Below, in pieces: positions 1 through 64,000 of a stretch of DNA of 64,000 bases. This stretch comes from Octopus sinensis (taxonomy: Eukaryota). A program made the translations under genes and the position numbers. The stretch lies in contig NW_021832610.1 of assembly GCF_006345805.1 (NCBI RefSeq), positions 39,891 to 103,890 of the forward strand, read 5' to 3'. The notes below the pieces were generated by a model, which saw only the letters and a list, made by a program, of their open reading frames with translations, was not told the origin of the DNA and searched no databases. Every line of letters starts with the position of its first letter. The stretch's first letter is position 1.

Positions 1-3000
1 GTTTATTTGTTCTATTTTTAGTTGCTGTTCTATTTTTAGTTGCTGTTCTTTTTTTAGTTTATTTGTCATATTTTTAGTTGCTGTTCTATTTTTAGTTGCT
101 GTTCTATTTTTAGTTTATTTGTTCTACTTTTAGTCGCTGTTCTATTTTTAGTTTATTTGTCCAATTTTTAGTTTTTTGTCCTATTTTTAGTTGCTGTTCT
201 CTTTTTAGTTTTTATTTGTCCTATTTTTATTGCTGTTATATTTTTAGTTGCTGTTCTATTTTTAGTTTATTGTTCTATTTTTAGTTGCTGTTCTATTTTT
301 AGTTGCTGTTCTTTTTTTAGTTTATTTGTCATATTTTTAGTTGCTGTTCTATTTTTAGTTGCTGTTCTATTTTTAGTTTATTTGTTCTACTTTTAGTCGC
401 TGTTCTATTTTTAGTTTATTTGTCCAATTTTTAGTTTATTGTCCTATTTTGAGTTTATTTGTCCTATTTTTAGTTTATTTGTCCTATTTTTAATTTATTT
501 GTTCTATTTTTAGTTTATTTGTTCTATTTTTAGTTGCTGTTCTATTTTTAGTTTATTTGTTCTATTTTTAGTTGCTGTTCTATTTTTAATTGCTGTTCTA
601 TTTTTAGTTGCTGTCTATTTTTACTTGCTGTTCTATTTTTAGTTGCTGTTCTATTTTTAGTTTATTTGTTCTATTTTTAGTTTATTTGTCCTATTTTTAG
701 TTGCTGTTCTATTTTTAGGTTATTTGTCCTATTTTTAGTTGCTGTTATATTTTTAGTTGCTGTTCTATTTTTAGTCTATTTGTTCTATTTTTATGTGCTG
801 TTCTATTTTTAGTTGCTGTTCTATCTTTAGTTTATTTGTTGTATTTTTAGTTGCTGTTCTATTTTTAGTTTATTTGTCCTATTTTTAGTTGCTGCTCTAT
901 TTTTAGTTGCTGTTCTATTTTTAGTTATTTGTTCTATTTTTAGTCGCTGTTCTATTTTTAGTTAATTGTGCCAATTTTTAGTTTATTTGTACTATTTTGA
1001 GTTTATTTGTCCTATTTTTCGTTATTTGTCCCATTTTAAATTTATTTGTTCTATTTTTAGTTTATTGGTTCTATTTTTAGTTGCTGCTCTATTTTTAGTT
1101 GCTGTTCTATTTATAATTGCTGTTCTATTTTTAGTTGCTGTTCTTTTTACTTGCTGTACTATTTTTAGTTTATTTGTTCTATTTTTAGTTGCTGTTTTAT
1201 TTTAACTTGCTGTTCTATTTTTAGTTGCTGTTCTATTTTTAGTTTATTGGTTCTATTTTTAGTTTATTTGTCCTATTTTTAGTTGCTGTTCTCTTTTTAG
1301 TTTATTTGTCCTATTTTTAGTGCTGTTATATTTTTAGTTGCTGTTCTATTTTTAGTTTATTTGTTCTATTTTTAGTTGCTGTTGTTCTATTTTTAGTTTA
1401 TTGTCATATTTTTAGTTGCTGTTCTATTTTAGTTTATTTGTTCTACTTTTAGTCGCTGTCTATTTTTAGTTTATTTGTCCAATTTTTAGTTTATTTGTCC
1501 TATTTTGAGTTTATTTGTCCTATTTTTAGTTTTTTGTCCTATTTTTATTTTATTTGTTCTATTTTTAGTTTATTTGTTCTATTTTTAGTTGCTGTTCTAT
1601 TTTTAGTTTATTTGTTCTATTTTTAGTTGCTGTCCTATTTTTAATGCTGTTCTATTTTTAGTTGCTGTTCTATTTTTACTTGCTGTTCTATTTTAGTGCT
1701 GTTCTATTTTTAGTTTATTTGTTCTTTTTTAGTTTATTTGTCCTATTTTTAGTTGCTGTTCTTTTTTTATTTTATTTGTCCTATTTTTAGTTGCTGTTAT
1801 ATTTTTAGTTGCTGTTCTATTTTAGTTTATTTGTTCTATTTTTAGTTGCTGTTCTATTTTTAGTTGCTATTCTATTTTTAGTTTTTTGTCCTATTTTTAG
1901 TTGCTGTTTATTTTTAGTTTATTTGTTCCATTTTTAGTCGTTTGTTCTATTTTAGTTTATTTGTCCAATTTTTAGTTTATTGTTCTATTTTGAGTTTATT
2001 TGTCCTATTTTTAGTTTATTGTCCTATTTTAAATTTATTTGTTCTATTTTTAGTTTATTTGTTCTATTTTTAGTTGCTGTTCTATTTTTAGATTTATTTG
2101 CTCTATTTTTAGTTGCTGTTCTTATTTTTACTTGCTGTTCTATTTTTAGTTGCTGTTCTATTTTTACTTGCTGTTCTATTTTTAGTTGCTGTTCTATTTT
2201 TAGATTATTTGTTCTATTTTAGTTTATTTGTCCAATTTTTAGTTGCTGTTCTATTTTTAGTTTATTTGTCCTATTTTTAGTTGCTGTTATAATTTTAGTT
2301 GCTGTTCTATTTTTAGTTCATTTGTTCTATTTTTATTTGCTGTTCTATTTTAGTTGCGTTCTATCTTTAGTTTATTTGTTGTATTTTAGTTGCTGTCTAT
2401 ATTTTAGTTTATTTGTCCTATTTTTAGTTGCTGCTCTATTTTTAGTTGCTGTTCTATTTTAGTTTATTTGTTCTATTTTTAGTCGCTGTTCTATTTTTAG
2501 TTTATTTGTCCAATTTTTATTTTATTTGTACTATTTTGAGTTTATTTGTCGTTTTAGTATTTTTAGTTATTTGTCCCATTTTTAATTTATTTGTTCTATT
2601 TTTAGTTTTGGTTCTATTTTAGTGCTGTTCTATTTTTAGTTTATTTTCTATTTTTAGTGTTTGCTGTTCTATTTTTAGTTGCTGTCTATTTTTACTTGCT
2701 GTTCTATTTTTAGTTGCTGTTCTATTTTTAGTTTATTTGTTCTATTTTAGTTTATTTGTCCTATTTTTTGTTGTTGTGTTCTATTTTTAGTTTATTTGTC
2801 CTATTTTTAGTTGCTGTTATATTTTTAGTTGGCTGTTCTATTTTTAGTTGCTGTTCTATTTTCAGTTGCTGTTCTATTTTTAGTTTATTGTTCTATTTTT
2901 AGTTTATTTGTCCTATTTAGTTGCTGTCTATTTAGTTTATTTGTCTATTTTTAGTTGCTGTTATATTTTTAGTTGCTGTTCTATTTTTAGTTTATTTGTT

Positions 3001-6000
3001 CTAATTTTAGTTGCTGTTCTATTTTTAGTTGTGTGTTCTATTTTTAGTTTATTTGTCCTATTTCTAGTGCTGTTCTATTTTTAGTTTATTTGTCCAATTT
3101 TTAGATTTTTTTTGTCCTATTTTGAGTTTATTTGTCCTATTTTTAGTTTATTTGTCCTATTTTCAATTTATTTGTTCTATTTTTAGTTTATTTGTCCATT
3201 TTTAGTTTTTGTGTCCCATTTTGAGTTTATTTGTACTATTTTAGTATATTTTTTTCCTATTTTAAATTTATTTGTTCTATTTTCATTTTATTTGTTCTAT
3301 TTTTAGTTGCTCTTCTTTTTTTAGTTTATTGTTCTATTTTTAGTTGCTGTTCTATTTTTAATTGCTGTTCTATTTTTAGTTGCTGTTCTATTTTTACTTG
3401 CTGTTCTATTTTTAGTTGCTGTTCTATTTTTAGTTTATTTGTTCTATTTTTAGTTTATTTGTCCTATTTTTAGTTGCTGTTCTATTTTTAGTTTATTTGT
3501 CCTATTTTTAGTTGCTGTCCTATTTTTAGTTTATTTGTTCTAATTTTAGTTGCTGTTCTATTTTTAGTTTATTTGTCCAATTTTTGGTTTTTTTGGTCCT
3601 ATTTTGAGTTTATTTGTCCTATTTTTAGTTTATTTGTCCTATTTTAAATTTATTTTTTCTATTTTTTAGTGTATTTGTTCTATTTTTAGTTGCTGTTCTA
3701 ATTTTAGTTATTTGTTCTATATTTAGTTGCTGTTCTATTTTTACTTGCTGTTCTATTTTTAGTTGCTGTTCTATTTTTACTTGCTGTTCTATTTTTAGTT
3801 GCTGTTCTAATTTTAGGTTATATTGTTCTATTTTAGTTATTTGTCCTATTTTTAGTTGCTGTTCTATTTTTAGTTTATTTGTCCTATTTTTAGTTGCTGC
3901 TCTATTTTTAGTTGCTGTTCTATTTTAGTTATTTGTTCTATTTTTAGTCGCTGTTCTATTTTTAGTTTATTTGTCCAATTTTTAGTTTATTTGTACTATT
4001 TTGAGTTTATTTGTCCTATTTTTAGTTTATTGTCTATTTTTAATTTATTTGTTCTATTTTAGTTATTGGTTCTTATTTTTAGTTGCTGTTCTTTTTTAGT
4101 TTATTTGTTCTATTTTTAGTTGCTGTTCTATTTTAATTGCTGTTCTATGTTTAGTGCTGTTCTATTTTTACTTGCGTTCTATTTTAGGTGCTTCTATTTT
4201 TAGTTTATTTGTCTATTTTTAGTTTATTTGTCCTATTTTTTAGTTGCTGTTCTATTTTTAGTTTATTTGTCTATTTTTAGTTGCTGTTCTATTTTTTAGT
4301 TATTTGCCCAATTTTTAGATTTTTGTTCTATTTTGAGTTTATTTTGTCCTTTTTTTAGTTTATTTGTCCTATTTTCAATTTATTTGTTCTATTTTAAGTT
4401 TATTTGTCCATTTTTAGTTTTTTTGTCCCATTTTGAGTTTATTTGTACTATTTTTAGTATATTTGTCCTATTTTAAATTTATTTGTTCTATTTTCATTTT
4501 ATTTGTTCTATTTTTAGTTGCTCTTCTATTTTAGTTATTTGTTCTATTTTTAGTTGCTGTTCTATTTTTAATTGCTGTTCTATTTTTAGTTGCTGTTCTA
4601 TTTTTACTTGCTGTTCTATTTTTAGTTGCTTTCTATTTTTAGTTTATTTGTTCTATTTTTAGTTTATTGTCCTATTTTTAGTTGCTGTTCTATTTTTAGT
4701 TGTATTTGTCCTATTTTTAGTTGTGTAGATTTTAGTTATTTGTTCTAATTTTAGTCGCTGTTCTATTTTTAGTTTATTTGTCCAATTTTTAGTTTATTTG
4801 TCCTATTTTGAGTTTATTTGTCATTTTTTGTTTATTGTCCTATTTTAAATTTATTTGTTCTATTTTTAGTTTTTTTTTTTTATATTTTGTCTAGTTTTCT
4901 GTGTTTTAAGTTAGTTTATTTGTTCTATATTTGTTGCTGTTCTATTTTTACTTGCTGTTCTATTTTTAGTTGCTGTTCTATTTTTACTTGAGTTCTATTT
5001 TTAGTTGCTGTTCTATTTTTAGTTTATATGTTCTATTTTAGTTATTTGTCCTTTTTTAGTTGCTGTTCTATTTTTAGTTTATTTGTCCTATTTTAGTCTG
5101 CTGCTCTATTTTTAGTTGCGTTCTATTTTTAGTTTATTGTTCTATTTTTAAGTCGCTGTTCTATTTTAGTTTATTTGTCCAATTTTTAGTTTATTTGTAC
5201 TATTTTGAGTTATTTGTCCTATTTTTAGTTTATTGTCCTTTTTTAATTTATTTGTTTATTAGTTTATTGGTTCTATTTTTAGTTGCTGTTCTATTTTTAG
5301 TTTATTTGTTCTATTTTTAGTTGCTGTTCTATTTTTAATTGCTGTTCTATTTTTAGTTTGCTGTTCTATTTTTACTTGCTGTTTCTATTTTTAGTTGCTG
5401 TTCTATTTTTGTTTATTTGTCCTATTTTTAGTTGCTGTTCTATTTTTTTGTTATTTGTCCTATTTGGTTGCTGTTCTATTTTTAGTTTATTTGCCCAATT
5501 TTTAGTTTTTTGTCTATTTTGAGTTTTTTGTCCTATTTTTAGTTTATTTGTCCTATTTTCATTTATTTGTTCTATTTTTAGTTTATTTGTCCATTTTTAG
5601 TTTTTTTGTCCTATTTTGAGTTTTTTGTACTATTTTTAGTTTATTTGTCCTATTTTAAATTTATTTGTTCTATTTTTATTTTATATGTTCTATTTTTAGT
5701 TGCTGTTCTATTTATTTTATTTGTTCTATTTTTAGTTGCTGTTCTATTTTTAATTGCCGTTCTATTTTTAGTTGCTTTGCTATTTTTACTTGCTGTTCTA
5801 TTTTTAGTTGCTTTTCTATTTTTAGTTTATTTGTTCTATTTTTAGTTTATTTGTCCTATTTTTAGTGTTGTTTCTTTTTTTAGTTTATTTTGTCCTATTT
5901 TTAGTTGCTGTTATTTTTTAGTTGCTGTTCTAATTTTAGTTTATTTGTTCTATTTTTAGTGCTGTTCTATTTTTAGTTGCTATTCTATTTTTAGTTTTTT

Positions 6001-9000
6001 TGTCCTATTTTTAGTTGCTGTTCTATTTTTAGTTTATTTGTTCCATTTTTAGTGGCTGTTCTATTTTTAGTTTATTTGTCCAATTTTTATTATTTGTCCT
6101 ATTTTGAGTTTATTTGTCCTATTTTTAGTTTATTTGTCCTATTTTAAATTTTATTTTTCTATTTTTAGTTTATTTGTTCTATTTTTAGTTGCTGTTCTAT
6201 TTTTAGTTTATTTGTTCTATTTTTAGTTGCTGTTCTATTTTTACTTGCTGTTCTATTTTTATTTGCTGTTCTATTTTTACTTGCTGTTCTATTTTTAGTT
6301 GCTGTTCTATTTTCAGATTATTTGTTCTATTTTTAGTTTATTTGTCCTATTTTTAGTTGCTGTTCTATTTTTAGTTTATTTGTCCTATTTTTAGTTGCTG
6401 TTATATTTTTAGTTGCTGTTCTATTTTTAGTTTATTTGTTCTATTTTTAGTTGCTGTTCTATTTTTAGTTGCTGTTCTATCTTTAGTTTATTTGTTGTAT
6501 TTTTAGTTGCTGTTCTATTCTTAGTTTATTTGTCCTATTTTTAGCTGCTGCTCTATTTTTAGTTGCTGTTCTATTTTTAGTTTATTTGTTCTATTTTTAG
6601 TCGCTGTTCTATTTTTAGTTTATTTGTCCAATTTTTAGTTTATTGGTACTATTTTGAGTTTATTTGTCCTATTTTTAGTTTATTTGTCCCATTTTTAATT
6701 TATTTGTTCTATTTTTAGTTTATTGGTTCTATTTTTAGTTGCTGTTCTATTTTTAGTTTATTTGTTCTATTTTTAGTTGCTGTTCTATTTTTAATTGCTG
6801 TTCTATTTTTAGTTGCTGTTCTATTTTTAGTTGCTGTTATATTTTTAGTTGCTGTTCTATTTTTAGTTTATTTGTTCTATTTTTAGTTGCTGTTCTATTT
6901 TTAGTTGCTGTTCTATCTTTAGTTTATTTGTTGTATTTTTAGTTGCTGTTCTATTCTTAGTTTATTTGTCCTATTTTTAGCTGCTGCTCTATTTTTAGTT
7001 GCTGTACTATTTTTAGTTTATTTGTTCTCTTTTTAGTCGCTGTTCTATTTTTAGTTTATTTGTCCAATTTTTAGTTTATTGGTACTATTTTGAGTTTATT
7101 TGTCCTATTTTTAGTTTATTTGTCCCATTTTAAATTTATTTGTTCTATTTTTAGTTTATTGGTTCTATTTTTAGTTGCTGTTCTATTTTTAGTTTATTTG
7201 TTCAATTTTTAGTTGCTGTTCTATTTTTAATTGCTGTTCTATTTTTGTTGCTGTTCTATTTTTACTTGCTGTTCTATTTTTAGTTGCTGTTCTATTTTTA
7301 GTTTATTTTGTTCTATTTTTAGTTTATTTGTCCTATTTTTAGTTGCTGTTCTATTTTTAGTTTATTTGTCCTATTTTTAGTTGCTGTTATATTTTTAGTT
7401 GCTGTTCAATTTTTAGTTGCTGTTCTATTTTCAGTTGCTGTTCTATTTTTAGTTGCTGTTCTATTTTTAGTTTTATTTGTTCTATTTTTAGTTTATTTGT
7501 CCTATTTTTAGTTGCTGTTATATTTTTAGTTGCTGTTCTATTTTTAGTTTATTTGTTCTATTTTTAGTTTATTTGTCCTATTTTTAGTTGCTGTTCTTTT
7601 TTTAGTTTATTTGTCCTATTTTTAGTTGCTGTTATATTTTTAGTTGCTGTTCTATTTTTAGTTTATTTGTTCTATTTTTAGTTGCTGTTCTATTTTTAGT
7701 TGCTATTCTATTTTTAGTTTTTTGTCCTATTTTTAGTTGCTGTTCTATTTTTAGTTTATTTGTTCCATTTTTAGTCGCTGTTCTATTTTTAGTTTATTTG
7801 TCCAATTTTTAGTTTATTTGTTCTATTTTGAGTTTATTTGTCCTATTTTTAGTTTATTTGTCCTATTTTAAATTTATTTGTTCTATTTTTAGTTTATTTG
7901 TTCTATTTTTAGTTGCTGTTCTATTTTTAGTTTATTTGCTCTATTTTTAGTTGCTGTTCTATTTTTACTTGCTGTTCTATTTTTAGTTGCTGTTCTATTT
8001 TTACTTGCTGTTCTATTTTTAGTTGCTGTTCTATTTTTAGTTTATTTGTTCTATTTTTAGTTTATTTGTCCTATTTTTAGTTGCTGTTCTATTTTTAGTT
8101 TATTTGTCCTATTTTTAGTTGCTGTTATATTTTTAGTTGCTGTTCTATTTTTAGTTTATTTGTTCTATTTTTAGTTGCTGTTCTATTTTTAGTTGCTGTT
8201 CTATCTTTAGTTTATTTGTTGTATTTTTAGTTGCTGTTCTATTTTTAGTTTATTTGTCCTATTTTTAGTTGCTGCTGCTCTATTTTTATTGCTGTTCTAT
8301 TTTTAGTTTATTTGTTCTATTTTTAGTCGCTGTTCTATTTTTAGTTTATTTGTCCAATTTTTAGTTTATTTGTACTATTTTGAGTTTATTTGTCCTATTT
8401 TTAGTTTATTTGTCCTATTTTTAATTTATTTGTTCTATTTTTAGTTTATTGGTTCTATTTTTAGTTGCTGTTCTATTTTTAGTTTATTTGTTCTATTTTT
8501 AGTTGCTGTTCTATTTTTAATTGCTGTTCTATTTTTAGTTGCTGTTCTATTTTTACTTGCTGTTCTATTTTTAGTTGCTGTTCTATTTTTAGTTTATTTG
8601 TTCTATTTTTAGTTTTTTTGTTGTCCTATTTTTAGTTGCTGTTCTATTTTTAGTTTATTTGTCCTATTTTTAGTTGCTGTTATATTTTTAGTTGCTGTTC
8701 TATTTTTAGTTGCTGTTCTATTTTCAGTTGCTGTTCTATTTTTAGTTGCTGTTCTATTTTTAGTTTATTTGTTCTATTTTTAGTTTATTTGTCCTATTTT
8801 TAGTTGCTGTTCTATTTTTAGTTTATTTGTCCTATTTTTAGTTGCTGTTATATTTTTAGTTGCTGTTCTATTTTTAGTTTATTTGTTCTAATTTTAGTTG
8901 CTGTTCTATTTTTAGTTGCTGTTCTATTTTTAGTTTATTTGTCCTATTTTTAGTTGCTGTTCTATTTTTAGTTTATTTGTCCAATTTTTAGTTTTTTTGT

Positions 9001-12000
9001 CCTATTTTGAGTTTATTTGTCCTATTTTTAGTTTATTTGTCCTATTTTCAATTTATTTGTTCTATTTTTAGTTTATTTGTCCAATTTTTAGTTTTTTTGT
9101 CCTATTTTGAGTTTATTTGTACTATTTTTAGTATATTTGTCCTATTTTAAATTTATTTGTTCTATTTTCATTTTATTTGTTCTATTTTTAGTTGCTCTTC
9201 TATTTTTAGTTTATTTGTTCTATTTTTAGTTGCTGTTCTATTTTTAATTGCTGTTCTATTTTTAGTTGCTGTTCTATTTTTACTTGCTGTTCTATTTTTA
9301 GTTGCTGTTCTATTTTTAGTTTATTTGTTCTATTTTTAGTTTATTTGTCCTATTTTTAGTTGCTGTTCTATTTTTAGTTTATTTGTCCTATTTTTAGTTG
9401 CTGTTCTATTTTTAGTTTATTTGTTCTAATTTTAGTCGCTGTTCTATTTTTAGTTTATTTGTCCAATTTTTAGTTTATTTGTCCTATTTTGAGTTTATTT
9501 GTCCTATTTTTAGTTTATTTGTCCTATTTTAAATTTATTTGTTCTATTTTTAGTTTATTTGTTCTATTTTTAGTTGCTGTTCTATTTTTAGTTTATTTGT
9601 TCTATTTTTAGTTGCTGTTCTATTTTTACTTGCTGTTCTATTTTTAGTTGCTGTTCTATTTTTACTTGCTGTTCTATTTTTAGTTGCTGTTCTAATTTTA
9701 GTTTATTTGTTCTATTTTTAGTTTATTTGTCCTATTTTTAGTTGCTGTTCTATTTTTAGTTTATTTGTCCTATTTTTAGTTGTTGTTCTATTTTTAGTTG
9801 CTGTTCTATTTTTAGTTTATTTGTTCTATTTTTAGTCGCTGTTCTATTTTTAGTTTATTTGTCCAATTTTTAGTTTATTTGTACTATTTTGAGTTTATTT
9901 GTCCTATTTTTAGTTTATTTGTCCTATTTTTAATTTATTTGTTCTATTTTTAGTTTATTGGTTCTATTTTTAGTTGCTGTTCTATTTTTAGTTTATTTGT
10001 TCTAATTTTAGTTGCTGTTCTATTTTTAATTGCTGTTCTATTTTTAGTTGCTGTTCTATTTTTACTTGCTGTTCTATTTGTAGTTGCTGTTCTATTTTTA
10101 GTTTATTTGTTCTATTTTTAGTTTATTTGTCCTATTTTTAGTTGCTGTTCTATTTTTAGTTTATTTGTCCTATTTTTAGTTGCTGTTCTATTTTTAGTTT
10201 ATTTGCCCAATTTTTAGTATTTTGTCCTATTTTGAGTTTATTTGTCCTATTTTTAGTTTATTTGTCCTATTTTCAATTTATTTGTTCTATTTTTAGTTTA
10301 TTTGTTCCATTTTTAGTGGCTGTTCTATTTTTAGTTTATTTGTCCAATTTTTAGTTTATTTGTCCTATTTTGAGTTTATTTGTCCTATTTTTTAGTTTAT
10401 TTGTCCTATTTTAAATTTATTTGTTCTATTTTTAGTTTATTTGTTCTATTTTTAGTTGCTGTTCTATTTTTAGTTTATTTCTATTTTTAGTTGCTGTTCT
10501 ATTTTTACTTGCTGTTCTATTTTTATTTGCTGTTCTATTTTTACTTGCTGTTCTATTTTTAGTTGCTGTTCTATTTTCAGATTATTTGTTCTATTTTTAG
10601 TTTATTTGTCCTATTTTTAGTTGCTGTTCTATTTTTAGTTTATTTGTCCTATTTTTAGTTGCTGTTACATTTTTAGTTGCTGTTCTATTTTTAGTTTATT
10701 TGTTCTATTTTTAGTTGCTGTTCTATTTTTAGTTGCTGTTCTATCTTTAGTTTATTTGTTGTATTTTTAGTTGCTGTTCTATTCTTAGTTTATTTGTCCT
10801 ATTTTTAGCTGCTGCTCTATTTTTAGTTGCTGTTCTATTTTTAGTTTATTTGTTCTATTTTTAGTCGCTGTTCTATTTTTAGTTTATTTGTCCAATTTTT
10901 AGTTTATTGGTACTATTTTGAGTTTATTTGTCCTATTTTTAGTTTATTTGTCCTATTTAATTTATTTGTTCTATTTTAGTTTATTGGTTCTATTTTTTAG
11001 TTCTGTTCTATTTTTAGTTTATTTGTTCTATTTTTAGTTGCTGTTCTATTTTAATTGCTGTTCTATTTTTAGTTGCTGTTCTATTTTTAGTTGCTGTTTA
11101 TATTTTTAGTTGCTGTTCTATTTTTAGTTTATTTGTTCTATTTTAGTTGCTGTTCTATTTTTAGTTGCTGTTCTATCTTTAGTTTATTTGTTTATTTTAG
11201 TTGCTGTTCTATTCTTAGTTTATTTGTCCTATTTTTAGCTGCTGCTCTATTTTTAGTTGCTGTTCTATTTTTAGTTTATTTGTTCTACTTTTAGTCGCTG
11301 TTCTATTTTTAGTTTATTTGTCCATTTTTAGTTTTATTTGTACTATTTTGAGTTTATTTGTCCTATTTTTAGTTTATTTGTCCATTTAAATTTATTTGTT
11401 CTATTTTTAGTTTATTGGTTCTATTTTTAGTTGCTGTTCTATTTTTAGTTTATTTGTTCTATTTTTAGTTGCTGTTCTATTTTTAATTGCTGTTCTATTT
11501 TTAGTTGCTGTTCTATTTTTACTTGCTGTTCTATTTTTAGTTGCTGTTCTATTTTTAGTTTATTTGTTCTATTTTTAGTTTATTTGTCCTATTTTTAGTT
11601 GCTGTTCTATTTTTAGTTTATTTGTCCTATTTTTAGTTGCTGTTATATTTTTAGTTGCTGTTCTATTTTTAGTTGCTGTTCTATTTTCAGTTGCTGTTCT
11701 ATATTTAGTTGCTGTTCTATTTTTAGTTTTATTTGTTCTATTTTTAGTTTATTTGTCCTATTTTTAGTTGCTGTTCTATTTTTAGTTTATTTGTCCTATT
11801 TTTAGTTGCTGTTATATTTTTAGTTGCTGTTCTATTTTTAGTTTATTTGTTCTAATTTTAGTTGCTGTTCTATTTTTAGTTGCTGTTCTATTTTTAGTTT
11901 ATTTGTCCTATTTTTAGTTGCTGTTCTATTTTTAGTTTATTTGTCCAATTTTTGGTTTTTTTGTCCTATTTTGAGTTTATTTGTCCTATTTTTAGTTTAT

Positions 12001-15000
12001 TTGTCCTATTTTCAATTTATTTGTTCTATTTTTAGTTTATTTGTCCAATTTTTAGTTTTTTGTCCTATTTTGAGTTTATTTGTACTATTTTTAGTTTATT
12101 TGTCCTATTTTAAATTTATTTGTTCTATTTTTAGTTTATTTGTTCTATTTTTAGTTGCTGTTCTATTTTTAGTTTATTTGTTCTATTTTTAGTTGCTGTT
12201 CTATTTTTATTGCTGTTCTATTTTTAGTTGCTGTTCTATTTTTACTTGCTGTTCTATTTTTAGTTGCTGTTCTATTTTTAGTTTATTTGTTCTATTTTTA
12301 GTTTATTTGTCCTATTTTTAGTTGCTGTTCTATTTTTAGTTTATTTGTTCTATTTTTAGTTGCTGTTCTATTTTTAGTTTTTTTTGTCCTATTTTTAGTT
12401 GCTGTTCTATTTTTAGTTTATTTGTTCTATTTTTAGTCGCTGTTCTATTTTTAGTTTATTTGTCCAATTTTTAGTTTATTTGTCCTATTTTGAGTTTATT
12501 TGTCCTATTTTTAGTTTATTTGTCCTATTTTAAATTTATTTGTTCTATTTTTAGTTTATTTGTTCTATTTTTAGTTGCTGTTCTATTTTTAGTTTATTTG
12601 TTCTATTTTTAGTTGCTGTTCTATTTTTACTTGCTGTTCTATTTTTAGTTGCTGTTCTATTTTTACTTGCTGTTCTATTTTTAGTTGCTGTTCTAATTTT
12701 AGTTTATTTGTTCTATTTTTAGTTTATTTGTCCTATTTTTAGTTGCTGTTCTATTTTTAGTTGCTGCTCTATTTTTAGTTGCTGTTCTATTTTTAGTTTA
12801 TTTGTTCTATTTTTAGTCGCTGTTCTATTTTTAGTTTATTTGTCCAATTTTTAGTTTATTTGTACGATTTTGAGTTTATTTGTCCTATTTTTAGTTTATT
12901 TGTCCTATTTTTAATTTATTTGTTCTATTTTTAGTTTATTTGTTCTATTTTTAGTTAATTTGTCCTATTTTTAGTTGCTGTTCTATTTTTAGTTTATTTG
13001 TCCTATTTTTAGTTGCTGTTCTATTTTTAGTTTATTTGTCCAATTTTTAGTTTTTTGTCCTATTTTGAGTTTATTTATCCTATTGTTAGTTTATTTGTCC
13101 TATTTTCAATTTATTTGTTCTATTTTTAGTTTATTTGTCCAATTTTTAGTTTTTTGTCCTATTTTGAGTTTATTTGTACTATTTTTAGTTTATTTGTCCT
13201 ATTTTAAATTTATTTGTTCTATTTTTAGTTTATTTGTTCTATTTTTAGTTGCTGTTCTATTTTTAGTTTATTTGTTCTATTTTTAGTTGCTGTTCTATTT
13301 TTAATTGCTGTTCTATTTTTAGTTGCTGTTCTATTTTTACTTGCTGTTCTATTTTTAGTTGCTGTTCTATTTTTAGTTTATTTGTTCTATTTTTAGTTTA
13401 TTTGTCCTATTTTTAGTTGCTGTTCTATTTTTAGTTTATTTGTCCTATTTTTAGTTGCTGTTATATTTTTAGTTGCTGTTATATTTTTAGTTGCTGTTCT
13501 ATTTTTAGTTTATTTGTTCTATTTTTAGTTGCTGTTCTATTTTTAGTTGCTGTTCTATTTTTAGTTTTTTTGTCCTATTTTTATTTGCTGTTCTATTTTT
13601 AGTTTATTTGTTCTATTTTTAGTCGCTGTTCTATTTTTAGTTTATTTGTCCAATTTTTAGTTTATTTGTCCTATTTTGAGTTTATTTGTCCTATTTTTAG
13701 TTTATTTGTCCTATTTTAAATTTATTTGTTCTATTTTTAGTTTATTTGTTCTATTTTTAGTTGCTGTTCTATTTTTAGTTTATTTGTTCTATTTTTAGTT
13801 GCTGTTCTATTTTTACTTGCTGTTCTATTTTTAGTTGCTGTTCTATTTTTACTTGCTGTTCTATTTTTAGTTGCTGTTCTAATTTTAGTTTATTTGTTCT
13901 ATTTTTAGTTTATTTGTCCTATTTTTAGTTGCTGTTCTATTTTTAGTTTATTTGTCCTATTTTTAGTTGTTGTTATATTTTTAGTTGCTGTTCTATTTTT
14001 AGTTTATTTGTTCTATTTTTAGTTGCTGTTCTATTTTTAGTTGCTGTTCTATCTTTAGTTTATTTGTTGTATTTTTAGTTGCTGTTCTATTTTTAGTTTA
14101 TTTGTCCTATTTTTAGTTGCTGTTCTATTTTTAGTTTATTTGTTCTATTTTTAGTCGCTGTTCTATTTTTAGTTTATTTGTCCAATTTTTAGTTTATTTG
14201 TACTATTTTGAGTTTATTTGTCCTATTTTTAGTTTATTTGTCCTATTTTTAGTTTATTTGTCCTATTTTTAGTTGCTGTTCTATTTTTAGTTTATTTGTC
14301 CTATTTTCAGTTGCTGTTATATTTTTAGTTGCTGTTCTATTTTTAGTTGCTGTTCTAATTTTAGTTGCTGTTCTATTTTCAGTTGCTGTTCTATTTTTGT
14401 TGCTGTTCTATTTTTAGTTTATTTTGTTCTTTTTTAGTTGCTGTTCTATTTTTAGTTTATTTGTTCTATTTTTAGTTGCTGTTCTATTTTTACTTGCTGT
14501 TCTATTTTTAGTTGCTGTTCTATTTTTACTTGCTGTTCTATTTTTAGTTGCTGTTCTAATTTTAGTTTATTTGTTCTATTTTTAGTTTATTTGTCCTATT
14601 TTTAGTTGCTGTTCTATTTTTAGTTGCTGCTCTATTTTTAGTTGCTGTTCTATTTTTAGTTTATTTGTTCTATTTTTGTTGCTGTTCTATTTTTAGTTTA
14701 TTTGTCCAATTTTTAGTTTATTTGTACGATTTTGAGTTTATTTGTCCTATTTTTAGTTTATTTGTCCTATTTTTAATTTATTTGTTCTATTTTTAGTTTA
14801 TGTGTTCTATTTTTAGTTTATTTGTCCTATTTTTAGTTGCTGTTCTATTTTTAGTTTATTTGTCCTATTTTTAGTTGCTGTTCTATTTTTAGTTTATTTG
14901 TCCAATTTTTAGTTTTTTTGTCCTATTTTGAGTTTATTTGTCCTATTTTTAGTTTATTTGTCCTATTTTCAATTTATTTGTTCTATTTTTAGTTTATTTG

Positions 15001-17394
15001 TCCAATTTTTAGTTTTTTTGTCCTATTTTGAGTTTATTTGTACTATTTTTAGTTTATTTGTCCTATTTTAAATTTATTTGTTCTATTTTTAGTTTATTTG
15101 TTCTATTTTTAGTTGCTGTTCTATTTTTAGTTTATTTGTTCTATTTTTAGTTGCTGTTCTATTTTTAATTGCTGTTCTATTTTTAGTTGCTGTTCTATTT
15201 TTACTTGCTGTTCTATTTTTAGTTGCTGTTCTATTTTTAGTTTATTTGTTCTATTTTTAGTTTATTTGTCCTATTTTTAGTTGCTGTTCTATTTTTAGTT
15301 TATTTGTCCTATTTTTAGTTGCTGTTATATTTTATGTTGCTGTTATATTTTTAGTTGCTGTTCTATTTTTAGTTTATTTGTTCTATTTTTAGTTGCTGTT
15401 CTATTTTTAGTTGCTGTTCTATTTTTAGTTTTTTTTGTCCTATTTTTAGTTGCTGTTCTATTTTTAGTTTATTTGTTCTATTTTTAGTCGCTGTTCTATT
15501 TTTAGTTTATTTGTCCAATTTTTAGTTTATTTGCCCTATTTTGAGTTTATTTGTCCTATTTTTAGTTTATTTGTCCTATTTTAAATTTATTTGTTTTATT
15601 TTTAGTTTATTTGTTCTATTTTTAGTTGCTGTTCTATTTTTAGTTTATTTGTTCTATTTTTAGTTGCTGTTCTATTTTTACTTGCTGTTATATTTTTAGT
15701 TGCTGTTCTATTTTTACTTGCTGTTCTATTTTTAGTTGCTGTTCTAATTTTAGTTTATTTGTTCTATTTTTAGTTTATTTTTCCTATTTTTAGTTGCTGT
15801 TCTATTTTTACTTTATTTGTCCTATTTTTAGTTGTTGTTCTATTTTTAGTTGCTGTTCTATTTTTAGTTTATTTGTTCTATTTTTAGTTGCTGTTCTATT
15901 TTTAGTTGCTGTTCTATCTTTAGTTTATTTGTTGTATTTTTAGTTGCTGTTCTATTTTTAGTTTATTTGTCCTATTTTTAGTTGCTGTTCTATTTTTAGT
16001 TTATTTGTTCTACTTTTAGTCGCTGTTCTATTTTTAGTTTATTTGTCCAATTTTTAGTTTATTTGTACTATTTTGAGTTTATTTGTCCTATTTTTAGTTT
16101 ATTTGTTCTATTTTTAGTTTATTTGTCCTATTTTTAGTTGCTCTTCTATTTTTAGTTTATTTGTCCTATTTTTAGTTGCTGTTATATTTTTAGTTGCTGT
16201 TCTATTTTTAGTTGCTGTTCTAATTTTAGTTGCTGTTCTATTTTCAGTTGCTGTTCTATTTTTGTTGCTGTTCTATTTTTAGTTTATTTGTTCTATTTTT
16301 AGTTTATTTGTCCTATTTTTAGTTGCTGTACTATTTTTAGTTTATTTGTCCTATTTTTAGTTGCTGTTATACTTTTAGTTGCTGTTCTATTTTTAGTTTA
16401 TTTGTTCTAATTTTAGTTGCTGTTCTATTTTTAGTTGCTGTTCTATTTTTAGTTTATTTGTCCTATTTTTAGTTGCTGTTCTATTATTAGTTTATTTGTC
16501 CAATTTTTAGTTTTTTTGTCCTATTTTGAGTTTATTTGTCCTATTTTTAGTTTATTTGTCCTATTTTCAATTTATTTGTTCTATTTTTAGTTTATTTGTC
16601 TAATTTTTAGTTTTTTGTCCTATTTTGAGTTTATTTGTCCTATTTTTTAGTTTATTTGTCCTATTTTAAATTTATTTGTTCTATTTTTAGTTTATTTGTA
16701 CTATTTTTAGTTGCTGTTCTATTTTTAGTTTATTTGTTCTATTTTTAGTTGCTGTTCTATTTTTACTTGCTGTTCTATTTTTAGTTGCTGGTCTATTTTT
16801 ACTTGCTGTTCTATTTTTAGTTGCTGTTCTATTTTTAGTTTATTTGTTCTATTTTTAGTTTATTCGTCCTATTTTTAGTTGCTGTTATATTTTTAGTTGC
16901 TGTTCTATTTTTAGTTTATTTGTTCTATTTTTAGTTGCTGTTCTATTTTTAGTTGCTGTTCTATCTTTAGTTTATTTGTTCTATTTTTAGTCGCTGTTCT
17001 ATTTTTAGTTTATTTGCCCAATTTTTAATTGATTTGTCCTATTTTGAGTTTATTTGTCCTATTTTTAGTTTATTTGTCCTATTTTTAATTTATTTGTTCT
17101 ATTTTAAGTTTATTTGTCCTAATTTTACTTGCTGTTCTATTTTTAGTTTATTTGTTCTATTTTTAGTCGCTGTTCTATTTTTAGTTTATTTGTTCCATTT
17201 TTAGTTGCTGTTCTATTTTTAGTTTATTTGTTCTATTCTTAGTTGCTGTTCTATTTTTAGTTGCTGTGCTATTTTAAGTTTATTTGTTCTATTTTTTGTT
17301 GCTGTTCTAATTTTAGTTTACTTGTACTATTTTTAGCTGCTGTTCTATTTTTAGTTTATTTGTCCTATTTTTAGTTTATTATTACTATTTTTAG
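1..17394. repeat. T-rich satellite array of 18-bp (TTGCTGTTCTATTTTTAG) and 20-bp (TTTATTTGT[T/C]CTATTTTTAG) monomers with higher-order structure; runs off the window start
   Basis: The monomers can be read continuously from 1 to 17394. Rare variants recur at fixed spacings: agtggctg at 6051/10315, tttcagatta at 6311/10575, and tgtacgat at 12861/14723. Confidence 0.97.
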
Positions 17395-18922
17395 AATGTC
17401 TGGAATGTCAGGAATGTCTGGAATGTCAGGAATGTGTGGAATGTCAGGAATGTCAGTACCGTCTTTGATCTCTGTCAGCACCGTGCTTGATGTCTGTCGG
17501 CCCTCTCTTTGATCTCTGTCGGCACAGTCTTTGATCTCTGGAATGTCAGGAATATCTGGAATGTCTTGAATGTCAGGAATGTCTGGAATGTCAGGAATGT
17601 CTGGTGTGTCAGGAATGTGTGGAATGTCAGGAATGTCACTACCCTCTTTGATTTCTGTAGGCACCGTGTTTGATCTCTGTCGGCCCTCTCTTTGATCTCT
17701 GTCGGCACCGTTTTTGATCTCTGGAATGTCAGGAATGTCTGGAATATCTTTAATGTCTGGAATGTCAGGAATGTCTGGAATGTCATGAATGTCTGGAATG
17801 TCAGGAATGTCAGGAATATCAGGAATGTCAGGAATATCAGGAATGTGTGGAATGTCAGGAATGTCAGGAATGTCTGGAATATCTGGAATGTCTGGAATGT
17901 CTGGAATGTCACGAATGTCTGGAATGTGTGGAATGTGTGGAATGTGTGGAATGTCAGGAATGTCAGTACCGTCTTTGATCTCTGTTGGCACCGTGTTTGA
18001 TCTCTGTCTGCTCCCTCTTTGATCTCTGTCGGCACCGTCTTTGATCTCTGGATTGTCAGGAATGTCGGGAATATCTGGAATGTCCGGAATATCTGGAATG
18101 TCAGGAATGTCTGGAATGTCAGGAATGTCTGGAATGTGTGGAACGTCAGGAATGTCAGTACCGTCTTTGATCTCTGTCGGCACCGTCTTTGATCTCTGGA
18201 ATGTCAGGAATGTCTGGAATATCTGGAATGTCTGGAATGTCCGGAATGTCTGGAATATCTGGAATGTCAGGAATGTCTTGAATGTGACGAATGTGTGGAA
18301 TGTCAGGAATGTCTGGAATGTCATGCATGTCTGGAATTTCTGGAATGTCATGAATGCCTGGAATGTCTGGAATGTCATGAATGTCTGGAATTTCAGGAAT
18401 GTCAGGAAAGTCAAGAATGTCAGCACCGTCTTTGATCTCTGTCAGCACCCTCTTTGATCTATTCGGTCCTCTCTTTGATCTCTTTCGGCATCCTCTTTGA
18501 TCTCCGTCGACACCGTCTTTGATCTCTGTCGACACTCTCTTTGATCTCTGTCGGCACGCTCTTTGATCACTTTCGGCACCCTCTTTGATCTCTGTCGGCA
18601 CCCTCTTTGATCTCTGTCGGCACTATCTTCGATATATGTCGGCACCGTCGCTGATCTATGTCGGCACTCTCTTTGATCTCAGACGGAACGCTCTTTGATC
18701 TCTTTCGGCACGCTCTTTGATCTCTTTCGGCACCCTCTTTGATCTCTGTCGTCACAGTCTTTGATCTCAGGAATGTCAGGAATGTCTGGAATGCCTGGAA
18801 TGTCAGGAATGTCTGTAATGTGTGGAATATGTGGAATGTCTGGAATGTCAGGAATGTCTGGAATGCCAGGAATGTCTGGAATTTCTGGAATGTCTGGAAT
18901 ATCAGGAATGTCGGCACCCTCT
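17395..18922. repeat. Composite minisatellite: runs of GGAATGTC[A/T] 9-mers alternating with runs of 22-mers (GGCACCGTCTTTGATCTCTGTC)
   Basis: Read directly. 22-mer blocks start near 17456, 17639, 17965, 18157 and 18421 (long run to ~18767). Confidence 0.95.
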
Positions 18923-19029
18923 GTTTCATGTGTGTATGTTAAATCCGCAAATTTCGAAGCGGAAAACAGGATCGAACTGTCATTTGCTTCCACGGAAATA
19001 CCCGATAAAGTGTTTTGATTTTGTCGAGT

Positions 19030-19512
19030 TTGGACACTAAACTCTGCTTGCGAAGACTTGTTGAGGCGAGTGAAATCGAAATCGAAATCAAATTCGATGA
19101 CTGGCATCCGTGCTATCGTTCCCAGAGCAAGAAGCTTGCCTCCGTGCCGATGGGCACGTAATAAGCACTATTCGAGCGTGATCGTTACCTGCGTCGTCTT
19201 ACTGGTACAGGAAAAAACATTCGAGCAACGTCGTTGCCAGTGCCACTGGACTGGCTCCTGTGCAGGTGACACATAATAAGCACCATTTGAGCGTGGCCAC
19301 TGCCAGTACCGCCTGACTGGCCGTTGTACCGGTGGCACGTAAAAGCACCCACTACACTCTCGGAGTGGTTGGCGTTAGGAAGGGCATCCGGCTGTAGAAA
19401 TTCTGCCAGATCAGATTGGAGTCTGGTGCAACCATCTGGTTCGCCACTCCTCAGTCAAATTGTCCAACCCATGCTAGCATGGAAAGCGGACATTAAACGA
19501 TGATGATGATGA
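19030..19512 (+). mobile_element. 5'-truncated RTE-type LINE 3' UTR with (GAT)n tail
   Basis: Ends in ccaacccatgctagcatggaaagcggacattaaac(gat)n. The same tail follows an RTE C-terminal ORF at 55946-56793. Confidence 0.75.
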
Positions 19513-19819
19513 TATCGAAAGAATACCATACTAAGAAATGAAAAAATGCGAAATAAAAGTAAATATGACAACAATGAATCTATATAATTGATTATTGATA
19601 GTTTTCAGTAGATTCATTGTTGTCATATTGATTTCGATTTCGATTTGCGAAGACTTGTTGAGGCAAGTGAAATCGAAATCGAAATCAATATGACAACAAT
19701 ATATATATATTGTGTATGTATATACACGCACACGTAACTAAACTCGTATATGTATTAGATTTGTATGAAATAATCGAAACTGCGTTTGTGTAATGATAAC
19801 AAAATATTCTTTAATGAAA

Positions 19820-20022
19820 GGCGGCCAGCTGGCAGAAGCGTTAGCACGCCGGGCGAAATGCGTTGACGTATTTCGTCTGCCGTTACGTTCTGGGTTCAAA
19901 TTCCGCCGAGGTCGACTTTGCCTTTTATCCTTTCGGGGTCGATAAATTAAGATGTAATCGACTAGTTCCTTCCCCCAAATCCCAGGCCTTGTTCCTATAC
20001 TACCTATAGTAGAAAGAATTAT
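19820..20022 (+). mobile_element. tRNA-derived SINE, family S1
   Basis: Head ggcggc.agctggcagaa...ttcaaattccgccgaggtcgactttgcc. Homologous copies at 40016, 49057 and 52008. Confidence 0.75.
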
Positions 20023-20437
20023 TGTTTAATGCGAAATATTGTGAAAAAGAATAATTGTGCTTGAGAAAGCCACAACCATGTAGTTTGGGAAATGAGTTTG
20101 ATTTTGAAATACGGATTTCTATTGTTTTCACCACTCATTCCAGAGATACGATTGACTGAACTTTCATACTGAATTATCAAACAGTGGATAAATCTTCTAT
20201 AGCCATTTGTTCGAGATGCTACGCGTTAGGATTGAACGCAGGACTTCATCCACCACAACAATATTTACTAAAAGAATAGTTACAAAGAAAAACAAAAACA
20301 AAAGCCAAACGGCGCTGCAAGGGAAGCAGCTCCCTTGAGTCTCCGCTATACCCCGAGAGTTACCTCCCTTAGACCGTTAACTTTAGTTAGCTAAAATTTT
20401 TTTGTTGCTTTCAAAACTTGTCCTCAAGCAGCAACGG

Positions 20438-20800
20438 TGGGAGGCGCAATGGCCCAATGGTTAGGGCAGCGGACTCGCGGTTTCGATTCCCAGACCGGGT
20501 GTTGTGTGTATTTATCGAGCGAAAACACCTAAAGCTCCGCGAGGCTCCGGCAGGGGGTGGTGGCGACCCCTGTTGTACTTTTTCGCCCCAACTTTCTCTC
20601 ACTCTTTCTTCCTGTTTCTTGTCCCCGACTTCCTACGCAACCGCTAAGCCTGGATGCGCATTCATCCATCCGTCGATGCTCTCGGTGTCGGTGGTTGACC
20701 TGCTTTCTCTTCTGCGGGTCTTACGAATAGCAAAGGACCACGTTTCGAACTTCTCCCACTGGGACGAAGACCGCTTCGCTCAACAAACAAACAAGCAGCA
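20438..20800 (+). mobile_element. tRNA-derived SINE, family S3
   Basis: A-box/B-box head ggaggcgcaatggcccaatggttagggcagcggactc...ttcgattccc. Homologous to 30465-30778(-) and 55478-55590(+). Confidence 0.7.
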
Positions 20801-21607
20801 ATGGTGTTTTGAAATATGCTGCATCCATACACTTCATTGAGTATGCACCTGGGCGATGTTTCTTGCCTTCTGGTAAAATGAGAAAATGAAACGCCTTATA
20901 AAACTTTGGTGTATGCCAGAGAGGTCAATATTTCCATAAGTGCATCTTTCTTGGAGGAACCCAAGAAAGCTAATCTCAAGTTGTCAAGCAATATAGGCGA
21001 CAACAATGCACACACATACATGGGCGAATAACACACGCGTGTGTGTGTTTGTGTCTGCCATTGCCCTTTGGCAATCCATCGTTTTTGATCTCGGAAATGT
21101 TCGGTAATTTCCGTAAAACACGGAATTTTGTCAGTGAACAGGTCGCGGTCTCAAAGCGACGAAAATATTTTGACAAATTAAATTTATATGTCGAAGTGAA
21201 TCTAACGGTTTTTGTGTGTTTCTTAAATGGCTTACAAACACCATCCACGCTGCAATTATTTTTATTATTTTACTTCCTTTTTCAGCTCTCACACTCTCTT
21301 TCTACACGCACACACATACATACACAGAGAAATATACATACATGCACATATATACACAAAAATATAAGCGATTCGTGAAAACATAAAACATGTATATTCA
21401 TGTCTGTATGTCACTGATCAAGTCGATATTGCAAATGAAAGACAATGAATGCGTGTGTGCGACTGTGTTTTTCACTGTTCAGCTGCAAAAAATAAACATT
21501 AAAGAAATAAAAAATTTTATACGGAACTTGCCGAACAAATACTTACATTTTTCCGAGACCTAAAACGATGCATTGCTAGTCTTTTTTTTTAGGAATTTCA
21601 GTGTTTG

Positions 21608-21693
<86 letters not shown>

Positions 21694-21742
21694 TGCTCTT
21701 TCCCCCTCCGTCTTCCCTTCTCTGGATCTTTCCTCTTCATAT

Positions 21743-21777
21743 GTTTCTGACGAAGAGCTCCGCTCGAAACGTTAAAC
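21743..21777 (+). ncRNA. Minimal type-I hammerhead ribozyme motif (Penelope/retrozyme-like)
   Basis: gttt-CTGACGA-a-gagc(tcc)gctc-GAA-ACGT-T-aaac. Stem I gttt/aaac, stem II gagc/gctc, palindromic stem III ACGT. Confidence 0.6.
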
Positions 21778-21882
21778 CCTCCTTCTTCCCTTCCTTCCTG
21801 AGTGTCCAATAATACTATATTTGTTCCACGTCCTCGCGTTGTTGTGTTTTCTCTTTGTGTTTTCATGTTTGGATTAACAATA

Positions 21883-22278
21883 TCTTTATATATAAAAGAA
21901 GTTGTGTGTCTGTCTCCTACGATTTAGATTCCTAACTACTCCCACATTTTGCGGTGCAGTTTAACCAAAACCGGGTATCTTATAGTCGTGATTCATATCG
22001 AGCCCTTCTGGGTATTAGCGCGCGTCTACGATGAGTCTACGATTTTAAAAATAATTTACCATCATTTTTTTCTATTTTAATGCATTTTTACGCTATTATA
22101 TAAGGGAAGTAACTCTCTAAAAATGTCCACGATGAGTCAACGATTTAAAAAAAAATTGACCATCATTTCTTTTCCATTTTTAATGCATTTTTTTGCTATT
22201 TTTTGTTTATAACTCTCTAAAAATGCTTATATAGTTATTTCCCTTACAAACCCGAGCAACGCTGGGCGATACTGCTAG
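21883..22278 (+). mobile_element. Non-autonomous Helitron
   Basis: A|TC 5' end, subterminal GC hairpin cccgagcaacgctggg, CTAG|T 3' end. A close copy lies at 38441-38838(-). Confidence 0.8.
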
Positions 22279-22294
22279 TATATATATATATATA

Positions 22295-23170
22295 GGGTCA
22301 TTCCATAAATAATGCAGTTTTTTTCAATTCATTGAACTAAAAGTTGGAGGGGAACGGGATAAATAACCTGCATCAATTTACTAAAAAACCAGGTAGTAAT
22401 TTTAACTTGTGCTTATTCTTAGTGCAAGTTTTGAAGAGTGCAGTTCGATTTTAACTTATTTTTGCAAAGCTATAATGGAAGGGAAAATGGAGCATGTTCA
22501 CCATATTTTGCTTTATGAATTCAATAAAAGCAACAACGTAATGGAAAGTGTGAGAAATATTAAAGCAGTATATGGGGATCAGACAATAAGTATAAGCCAG
22601 TGTCAATAGTGGTTCCAGAAATTCCAAGCCAGAAATTAAAGCCTAGAAGACAAACCCCGTCCTGGAAAATTTGTAAAGCATGGCGAGGACGTCCTGCAAA
22701 CCCTAGTAGAACAAAATCCCATCGTAACTGTTGAAGAACTTGCAGAGAAGCTTGGATTTGGTCATTCAACCACTCATTCATGTCAGTGCTATAAGAAAAA
22801 TGACCAAATTTGGTTTCAAGATGAAAAGGGTTCTTCCGAGGATGACAGTTTGAATGGGAAACGATACCCTAACCACCATATTCGCCGGACATTACCCCAT
22901 TTGCTTCTCATTTATTGTGCAATCTTCAAAGTCATTTGGACAGAAAAAATATGAATCTGTAGACGAGGTCAGAACAGTACTGGAGGAGTATTTTTTGTCA
23001 TGGACAAGTGAATTTTGGAAGAGGGGCCTTGCAAGTCTACCAGGTAGATGGAAGAGCATTGTAGAAAATGGAGTGTATATTTTAGATTAAAAAAGAACTT
23101 TGTTTATCTTAATTTTGGAAAATAAAAGAAATAATTTTAAAAAAACACATTAGTTAGGGAATGACCCAAT
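22295..23170 (+). mobile_element. Internally deleted mariner element
   Basis: TIRs tagggtcattccataaataatg / cattagttagggaatgacccaata. N-terminal HTH peptide (HILLYEFNKSNN...ISISQCQ), PPYSPDITP motif near 22873, and C-terminal ...LPGRWKSIVENGVYILD. Confidence 0.85.
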
Positions 23171-23176
23171 ATATAT

Positions 23177-23566
23177 TCTTTTATTTGTTTCAGTCATTTG
23201 GCTGCAGCCATGTTGGAGCACCACCTTTAGTCAAAAAAATCGCCCCCAGGACTTATACTTTGTAAGCCTAGTACTTATTCTATTAGTCACTTTTGCCGAA
23301 CCGCTAAGTTATGGGGACGTAAACACACTAGTATCAGTTCTCAAGCGATGGTGGGGGACAAACACAGACACATAAATATATACGTACACACACACATATG
23401 TATGACGGGCTTCTTTCAGTTTCCCTCTACCAAATCCACTCAGAAGGCTTTGGTCGGCCTGAGGCTATAGTAGAAGACACTTGCCCAAGTTGCCATGCTG
23501 TGGGATTGAACCCGGAGCCATGTGGTTGGTAAGCAAGCTTCTTACCACACAGCCACTCCTGCACCT
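23177..23566 (-). mobile_element. tRNA-derived SINE, family S2
   Basis: Reverse complement of ggagtggctgtgtggtaag...cagtcaaatgactgaaac. Copies at 34697, 39003 and 59225. Confidence 0.8.
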
Positions 23567-23626
23567 CATTCTCTCTCTCTCTCTCTCTGATTGATTTAAG
23601 TATGTTTCTCCATTTTCTAATTTTGT

Positions 23627-23697
<71 letters not shown>

Positions 23698-24016
23698 CAT
23701 ACATACATACATACATACATACCTTTGAAACGCGGAGTAGACGAAACAGGGAAAGCTGAAGGGGAATATTCCTTGTGTTGTATGTCTTGTACTCTGCTTT
23801 TTTGTTGTTTGAAAAGAAGTTCGTTTCCATGTTTTTGTTTTTATGTTTTCGTTTCTCATTGTGTTCAACGTTTTTTTGATGTCCTGTTTCCATATATGCA
23901 TGTATATATACATATAGATGTAGGTATGTACATATATGTATGTATATATGTATATATTTATATATTATATATATATATATATATAAATAATATATATATA
24001 TATAAATAATATATAA

Positions 24017-24052
<36 letters not shown>

Positions 24053-24063
24053 TATATAAATAA

Positions 24064-24163
<100 letters not shown>

Positions 24164-24237
24164 TATATATATATTTTCGTCCAACCCATGCTAGCATGGA
24201 AAGCGGACATTAAACAATGATGATATATAAATATATA

Positions 24238-25130
24238 CTAGCAGAGATACCTGGCATTGCTCGAGATTAAGATGGCATAGCTTGTATATAATATATTACA
24301 ATTATGTGGAAACAAGTGATATGGGAAAGTGCAGCATAGAGAACAAAACATTTGTGGAGTAAATACTGGGTTAATTTGACTAAGCAACATGCTATGCGTC
24401 TGTTTGGAGTATTTCAGGCCCTAACCTGTCATGGAAAATTGGAGGTAGGGGGTTATGTGATTTTTGAATGCACCGAAAAGCTGTCTGGATATACTCTCCC
24501 TTGCAGCAGTTGGCGCTGTGTCTAACACGACCCATCATATGAAATTTTGACACTTGTGTCCGGTTTGTTGTCCTACATTACTCATGAAGTAAATTTGGAG
24601 GAACTGTTGTTGTTCATTTGTTGGTAATAGGGAACCAATTATGTGGAAACATGTGATATGGGAAAGTGCAGCATAGAGAACAAAACATTTATGGAGTAAA
24701 TACTGGGCAATGACAGACTTGCCCTTGAACTTTGATCTCAGCGTAAATTCATTTTTTATCTATCTTTTTAGATGCACCAAACAATGTCATTTGAAATGCA
24801 GAGTTATATTGTCTGATATTGTTCAGAAAATCCTTTGACTGGATGGAAGTGCCTTCTAAAAGATTCATAAGAGGCTGAGAAGGAGCTGGCAGTGCTAGCC
24901 ATGTTACCTGGCCGCTTGAGCAGCACATATCATTTGTTTCATTTGAAAATTTTAAAGCTCTACATAAATGACAGTTTGTGTTTAGCACACCAGTTTGGAC
25001 AGAGTTATCATTTTTATAAGAATAGGATGGATCATATCTGAAAACAGCTTCAGGAGTTGTGAAGAATGAATTTGTACATAGTCTGTTTTTGAGAGCTGTT
25101 CTACTGGACCTCTGTCTAATCTTTAAAACA
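24238..25130 (-). mobile_element. Helitron remnant with 3' hairpin-CTAG end and a Rep-helicase fragment
   Basis: CTAG at 24238-24241 with adjacent hairpin. ORF 24749-24988 reads CHLCRALKFSNETNDMCCSSGQV...SKDFLNNIRQYNSAFQMT, a typical Helitron RepHel N-terminal motif. A ~70-bp duplication lies at 24300/24640. Confidence 0.75.
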
Positions 25131-26089
25131 TTGATTTAATGATCCAGCATGAAGTGCTGCAACATGCATTTGTTGATCTTGAGAAAATCTCATCTCTCTT
25201 CAGACTTGCGCCTTCGGTTTTCTACAATCCTCCTTGCTTTGTACTTGTTTCTAGAGAGATTACATCTTTTCTGTGTTTCTCCCGCTCATTCTGTAAAAAT
25301 TTATTTGAAGAGAGCAGAAATTGAAAGAAGAGAAAGCGAAAAGAACAGAGAAAGTGAAAGATGTATGTACACCTATATGAAATGGATGTGTGTGTGCACA
25401 TGTGCGTGTGCATATGTGTGTGAGAGAGAAAGAGCGTGAAAAAGAGAGAAAGAGTGAGTGAAGGTGTGTGTCATGATGATTAATGACTTATAAGGTACAC
25501 ACATATATAGAAAATGTGCGCCATCGTATAACATGCTTATGATAGTTGATTTATGGAAAAGATTATAATGTAAAATTTTTGAAATGCAATTATGTGAATG
25601 GAAATTAAGTTTAATTTGTAGCCGAAATAGTACTGAATCTTTTGATACCCTATATGTCAAAATCTGTAACTCGGTTTTGGAATGCATAAGGAATATATTT
25701 ATGTATAAAACAGACTTCTTTCAAACTGAAAGTATTATCTCACATTACAATAGAGACATAATACTGAAATAGTGTAAGAGATAAGAGATTGCTCTGGGCT
25801 CGCATTATGCAGGAAGTTGGAAATATTTTTGGCCCATGACACTGCATGGACTTTGGCTTTTGTATTTGATGACAGTTAAAGTATTTTATTTAGATTTTAT
25901 GTATATATGTATGTATGAGCCAATGAGGGAGAGACCTCTACATGGTAGCTAGACCTGGCAGAAATAGCAGCCACATCTCCCTCAAAACACCCTACTGTCT
26001 TAATCTGATAATTCTGCCTATTATGTAGTTTGAATGAGAAACTGTAACTAAAGATTAAGATTATTAACCCCAAAATACATATACATATA

Positions 26090-26317
26090 AATATATATAT
26101 ATGTGTGTGTGTGTGTGTATTACATTGACTCATGAGCCAAGAGTTTCATTTTTGGTATTTACCAAATAATTAAAAATAAAAAACCTACACATTGACATTC
26201 CCATATATATATGTGTGTGTGTGTGTGTGTATATTACATTGACTCATGAGCCAAGAGTTTCATTTTTGGTATTTACCAAATAATTAAAAATAAAAAACCT
26301 ACACATTGACATTCCCA
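26090..26317. repeat. Local tandem duplication of ~115 bp
   Basis: Two consecutive near-identical copies of (ta)n(tg)n-tattacattgactcatgagccaag...cattgacattccca. Confidence 0.9.
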
Positions 26318-26899
26318 ATGTTAATGGGAATGGAATGATTGTCACACAATCATGATTTCCTTTTACTATTGATATTTAATTTATGTATAAGTAGAAGATG
26401 GTGGTGTTTGGCAAAGTCATCAGAGCTTCAAACAAAATACCTTGCTGTATTTGTTTCGGCTTCTCAATTTTTTAGATCAAATCCTGCCAGAATCAATTTT
26501 TTCTTTCATACTTCCAACAATACTTCTGACACTCATATATACGTGCTTTCATACACTCACCTACTACCATTCACTTTCACATATACAGTTCCTCTCTTAA
26601 TGTAGACCCCATTAAAATGGACGACCCAAAAGAAAAGAAAGATATATGAAATAGTTAAGTATACTGACATATTTTGTTATTTACTTTATCTTTCTGATTT
26701 CAAATCCCGTTCCACTTGCTTTTGTATTTTACATACTCCATCCAAAAAACAAGCAATTAAATCTATTGTACGAGGGAACTGTAATGCGGGGAAATAAGAT
26801 ACGGTTCACCTACCTTCTCGTTGTTGGCTGTCCAGCTGTACTAAGTCCAAAATTCATGCCCTACTGTCACACCTAACAATAGCAGCTGCTACTACCAAT

Positions 26900-27870
26900 T
26901 CCGCAGGCTCGCTTTGTTCACGTTTGTTCATGGTGAGTGCTCCAAGCTGAAAGAGGATGACCCTAGTCTTGCTTCCCTTATTTCGTCTCTCCCATTTCCA
27001 GTTCTGGTCAGGCCCCTTCACTGTTGACATCACAACCCTTTCCTTCCAGCTCATGTCATCCTTCCCCCACCACCGCAATCTCAAAGATCACCTCCTCACT
27101 TTATTCCATGTCAAAATCTACCATCCACCTGGGTGGATGCTTCACATGCTGTGATCTCCATAGTGAGGGAGTCTTGTTCTCTTTCTCTCCTCCACTTTTG
27201 TTGTCCAATGAAGTGACTATTCTACAAGCATCCAAGACGTGACACGGAATTCCATCCAGAGAAACATTATTTTTTGAATTAACAGCCATCACTGTTCCTC
27301 TGTTCCACTGGGATGTGCAGTGTACCTTCGGGAGCTTGACCCAGACTTCATTTCCTTGCTTCAGGAAGATAGGCCTTCTCTCATCTGCATGGCATTCTGA
27401 TGGTTTACTCAGATGCCACTATTCATATCTGAATATCATTGTGCGACATGGATTCTTTGGCCTGTCCTGATTGGGACAACATATTGTACCAGAATACTGC
27501 TTCCAGCAGTGAGGTGCACCATGTCTCCACCATGGCCTTGATTGTTTAACAATGTCTTTCCATGATCCCATTTCCACTCGGCTTGTATGCCACTCTGAAG
27601 AAACGGCGTATATCCCACTTATCAAGCATCACCTTCAGTATGTTCGAATGAAATGCAGTGCTGTTGTCCATCAGCAATTTGTCCACAGGGCCATGCTCCA
27701 GGAATATCTCATTCAGGATATGTGGAATCTCGTCTGCAGTGCCCATTTTCAATTCCTTCCAAATGACCATCTGACTCGGCCCACACGCAAGAGATATCAT
27801 ATATTAGGGGAGGCCTGTATCAAGATGATACTCTCCTTACTGTGGTTAATGACTCTTCTTTGCCCCTTGT
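26900..27870 (-). pseudogene. Degenerate Gypsy-type LTR-retrotransposon integrase fragment
   Basis: ORF 27546-27800 reads IFLEHGPVDKLLMDNSTAF...YKPSGNGIMERH (integrase core D...E). Frameshifted C-terminal pieces follow. Confidence 0.75.
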
Positions 27871-27874
27871 AAGA

Positions 27875-28260
27875 CTGAGGGAGAAACTACACTAATTTTT
27901 CCAAAATTTTGACTTAACTATCTCTTTTGAAGAAAGCACTACTACAATTAACTTCCTTGACCTAACTGTAGACTTAAGTTCACAAACATTCTGTCCCTAC
28001 CATAAGCCCAATGAAAACTTACATTATATCCATAGTTCTTCTAGCCATCCACTCTCATTTAGGAATAGCATCATTAAAAACATATCTATTAGAGTCTCTA
28101 ACTTTTCTGCTAACAAAACTATCTTCCAAAACCATGCTGAGTATTATAAACAAGTGCTTATAAGAGGTGGTTATGATAAAAAATTTCATACTATAATAAC
28201 TCCAAACTTAAACAGGTCATGTACACAAACAATCTGCATACTAGTAATAGCAATGCTTTG
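27875..28260 (+). pseudogene. Penelope-like element RT fragment (absent from the ORF track)
   Basis: Open frame from 27902: QNFDLTISFEESTTTINFLDLTVDLSSQTFCPYHKPNENLHYIHSSSSHP...KNISIRVSNFSANK. Homologous to the RT at 41024-41614. Confidence 0.75.
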
Positions 28261-28740
28261 AATACATCTGCTTAATTGCACAATACTAGAAATAATCAAT
28301 TTCAGGCCTTGTGCCTATAGTAGAAAGGATTATTATTAGTAATATTAAAGCAGTGACCTGTGGGTTTATGTCAAACGCCTGCTGTCACGTGTGGGACAGA
28401 TCCAGCTATCTGTGATATGATCCTCCTAAGCCAACCACTTTATAGAGTGTATGGGGTGTTTTTAACGTATCATCAGCACTGGTGGGGTCACCAAATAACT
28501 TTCAAGACCAAGACCCTTGAGTGGGGAAAGGTTGAAGTATAAAAGAGGAATAAAGGTGACTTGTTGTGGCGGGCATACATATATGGTAACCCAGTTAAGG
28601 AAGAAAAGCAAGAAAGGAAGGGAGAGAGCCAGATAGGAAGATAGGGAGACATGGCAACCCCTGTTGGGAAAGAAAGGTAAAAAAGAGAGAATGGAGGATA
28701 AAGTGAAGTTTATATACCCAACATGTTTGAATAGTTTATA

Positions 28741-30017
28741 TTGGGTTGAATAAAAAGTAAGCAATATTTTGAAACATGAAGAGTTTATACTGGATTTTTG
28801 CAGAGATTTGAAATTTTTTTAACCATTAAAAAAAAAATTGTCTGATAATACAGACACAGACTTACCCAAATGCATCAATAAATTAACATTGATATTTTTT
28901 ACCGTTGTTACAATCATCTGAAATGGAACTATCAAAGTGCAATATTTGAGCAATTTTGCTATTCAACTCCAAAAAAGGATGTAAAACAGCTGAAACTGCT
29001 TGCAATATCAATGAAACATTTGGTGAGGAAATGACCATTGAGTGGTCTGCTCAAAAATGATTTAAATGATTTTACAGTGGAGACCTGAGCCCTTGAAGAT
29101 TATGAGCATAGTGGACGCCCATCTGACATTGATGACAGTCAATTAAAGATCGTCATTGAGAAAGATCCATTTAAAACCACTTAAGAACTGGCAAAAGAAC
29201 TTCCAGTTAGCCAGAAAACTGCCTGCAACCATTTACTTGTGATCGGAAAATCAAAAGAGCTTGACAAATGGGTACCACACGATTTGAATGAAAATCAGAA
29301 AATGTGCAGATATGAAATTTGCTCGTCACTTCTCTGTAACCAGGCTGATCCATTTTTTAGCTGTATTGTAACTTGTGATGGAAAGTGGATTCTGTACAAC
29401 AATAAAAAATGTTCTTTGCAGTGATTGGACCAAAATGAAGCACTGAAAACCTTCCTTAAACCCGAGCTCTTCAAAAAGAAGATTATGGTGACTGTTTGGT
29501 GGTGTACTGCTGGATTCCTTCACTATAACTTCTTAAAACCCAGAAAAACCATTACTGCAGAAACATATTGCCATGAAATTGTCAAAATGAACCAAAAACT
29601 GCTACTCCTTCATGCAAGACTGGTTAACAGAAGAGGGTTAATCATTCTTCATGACAATGCTCAACCACACATTTCACTAATGACACTCCAGAAGTTGAGG
29701 GAACTTGGCTATGAAGTTCTTCCCCACCCAGCTTATTCCCCAGATCTTTCTCCTACCGACTACCACTTTTTCAAGCACCTTGATGGTTTCCTGCGAGAGG
29801 AGTTCAAAAATCAAACCAACGCTGAAAGTGTATTCAAAGAGTTCATCAGCTCCAGAACTGCAGATTTTTATGTTACTGGAATAAAGAAACTTGTAATTTG
29901 GCAAAAGTGTATTAATTGTAATGGTATTTACTTTGATGAATAAAATTTCCGCTTTGATGAAATATATTGTGATGAATTTCATGTTTCAAAATGTTGCTTA
30001 CTTTTTACTCAGCCTGA
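28741..30017 (+). mobile_element. Full-length (1277 bp) defective mariner element, D,D34D transposase
   Basis: TA-flanked TIRs ttgggttgaataaaaagtaagcaatattttgaaac / gtttcaaaatgttgcttactttttactcagcctga. WVPHDL, IVTCDGKW, HDNA-x34-D and YSPDLSPTDY motifs. Stops and frameshifts in the 5' half. Confidence 0.92.
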
Positions 30018-30464
30018 TAGTTCACCTTGCATTATATCAGCTAACAATAAGCTAAACCACTTTCAAACTTCAAATTCACAACATGCTTTATTGTTCTATT
30101 GTTTCCATATTTTGTAATTAAGCCTGATGTGTAGATAAATACTATTTGCTGTTGTGTGAGATTGAAATCTGTATTACTGGCTTCATTGTCAGAAGGTTTT
30201 TCTAAATGAGAACTTCTTGTAAACAACATTCATTGTGGAATGTTTTTTGTTTGGTATATATATGTTCAATCCTGGAATCTCTGTGTCCACTATAGAGAAG
30301 GCAACATATCGTTGTCCTTGTGTGAATACAGGTGTTGATAAATATAAAGAAAGCTTTTAAAATGTTTGTCCTTGTCTTTTATTAATTGCCATTGCCATTG
30401 CTAATTTAATAAGAAACTCTTGTCTAATTAATATAAATGGTATCGCTTCAGCTATTGAACTTTT

Positions 30465-30778
30465 GATATCACGTGACCACATGACTGACCAGGCTATCAG
30501 ATGTTGCTACACATCGCTGGTCACAATGTGCTTCGCATTGTTTTAGCCTTCAAATGACGTCACCCCGCTGGCAAAGCGAGCAGGCCAACAGAAGAAAGAG
30601 TGAGAGAAAGGTGTGGCGGAAGAGTACAGCAGGGATCACCACTACCCCCTGCTGGAGCATCGTGGAGCTTTAGGTGTTTTTGCTCAATAAACACTCACAA
30701 CGCCCGGTCTGGGAATCGAAACTGCGATCCTACAACCCTGAGTCCGCTGCCCTAACCACTGGGCCATTGCACCTCCAC
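30465..30778 (-). mobile_element. tRNA-derived SINE, family S3
   Basis: Shares its head with 20438 but has a different 3' tail. Confidence 0.7.
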
Positions 30779-30999
30779 ACAACTTTTGATATAAATATAG
30801 TTTTTATGTGGTGTGGACCTTCAGTTATAATTTTTGCCTTAATGACTTTTTCCTGTCTTGAATGTACCATTACAAATGCCATAAGCTTGGTCAATTGTAT
30901 TTAAGAGAATAATTACTGCATTAATCTTTAATTTTAATATGTGTGATGTAAATCTGAAATATTTAGCATATTCAAGTATTTTGTAGTGAATTCTGAAGG

Positions 31000-32340
31000 G
31001 TCATCCTGATGCAAGCGTTGATTGTCATTAAAGAGAACCTTTTCATCTCCCGGAAAAAGTATCAATATTTCCTCAATGATCAACATCAATATTTTTGGGT
31101 GCTAAAACAAAAATGTTTGAAAATCTTTCTGGCTCTGCAATGCATTTCTGTATGAGATTTCTATTGAAAACCAAAGAAATGAAGTCATTGAAATCATCTC
31201 TGGGTATAATAATTTCCCCCATTTCCTACATGAAGTATAAACTTGGTTGTTTTGGTTTTCTGAATTCTCTGCACATGATTTTAATTTCATATTTTCTGTC
31301 AGCTGAATATTTTTTACATGTTTCTATAAAGATGAAACAATATCTAGAATGTTGCTTGTTGACCACAATTTCATTTTATGACATTTTCATCAGACAAACT
31401 CTTTTTTGTTCAGTCAGCAGAAAATTTCTAAGATCTTGCAGAAAGAATGAGTTGCCTGTACTGATGTTGAAAATATTCATGTTTGGTATATTAAGTGGGG
31501 GACTGTTTAATGGTGACCCATTTTCTTTCAAAATAAGTTAAATTTTTTTTTGTAATGTATGTTGTCATTGATATCTTCAACTTCTAAAGTAGTCATTTGA
31601 TCTTCAGAAAGTTGTCTTTCAAATACTGTAAATAATTTGTCAGAGCAGAAAGGTCTTCATGACTGTTATGGAGTTGCTGAAACATTTGTAAAGTCCATAG
31701 TTTGATAGTATTCATGGTCATTATGTGCTAAGTTCAGTTATATTGTAGCTGCTTTGTAAGTGTCACAAACTACACCATTAATAGTTCTTATATCTTCAAA
31801 TGCTGTAGTTCCAGGAATACGATGCAATAAATCTCTCAGAATTGCTCCTGTTCTTTTGGCAAACTAAGTAGAAATACCCAATTGAATATGTATTAATTTT
31901 TCTGAGATGCCACATTTTCTCAGTATTACTCCATGTGCAAAATTCAAGGAAATCAGTGTAGTATATCCTACATGGAAACAACTTAGCTGGTGCTCCATCT
32001 ATGATATTGTATGACTCTTATTTCCAATGTCAAAAGTTAAGTTGACTCTCCATGCCCTATTATCAAATAGAAATAGCAATGGGAACTGCAGTGAATCATA
32101 AGTTGGATGCATTAAATTGATTGTTTGAAGGAGAAATTCGCCAGGAACACACCTTTTATGCAGTGCCAGAAGTCTTTGTGGTTGTACTGTTTCCAAGTTT
32201 GCATCTGGCATAATTACTGTAACTTCTGTTATGCTATGAAGGCACCAGACATATTAACAAATGCTGTCTCTTATGTTTGCATCACATGAAACACATAAAA
32301 ATATAAATTGTGTTTATCAAATAATATTTATCTCTCACCA
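31000..32340 (-). pseudogene. Degenerate Helitron Rep-helicase coding fragment
   Basis: Successive motifs HPTYDSLQFPLLF, EFCTWSNTEKMWHLRK...IG, and RIPGTTAFEDIRTINGVVCDTYKAA (~31743-31821), which match conserved RepHel blocks. Confidence 0.75.
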
Positions 32341-32490
32341 GATGGTGTACTTTTTTGTTAATCTTACCATCACAGAACAGTACATTGAATAGATCCCGTG
32401 AGATGTGTCATGATTAATAATAAATTCTTGTATATTCCCTCTTCTGTCTTTCATTTACCATATATATATATATATACATATATATGTGTA

Positions 32491-32707
32491 AAATTATAAT
32501 TTAGGGTATCTAAGATATACCACCACGCTGGAAATAGCAGCCAAAACTTGACTCTAAAACCACATTAAATGTTGATACAGCACCAGGAGAGAAGACAAGA
32601 GACAAAATAAACTAGCAAAAAAATTACATTTAATGTGGTTTTAGAGTCAAGTTTTGGCTGCTATTTCCAGCGTGGTGGTATCTCTTAGATACCCTAAATT
32701 ATAATTT
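32491..32707. repeat. Near-perfect inverted repeat: 82-bp arms, 53-bp spacer
   Basis: 32491-32572 is the reverse complement of 32626-32707 with one mismatch seen. Confidence 0.92.
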
Positions 32708-32814
32708 TGATAATAATTATTACCTTTGAAGGTTTTTATTCCCATGCTGGCCACCTGATAAGATTGGTATTTAAATAACGATCTTATCTTTATTTATATA
32801 AATTTATATATATA

Positions 32815-33711
32815 CTAGCAGCATAGCCCGGCATTGCCCAGGTATGTAAGAAACTTTATTGATAAGCAATGCCCTTTACCTTTTTACCCTTTTTTGTACT
32901 CATTGAACTGTTATTTTGTAAAATGAAGCCTAAAAGGTATTAAGGCATTCAAGGCACCGTTCCCTTGCATGCATGAAGAAAATCTATGACAGTCAAAGTG
33001 CATTTTCTGGTTTTGTTTAGCACACCCAACCCAGTTCTGCGGGATCAGTGTCGCGACGGGAACGCATGGGTTGAGAGTTTGACAGGCAGTGGTGATAAAG
33101 TTGCACATGCCGGCCCTTTTGACACTGCCCCCCCGAACCCCAAGTTGGGTTCGGACCATAGCTAAGCCCTACCTAATCCTAACCTAAGTCAAGCAAAAGG
33201 GGGCTCGGGAGCCTCTAGTAGGCAATGACTAATCCCAATCTAGTCCTTTCCCTCTAGGGAACGAAGGCGCTCTCGCTGTGAATTTCAAAAAAAATTCCTG
33301 CTAATTTGTTAAAGATATCGTCGAAAATATGTCCTCTTGAATTTGAACGCGATTTCCCAAAATGGCATGATTTTATCTATTTTTTCTGATGGTAAGGTAT
33401 TGCATGGAAGACTAATGTCAGAATTAAGTTCCTTAGGGTTACATTAAGCTTCACCATCAGTTTAGTGAAAATCGATTGCAAGTTGCGAAAACTACAACGG
33501 AAAATGTGTTGCATATGATAAGCTTAGATTCTTGACCCCATGTCGAATTTATCGATTTTTTTCAGAACTGGGGGAACTTTTCAAAATTTTCACTGCGTTA
33601 GTTTTGAATTATAACATTGGGCTATGTGTGTGTCAAGTTTCATCAGAATTGGTTGAAAGCCGTGGTCAGGGTGAGAGTACAACCTGACAGACACACAGAC
33701 AGACAAACTGC

Positions 33712-33720
<9 letters not shown>
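32815..33720 (-). mobile_element. Non-autonomous Helitron
   Basis: CTAG at 32815-32818 with a GC hairpin (cctgggcaatgccggg on the - strand). The 5' part (tataaaaggcagtttgtctgtc on the - strand) merges into (TA)n. Confidence 0.65.
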
Positions 33721-33773
<53 letters not shown>

Positions 33774-33776
33774 ATA

Positions 33777-33814
<38 letters not shown>

Positions 33815-33959
33815 ATACATATATACATACACATATAAGTATGTATGTATGCATGTATGTATCATATATATGGTGTCACTTCAGCAGCATGCAGCCAAAT
33901 TCTAACCATAACTCTAAGTGGGAGGTGAAGGGGACACTCGCACGAGTTTCACTAAGAAA

Positions 33960-34860
33960 AAAAAATTGGATTTTTTAAATTGGAATCAAGTACTCTGGCC
34001 TAATATGCTGCAAACCCCTTATTTTAGTTCGGAAAAAAGGTGGGGATGAAAAGATCGCTGGGGGTGGGATGTGAAATTTCCAAGGCTTCCACCTCACCTC
34101 ACCCCGCTTTTCAGACCCCAAAAGGGTTTTGTAGCATATTAGGAGGTCACAGGAATTCATTCAATGAAAAAAACATTTTCAATGATTCCGGGAGGGGTGC
34201 GCCCCCCACTTTCCGAAACACAATAAGAGTTTTGAAGCATATTAGGAGGTCAGTGTACTTGATTCCACGCAAAAACTCTGAGTTCTTTTTTTTTCTTAGA
34301 TAAAATTGTGCGGGTGTTAATACAGAAGGGAAATCCCTGAAAAAATTTTGAAAAAAAAGGTCGATTTGGTAAATTTTGATCCTTTTACCCGCATGATTTT
34401 CACTAAAAAGAAAAAAAACCTCAGATTTTTTGCATGGAATCAAGTATCTTGACCTTCTAATATGCTACAAATTCCTTATTTTGGTTCGGAAAAAAAGGGG
34501 GCACCCCACCACCCATGCTGGAATTTTTTTTTTGTTGAATGAATTCTTGTGACCTCCTAATATGCTCTTTGGGGTCTGGAAAACGGGGTGGGGTGAGGTG
34601 GAAGCCTCGGAAATTTCACCCCCCACCCCTATTGATCTTAAAAAAAATTCTGTTTTTTTGCATGGAATCAAGCACCCTGGCCTCATAATATGCTGCGCGC
34701 AGGAGTGACTGTGTGGTAAGTAGCTTGCTTACTAACCACATGGTTCCCGGTTCAGTCCCACTGCGTGGCACCTTGGGCAAGTATCTTCTACTATATCCTC
34801 AGGCCAACCAAAGCCTTGTGAGCGGATTTGGTAGACGGAAACTGAAAGATGCCCATCGTG

Positions 34861-34901
<41 letters not shown>

Positions 34902-35310
34902 TGTGTGTGTGTGTGTGTGTTTATGTGTGTGTTTGTCCCTCACAACATCGCTTGACAACCAATGCTGGTGTGTTTACGTTCCCGTAACTTAGCGGTTCGG
35001 CAAAAGAGACCGATAGAATAAGTACTAGGCTTACAAAGAATAAGTCCTGGGGTCAATTTGCTCGACTAAAGGCGGTCCTCCAGCATGGCCACAGTCAAAT
35101 GACTGAAACAAGTAAAAGAGTAAACCCTTTATTTTTGTTCTGAAAAAAAAAAAGGGGTGGGTTGGAAACCGGCCCCCTCCCTTATCCCAGCATCATTGGA
35201 ATTTTTTTTCCGTTGACTGAATTCCAGTGACCTCCTAATATGCTACAAAACCCGGAAAACAGGGTGGGATGGGGTGGAGCCCTCGGAAATTTCACCCTCA
35301 TCCCCATTTT
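33960..35310. repeat. Cluster of ~230-bp units in both orientations, interrupted by an S2 SINE
   Basis: 34055-34290 is an inverted copy of 34410-34630. A further unit starts near 34640, breaks at 34697-35122, and resumes at aaaccctt. Confidence 0.75.
34697..35122 (+). mobile_element. tRNA-derived SINE, family S2
   Basis: Full head, (tg)n spacer and tail, matching the other S2 copies. Confidence 0.8.
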
Positions 35311-35344
35311 CAAATATTTTTTGCTATTTCTTTTTTTACCCATA

Positions 35345-35348
35345 ATTT

Positions 35349-35393
<45 letters not shown>

Positions 35394-35660
35394 AATGAAA
35401 TTATTGTATACAGTGCTCAGGTGCACCACAACTTGTCAGAAAGTGCGTATAAAGTATATGCAGTAATGTACAAATGTCTGGAAAGCGAACAATGTATGAG
35501 CCAGATACATGCTTGTGTGTGTACGTAGGGGAGAAAATCAGGTGTAGTGTTGGCGAATCTCAGGAAGCATGGAAGTTTTGAAGGATGCAGTGCTCCGACA
35601 ACTAACAACTGATGACGGCAGTTTGTTCCATGCTTCAGCGTGAAAAATGTTTCCTAAAGT
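35345..35660 (-). mobile_element. CR1-type LINE 3' end with (ATT)n tail
   Basis: Reverse-strand homolog of 36970-37208. Confidence 0.65.
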
Positions 35661-36969
35661 ATAACATTTTGCAGAAATATATTTTCGAGAGAGTGTGGAT
35701 TACATTAGATTGAAAATTAAAAGATGCTTGAAATGAATAAGTGAAGATGAAGAGGTTATTGAAGTCAGTGGAGAGATAGAAGATAAATTCATCTTTAAAA
35801 AAACATGTTAGAGTTTTTGCATGTATGAGTGAAATGGAGTAAAAGCAAAATATTAACAAAATATCTTTTTCCTACCCCTTAAAATCACTGCATATAATAT
35901 ATATAATAATTCTAAATAGATTTTCCTGGCTTGCCAGTCCTCAGTCAAACTGATCAACCCATGCCATCAGGGAAAGCAGAAGTTGAACGATGATGGTGAT
36001 GATGATGATGATATATAATCATGATAGATTGTTACCCATTCAATGTTTAGGTAAACTTTGTCAACCACTCACTCTCTCTCTTTCTCTTTCTCTTTCTCTC
36101 TCTCTCTCCCCACACAAAAATTAAACATTTCAGTACCAAAAATATCTTTTTGCAATTTTTGGCTCCGAAATTTGTGGGGAATGCCTGACCACCTCTGTAT
36201 GAACTTACTGACCACTGAACTGAAATTTGGGGGAACGCCTGACCACCTTTGCATGAACTTACTGCACAGCTTTTCCATTGCCTCTACCCAAGTTGTGACA
36301 AAGTCACAAAGCAAAAGTGGCCACTGCAGTCTTTTTCCGTGTCATTACTTCATTGCTTCTCTCTGAGGTTGAATAAAAAAAATCCGAGTTTTTTTTTCTT
36401 AGTGATAATCGATTTTTTCCGTGTCATTACTTCTCTCTGAGGTTGAGTAAGTAGGACACACCAACAAGATGAAAAGTGTGGAAAACTGAAACTGTGAAGG
36501 AAACTGGAAAAACCAGATTTTAGATTTCCCACCAGGTAAAGGAAACGAAATGGGACAAAGTTGATGAGACCCTGGTCAAGAGATGGCATGTGGCCTTATT
36601 ACACAACAAAGTTAGCTACTGCAACTTCCCGGCTGGATCAGTGTGCTATTTCCAGAGAAGTTATGAGTGGAACCCAGAAGAAAGCCAAGGAGATAGGCAT
36701 GACAGCTGAAACTTGTCCAAAGTGGCTATAGTTGATGAAAGAAGGCAAGAGGAATCCATCTCTGGTATTTATATCACCCACACATGTATTATAGCCATAC
36801 TATCCGTGTGTGTGTGTGTGTGCATGAATGCACAAACTGAAGAAGTTGGAATTTCCAAATCACACCTATAAATAGATATGACCGCCAGAAGAAAAATAAA
36901 ACTAAAAATAATTAAATATACTTCAGTTCAATGTACATCATGACATTATCTCCATGTGTCTAACTTTTC

Positions 36970-37174
36970 AGAAAACAACACAGCTCCCATGACTTTCGGA
37001 AACATTTTTTCACGCTCAGAGTTGCTGAAGCATGGAATAAACTGCCTGCGTCAGTTGTTGACTGTCACGACACTGCATCCTTTAAGGCCCTCATGCTTTC
37101 CGAAATCCGCCGAAACTACACCTGATTATATATAGACTTTAGATGAGTTGTAGTGCACCTGAGCACTGTACACA

Positions 37175-37208
<34 letters not shown>
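36970..37208 (+). mobile_element. CR1-type LINE 3' end
   Basis: Translates RKQHSSHDFRKHFFTLRVAEAWNKLPASVVDCHDTASFK...*, the CR1 RT C-terminal motif. A short UTR and (att)n follow. Confidence 0.75.
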
Positions 37209-37209
<1 letters not shown>

Positions 37210-38440
37210 CTAAAAGCTTTTGTATTCTGAAACAGAGAAAAAAAAAAGAACAAAAAAACGAAAGCAGAAAGCAGGAAGTAGACACCAATTTTCATTATTT
37301 AAACACCTTTTTACTTCAATAATTCAAATATTCAAGATACCACGATGATAAAAGTAAGTAATTTGTAATTTCTCAATCGTTTTATTTTAGTGATTTGAAA
37401 AACCTGGTCTTCCTTTTTATTTTGTATATAAATTATGCAGAAATTGCTCGAATTTTACAACTAGGAAATGAAAATAGGAAATGTCTTTTAATTCATTCAG
37501 TGTTCTGGCTTTTACGACTATTTTTCTTACATTTATGTTATTTATTAACAATTAAGCGGTGACATAGAGGAATTAAGTGGAGTGCAGCATAGTATTTAAA
37601 AGTACATAGTTTAAAGTGAGATTACTTATTTGTTATCAAATAACAAACTATTGACAAGTTACTTATCGTCAGTTTGAAAAATTCTAGTTTTACAAGTTAA
37701 TCGTAATCGAACAGACCTATGATCAAAGCTATTCCAATTGGATCAGTATTATTTTCTGTTTCTTTTCTTTTCACCTGACCAGGTGAGAGTGTCATCTAAG
37801 GGTCATTTGCCGCGACAGTAACTTAGTGTTACGTAGGCAATATGTGTTTCTTGTGGGGTCCTGCGGTAGCAAACGGAAGGGCCGTCCCGAGCGCCTACTC
37901 GTTTTTCCCCGCCTCGTAACAGGAAAATGGATACTTTTTAACGAAATTTTCAGATGCCGTAGATTCCATGTATGTTGGGTAAAAATTTCCGAGGGGGTAG
38001 CGAGAGGAGTTTTGGGAAATTTATACCAACCCACTGGTTTTCCTCATAACTTTCAGAAAAATGGATAGGAGTGGGACAAGATCAGGTGTTTTTTATACTG
38101 CATTTTTGACTTAGTAAAAAATCATTTTTTCATTACCTTACAAAAACTACATCAACTAAGTAAATGGCCTTCCCTAAATATATTAAAAGCATCATAACCT
38201 AATCTGGTCACTGTTTCAGAAAATTATCGCCGACCTTTGAGTATATAAAAGAAATTTGGCAGGGGTAAAATTAGTTAGATAAGGTAAGGTAAATTATCCT
38301 CCTCCCCCTCCTCCCTCCCCTCATCATCCCCTCCCCATCCCCCTCCCCCTCCCCATCTCCTCCTCCTCCCGCCCCTCCTCCTCTTGTAAACATAAATTTT
38401 TCCTATGTATAGAGACTTTTGAATCACCCTGTATGTAATA

Positions 38441-38838
38441 CTAGCAGTATCGCCCGGCGTTGCTCGGGTTTGTAAGGGAAATAACTATATAAGCATTTTT
38501 AGAGATGTAAAGTATAATAGCCATCTCAATATGGCTAACCACAAAGTGGGGGGTGTTACTGTAGCTTTTTACGTTCTGAGATATAATAATAAATTTTTAG
38601 AGAGTTACTTCCCTTATATATGCCAAAATTGCATTAAAAATGGGAAAAATTGATGGTAATTTTTTTTTAAATTGTAGACTCATCATAGATGCGCGCTAAT
38701 ACCCAGAAGGGCTCGATATGAATCACGACTATAAGATACCTGGTTTTGGTTAAACTGCACCGCAAAATGTGGGAGTAGTTAGGAATCTAAATCGTAGGAG
38801 ACAGACAGCACACAACCTCTCTTTTATATATATAAAGA
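38441..38838 (-). mobile_element. Non-autonomous Helitron, same family as 21883-22278
   Basis: A|TC and hairpin-CTAG|T ends on the - strand, with high similarity to the + copy. Confidence 0.8.
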
Positions 38839-39002
38839 TATGCATCTCTTTGCCTTAACTAAATTCACACATTTATTATCAAATATTTTAGCCATAGAAA
38901 TGTTAGCTATGACTAGTTGCACTTTGTCTAAAATAGGGAATAGCCAACTTTATTTTTAACATATTTATCCAATTAAATATAATCCATTTTAAACTTTTAC
39001 TC

Positions 39003-39205
39003 TTTTACTTGTTTCAGTCATTTGACTGTGGCCATGCTGGAGCACCGCCTTTAGTCGAGCAAATCGATCCCAGGACTTATTCTTTGTAAGCCTAGTACTT
39101 ATTCTATCGGTCTCTTTTGCCGAACTGCTAAGTTATGGGGACATAAACACACCACCATCGGTTGTCAAGTGATGTTGGGGGGGGGACACAAACATAGACA
39201 CACAA

Positions 39206-39238
<33 letters not shown>

Positions 39239-39405
39239 CATATATACGATGGGCTTCTTTCAGTTTCCGTCTACCAAATCCACTCACAAGGCTTTGGTCG
39301 GCCGAGGCTATAGTAGAAGACACTTGCCCAAGGTACCATGCAGTGGGACTGAACTGGGAACCATGTGGTTGGTAAGCAAGCTACTTACCACATAGCCACT
39401 CCTAT
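39003..39405 (-). mobile_element. tRNA-derived SINE, family S2
   Basis: Homologous to 23177, 34697 and 59225. Confidence 0.8.
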
Positions 39406-39444
39406 GACTAAAATATTTTAATCCAAAAGATTATTATTATTATT

Positions 39445-39890
39445 GAGTGAGAGAGCAGTGCATGCCATCAAAGCGACACTGGGGTAAAATATGCGAAGCC
39501 CAGTATACCCATCATGACTACCCGTCTGATAAGGGTACACTAGGTACATGCATCACAACCATACGTGCGCGACATGGTAATCTCATATCAAGATAAACAG
39601 CACATGACCTTGCAGGTGGGGTCCAGTTTGAATTATCTTCTGGTCGAGTAACTCATCCCGTTCAAAAGGTCCCTGAATAAGGTTTGTTTAAGGATGATGA
39701 ATGAAACACTCATGTTTCCAGAGGTGATTTAGTCAAACACCCCAAAATTCCTTTCAGCACACTATTATTATTATTAATATTATTATTAATATTATTATTA
39801 CTATTATTATTATTATTATTATTATTATTATGATGATGATGATGATGATTGTTATTGTTATTGTTATTGTTACTATCAATTATTGTTTTC
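39445..39890 (+). mobile_element. SINE-like/LINE-tail repeat, family S4, with (ATT)n/(GAT)n tail
   Basis: gagtgagagagcagtgcatgcc...gactacccgtctgataagggtacac. Further copies at 40420-40580(+), 50770-51180(-) and 51245-51445(-). Confidence 0.65.
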
Positions 39891-40015
39891 CAGCCCAAAT
39901 TACTACCCATTACAATTTGGATTTTACTCTGTAATACAATAATTTCTGCTTCTCAAACATGGTGAGTAGTTACTGTTATTATTATTATTACTATTATTAT
40001 TATTGTTATTATTAA

Positions 40016-40290
40016 GGTGGTGAACTGGCAGAATCGTTAGCATGCTGGGTGAAATGCTTAGTGGTATTCTGTCAATAGACAAAATTCTGAGTTCAAATTC
40101 CACCAAGGTTGAGTTTGCCTTTCATCCTTTCAGGGTCAATAAATTAAGTACCAGTGATTGACTCTTTTCCTACCCACAAAATCTAGGCCTCCTGCCTATA
40201 GTAGAAATTATTATTATTATTATTACTATTATTATTACTATTATTATTATATTATTATTATTATTATATTATTATTATTATTATTATTTA
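40016..40290 (+). mobile_element. SINE family S1 with (ATT)n tail
   Basis: Homologous to 19820, 49057 and 52008. Confidence 0.7.
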
Positions 40291-40577
40291 AGATGTTGCA
40301 CAATATCCAATATTTGGATGTTGTTGACTGAAGATATTGTCTACTGGCAGTTTGTACTGTCTGTCAAGTCACAACAAGGACCTCAAACAAGCAGTACTTT
40401 CTTCTTCTTCTTCTTCTTGAGTGAGAGAGCAGTGCATGCCAAAAAAGTGACACTGGGGTCAAATATACAAAGCGTAGCATACCCATCATGACTACCCGTC
40501 TGATAAGGCTACACCAGGCACATGCCTCACAACCATATGTACGTGACATAGTGATCTCATATCGAGATAAACTGTGC

Positions 40578-41010
40578 ATGATTTTCCTGGAAGTTTCATC
40601 CTTGCAACATTCCAGGTAATCATTGGAATTTACCAGGAAGTCTCATCATCGGAACTTTCCAGGAAGTATCTCCCTCGGAACTTTCCAGAAATTCTCATCC
40701 TCGGAATTTTCCAGGAGGTCTCATCCTGAGAACTTTCCTGGATGTTTCATACTTGGAACTTTCCACGAAATCATCAGAATTTTCCAGGAAGTCTCATCAT
40801 CGGAACTATCCAGGAAGTACCATCCTAGGATCTTTCCAGAAAGTCCACGAAATTTGCCAGGAAGTTTCATTCTCGGAACTTTCTCGGGAGTATCACCCTC
40901 GGAACTTTCCAGGAAGACTATCCTCGGAACTTCCCTGGAAGTCGCATCCTTGGAACTTTCTAGGAAGTCTCATCCTCGGACCTTTCCAGGAAACCTCATC
41001 CTTGGAAAGA
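40578..41010. repeat. 26-bp minisatellite (CTTTCCAGGAAGTCTCATCCTCGGAA)
   Basis: About 16 diverged tandem units read directly. Confidence 0.9.
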
Positions 41011-41023
41011 TTTTGCTGAAATT

Positions 41024-41942
41024 GTGGATTTAGTCAGCATATATATACTTCATGAAATGGCTGACCAGTTCCCAGACATCTGTAGAGGTCTATATCGTGA
41101 TGATTGTTTGCTTTACCTCCAAAACATTTCCAATCAAAAAATACAGAAGGTTAAGAATAGGTTAGTTAGGTTTGTTCATAGAATGGGCTTTCACATCGTT
41201 TTTGACGATGAGATAACTGAAGCTAACTTCTTAGATATTACTCTTAATTTGCATAATAACTCATACTTCCCATACCACAAACCTTCCACCAATCTCAAGT
41301 ATATTAATCCATCCAGTAATCATACTAGGGCAATTACTAAGAATTTAGTTAAAAACATTTCAGTTAGATTGTCTGAACTGTCCGCCAATGTTGACATTTT
41401 TAATGACAATGCAGAATTTTCTAACTCTGCCTTAGTTAAAGCAGGGTATAAAGAAAAGTTACATACATTGATTCTGCTCAATCTCATCCTTCATCTACTA
41501 TTCGAAACAAGAAATCTAGTTTTAATAAGAAGAGTGATTTTAATTCTAATATTGACAACAGCACAAAACATGATAAAATTCCTTTACAGAGTAAGGGAGG
41601 CAACCGTTATCTAAGCCCATTTTTTCACTCTAGAGGCAATTCACCGTTCTTTATAGATAGTACTACTTATAAATTGACTGTTACTGGCAAAAGTATTTGG
41701 TTTGTTATTCTATATGGAAGGCAAATTAAATCTAATCTTCCTTTGCAATTCCTTGAAGTGGTTGGTAAGAACTTTCCAAAAAATTCTAGATATCATCCAA
41801 TTATTAATTCTCATATAGTTAGAGTTGCTTTCTCCAACACAAAGAATCTTTCACAAATTATATCTTCTCATAATACCAGTCTGCTAAATAAAAGTTCATT
41901 TTCTGAGAGTTCCAACATTAATTTTGTTAATACCAGCCCTTC

Positions 41943-41986
<44 letters not shown>

Positions 41987-42430
41987 GTAATAATAACATA
42001 GTTTTGGTCTCTGAGGACAACCCCAAAAGAATTAAATTTATTTCTAATAATTCTAAGATTAAGAATTCTATATACCAATGTAAAATTTCTTGCGGTACCG
42101 ATGTCTACTTCTGCATTGGTACCTCCTCTTCCCAATTATCTAAGAGAATTTCCAATCATTATTCTTCATTTAGGGATAGCAGTAAATGTTATAGCACAGG
42201 GCTAAGTAAATTGGTTTGGTAACTTAAAGACAACAATAAGGATTTTAAGTTAGATTGGTTCATCCTGTCCATATCTTTTCCTTACGATAAGGGCAAAGGA
42301 TTTTGTAACATTTTCAACTCTGAACTCTTCCATATTCTCTTCCCTAAGAATCATCTTGTTAACACACTTATAGAGCGATCTTACAGATGTAAGCACTGGC
42401 AGAAACATACCTTTAGCTCATATAAGTGAT
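41024..42430 (+). pseudogene. 5'-truncated Penelope-like element: RT plus GIY-YIG endonuclease, disrupted
   Basis: GLYRDDCL...NFLDITLNL...PYHKP...YINPSSNH (RT). SIYQCKISCG...CIGTS...KRISNHYSSFR...TGLSKLVW (GIY-YIG). An (AAT)n expansion lies inside. Confidence 0.88.
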
Positions 42431-42700
42431 TTTTACCAGTCTTTATAGTTTGAACATTTAGTTCACCTTGCCTTTTACTTCAATAGAGAAATCTACTTCC
42501 AAGACTTTGAACATTTTTTTAACCAATATATCCCTCTTTATTTGTTCTCTACTTATTATTTCTTTACCCCTTCTCTTCCTAGGGTCTGCCTTTGACGTTG
42601 GATCTACTAATGGTTTTGAAAAAATTCTTAATAGTGTTCTGTTTATCATTTATGCAGTCATCAAAATTGTTATACTGTCTTGCTGTCGAGATAGGTTCTC

Positions 42701-42795
42701 TTTCTTTCCTGATGAGAAGATTACATTATTTTACACCGTTTATTCCTTTTTTGAATAAAACCAATGTTGTCTTCGAAACATATGTCAAAAGTAAA
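42701..42795 (+). ncRNA. Hammerhead ribozyme motif in the 3' pLTR-like region of the Penelope-like element
   Basis: CTGATGA at 42709-42715. Long stem II gaagattacatt/aatgttgtcttc with apical tattc/gaata. GAA, then palindromic ACATATGT (42778-42785) and C at 42786 (GUC site). Stem I is imperfect. Confidence 0.7.
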
Positions 42796-43002
42796 GGAAT
42801 TTGAATAACACCTGCGTTCAACTCCATTTATTTACTTATACTATACAAATTACTGCACATTAACCCAGAGTTTCTACCTTTGAATAGGTCGCTACATCCT
42901 TGTTACATGCATGAATTTTGCTAATTGAATTTTCCATGTTAACAGTAAACAAAGGATAGTTCATTAATCCATTTACATATGTATATATATGTATATATAT
43001 AT

Positions 43003-43955
43003 GTCAGTCCACCTGTGCATACCTTCCTTCCTTCTTGTGACACTTGTGAAGACCTGTTGAGGCAAGTGATAATCAAATCAAATCAAGTCAAAATAGATGA
43101 ACATCAATGGAATTTGTGTCTTTGTGGTACCAGGGCCGGTGGCACACAGGAAAACCATCCGAACGTGGCCGTGGCCAGTGCCGCATCGACTGGCCTCCGT
43201 GCTGTGGGCACGCAACAAACACCATCCGATCGTGGACGTTTGCCAGCCTCATCTGGCACCTGTGTCGGTGGCACATAAAAACCTGTGTCGGTGGCACATA
43301 AAAACACCGTCCGAAGACCCGGCAAGACTAGTCAGGCCATAACCCGTGGCCCCTGCCTGGGACGTTGTCAGTCCACCTGTGCATACCTTCCTTCTTGTGA
43401 CAATTGTGAAGACCTGTTGAGGCAAGTGAAAATCAAATCAAAATAGATGAACATCAATGGAATTTGTATCTTTGTGGTACCAGCGCCGGTGGCACACAAG
43501 AAAATCATCCGAACGTGGCCGTAGCCAGTACCGCATAGACTGGCCTCCGTGCTTTGGGGACGTAACAAACACCATCCGATCGTGGCCGTCCGCCAGCCTC
43601 ATCTGGCACCTGTGTCGGTGGCACATAAAAACACCATCCGAGCGTGGCCGTTCGCCAGCCTCAACTGGCACCTGTGTCGGTGCCAGCCTCATCTGGCACC
43701 TGTGTCGGTGGCACATAAAAACACCATCCGAGCGTGGCCGTTCGCCAGCCTCGACTGGCACCTGTGTCGGTGGCACATAAAATCACCCACTACACTCTCG
43801 GAGTGGTTGGCGTTAGGAAGGGCATCCAGCTGTAGAAACACTGCCAGATCTGACTGGCCTGGTGCAGCCTTCGGGCTCCCCAGACCCCAGTTGAACCGTC
43901 CAACCCATGCTAGCATGGAAAACGGACGCTAAATGATGATGATGATGATGATGAT
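43003..43955 (+). mobile_element. RTE-type 3' UTR copy with internal tandem duplications
   Basis: gtcagtccacctgtgcatacc occurs at ~43003 and ~43367. ggcacctgtgtcggtggcacataaaa units repeat. (gat)n tail. Confidence 0.75.
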
Positions 43956-44099
43956 ACATATATATAGATAGAAATGGTAAGACAACAAAAGAATGAAAGA
44001 GACCTCGATATTATGTAAATAAAGGAATTTATTTGTAATCTTCCATATGGACTTATTTGTCTGTATCTGTATTCTGTATTTCTGTATTCTGTTACAGGT

Positions 44100-44152
<53 letters not shown>

Positions 44153-44154
<2 letters not shown>

Positions 44155-45106
44155 CCTAGAACCATGCTAATAGCTTAGGAGTGAAATTTTGGATTTCTCG
44201 GTTTTCTGCGAATCAATTTTGATAAAGCGTTTCCTAGTTGGTTTGCACACTATGCCAACACCATTGTTATGTTTTCATTCTGTGTAACGTCCTTTCTTTT
44301 TTATTTCAAATTCTTTAATTTATGGGTGAACCATGCTAATAGCCCATCTAAGCATTTTTTTTAGAAAATGAAGGGTAATGATACATATTAAGCATATATT
44401 GAGTATATATTTAAAAGAAAACCTTAATATTATGACATTTTTTGACATAATGAATTATTTAGCCACATGAGCACCATTTTGCTGAATAACATCAAGAACC
44501 CTATTAGTCATGGAATCTAGGGTTACTCTAGTTTCGTCAGTGAACAGAACACAACTCAAGTCTAATGTCATGGCCCATTTGGGTCCATTGAAACCTTAAA
44601 CTCCTGTGAGGCGGCAGTTTCAGGAGTTCTTGCATGGAAGCCATGGTCCCAAGGATATAATTTCTGGTGGTTTTTGGTACATGAGGACATCTGAAGGCAG
44701 TGAGAATGGCTTTGCTTGTTTTTCCAGGTTTCCCAATATAAACTTACACCCTATATTTCTTAAATTCCCAGCTGCCACAGTCTTGGAGGTCCCACAATCG
44801 GATTGTTTCTTCCTTGGCACTCATGTGGATAAATAATTCATTATGTTATAAATGTTATATTATTATGTTAAATATATTATTATATATTATTATGTTATTA
44901 TTATATATTATTATGTTAAGTATGTACTCAATGTCTAGATGGGCTATTTTCATTCAAAAGCTATTAGTGTGGTTCATCCCAAAACTGAAGAATCTGAAAT
45001 AAAAAAAGTTGTGCAAACCAGCTGGGAAAAGTTTTAACAAAATCGATTCTCAGAAAACTGAGAAATCCTAAATTTCACTTCTAAGCTATTATTGTGGTTC
45101 TGGGTG
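44153..45106 (-). mobile_element. Non-autonomous Tc1-like element with ~100-bp TIRs
   Basis: TA-flanked inverted ends 44153-44250 and 45005-45106. The - strand reads MPRKK... and LSCVLFTDETRVTLD (first catalytic D region). Confidence 0.8.
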
Positions 45107-45257
45107 TATATATAAAACATATTTGTATTGAAATAACAGATGTTAAATGATGATGATGATGTTATATATATATATATATATATATATTCAGTGATATGAC
45201 CTTTAATGAGTTTGCATGGAGCCAAATCAAACTATTTTAAATAATATTATCTGTGTG

Positions 45258-45297
<40 letters not shown>

Positions 45298-45710
45298 TGT
45301 GTTTGTGTGTGTGTGGGTGCTTGTATCTCATTTTCTTAACATTATGTGATAGCTGCATATCAGTGTCACTATCATGGAAGTGGTATCATTAGTCTGTTGT
45401 TGTCATTGAATAGAAGTCCAGAGAAAGGGAACCATTTCCTTACATGGGAATAGGTGAAGATTGTTGGCCGACTGCAGAAACATCCATCAGACTCATGCAA
45501 AAGTTATAGAGGTGGTGGTGGTGATGATGATGATGATGACGACGACAATTACGATGATGATGATGATGATGATGTAGAAAGCAATGATATTTTTTAAAAG
45601 ACATTGGTAAAGAAAGAATTTGGTGTAACTGAGTGTAATTGAATACTTCAGGGCATGGTGTCTGCTGCTGCAATTTATATTATTAACAATGGTGTTTTCT
45701 TATATTACAG

Positions 45711-45859
45711 GACTTATGTAGACAAGCTTGGTCATGTTGAATACTGTTGTATTTGCCACAAAGATTTTGAGAGGACTGACGTAATACATGAATGTTACTT
45801 AAAAAATAAAAATGATGCTCGTCTACCATTTTGCAATTGCTATAAAGGCATATTTCCAG
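45711..45859 (+). CDS. Candidate exon A of a cysteine-rich host gene (TYVDKLGHVEYCCICHKDFERTDVIHECYLKNKNDARLPFCNCYKGIFP)
   Basis: Acceptor ttttcttatattacag| with an upstream ttaac; donor ccag|gtatgt; phase-1 exit. An alternative start is the ATG at 45655 or the acceptor at 45651. Confidence 0.55.
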
Positions 45860-47180
45860 GTATGTATAATGTTTGTTTAGCGTTTTAACATCCTGCTATG
45901 AAAGGATTCTGACCACCCTCCAGTGACCAAGGGTGGACTGACTCATTATTATAAAATGAAGAACAGTGAGTGATTGGCAGTTCATGTTGGTAAGCAGTTC
46001 ACTGTGAGTCTGTTGATATAGAGTGTTGAATTTTGTGTAAAGCAATAATTATGCATCATGTGTACACTTTTCTTCCCTCTTGATTCGCTATATATCTAAT
46101 ACAAAGATATAAAACATCCTGAGCTGCTCTATGTTTCTTTCACAAGTGTGTAATTTTTTCATTATTTCGAGTCGGTCTGGTCATCCCATAGATGTTCTCT
46201 TATTAGCTTGAGTTAGTTGTTGTTCATTAGTCTCGAGTCGCTTGATTTTGTTACAGTTCTTAAGGCTGTGATCACTGTGTTCAGATTTATTCATTTCAGT
46301 ATGTACCTAGAACTACATTATTCAGTTTAACCCTTTCGTTACTATATTTCTGACCAAAATACACCCCTTTTGTGTTTCAATTAATTTCTAACATAATCAT
46401 AAATTTAGTCTGGTTTCATTAAACAACTATAACTTTTTTATTTATCAATATTTAAATATGAATTTCAATGCAAATATTGTTAGTATGTTCATGAAAACAC
46501 ATGGTTTTACTATGAAAACAATTGAATTACACTGTCCTATATTATATTATGAAATATTTGAACTCTGCTAATTTTTGAAGATGTTTTCCATTTCTTTTTC
46601 TACTTCTGTTTTTTGAAAATTTTCATTATGAATGAAAGGTAGATACTAGTTTCATGTTATCAAGCAGTAAATTTGAATTCAAAATATTTTTGAAAGAAGA
46701 TATAGAAAAATTTAGCAAAATAAGGATCATATATTTCTTTTCCCAAATGAGAGAGAATTCTAATAACAGTTCCAATAATGATAAAAAAATGAATTTGTAC
46801 CTGAATGCAGTAAGAATTTAAAAGCTGTTTTTCTTAGTTATTTTTAGGAGTAGACTAGACCTAGCCACAATCGTTCTAAAGAAACAAAATTGTTAGAATT
46901 TAAAATTTTTTTTCCTTTGAAATGAATCATTATGCAGAATGTAAACAAAAAGGGAAAAAAGTTTCTGATCCCTTACATGTTTAGAAGAAATCTGAGCATC
47001 TTTAAGGAATATCGTGTGTGTATGTGTGTAATTTGATTAGAAATATTTTTTCAAATTTACCTTGTTTTTATTTTTCTATTTACCTATAGTTTTAATTTAC
47101 TGAAAAGGTATGTGCCAAATTTTGATGAATTTTTATTGTGAATCATTATTATATGTGTTTTATGTGTTTCTGCTCATTTA

Positions 47181-48346
47181 CGAGGTGGTGTCAAAAGATT
47201 CCAGGACTAGTTATGTTTAATAATAAAAAATAACTTATTTAACTATGTTTTAACATCATCTCTTTCGAAATAGTCACCTTGCACAGCAATACACTGGTCC
47301 CAGCATTTCTGCCACTTGTGGAATCCATCGTGGAAGTCGTTTTTTGTAAGCAATTCAAGGACCTCCTGTGATTCACTCTGGATCTTGACAACAGCATTAA
47401 AACAGTGACCTCTGAGCTGCATTTTCATCTTGGGGAAGAGATATAAGTCCACAGGTTCTAAATCTGGTGAATAGAACAGGCCCAGAAGTGATACCATGTT
47501 TTTTTTGGTGAAAAATTCATGAGTGAGGAGAGTTTGGTGACAGGGTGCATTGTTGTTATGAAAAATCCGATTCTTTGCGCCCCACAGATCCAGTTGCTTT
47601 TGTTGAATGTCCTTCTTCAAACACTTCAAAACGTTGCATAGAATTCTCAATTGATGATCTGACCCTGAGGGATGAATTTTCAATGCACAATACCACAGTT
47701 CTTGGGGTGATGTTTGTGGTAGGTTTTCTAAATAAATGTGCTGTTTTAAAGCCTAGCCAGGATCATGGGCCTGGTTTCTTGGTTTCTATGGTGTATGTGT
47801 TCCCCAGCTGGGTGGGACACCAGTCCATTGCAGCGTTACTCATTTTTGCCAGCTGAGTGGACTGGAGCAACATGAAATGAAGTGCTTTGCTCAAGAATAC
47901 AATGCGTCGCCTGGTCCAGGAATTGAAACCACAATCTTACGATCATGGTGCTGACGCCCTAACCACTAAGCCATGCACTTCCATGGTAGGTCTTCTAGAG
48001 TGCTTATTGTCTTCCAGTGGATGTTCTTCTGCTTTTGAAGCACCCATACTTCTTGAAATGTTGCATACAACCCAATGCATGCTCAGTCCTTCTGTAGTAG
48101 GGTTTACCAAGTTTGACACAAAGTTTCACGTTGGCCCTTTGTTCCTGTCCAGGACAAAATCACAGACTACAGAATATGTGTGCTCACAAAAACACAAATT
48201 TCACAACTTGTGAACTAAACACAGTGATATCATTTGGCACACTATGGCTTGAAAGTCACTGCTAGCTCTCACTGTGCTCACAACTATGTGCTGCCATCTG
48301 TTAGTGCATGATAGAACTAGTCTGGAAACTTTTTGATACCACCTCA
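47181..48346 (-). mobile_element. Defective mariner element with nested SINE
   Basis: TIRs cgaggtggtgtcaaaagattccaggactag / ctagtctggaaactttttgataccacctca. ORF 47243-47683 reads HNNNAPCH...YSPDLEPVDLYLFPKMK...GDYFE. Confidence 0.85.
47750..47982 (-). mobile_element. tRNA-headed CORE-like SINE inserted in the mariner
   Basis: The - strand reads ggaagtgcatggcttagtggttagggcgtc...ttcaattcctgg...ttcttgagcaaagcacttc. Confidence 0.65.
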
Positions 48347-49056
48347 CACGCATGTGTGCTTATTTCGTTTAGTTGATAATATTTGTGTGTTTCATTTTCT
48401 TGTTTTGTTCAAAGATAAATACCAATGGTATAAACTTGTCTTATGTGCATTAAATCCACCTGATAGATTATCCAATAATTTCCACAATTCTTTATATTAG
48501 CATTTTGTTGTATGCCCAGTTGACTATTAACTAATAAGTAATTTTCTATGGTGATGTTTAAATAAACTTTAAATAAGTTTATATTTTGTTGAATTTACCT
48601 ACAATCAGATTCACTTTGAGTAAGTATCAATATAGAGTGCTGTAGAAGTGAGACAAAAACAGTTTGACCACACAAAAACACACTTTTCATGTCAAAATAC
48701 ACTTTTTCCATTGAAAATTATGCATCAGTTGAAAATTCTGGTTGTGAACTTTTTTTTTACATAGTTTTGATCAAAATCTGACACTTTTCATGCCAGAATC
48801 TCTCAATCACCATGGTATTTCCACGTATTGAAGTCCGTTCCTGCTAAGCCGATTTAGCCTCTTTCATCTTTCCTTGGTGTACCTCTTCTAATTTACTAAA
48901 GGCACTCTAAGGCTTTTGTAATACTGTTGTATTACGATAGCATAGGCTTACGTGTACTTCTCATACTGACTTACTTGAAGACACTGTTCTACTGCATGGG
49001 CTTTAGCTACTATGGTCTGTGCTTAGCAGGGTCCCTTGACTTCTTTAAAAAAATAA

Positions 49057-49290
49057 GGCGGCGAGCTGGCAGAAACGTTAGCACGCCGGGCGAAATGCTT
49101 AGCGGTATTTCGTCTGCATTACGTTGTGAGTTCAAATTCCGCCGAGGTCGACTTTGCCTTTCATCCTTTCGGGGTCGATAAATTAAGTACCAGTTACGCA
49201 CTGGGGTCGATGTAATCGACTTAATACCTATGTCTGTCCTTGTTTGTCCCCTCTGTGTTTAGCCCCTTGTGGGTAATAACGAAATAGGTA
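49057..49290 (+). mobile_element. SINE family S1
   Basis: Complete, little-diverged copy. Confidence 0.8.
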
Positions 49291-51899
49291 TTTCCACGTA
49301 TTCACAAAGTTCATCCTTTTTTCTTTTATTTATTTCTGACTGCTGAACAGTAGCTCTTGTTCTAGTTCAATGCACAGGAATGCTATAACTTGATTTGTGT
49401 TGAAAATCATAGTTGTGAAAAGGACTTCGCTTTGCTTTATTTTGCTATAAAAATTAGTATGGGTAGGTTAGAAAATCATTATGAAATATATAAGTGAAAA
49501 TTTTATCATTAATTTTCACTAAGAAAAGAACATATTTTCTTCAAGATTTTTATATCACAAGAAAGAAAAATTTCTCATGAATTCTATATGCTCTTTGCTG
49601 AATCCAGCCATAATTTAGTGAAAAAGTGCAAAAGTCAATAAGGAAGATGGTATACTGATGCTAATTGTCAAACTGACATATTCCCACACAGCGAGAGGTC
49701 AAATGGAAAATGAATCCAGGGCTTCAAATATAGAATTTGAGCTGGAAATTTCAAGAAATGGACGAATCAATTATGAAATAAACATATTTGCACAAAATTC
49801 GCACTAAATTGAGCTACCTAAGTCTTCTAGATCCCCAAATTAGAATAGACTCATTGCACTGAGAATCTTCATTTCCTTTTGTTGTTTTAACAAAATATGG
49901 ACAATGGCATCTCAATTTTACCTAGTACATGCACATGTAAATTTTGCTTTTCTTTGCAAAATATTGGTCAAATTGTACCAATAAAAATTATATTGTGCAA
50001 GGAATATCATGTTGTTGACTATTAAATTCAGATGTGAAGATTTTAAATATAGTTGGACAATTTTTGGTAGTGTTTACAAATTCGTTTTGATTTTTCTCCC
50101 TCTCTCCTAATGAGTTTGCTGTAAGTTACATGGTTTTAATGTCTTTAATTTATGTTTTGAATGCTAAAAGCAAGGATTTAGTTTCACATTTTGTTTGTTT
50201 TTCAGGTGGTCGTGGGATGTGCTAGTAAAAACAACTAAATCTCCCTTAAATCACACACTTTTTCATTTGAAAATATAAAAAAAAATTTTTTAATTAAAAA
50301 GGCTTCAGCTATTGTTTTTAAGTTTGTAGTGCAAAATCAGTTCATATTGAGGTGGGTGGAGAGGGGAAGTGGAGGGAAATCATAAATTTTCAAAATTTTT
50401 TTTTAATAAAAAGTTTCCCCACCATCATTTCAAAAGCTGTGATGGAAAAAAAAATGGAAAAATCCCTGACAAAATGGAGAAATTCCAACTTATGTGGGTG
50501 TCTTGATCTGAAATTCTGCTGTTTATATCCACTTTTAATAGTCCATTAAAATTTTATTGAGATGGTGTCGTGTCTCAAAATCTCAGGATTTATTTAGCTT
50601 TATCTCTACTATCAACATGCCAAAACTCAGTCTCTGTAGCTTGTACTTTTACATTTAGCTAGGTCTGAAAACTCCATGAAACTGACTGTTAGTTACATAT
50701 AACAAATTAGTGTTTACATAAATAGGGTCTGAAAATTCCACGAAACTGACTGTTAATTACATATAACAAATTAGTTGCTTGACTTTAATCAGTTGAGCAT
50801 GTCTCTTAATGGCCAAACTATATGTGCATCTTTGATCGTACATCACTGATCATGAGCAGAAGTAGTTGGGGAGCATCATAGCCATGTGTTGAGAAGAATT
50901 CTTTGTTTTGAATAATTCACCTTTGGAAACACGGGTGTTTCTTTCAACATCCTTAAATAACCCTTATTCAGGGACCTTTTGAGTGGGATGGGCTACTCGA
51001 CCTGAAGAAAATTCTAACTGGGCCCCCACCTGCAAGGTCATGCATTGTTTATCTTGATATGAGATCACCATGTCACGCACATATTTTGTGATGCATGTGC
51101 CTGGTGTACCCTTATCAGACGGGTAGTCATGATGAGTATACTGGGCTCTGTATATTTTACCCCAGTGACACTTCAATAGTATGAAAAAAAAATCTTGGTA
51201 TAAAAGATAGTCTACAGCAAATATTCTGCTCAATACCACAGATTTGCTAGTCAGTTGCTTAACCTTAGCCAGTTGAGCATGTCCCTTGGTGGCTGACAAT
51301 ATGTGCATCTCTGATCAAGAATGGAAGTAGTTGGGGAGCATTATAGCCATGTATTGAGAGGAATCCTTTGGGGTTTGAATAATTCACCTCTGGAAACAGG
51401 GGTGTTTCATTCAACAACCTTAAACAACCCTTATTCAGGGATGTTACGCCAACCACTTTTCTGAGTGAACTGGATGCTTCTAACATTATACCAGTACCAG
51501 TAAGGTCACCAAGTAACTTGCAACTTGCAAGACAAAGATCCTTTGAGAGGAGGAGGACTGTATTGAAGGAGGTGGCTTTGTGCTGTGTGAAGAGAGGTTA
51601 GCATATGACAGATGGACAGAAACAAGTGGAATTCCAACCATGTTTTGTGGTTCATTACCTCAACAACTCCTTTATAGGATCTAGTGGCTAAAGACATCAT
51701 CAGGTGGAACCACGTCTGGTTTTGGCCCCTACTTGTTTACCGTTTTTGATATGGTGGGCCCTCATCTTTTGGAGATGTCTGCAGCTCTGGTGTCAAGTGT
51801 GTTTTTTCCTTTCTCCTTTTTTCTTTTGTTCTTTGGTTTCTTCAATGCAGCATCAATGAATGTCAGCGGGCGAATGACCATCCTGCCAAATTTCCCTTT

Positions 51900-52962
51900 A
51901 AATACTCACTAGTAGGCTCCTTGCCTTTGTGAGGCCCAATGCTTGAAAGGTGCTTTTATGTCCCACCAGCACAGGTTCCATTTGCATGGCCCTGGTATAT
52001 GCCACAAGGCGGCAAGCTGGTAGAAACGGTAGCATGCCGGGCAAAATGCTTAGCAGTATTTCGTCTGTCTTTACATTCTGAGTTCAAATTCTGCTGAGGT
52101 CGACCTTGTCTTTTATCCTTTCGGGGTCGATAAATTAAGTACCAGTTACACACTGGTGTCGATATAATCGACTTAATCCGTTTGTCTGTCCTTGTTTGTT
52201 CCCTCTGTGTTTAGCCCCTTGTGGGTAGTAAAAAAATAGGTATGTGCCACAAATGTGATTTTACTTGGCTTGTTGAATCTTCTCAAGCACAACATAATGC
52301 CAAAGGTCTTATCATTGTCTCTGTGAGACCCAACATTCGAAAGGACCTCAACCACTTTGCCTCCGTGAGGCTCAATGCTTGAAAGGTACTTTTTATGTGC
52401 CACCTGCATGGGTGCAGGTTACATGATACCAGCATCAGTCACAACTGCGATTTCACTTGGTTTGATCGGTCTTCTCAAGCACAACTTATCGCCAAAGGTC
52501 TTGGTCTCTAGTCATTGTCTCAGTGAGGACCAAAGTTCACAGATCATGATTCACCACCTCATCCCAAGTCTTCCTGAGGCTACCTCTACCACAGGTTTGC
52601 TCCATAGTTAGGTTACGGCACTCCTTTACACAGCTGTCCTCAGCCATATGCATCCCATGACCATACCAGCACATTTGTCTCTCCTGCACACCACATATGA
52701 TGCTTCTCATGCCTCACATTCTTTCAACATGCTTACACTCTGTCGAACATGTACAGTGACACTGCACATCCAGCTTTCTATGTACCCACTACACTCACGG
52801 AGTGGTTGGCGCTAGGAAGGGCATCCAGCTGTAGAAACACTGCCAGATCAGACTGGAGCCTGGTGCAGCCTCCTGACTTCCTAGACCCCTGTCGAACTGT
52901 CCAACCCATGCCAATATGGAAAACGGACGTTAAACGATGATGAGGATGATGATGATGATGAT
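51900..52962. mobile_element. RTE LINE insertion: inverted 5' part (51900-52745, -) plus sense tail (52780-52962, +), with an S1 SINE nested at 52008-52242
   Basis: - strand 52520-52745 translates CWYGHGMHMAEDSCVKECRN...CGRGSLRKTWDEVVNHDL. The + tail ends in (gat)n. Confidence 0.6.
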
Positions 52963-53280
52963 GTATATATTGAGAAAAATGGTAATCAGAATTTTGGAGA
53001 ATTCTTTTTATTTATTCATTATTATTAGCGCCCCCCCCCCCAACAAAAACAATGTTCTCCTCTTCTAAACAAAACCCCCCAAAAACATCTGTTTTATATA
53101 AATGAACAAGATGTTTGTACATTCACAAAATTCTATTTGACAAGTTCAAGAAATGAATGAAAGCACTAATAATAATGAAGAAATGAAAAAATTTTTTTCC
53201 AAAATTCTGGCACCCCTTTTTTCTCAATATTCAATATCTGTACACCACACCTAACACTCTGTACATACATACATACATAC

Positions 53281-53335
<55 letters not shown>

Positions 53336-53347
53336 ATATATATATAG

Positions 53348-53382
<35 letters not shown>

Positions 53383-53390
53383 TGTATATA

Positions 53391-53426
<36 letters not shown>

Positions 53427-53635
53427 GTACTAATACATACTAGTACATACTAATACTTACACCAACCCTATACATACACACGTCCAGACCCCGCATACGC
53501 ACTTATACTCTCTCACACACACACACACATACCTATACATACCAATACGTACTAATACATACTAATACATACTAATACATACACCAACCCCATACATACG
53601 CACGTCCAGACCAATCTTACGCACTAATACTCTCT

Positions 53636-53678
<43 letters not shown>

Positions 53679-53920
53679 ATACATACTAATACATACTAAT
53701 ACATACACCAACCCTATACATACACACATCCAGACCCCTCCCACGCACTTTTAGCTGGTCCCTCAACCCTTTATCAACCCTATTATCTCCCCTTATTTCG
53801 CTCTCGCGTCTCATGTTTGATCTTTGACCTCTGGCCGAAATCAGATCGCCATGTTGATTCGTTAGCTACTGCACGCATTTTTTTTCTCTCCTTCTTTCTG
53901 TGTTTTTCTCTCTCTGTGTA

Positions 53921-53958
53921 TCTTTCTGTTGAAGAGCGTAGGCTCGAAACGTTAAAGA
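53921..53958 (+). ncRNA. Minimal hammerhead-like motif, second copy of the 21743 family, with A6->U in the core
   Basis: tcttt-CTGTTGA-a-gagc(gtag)gctc-GAA-ACGT-T-aaaga. Perfect 5-bp stem I. Confidence 0.5.
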
Positions 53959-54075
53959 CTTGTTTTATTTATATTTCCTGAGCGCCATACTAATACAATT
54001 GTTCGTTTGTTTTCCACCTGCCTTCGTCTTTGTTTATTTTCATAAAGCTTCCCGTTATATATATATATATTATAT

Positions 54076-54129
<54 letters not shown>

Positions 54130-54151
54130 ATATATATTATATATATAATAT

Positions 54152-54194
<43 letters not shown>

Positions 54195-54247
54195 GTATAT
54201 ATATATGTATATAATATATATATATATGTATATATATGTATATAATA

Positions 54248-54308
<61 letters not shown>

Positions 54309-54360
54309 TATATATATATATACACACACACATACATACACATGTATATTTTTGTTTCAG

Positions 54361-54507
54361 CGTGTCCAAAAAATACAACTATTTGCAACAGAGAAGTAAC
54401 ATGCCCTGAAAGACGTTTGTATAAAGAATGTAAAGTGTCTCATCTGAAGAATAACAAATTGGTATGCAATGACAGTCTAGAATGGGAACCAAAATTTACA
54501 TGTCCAG
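54361..54507 (+). CDS. Exon B: 147-bp phase 1-1 exon encoding a six-Cys module ([48 protein letters not shown])
   Basis: Acceptor tttttgtttcag|, donor ccag|gtaaaa, open frame, and paralogy with exon C. Confidence 0.8.
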
Positions 54508-54698
54508 GTAAAAGAAATCTCAATACATAATTACAATTGTTGTTGTTATTAATCTTTGCAATTTATTCTTGTTATTCTTTTTTGTCATTTTATAATATTG
54601 GAGATATTACATAAGTGGAAAACATAGGGAAGTGATCTACCTGTTACATTGTACACTGTCATAGGTAGTCTTGAAGTTCATTGCATTCCAGTCTAGGC

Positions 54699-55349
54699 CA
54701 GGGGTTCTCAACCAGAGCCCATATGGCCTTTGGGGGTTCGATGACTAGCGTCAGTGCTAGTAGGGTGCCAAGAGTACCATCCGAGCAAGATCGTTGCCAG
54801 AGCAGCCAACTGGCTTCTGTGCCAGTGGCATGTAAAAGGGCACCATTCGAGCATGATCATTACTAACGTCGCCTTACTGGCACCTGTGCTGGTGGCATGT
54901 GTAAAAGGATTTGAGCGAGGTCATTGCCAGTACCGCCTGACTGGCCCCCATGCTGGTGGCACGTAAAAAGCACCCACTATGCTCTTGGAGTGGTTGGCAT
55001 TAGGAAGGGCATCCAGATGTAGAAACTCTGCCAAATCAAGATTGGAGCATGGTGCAGCCATCCGGTTCGCCAGCTCTCAGTTAAAATTGTCCAACCCATG
55101 CTAGCATGGAAAGCGGACGTTAAACGATGATGATGATGATGATGATGATGATGTATCAGATTTGTAGTAATAAAATCGATTATACTTCTTTAGTAGACAA
55201 AATATTTTAATAATTTTTTTAATACAATTCCTAATAATATTTAATTATAAAAATATAAGATATTTTTAAACATTGAATGACTGATTGTTCACTCCAGTAA
55301 AATAGGAATTAAAGGGATCCTTAGACAAAAAAATGGTTGAACACATCTT
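54699..55349 (+). mobile_element. hAT (Charlie-like) MITE with a nested RTE 3' copy at 54770-55153
   Basis: Left TIR caggggttctcaacc, degenerate right TIR ggttgaacacatctt, 8-bp TSD gtctaggc/gtctagac. An interior segment recurs at 63945-64000. Confidence 0.65.
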
Positions 55350-55477
55350 GTCTAGACCATGAACAAACATTTTGTTCATTTCTTCTGCAGTCCATACTTT
55401 AACACTTTACATAATACTGGAGGCATGACTGTGTAGTAAGAAGTTGCTTCTTAATCACATGGTTCCAAGTTCCATTG

Positions 55478-55590
55478 GTGGAGGCACATGGCCTAGTGGT
55501 TAGAGCAGCGGACTCACGGTTGTGGGATCACGGGTTCGAATCTCAGACCGGGCGATGTGTGTGTTTATGAGTGAAACACCTAAGCTCCAT
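55478..55590 (+). mobile_element. SINE family S3 head
   Basis: ggaggcacatggcctagtggttagagcagcggactc...gttcgaatc. Confidence 0.7.
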
Positions 55591-55908
55591 GTATTTGTGC
55601 GTGTATTTCTGTCTCTTTGTGTGTGCACGTTTGAGTGTTTTTGTGTTTAGGTTTGTGTCACTATGTATGTGTGTCTGTTATGTATGGATGTGTGTCTCCA
55701 CAAGTGTCCTTGTGTGAAGTGTGTGTATGTATATGGTCATGTGTTTCAGTTTTCATTTGTGTATGCCAGTATGTATTTATATATGTGTGTATGCAAGTGC
55801 ATGTGCTTGTCTGTTCAGAAGTCTTACCATCTGTCTGTCCGTATTACCTATTCACCAATCTATCTATATGTATCTCTCTATATATATTGATCCATTTACC
55901 TACATATG

Positions 55909-55924
<16 letters not shown>

Positions 55925-55939
<15 letters not shown>

Positions 55940-56793
55940 TATGCCTTGAGAGAAAAGTTGGACCTAAGAAGTATCAGATGTGGTGTGCAAGAGAGACAAC
56001 TGTGCTGGTATGGTCATATGGTGAGAATGGATGTGGATAGCTGTGTGAAAAAGTACCACACCCTAGCAGTTGAGGGAACCTGTGGAAGAGGTAGACCCAG
56101 GAAGACCTGGGATGTGGTGGTGAAGCATGACCTTCAAACATTGGGCCTCACCGAGGCAATGACTAGTGACTGGGACCTCTGGAAATATTCTGTGCTTGAG
56201 AAGACTTGGCAAGTGCAAGTGAGACCATAACCTTGTGGCCTATGCCAGGGGTGTAACCAGTCCACATATGCGTGCCTTTCCTTCATTGGACACTAAACTC
56301 TGCTTGCGAAGACCAGTTGAGGCAAGTGAAATTGAAGTCAGAATCAAACTCAATTGCGAAGACCTGTTGAGGCACGTGAAATCGAAGTCAAACTCGGTGA
56401 CTGGCATCCGTTGCTAGTGGAGCGCTATGCCGATGGCATGATAAATACACCAATCAAGCATTATCGTTACCTACGTTGCCTTACTAGCACTTGTGCTGGT
56501 GGCACGTAAAAAAACATTCGAGCGAGGTCATTGCCAGTGCTGCTGGACTGGCTCCTGTGCAGGTGGCACATAAAAAGCACCATTAGAGCGTGGCTGTTGC
56601 CAGTACCACCAAACTGGCCCTCATGCCGGTGGCACGTAAAAGTACCCACTACACTCTCGGAGTGGTTGGCGTTAGGAAGGTCATTCAGCTGTAGAAACTC
56701 TGCCAGGTCAGATTGGAGTCTGGTTTGCCAGACCTCAGTCAAATCCTCCAACCCATGCTAGCATGGAAAGCGGACGTTAAACGATGATGATGA
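55925..56793 (+). mobile_element. RTE LINE 3' end: ORF C-terminus, long 3' UTR and (GAT)n tail
   Basis: ORF 55946-56230 reads RQLCWYGHMVRM...VEGTCGRGRPRKTWDVVVKHDL. Confidence 0.82.
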
Positions 56794-56829
56794 TATCTAT
56801 CTATCTCTCTCTATATATATATATATGTG

Positions 56830-56861
<32 letters not shown>

Positions 56862-57821
56862 CAGTCATACACACACACACACATATATATATATACCTAC
56901 ATATATATACACATACACACATGTGTGTGTATGTGTATATATGTAGGTATATATATATATATATATAAAGATAGATAAGTGCATAGGTAATATGGACAGA
57001 GAGACGGACAGATGTATGGACAGAAAGGCACATGCATGCGCATACACATGTACATACATACATGCATACATGCATACACAAATGAAAACTGAAACACATG
57101 ACTATGTACACACACAAACACTTCACACAAGGGCACATATAGAGACACACATCCGTACATAACAGATGCACATACATAGTCACACTCATTCATACACAAA
57201 AACATTCAAACATGTACACAAAGATACACATACACACATGCATACAAACACAAACATGAATACAAACTCACACACACACACACACACACACAAACACATA
57301 CACACACAAACACATGAATGTGCAAATAAATACATACATACAAATGTGCACACCTGCAAACATATATATATATATATGGTTAGACACACACACACACACA
57401 CACACATGTGTGTGCATACACACACATACATACATGCATACATGCACACATAGATATGTATGTGTGCATGGACACTGATGCACAGACATGCACACAAACA
57501 AACAAAAAGAACGCAACTCCAATAATGTACAGAGTCAATGACTATTGAAAAAGGTTGCATGACGCAATGAAAATTTTAGTAAAAATAAGTAAGCAAATGA
57601 GTAGAAATCGAACCAGTGTGTGTGTTATATAATAAGGCACTAAAAATAAATGACTCTTCTCAGACACAATAAGATATTCATATAAATGTATGTATGTATG
57701 TAACGTATGTATGTATTTAAGTATGTATGAATGAATGCATGCTTGTATATGAACGTGTGTGCATATATTTCCTAATTGATGTCAGCTATTTATACTAAAT
57801 GAATTTTTTCCACCCCTGCAG

Positions 57822-57968
57822 AGTGTAACAAAATTACTATCTACTGCAACAGAAAAATATACTGTAGTGAAACAATCATTGGCAGTGAGTGTATGTTACC
57901 ATTTAACACTTCTCAGAAATTAATATGTGGTGATGATCAACAATGGAAAACTGACTTTAAATGTCCAG
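57822..57968 (+). CDS. Exon C: 147-bp phase 1-1 exon encoding a six-Cys module (CNKITIYCNRKIYCSETIIGSECMLPFNTSQKLICGDDQQWKTDFKCP); absent from the ORF track
   Basis: Acceptor ttttttccacccctgcag|, donor ccag|gtaata. Same length and same Cys and Trp positions as exon B. Confidence 0.8.
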
Positions 57969-58050
57969 GTAATAATTTTATTGTGTAGAATTGGTTTTTT
58001 ATTTATTTGATTGTTTTAATGGAATATGTCTCTATTGAAATAACTGATAA

Positions 58051-59099
58051 CACAATGTAACACATGTTTTGTTTATTTGTATTTTTTTATGTTCATATAT
58101 GCATTTTTTGCCACTAAATTTAAAAATCACATTCGTTTTGACGTAACATCGATAGTTATTTATTTATTCCTAATTTCATATTTGCTCATTATATTTGTCA
58201 CTTTTTTCTACGGCACTTTTTTGGTTCAATCTATTCTAGTATTGTAAGGATAATTACACAACATTTAGTACTTTTTCATACATCGAAAAGTATTTAGGAA
58301 GTATATAGTACAAAACGAAACAATAAAACTCTGCGCTGTAAATGCCTTGATAACTCTTTTCTTAACATGAGAAGTGCTTTGACAATCGAGATTTTCTGGA
58401 GTGTACACCTTCATCTCTTCTGACTACAGACCATTTATAATCTCCCATCAAAGCAGTATCCCATCGTCCTTGGTATCTTCTTTCCATAGTTTCGATGTCC
58501 TGATGAAATCTCTCAACATGATCCTCACTTCGTGGCGTTTCCAGTACACAGATGTCTTGCAGTCTTCCCCCAGTAGATTCCATTCCTTCAACCTTAATGA
58601 AAGAAGTTCAGCTCCTGACTTAGTAAGACCCAGATCCCTGATTAAATCATCTAGCTCACTCTGAATTGGAATGTGAGGCTCTGAAGTCGTTCTTGGTATG
58701 AAAGCTTCCTCCATTTCTTGGCTGCTGCTACTTGTTGACTCTTCAGATGAAATATTTCCTGGTGGTAGTGGTACTGTCATCATGTGGAGCAGGTGCTCTA
58801 GATGATGATATGTCTGGACACTGAAGAGCTTGTCTTCCTTTCACTTTTCTGCACTTTGTCACTTCAATCATACAAAAGTAACAGTCATCGTGATGGTTCT
58901 TTGGCTCTCTCCATACCCTTGGAATGGCAAAAGGCATTGACCTTTCTGTACCTCTTAACCATCCTTCTAGAGTAGATCGACAGCTTCCACATATCACATG
59001 TGGGGCCCATGGTTTGTCATGGTCACCCATGGGCACTCTGAAATAGTCTGTACGCTATCCACAATAAACAAATTTTTTTTTGAAAATTGTTACGTTGTG
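58051..59099 (-). mobile_element. Internally deleted Chapaev3-like (CMC) DNA transposon
   Basis: CAC...GTG ends (cacaatgtaaca / tgttacgttgtg). Peptides GDHDKPWAPHVIC...WREPKNHHDDCYFC, QSELDDLIRDLGLTK...LKEWNLL and ERFHQDIETMERRYQGRWD. The family name comes from motif recall. Confidence 0.65.
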
Positions 59100-59111
59100 A
59101 AATTAAGTGAA

Positions 59112-59217
59112 AATTGATCTTTGGCAATACATATACTAAAATTGGAATGAAACAGAGAAGATTAGCATGGCCCCTGCGCAAGAATGACACGCAAATTCAT
59201 GAAGCGTTCCATATTTT
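59112..59217 (+). pseudogene. U6: U6 snRNA retrocopy/pseudogene
   Basis: acatatactaaaattggaatgaaacagagaagattagcatggcccctgcgcaagaatgacacgcaaattcatgaagcgttccatatttt matches the conserved U6 body with about four substitutions, two of them CpG-type. The ACAGAGA box is intact. Confidence 0.92.
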
Positions 59218-59224
59218 CTGTAGG

Positions 59225-59613
59225 CGTAGGATTGGCTGTGTGGTAAGTAGCTTGCTTGCGAACCACATGGTTCAGGGTTCAGTCCCACTGCATGGCACCT
59301 TGGACAAGTGCCTTCTACTATAGCCTCTGGCCGACCAAAGCCTTGTGATTGGATTTGGTAGACAGAAACTGAAAGAAACCCGTCGTATATATGTATATGT
59401 GCGTGTATGTTTGTGTGTCTGTGTTTGTCCTGCCTACATTGCTTGGCAACCGATGCTGGAGTGTTTACACTCTCGTAACTTAGCAGATCGGCAAAAAAGA
59501 GACCGATAGAATAAGTACTTGGCATACAAAGAATAAGTCCTGGGGTTGATTTGCTCGACTAATGGTGGTGCTCCAGCATGGCCACAGTCAAATGACTGAA
59601 ACAAGTAAAAGAG
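59225..59613 (+). mobile_element. SINE family S2, directly after U6
   Basis: Full-length S2 sequence. Confidence 0.8.
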
Positions 59614-59989
59614 TAATCAAATCTAAGTTTTTTTTAAAAATTTGCCTGATGACACCACATCTTTTCATTAATTCTCTTTTTTCTTTCTTTTCTATCTGTC
59701 TTGTCTGTTTTATTATTTTTTTTTTTTGGGGGGGGGGGCACTTTCTATATTTCTGCTGTGGTATATGATTATATATGTATATAATACAAGTATATATAAC
59801 CTATGTGGGAGGAAATATCTTGCTTGAAAACAGGAAGGTCTAGCAGTTACAAAAAATTGCTTCAACAAATTCTGCTTGACACATGAAAAAGTGGATGCTA
59901 AAAGTTTTTTTAAACATTGGTTTAGTTTTGTTTTTTGGGCTAAATTTAGCAATTATTTTGTCTTTTATTTTCTGGAACTGCTTGATGTA

Positions 59990-60660
59990 TTGTTGAACAA
60001 TCAGTGTCATTGGAGAGCATGTAGGTTTGTGTTGTAGTTGCGAATAATTTAGCTGACATGGAGAACTGGAAGTCATCTCCAGAATGTGCCTGAGACATGT
60101 CTGATGAACGCGTTGAAGGAGCCTCACATGACGTTTGTAAAGGGCCCATGTCTCACATGAGTAAAGGAGCGATGTTAGTATACATGCAGAGTACACAGTA
60201 ATTTTTGTTTGCCTGATGATGCCATGCAGGGACCAGACATGAGACTGAAGAGACCAGAATGAATTAATTGTTCTCTGCAGCCTGAAAGATATTTCATCAT
60301 CCAGGGAGCAAGAACGGCTGAGTGTGCTGTCCAAGTAGACAAACTTGTCTACCACCTTCAGAATTGTTCCTTCAACCAAGATTGCTGGTTCCACATATGG
60401 ATTTCCTGGTGCAGGCTGGAACATTACAACAGTTGTGTCCAGGCTAATGCCGAGTCCAAATACCTTGCAAGAAGCAGAAATATGATTCATGAGTATTTGC
60501 ATGTCATCCACTGTATGAATGACTAAGTCACAGTCATCTGCATAAAGGAGGTCATGAATGATAGACTAGAAAACTTTTGAAATCCTGGCTGGAGAGGGTT
60601 GAAGTTGGTGGACAATATGTATAGCAACAGCATTTGTCCCCAGACAAGGGAAGAAGTTAT
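59990..60660 (-). pseudogene. RTE/BovB-like LINE reverse transcriptase fragment
   Basis: LLYADDCDL (~60540) leads into ORF 59840-60511: ISLDTTVVM...VDKFVYLDSTLS...LLYSCETW...HQTCLRHIL. Confidence 0.85.
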
Positions 60661-60699
60661 TGTTGTTGAAGAATTTCTATGACTACACCAACTCTAAAT

Positions 60700-61025
60700 T
60701 TTAGTACCTTAACTCCTCAAATTATAGACTTATAAATTACTATGTATGGGGCACAAATAAAGGCACAAGCTGCTCTGCCTGCAACACCAAGATCAAGGAG
60801 GTGTTCAAAGATCTTCGAAGGGACAGAGTGAGGAATGTATGTGTCAGGTTCCAGAGTGTCTCGAGGCCATGGTTTACATTGAGGGCAGCTACTTTTAGCA
60901 AACTTTTATCTCCCATCCATAATCTAGTTGATATCTTTTGATTTGTAAAAATAATTTTACTCATGGAAGGGATATTGTGATTCCTTTTCCCTTTATGTAA
61001 ATTCAAATTTAGCTGATCACACATA
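60700..61025 (+). pseudogene. Tc1/mariner (maT-like) transposase C-terminal fragment
   Basis: YYVWG...CNTKIKEVFKDLRRDRVRNVCVRFQS, then after a frameshift LEAMVYIEGSYF*. Confidence 0.6.
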
Positions 61026-61239
61026 TACATATATATGCATATATATATATATACTTTCAGCAAATACAATTAAGATTCAAGTGAATTCCAATGAATTCAA
61101 ATGAATATGGTACTTAACTTAGATGCACCAGAATTGTTTATGGTATTAACCATAAAAAATGTGGGGTGATTATAACCAAGAAAAAAGCAACAAGAATGGA
61201 TTAGTAGTTGCTTTTTTTCTTGGTTATATCTATATATAT

Positions 61240-61480
61240 CATCATCATCATCATCATCGTTTAACGTCCGTTTTCCGCGCTAGCACGGGTTGGACGGTTT
61301 CGACCGGGGTCTGGGGAGCTCGGGACTGCCCCAGGCTCCAGTCTAGTCTGGCAGTGTTTCTACAGCTGGATGCCCTTCCTAACGCCAACCACTCCGCGAG
61401 TGTAGTGGGTGTTTTTTTACGTGCCACCTGCACAGTGCCAGAGGGGTCTGGCATCGGCCACGTTCGGATGGTGCTTTTTA
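61240..61480 (-). mobile_element. RTE 3' UTR copy
   Basis: Reverse complement of the shared RTE tail, with a (cat)n run. A + strand partial copy lies at 62600-62722. Confidence 0.75.
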
Positions 61481-61778
61481 TGGGGGGGAGCAGAAATATA
61501 GGGAGCACCAGTGGGAGGGGTGGTTCAGAGGAAGGTTCTAGGCAAGTAGAACGTAGGATATCAAGAGAGGGGTAATGCATGGTGAAATAGCGTATTGAAG
61601 AGGGGGGTTCAAAGAGTAGACACCTATAATGGTGGTGGAGGGAGAAACGACATCCGGTATAGTTGGAGCAAAATAGAGATATCCGGTATTGGTGGTGGAG
61701 GTGGGTAGGGCGGGCGCGCCGCCCGCGAAGAATCGGCGGCCAATTCTATCAGCCCTGTAAGGGAGATAGATCTTAAAT

Positions 61779-61812
<34 letters not shown>

Positions 61813-61821
61813 ATATATATT

Positions 61822-62288
61822 ATACAAGATAAGAAAATGGAGAAACACATCTAAATCAAATATCAATTACCAGATAATACTCAATCACATACTTTATTAA
61901 ACCACCACATAAGAGACTGTAGGGTTAAATATAAAAAGCAGAACAAATCAGTGTACATAAAGGAATGTACATAAAAAAGTGTACATAAAAGAGTAATGTT
62001 GTATAATAATTAGAATATATATAAAAAAGAATATAAGATCTAATGTATGCTTATATTTATATTTACTTGTATTTATATTCTTTTTTATATATATTCTACT
62101 TATTATACAACATTATTCTTTTATGTACACTTTTTTCATGTACATTCCTTTATGTACACTGATTTGTTCTGCTTTTTATATTTAACCCTACAGTCTCTTA
62201 TGTGGTGGTTTAATAAAGTATGTGATTGAGTATTATCTGGTAATTGATATTTAATGTAGATGTGTTTCTCCATTTTCTTATCTTGTAT
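61822..62288. repeat. Long palindrome: ~215-bp arms, ~36-bp spacer
   Basis: 61822-62036 is nearly the reverse complement of 62073-62288. Each arm contains a triplicated tgtacataaa subrepeat. Confidence 0.92.
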
Positions 62289-62542
62289 TAGTAATTTGTG
62301 GTAAATCATTTTACCTTTGCCCATATAATACAGTAAATGAATTGATTGCATCGCAGTCATTAACATTTATGTATTAACTTTGTTGGGTACTTCACTAGCA
62401 GTATTTGGATATACGTTATCCCATAGAGGGTTGCATTTACAACCCCTATCTCAATTTGTATATATACATATACGTATACATACATACAAATATATATATA
62501 TACATATATATATATACATACGTATTATATGTATGTATATAT

Positions 62543-62611
<69 letters not shown>

Positions 62612-62741
62612 TGGAGATTAGACTGGAGCCTGGTGCAGCCTTCTGGCTCCCAGAACCCCGGTCGAACCGTCCAACCCATGCTAACATGGAGAACGGACGT
62701 TAAACGATGATGATGATGATGATATATATATATATTATATA

Positions 62742-62794
<53 letters not shown>

Positions 62795-62831
62795 CATATA
62801 TATATATATATATTATATATATATACATATA

Positions 62832-63779
62832 TATATAAGAAAAAAGGTTTGAAAATGCAATTTAAACGATGTTTATTTACTTAACCGGTTTCACTCTTTG
62901 GTAAAAGATTGTCAAAAGTTACATTTAAGGAAACATTGAATAATATGGGTTCAAAAAAAGTTTTTTACATAATTGTCACATTGAATATTATGCATTCAAA
63001 AAGTTTTTTACATAATTGTCACATTGGATATTATGGGTTCAAAAAAAGTTTTTTACATAATTGTCACATTGAATATTATGCATTCAAAAAGTTTTTTACA
63101 TAATTGTCACATTGGATATTATGAATTCAAAAATGTTTTTTTTATACATATTGTCACATTATTTGGGAAAATTTGGCAGAAAAGGATAAAACAAATATAT
63201 TATTGGGAATTGGTTGCGTTAATTATTGGTTGTCGCAAATTGTCACATTACATGTATATATATACAATCTTTGGTATATATATACAGCGTTTTGACAGCA
63301 AAAATTAAAATGGATTTTTTGTCCATCTCAGAATATACCAAAGATTGTATATATATACATGTAATGTGACAATTTGCGACAACCAATAATTAACGCAACC
63401 AATTCCCAATAATATATTTGTTTTATCCTTTTCTGCCAAATTTTCCCAAATAATGTGACAATTATGTATAAAAAAACATTTTTGAATTCATAATATCCAA
63501 TGTGACAATTATGTAAAAAACTTTTTTGAATGCATAATATTCAATGTGACAATTATGTAAAAAACTTTTTTTGAACCCATAATATCCAATGTGACAATTA
63601 TGTAAAAAACTTTTTTGAATGCATAATATTCAATGTGACAATTATGTAAAAAACTTTTTTTGAACCCATATTATTCAATGTTTCCTTAAATGTAACTTTT
63701 GACAATCTTTTACCAAAGAGTGAAACCGTTAAGTAATAAACATCGTTTAAATTGCTTTTCAAACCTTTTTTCTTATATA
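62832..63779. repeat. Long palindrome/foldback element: ~447-bp arms, 53-bp spacer, internal ~43-bp tandem subrepeats
   Basis: 62832-63279 is nearly the reverse complement of 63333-63779, differing mainly by single-base indels. Confidence 0.93.
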
Positions 63780-63811
63780 ATCCCACTCGTGCGATACCCC
63801 ACAACTCAACT

Positions 63812-63861
<50 letters not shown>

Positions 63862-64000
63862 ATATATATATATGTATGTATATATATATATGTATATATT
63901 TATTATGTATATATATATATATACTGATGATGATGATGATGATGATGTATCAGATTTTGTAGTAATAAAATCGACTATACTTCTTTAGTAGACAAAATAT

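What the first reader, a model, noticed from the sequence alone, without database searches (positions are those of the whole stretch)
45711..57968. Hidden modular cysteine-rich gene with duplicated 147-bp symmetric exons encoding an unassigned six-Cys domain
Seen: exons at 54361-54507 and 57822-57968 are both exactly 147 bp and phase 1-1, with canonical AG/GT sites. Both encode C-x6-C-x5-C-x8-C-x11-C-x5-W-x5-CP, while most other residues differ, which is the pattern expected of purifying selection on a disulfide scaffold after exon duplication. An upstream exon (45711-45859) has a different six-Cys pattern (CC-x-C-x12-C-x12-C-x-C) and exits in phase 1, so it can splice to them. Known: phase 1-1 Cys modules are typical of shuffled extracellular domains. 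The C...W-x5-C ending recalls sushi/CCP domains, but these modules are shorter and have six Cys; exon A loosely recalls a TNFR Cys-rich domain. Inferred: an extracellular or receptor protein built from a possibly lineage-specific repeat module, continuing beyond the window.
Basis: partly seen in the sequence, partly recalled or inferred. Interest (0 to 1): 0.75.

Follow-up and report, generated by a model that had tools for sequence, protein, structure and literature searches.

The report
Cephalopod-only six-cysteine repeat membrane protein gene
The three exons are real and form the front half of an already annotated but uncharacterised Octopus sinensis gene, one of a cephalopod-only family of cell-surface proteins built from a 48-residue six-cysteine module that matches no known domain; the finding is solid but of moderate interest.

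Summary
The window is the last 64 kb of Octopus sinensis contig VCDQ01002432.1.

Two upstream exons (37345-37353, 39894-39961) add the start codon and a signal peptide.

An exhaustive HMMER scan of 1.84 billion representative proteins found ten real relatives, all cephalopod or unnamed sequencing-run fragments (Octopus, Argonauta, Acanthosepion). Fuller relatives read: signal peptide, A domain, 1-4 B modules, transmembrane helix, low-complexity tail.

The O. bimaculoides ortholog (A0A0L8H5C1, 394 aa, 85.5% identical) has four modules and a transmembrane segment. Its modules 3 and 4 match orphan exons just after an assembly gap on O. sinensis chromosome CM016871.1, annotated there as "ribosome-binding protein 1-like".

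The module has no Pfam or PDB sequence match. AlphaFold models it confidently (pLDDT 87.7) as a five-strand mini-domain, and Foldseek finds no match with E below 1. Sushi and TNFR membership tests failed.

Verdict: a real, lineage-restricted, undescribed Cys-rich module family. Function is unknown; a surface receptor or adhesion role is inferred.

The parts
37345..37353 (+). Coding start of LOC115229376: ATG ATA AAA (M-I-K), followed by donor GTAAGT
   Evidence: The CDS start of the recorded gene in L001 maps to window 37345 (offset 27344). The sequence reads ATGATAAAA|gtaagt. The O. bimaculoides ortholog also starts MIKPK.
39894..39961 (+). Exon 2 (68 bp): signal-peptide exon PKLLPITIWILLCNTIISASQT plus the first two bases of the Trp codon. 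Phase 0 in, phase 2 out.
   Evidence: tblastn of P0001 residues 4-26; AG acceptor and GTGAGT donor. That it acts as a signal peptide is inferred from the hydrophobic core and the ISA/SQ site.
45711..45859 (+). Exon 3 (149 bp): 'A' domain, CC-x-C-x12-C-x12-C-x-C. Phase 2 in, phase 1 out.
   Evidence: 100% match to P0001 residues 27-75. The domain is conserved in 7 family members, with 4 invariant Cys. It has no Pfam or PDB sequence match and is unrelated to the B module by hhalign.
54361..54507 (+). Exon 4 (147 bp, phase 1-1): six-Cys module B
   Evidence: It is 84% identical to module 1 of ortholog P0018. The AlphaFold2 model of this module has pLDDT 87.7.
54508..54615 (+). Read-through frame past the exon-B donor: GKRNLNT*LQLLLLLIFAIYSCYSFLSFYNIGDIT*. 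It is a stop-interrupted counterpart of a hydrophobic C-terminal tail that is open in O. bimaculoides P0004 and in the unnamed sequencing-run fragment P0009.
   Evidence: One search compared with the sequences. Frame, length and final stop are the same. It may be a remnant alternative terminal exon or merely neutral intron similarity; this is unresolved.
57822..57968 (+). Exon 5 (147 bp, phase 1-1): six-Cys module C, with donor CCAG|GTAATAAT
   Evidence: It is 95.8% nt identical to exon C' on chromosome CM016871.1 (L002 9930-10076), while the intron flanks are only 82-89% identical.
57969..57988 (+). Six read-through codons and the stop (GNNFIV*) that end the RefSeq model. This is probably intron in the full-length transcript.
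   Evidence: The P0001 C-terminus maps here. The identical donor and read-through sequence at L002 C' is treated as a splice donor in model XP_036364299.1.

Best explanation
The finding is the 5' half of a real protein-coding gene of Octopus sinensis, LOC115229376. In the window it comprises a start-codon exon, a signal-peptide exon, an 'A' Cys-rich domain exon, and two 48-residue six-Cys 'B-type' module exons of 147 bp, both phase 1-1.

It belongs to a family seen only in coleoid cephalopods. The fuller members are single-pass type I membrane glycoproteins with this layout: signal peptide, one A domain, one to four B modules, a transmembrane helix, and a low-complexity acidic cytoplasmic tail.

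The module number grew by duplication of the symmetric exon, and neighbouring copies are homogenised within species. The O. sinensis gene is most likely cut in two by the assembly. Its remaining modules (C', D) and tail lie just after an N gap on chromosome CM016871.1, where they are annotated as 'ribosome-binding protein 1-like'.

Shown: exon structure, identity to the RefSeq protein, family membership, phyletic range, homolog architecture, and lack of any match to known domains.

Inferred: the ectodomain is a disulfide-stabilised, glycosylated stalk of small beta modules that binds an unknown ligand or partner at the cell surface (a receptor or adhesion role). Short secreted isoforms could arise by reading through module-exon donors.
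For: - The window is collinear with O. sinensis contig VCDQ01002432.1.
- The concatenated exons are 100% identical to XP_029655600.1.
- All splice sites are canonical, and the 147-bp phase 1-1 exon recurs in two other loci.
- HMMER against 1.84e9 representatives gave 11 hits at E<=1e-3: the query itself, nine further cephalopod or unnamed sequencing-run proteins, and one repetitive, bacterial-looking protein judged spurious on sequence.
- P0003, P0005, P0007, P0010 and P0018 carry a hydrophobic segment after the last module, followed by a tail.
- Ortholog P0018 is 148/173 identical and collinear over SP-A-B-C. It then continues with two more modules that best match L002 exons C' (84%) and D (79%).
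- L002 has an N gap at 8991-9090 and no SP, A or B exon in the 9 kb upstream of it.
- C and C' are paralogous rather than allelic. The exons are 95.8% identical, the flanks 82-89%, and similarity ends about 130 bp upstream and 80 bp downstream.
- 17 of 18 modules carry N-x-S/T sequons.
- The module model is confident and all-beta.
Against: - No transcript evidence could be examined here.
- The RefSeq model ends 6 codons after exon C, so a 179-aa secreted product is possible.
- The TM exon of the O. sinensis gene was not located in L002.
- The TM segment of P0018 contains a run of nine Ile that might be translated microsatellite.
- Placing the unplaced contig in the gap is an inference from complementary content, not from overlapping sequence.
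- dN/dS between copies is 0.5-1.2 on very few sites. Apart from the Cys, Trp and a few other residues the sequence is weakly constrained, and function is unknown.
Confidence: 0.75

Rival explanations
1. The gene is complete within the window. It encodes a small secreted 179-aa Cys-rich protein (SP-A-B-C-GNNFIV), as in the RefSeq model. The chromosome copy (C'-D-tail) is a separate, 5'-truncated paralog.
For: - RefSeq XP_029655600.1 ends at 57988.
- No further module or TM-like homologous exon lies in 57989-64000.
- Other models in the family also end by read-through: P0004 and the C-terminus of P0018.
Against: - The contig ends 6 kb after exon C, whereas introns here are 2.5-8.5 kb.
- The ortholog has SP-A-B-C-C'-D-TM in one protein.
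- L002 C'-D lacks its own 5' exons and sits 840 bp after an assembly gap.
- The same donor is treated as a splice site at C' in the RefSeq model there.
Confidence: 0.15
2. The B module is a divergent, shortened sushi/CCP (complement control protein) domain with an extra disulfide.
For: - It has a C-x5-W-x5-C(P) ending and often starts CP.
- CD55 and C1r CCP modules appear among weak Foldseek hits.
Against: - No Sushi hit in Pfam, even at E<=10, for 18 modules or for full-length members scanned at E<=1 to 10.
- hhalign against a Pfam-validated sushi alignment gives probability 0.3% over 13 columns.
- Foldseek probability for CCP chains is <=0.08 and TMq 0.25-0.47.
- The four invariant Cys are C1, C2, C5 and C6. 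C3 and C4 are lost together in the second module of P0005 and P0014. That does not fit the mapping in which C4 corresponds to sushi Cys2.
Confidence: 0.1
3. The protein is a TNF-receptor-superfamily member whose A and B units are TNFR cysteine-rich domains.
For: - UniProt names ortholog A0A0L8H5C1 'TNFR-Cys domain-containing protein'. That this is an automatic name from a PROSITE profile is my own knowledge; the matched region is unknown.
- It has six Cys per unit of roughly 48 residues and a type I membrane architecture.
Against: - No Pfam TNFR_c6 match at E<=10.
- The recalled PROSITE PS00652 pattern matches no family member.
- The Cys spacing lacks the C-x(0,2)-C-x(2,3)-C core.
- No TNFR chain is among the 40 Foldseek hits.
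- No death domain or other known domain is found in the tails.
Confidence: 0.08
4. It is not a functional gene: chance ORFs, a transposon fragment or a pseudogene.
For: The introns are packed with repeats and transposon-like ORFs. A stop interrupts the read-through tail after exon B.
Against: - Open frames, splice sites and Cys positions are conserved between O. sinensis and O. bimaculoides at 85.5% aa identity.
- They are also conserved in Argonauta and Acanthosepion relatives.
- The exon is more conserved than its flanks.
- There is no match of these exons elsewhere in the window.
Confidence: 0.02

Closest known systems
Uncharacterised cephalopod proteins of the same family: O. bimaculoides A0A0L8H5C1 (ortholog) and XP_052828472.1; O. 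vulgaris CAI9732128-131; O. sinensis XP_036364299.1 and XP_036364319.1; Argonauta hians GAB1601604 and GAB1601623; Acanthosepion pharaonis CAE1153323
   Same: They share the A domain, the B module with the same Cys/Trp spacing, and the signal peptide. The 147-bp phase 1-1 exons were seen in the O. sinensis and O. bimaculoides loci examined.
   Different: Module number varies from 1 to 4. Tails are unrelated low-complexity sequences. Several models are truncated or fused. None has a described function.
Sushi / CCP / SCR domain (Pfam PF00084)
   Same: Both are small all-beta extracellular modules, often encoded by phase 1-1 exons, with a Trp about 5 residues before the last Cys and a frequent 'CP' start.
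   Different: The module has 48 residues and six Cys, against about 60 residues and four Cys. There is no HMM, profile-profile or significant fold match. The Cys co-loss pattern is incompatible with the sushi mapping.
TNFR cysteine-rich domain (Pfam PF00020, PROSITE PS50050)
   Same: Both are six-Cys repeats in the ectodomain of a type I membrane protein. UniProt's automatic name for the ortholog points this way.
   Different: The Cys spacing differs. There is no Pfam hit, no match to the recalled PROSITE pattern, and no TNFR structure among the Foldseek hits.
Pacifastin-type and fibronectin type I mini-domains (best Foldseek neighbours)
   Same: All are small disulfide-braced beta-hairpin domains. 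TM-scores are 0.4-0.58 over about 31 residues.
   Different: E-values are 1.7 or worse and probabilities <=0.3. The Cys patterns and lengths differ. This is a generic small-beta resemblance only.

Membership tests
Sushi/CCP (PF00084) | Match to the Pfam Sushi HMM | tested here: not met
   There was no Sushi hit at E<=10 for the window peptides, 18 modules and P0018, or at E<=1 for 7 full-length members. Control sushi domains scored E 1e-8 to 1e-11.
Sushi/CCP (PF00084) | Four conserved Cys (1-3, 2-4) in about 60 residues | tested here: not met
   The module has six Cys in 48 residues. The invariant Cys are C1, C2, C5 and C6. C3 and C4 are absent together in the second module of P0005 and P0014. 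Disulfide connectivity itself was not measured.
Sushi/CCP (PF00084) | Invariant Trp between the last two Cys | tested here: met
   Trp is invariant in 18 of 18 modules, five residues before the last Cys.
Sushi/CCP (PF00084) | Profile-profile or fold similarity to CCP modules | tested here: not met
   hhalign gives probability 0.3% and E 0.18 over 13 columns. Foldseek CCP hits have E 5.6-9.3 and probability <=0.08.
TNFR Cys-rich domain (PF00020 / PS00652 / PS50050) | Match to Pfam TNFR_c6 | tested here: not met
   No hit at E<=10 for P0001 exons or P0018, and none at E<=1 for 7 other members.
The pattern was recalled from memory, so this is a lead-level test.
TNFR Cys-rich domain (PF00020 / PS50050) | PROSITE profile PS50050 score | not testable with these tools
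   Only the UniProt name 'TNFR-Cys domain-containing protein' for A0A0L8H5C1 points to it. The region and score are unknown.
Cephalopod A-domain/B-module family (unnamed) | N-terminal signal peptide and A domain with 4 invariant Cys | tested here: met
   Window exons 39894-39961 and 45711-45859; alignment A6.
Cephalopod A-domain/B-module family (unnamed) | One or more B modules C-x6-C-x5-C-x8-C-x11-C-x5-W-x5-C on 147-bp phase 1-1 exons | tested here: met
   There are two in the window. The same exon size and phase occur in L002 and L003.
Cephalopod A-domain/B-module family (unnamed) | Transmembrane helix and cytoplasmic tail after the last module | tested here: inconclusive
   These are present in ortholog P0018 and in paralogs P0003, P0005, P0007 and P0010. 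They were not found in the window or located in L002.

The most novel reading that the evidence does not exclude
The 48-residue B module (and perhaps the A domain) is a genuinely new disulfide-rich fold that arose in the coleoid cephalopod lineage. It would define a fast-evolving, exon-duplicating family of neuronal or immune surface receptors. One member may be the 'previously unidentified gene with a TNFR domain' that marks a class of immature optic-lobe neurons in O. bimaculoides (PMC9815951).
Probability: 0.15. Interest if true: 0.6.

Novelty: new variant of a known kind. Interest (0 to 1): 0.4.

Why it matters
Lineage-restricted surface-protein families are candidates for cephalopod-specific biology such as neural wiring, chemotactile sensing, immunity or reproduction. 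This one has no domain annotation anywhere.

Defining the module as a Pfam-style family would give meaningful labels to at least a dozen 'uncharacterized', 'hypothetical' or misnamed models. Its features are six Cys, an invariant Trp, a 147-bp phase 1-1 exon and a confident AlphaFold model.

The work also exposes an assembly and annotation error: one gene is split into LOC115229376 and a 'ribosome-binding protein 1-like' model. It is also a clean case of exon duplication with within-species homogenisation.

It does not open a long-standing question. Cys-rich, exon-shuffled ectodomain repeats are a familiar theme.

Tried and rejected
- Pfam scans of the exons, 18 modules and the full-length relatives returned nothing relevant. 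The only recurring hit was CIMIP3 (26.6 bits against a cut-off of 27 in P0018, summed over three repeats of a 23-residue stretch). I rejected it because CIMIP3 is an intracellular ciliary protein, the match is partial, and it is below threshold.
- PDB sequence searches with the whole-protein, module and A-domain profiles found nothing or only zinc-finger/cytochrome CxxC noise at E>0.3.
- AlphaFold2 of the whole protein with a 2-sequence alignment was unusable (pLDDT 35.8).
- Foldseek of the good module model against PDB and BFVD gave no hit with E<1.
- A word-indexed search with the module profile returned nothing, and the search with the ectodomain profile added only unnamed fragments.
- The A domain is not a diverged B module by hhalign.
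- No further module, TM-like homologous exon or second family gene lies in the window.
- The TM exon in L002 was not found by similarity or hydropathy scan, because AT-rich DNA gives too many false positives.
- Literature searches for the locus and accession identifiers found nothing.
- The optic-lobe 'tnfr' marker obimac0032150 could not be mapped to this family.
- The allelic-haplotig explanation for exon C versus C' was rejected on the 82-89% flank identity and the short extent of similarity.

Full report
**1. Observation**

The three segments are exactly as described.
- 54361-54507 and 57822-57968 are each 147 bp, and 45711-45859 is 149 bp. Each is preceded by AG and followed by GT.
- In the only open frame the two 147-bp segments are phase 1-1. 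They encode 48-residue peptides with the spacing C-x6-C-x5-C-x8-C-x11-C-x5-W-x5-CP.
- The 149-bp segment encodes CC-x-C-x12-C-x12-C-x-C and exits in phase 1. It enters in phase 2, with one base completing a Trp codon.

The similarity is not chance.
- The strict Cys/Trp pattern, and a loosened version, occur only at these two places in all six frames of the window.
- BLASTP of the two peptides gives E = 9e-15.
- The 12 of 42 non-Cys identities were reached by none of 100,000 permutations.
- At the DNA level the exons are 56% identical with no codon-position bias, so the B/C duplication is old.

**2. Identity of the locus**

The window is collinear, base for base at the nine probes tested, with the last 64 kb of Octopus sinensis contig VCDQ01002432.1 of assembly GCA_006345805.1.

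The concatenated A+B+C peptide is 100% identical over its full length to RefSeq XP_029655600.1, 'uncharacterized protein LOC115229376', 179 aa.

Two further coding exons lie upstream:
- 37345-37353 (ATG ATA AAA, then GTAAGT);
- 39894-39961, which encodes the hydrophobic leader PKLLPITIWILLCNTIISASQT(W).

The model ends by reading six codons past the exon-C donor (GNNFIV*, to 57988).

**3. The family**

A full HMMER scan of 1.84 billion representative proteins, using a profile of the O. sinensis protein and its first homolog, gave 11 hits at E<=1e-3. One is the query itself. One is a 1235-aa repetitive protein that I judged bacterial and spurious from its sequence alone; it was not looked up. 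The other nine are from Octopus vulgaris, O. bimaculoides, O. sinensis, Argonauta hians and Acanthosepion pharaonis, or are unnamed sequencing-run fragments. No non-cephalopod relative was seen. The caveat is that the profile was built from only two sequences.

The fuller members share one architecture: signal peptide, one A domain, one to three B modules, a hydrophobic segment of about 20 residues, and a low-complexity, often repetitive, acidic tail. These are P0003, P0005, P0007 and P0010. The four O. vulgaris accessions are consecutive (CAI9732128-131), which suggests a tandem cluster; I did not check this at the DNA level.

In 18 aligned modules C1, C2, C5, C6 and the Trp are invariant. 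C3 is present in 17 and C4 in 16. C3 and C4 are missing together in the second module of P0005 and P0014, which suggests they pair with each other. That is an inference.

Seventeen of 18 modules carry N-x-S/T sequons, which fits an ectodomain. In the A domain four Cys are invariant.

**4. The gene most likely continues beyond the window**

The 90% cluster of P0001 also contains P0018, O. bimaculoides A0A0L8H5C1, 394 aa. It is 148/173 identical and collinear with P0001 over SP-A-B-C. It then continues with two more C-type modules, a hydrophobic segment (AILGYIFPPIIIIIIIIIAVVIY) and a tail of about 100 residues.

On O. sinensis chromosome CM016871.1 (locus L002) the following are found:
- an N gap at 8991-9090;
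- a complete 147-bp C-type exon, C', 840 bp later at 9930-10076;
- a module-D exon at 12414-12593.

C' is 84% and 81% identical to P0018 modules 2 and 3, and D is 79% identical to module 4. RefSeq starts a model there at an internal Met of C' and calls it 'ribosome-binding protein 1-like' (P0008). No SP, A or B exon lies in the 9 kb before the gap.

C and C' are not alleles. The exons are 95.8% identical, but the flanks are only 82% (upstream) and 89% (downstream), and similarity stops after about 130 and 80 bp.

The window (SP-A-B-C, then 6 kb to the contig end) and L002 (gap, then C'-D-tail) are thus complementary halves of what is one gene in O. bimaculoides. This is a strong inference, not a demonstration.
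- There is no overlapping unique sequence.
- I could not locate a TM exon in L002.
- The end of P0018's tail (…EQSTEQKNINQEGMYSS) resembles the repeated tail exons of P0008 plus donor read-through (…EQSTQQPNQGGMYSA).

**5. Evolutionary dynamics**

All module exons examined are 147 bp and phase 1-1 with a CCAG|GT donor. This is the classic substrate for exon duplication.

Module identities show within-species homogenisation:
- O. sinensis C versus C': 44/48;
- O. bimaculoides modules 2 versus 3: 46/48;
- all four cross-species pairs: 40/48.

This means either gene conversion or independent duplication.

Nei-Gojobori estimates rest on 48-49 codons and are rough:

| Comparison | omega |
|---|---|
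| B vs C | 0.49 (dS saturated) |
| B vs paralogous O. bimaculoides modules | 0.72-0.84 |
| A domains | 0.59 |
| C vs C' | about 1.0 (1 synonymous, 5 non-synonymous differences) |

Cys and Trp never change. The exon is more conserved than its flanks. The picture is a rigid scaffold with fast-evolving surface residues.

**6. What the module is**

- No member of the family hits any Pfam model above threshold.
- Profiles of the whole protein, the module and the A domain find nothing meaningful among PDB sequences.
- With a 17-module alignment AlphaFold2 gives a confident model (mean pLDDT 87.7, pTM 0.63) of five short strands.
- Foldseek finds no match with E below 1 in PDB or BFVD. The weak neighbours are pacifastin-type inhibitors, VWF and MUC2 assemblies, fibronectin type I modules, and CD55 and C1r CCP modules, all with probability <=0.3.

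Two of them were confirmed as Sushi by Pfam at E 1e-8 to 1e-11. hhalign against the module profile gives probability 0.3%, aligning only the C-x5-W stretch. The Cys co-loss pattern also conflicts with the sushi mapping.

*TNFR test.* UniProt's name for the ortholog ('TNFR-Cys domain-containing protein') is, to my knowledge, an automatic PROSITE-profile name. Pfam TNFR_c6 does not match, and the PS00652 pattern as I recall it matches no member. No TNFR chain appears among the Foldseek hits.

The A and B units are unrelated to each other by hhalign. The module is therefore best described as an undescribed small disulfide-rich beta domain.

**7. Mechanism (inferred)**

- The leader directs the protein into the secretory pathway.
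- The A domain and the string of rigid, glycosylated six-Cys modules project from the membrane.
- The single TM helix and the disordered acidic tail anchor it and could recruit cytoplasmic partners.
- Variation in module number and rapid surface evolution suggest recognition of a variable ligand or partner, that is, a receptor or adhesion role.
- Read-through of module-exon donors could give truncated secreted forms.

Nothing here identifies the ligand or the tissue. One lead could not be mapped: an O. bimaculoides 'previously unidentified gene with a TNFR domain' (obimac0032150) marks a class of immature optic-lobe neurons (PMC9815951).

**8. Verdict**

The novelty is more modest than proposed.
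- The gene is already modelled, though truncated and uncharacterised.
- Lineage-specific Cys-rich repeat ectodomains encoded by 1-1 exons are a well-known kind.
- What is new is the module family itself and the recognition that two O. sinensis models are one gene.

Interest is 0.4.

Noticed in passing
window 1-17394: There is a 17.4-kb strongly T-rich satellite (AT skew about -0.63, GC about 23%). Its period is 18, 20 or 38 bp, with about 918 copies of TTTGTTCTATTTTTAGTT-like units. It accounts for the window's T excess (41% T against 26% A).
   Followed up: partly
window 17394-18768: Minisatellites lie next to the satellite: a 9-bp unit TCTGGAATG (about 76 copies), a 183-bp unit and a 22-bp unit. 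Translated, they give spurious Cys-rich 'CLECQEC' ORFs that produce weak tblastn noise against the Cys-rich query.
   Followed up: partly
window 54508-54615; L003 26785-26890: The frame continuing past the exon-B donor has the same length, frame and final stop as a hydrophobic tail (GKRNLNALSLFLLVLSLLFFLVILFLSLYNVGRIT) that is open in O. bimaculoides A0A0L8GVR5 and in an unnamed sequencing-run fragment. The window copy has TAA at the position where those two read Leu. It may be a decayed alternative membrane-anchoring terminal exon, or only neutral intron similarity at dS of about 0.3.
   Followed up: partly
L002 8991-12593 (O. sinensis CM016871.1, about 56.96 Mb, reversed): RefSeq XP_036364299.1, 'ribosome-binding protein 1-like', starts at an internal Met inside a six-Cys module exon just after an N gap. 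It looks like the 3' half of LOC115229376, named for its repetitive tail.
   Followed up: yes
window 61822-62060 (-) and 62073-62608 (+): Two adjacent segments in inverted orientation both match L002 9091-9663, the sequence immediately after the chromosome's N gap, at 95% and 91%. This could be a repeat or foldback near the contig end, or a trace of the true join.
   Followed up: partly
window 57824-57967 vs L002 9932-10075 and P0018 modules 2 and 3: Neighbouring C-type modules are more alike within each species (44/48 and 46/48) than between species (40/48). This indicates gene conversion or parallel exon duplication.
   Followed up: partly
window 43.5, 52.7, 56.5 and 61.3 kb; 47246-47752 (-); 59843-60565 (-); 41452-42219 (+): The introns and flanks carry several copies of a repeat whose translation contains PTTLSEWLALGRASSCRNTARSDW. 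They also hold longer ORFs that I took, by eye only, for transposase- or reverse-transcriptase-like. None reached a Pfam threshold.
   Followed up: partly
L003 31347-31396 (O. bimaculoides LOC106874402): The last exon of the paralog encodes only VVYWILKRRKSGQCL. This looks like the end of a TM helix plus a stop-transfer signal, so a TM-start exon is probably missing from that 187-aa model. Its likely O. vulgaris counterpart, P0003, has three modules, a full TM and a tail.
   Followed up: partly
P0006 (Argonauta hians GAB1601604, 576 aa): This is a family member in which SP-A-B is followed by several hydrophobic segments rather than one. It may be a fused gene model or a multi-pass variant.
   Followed up: no
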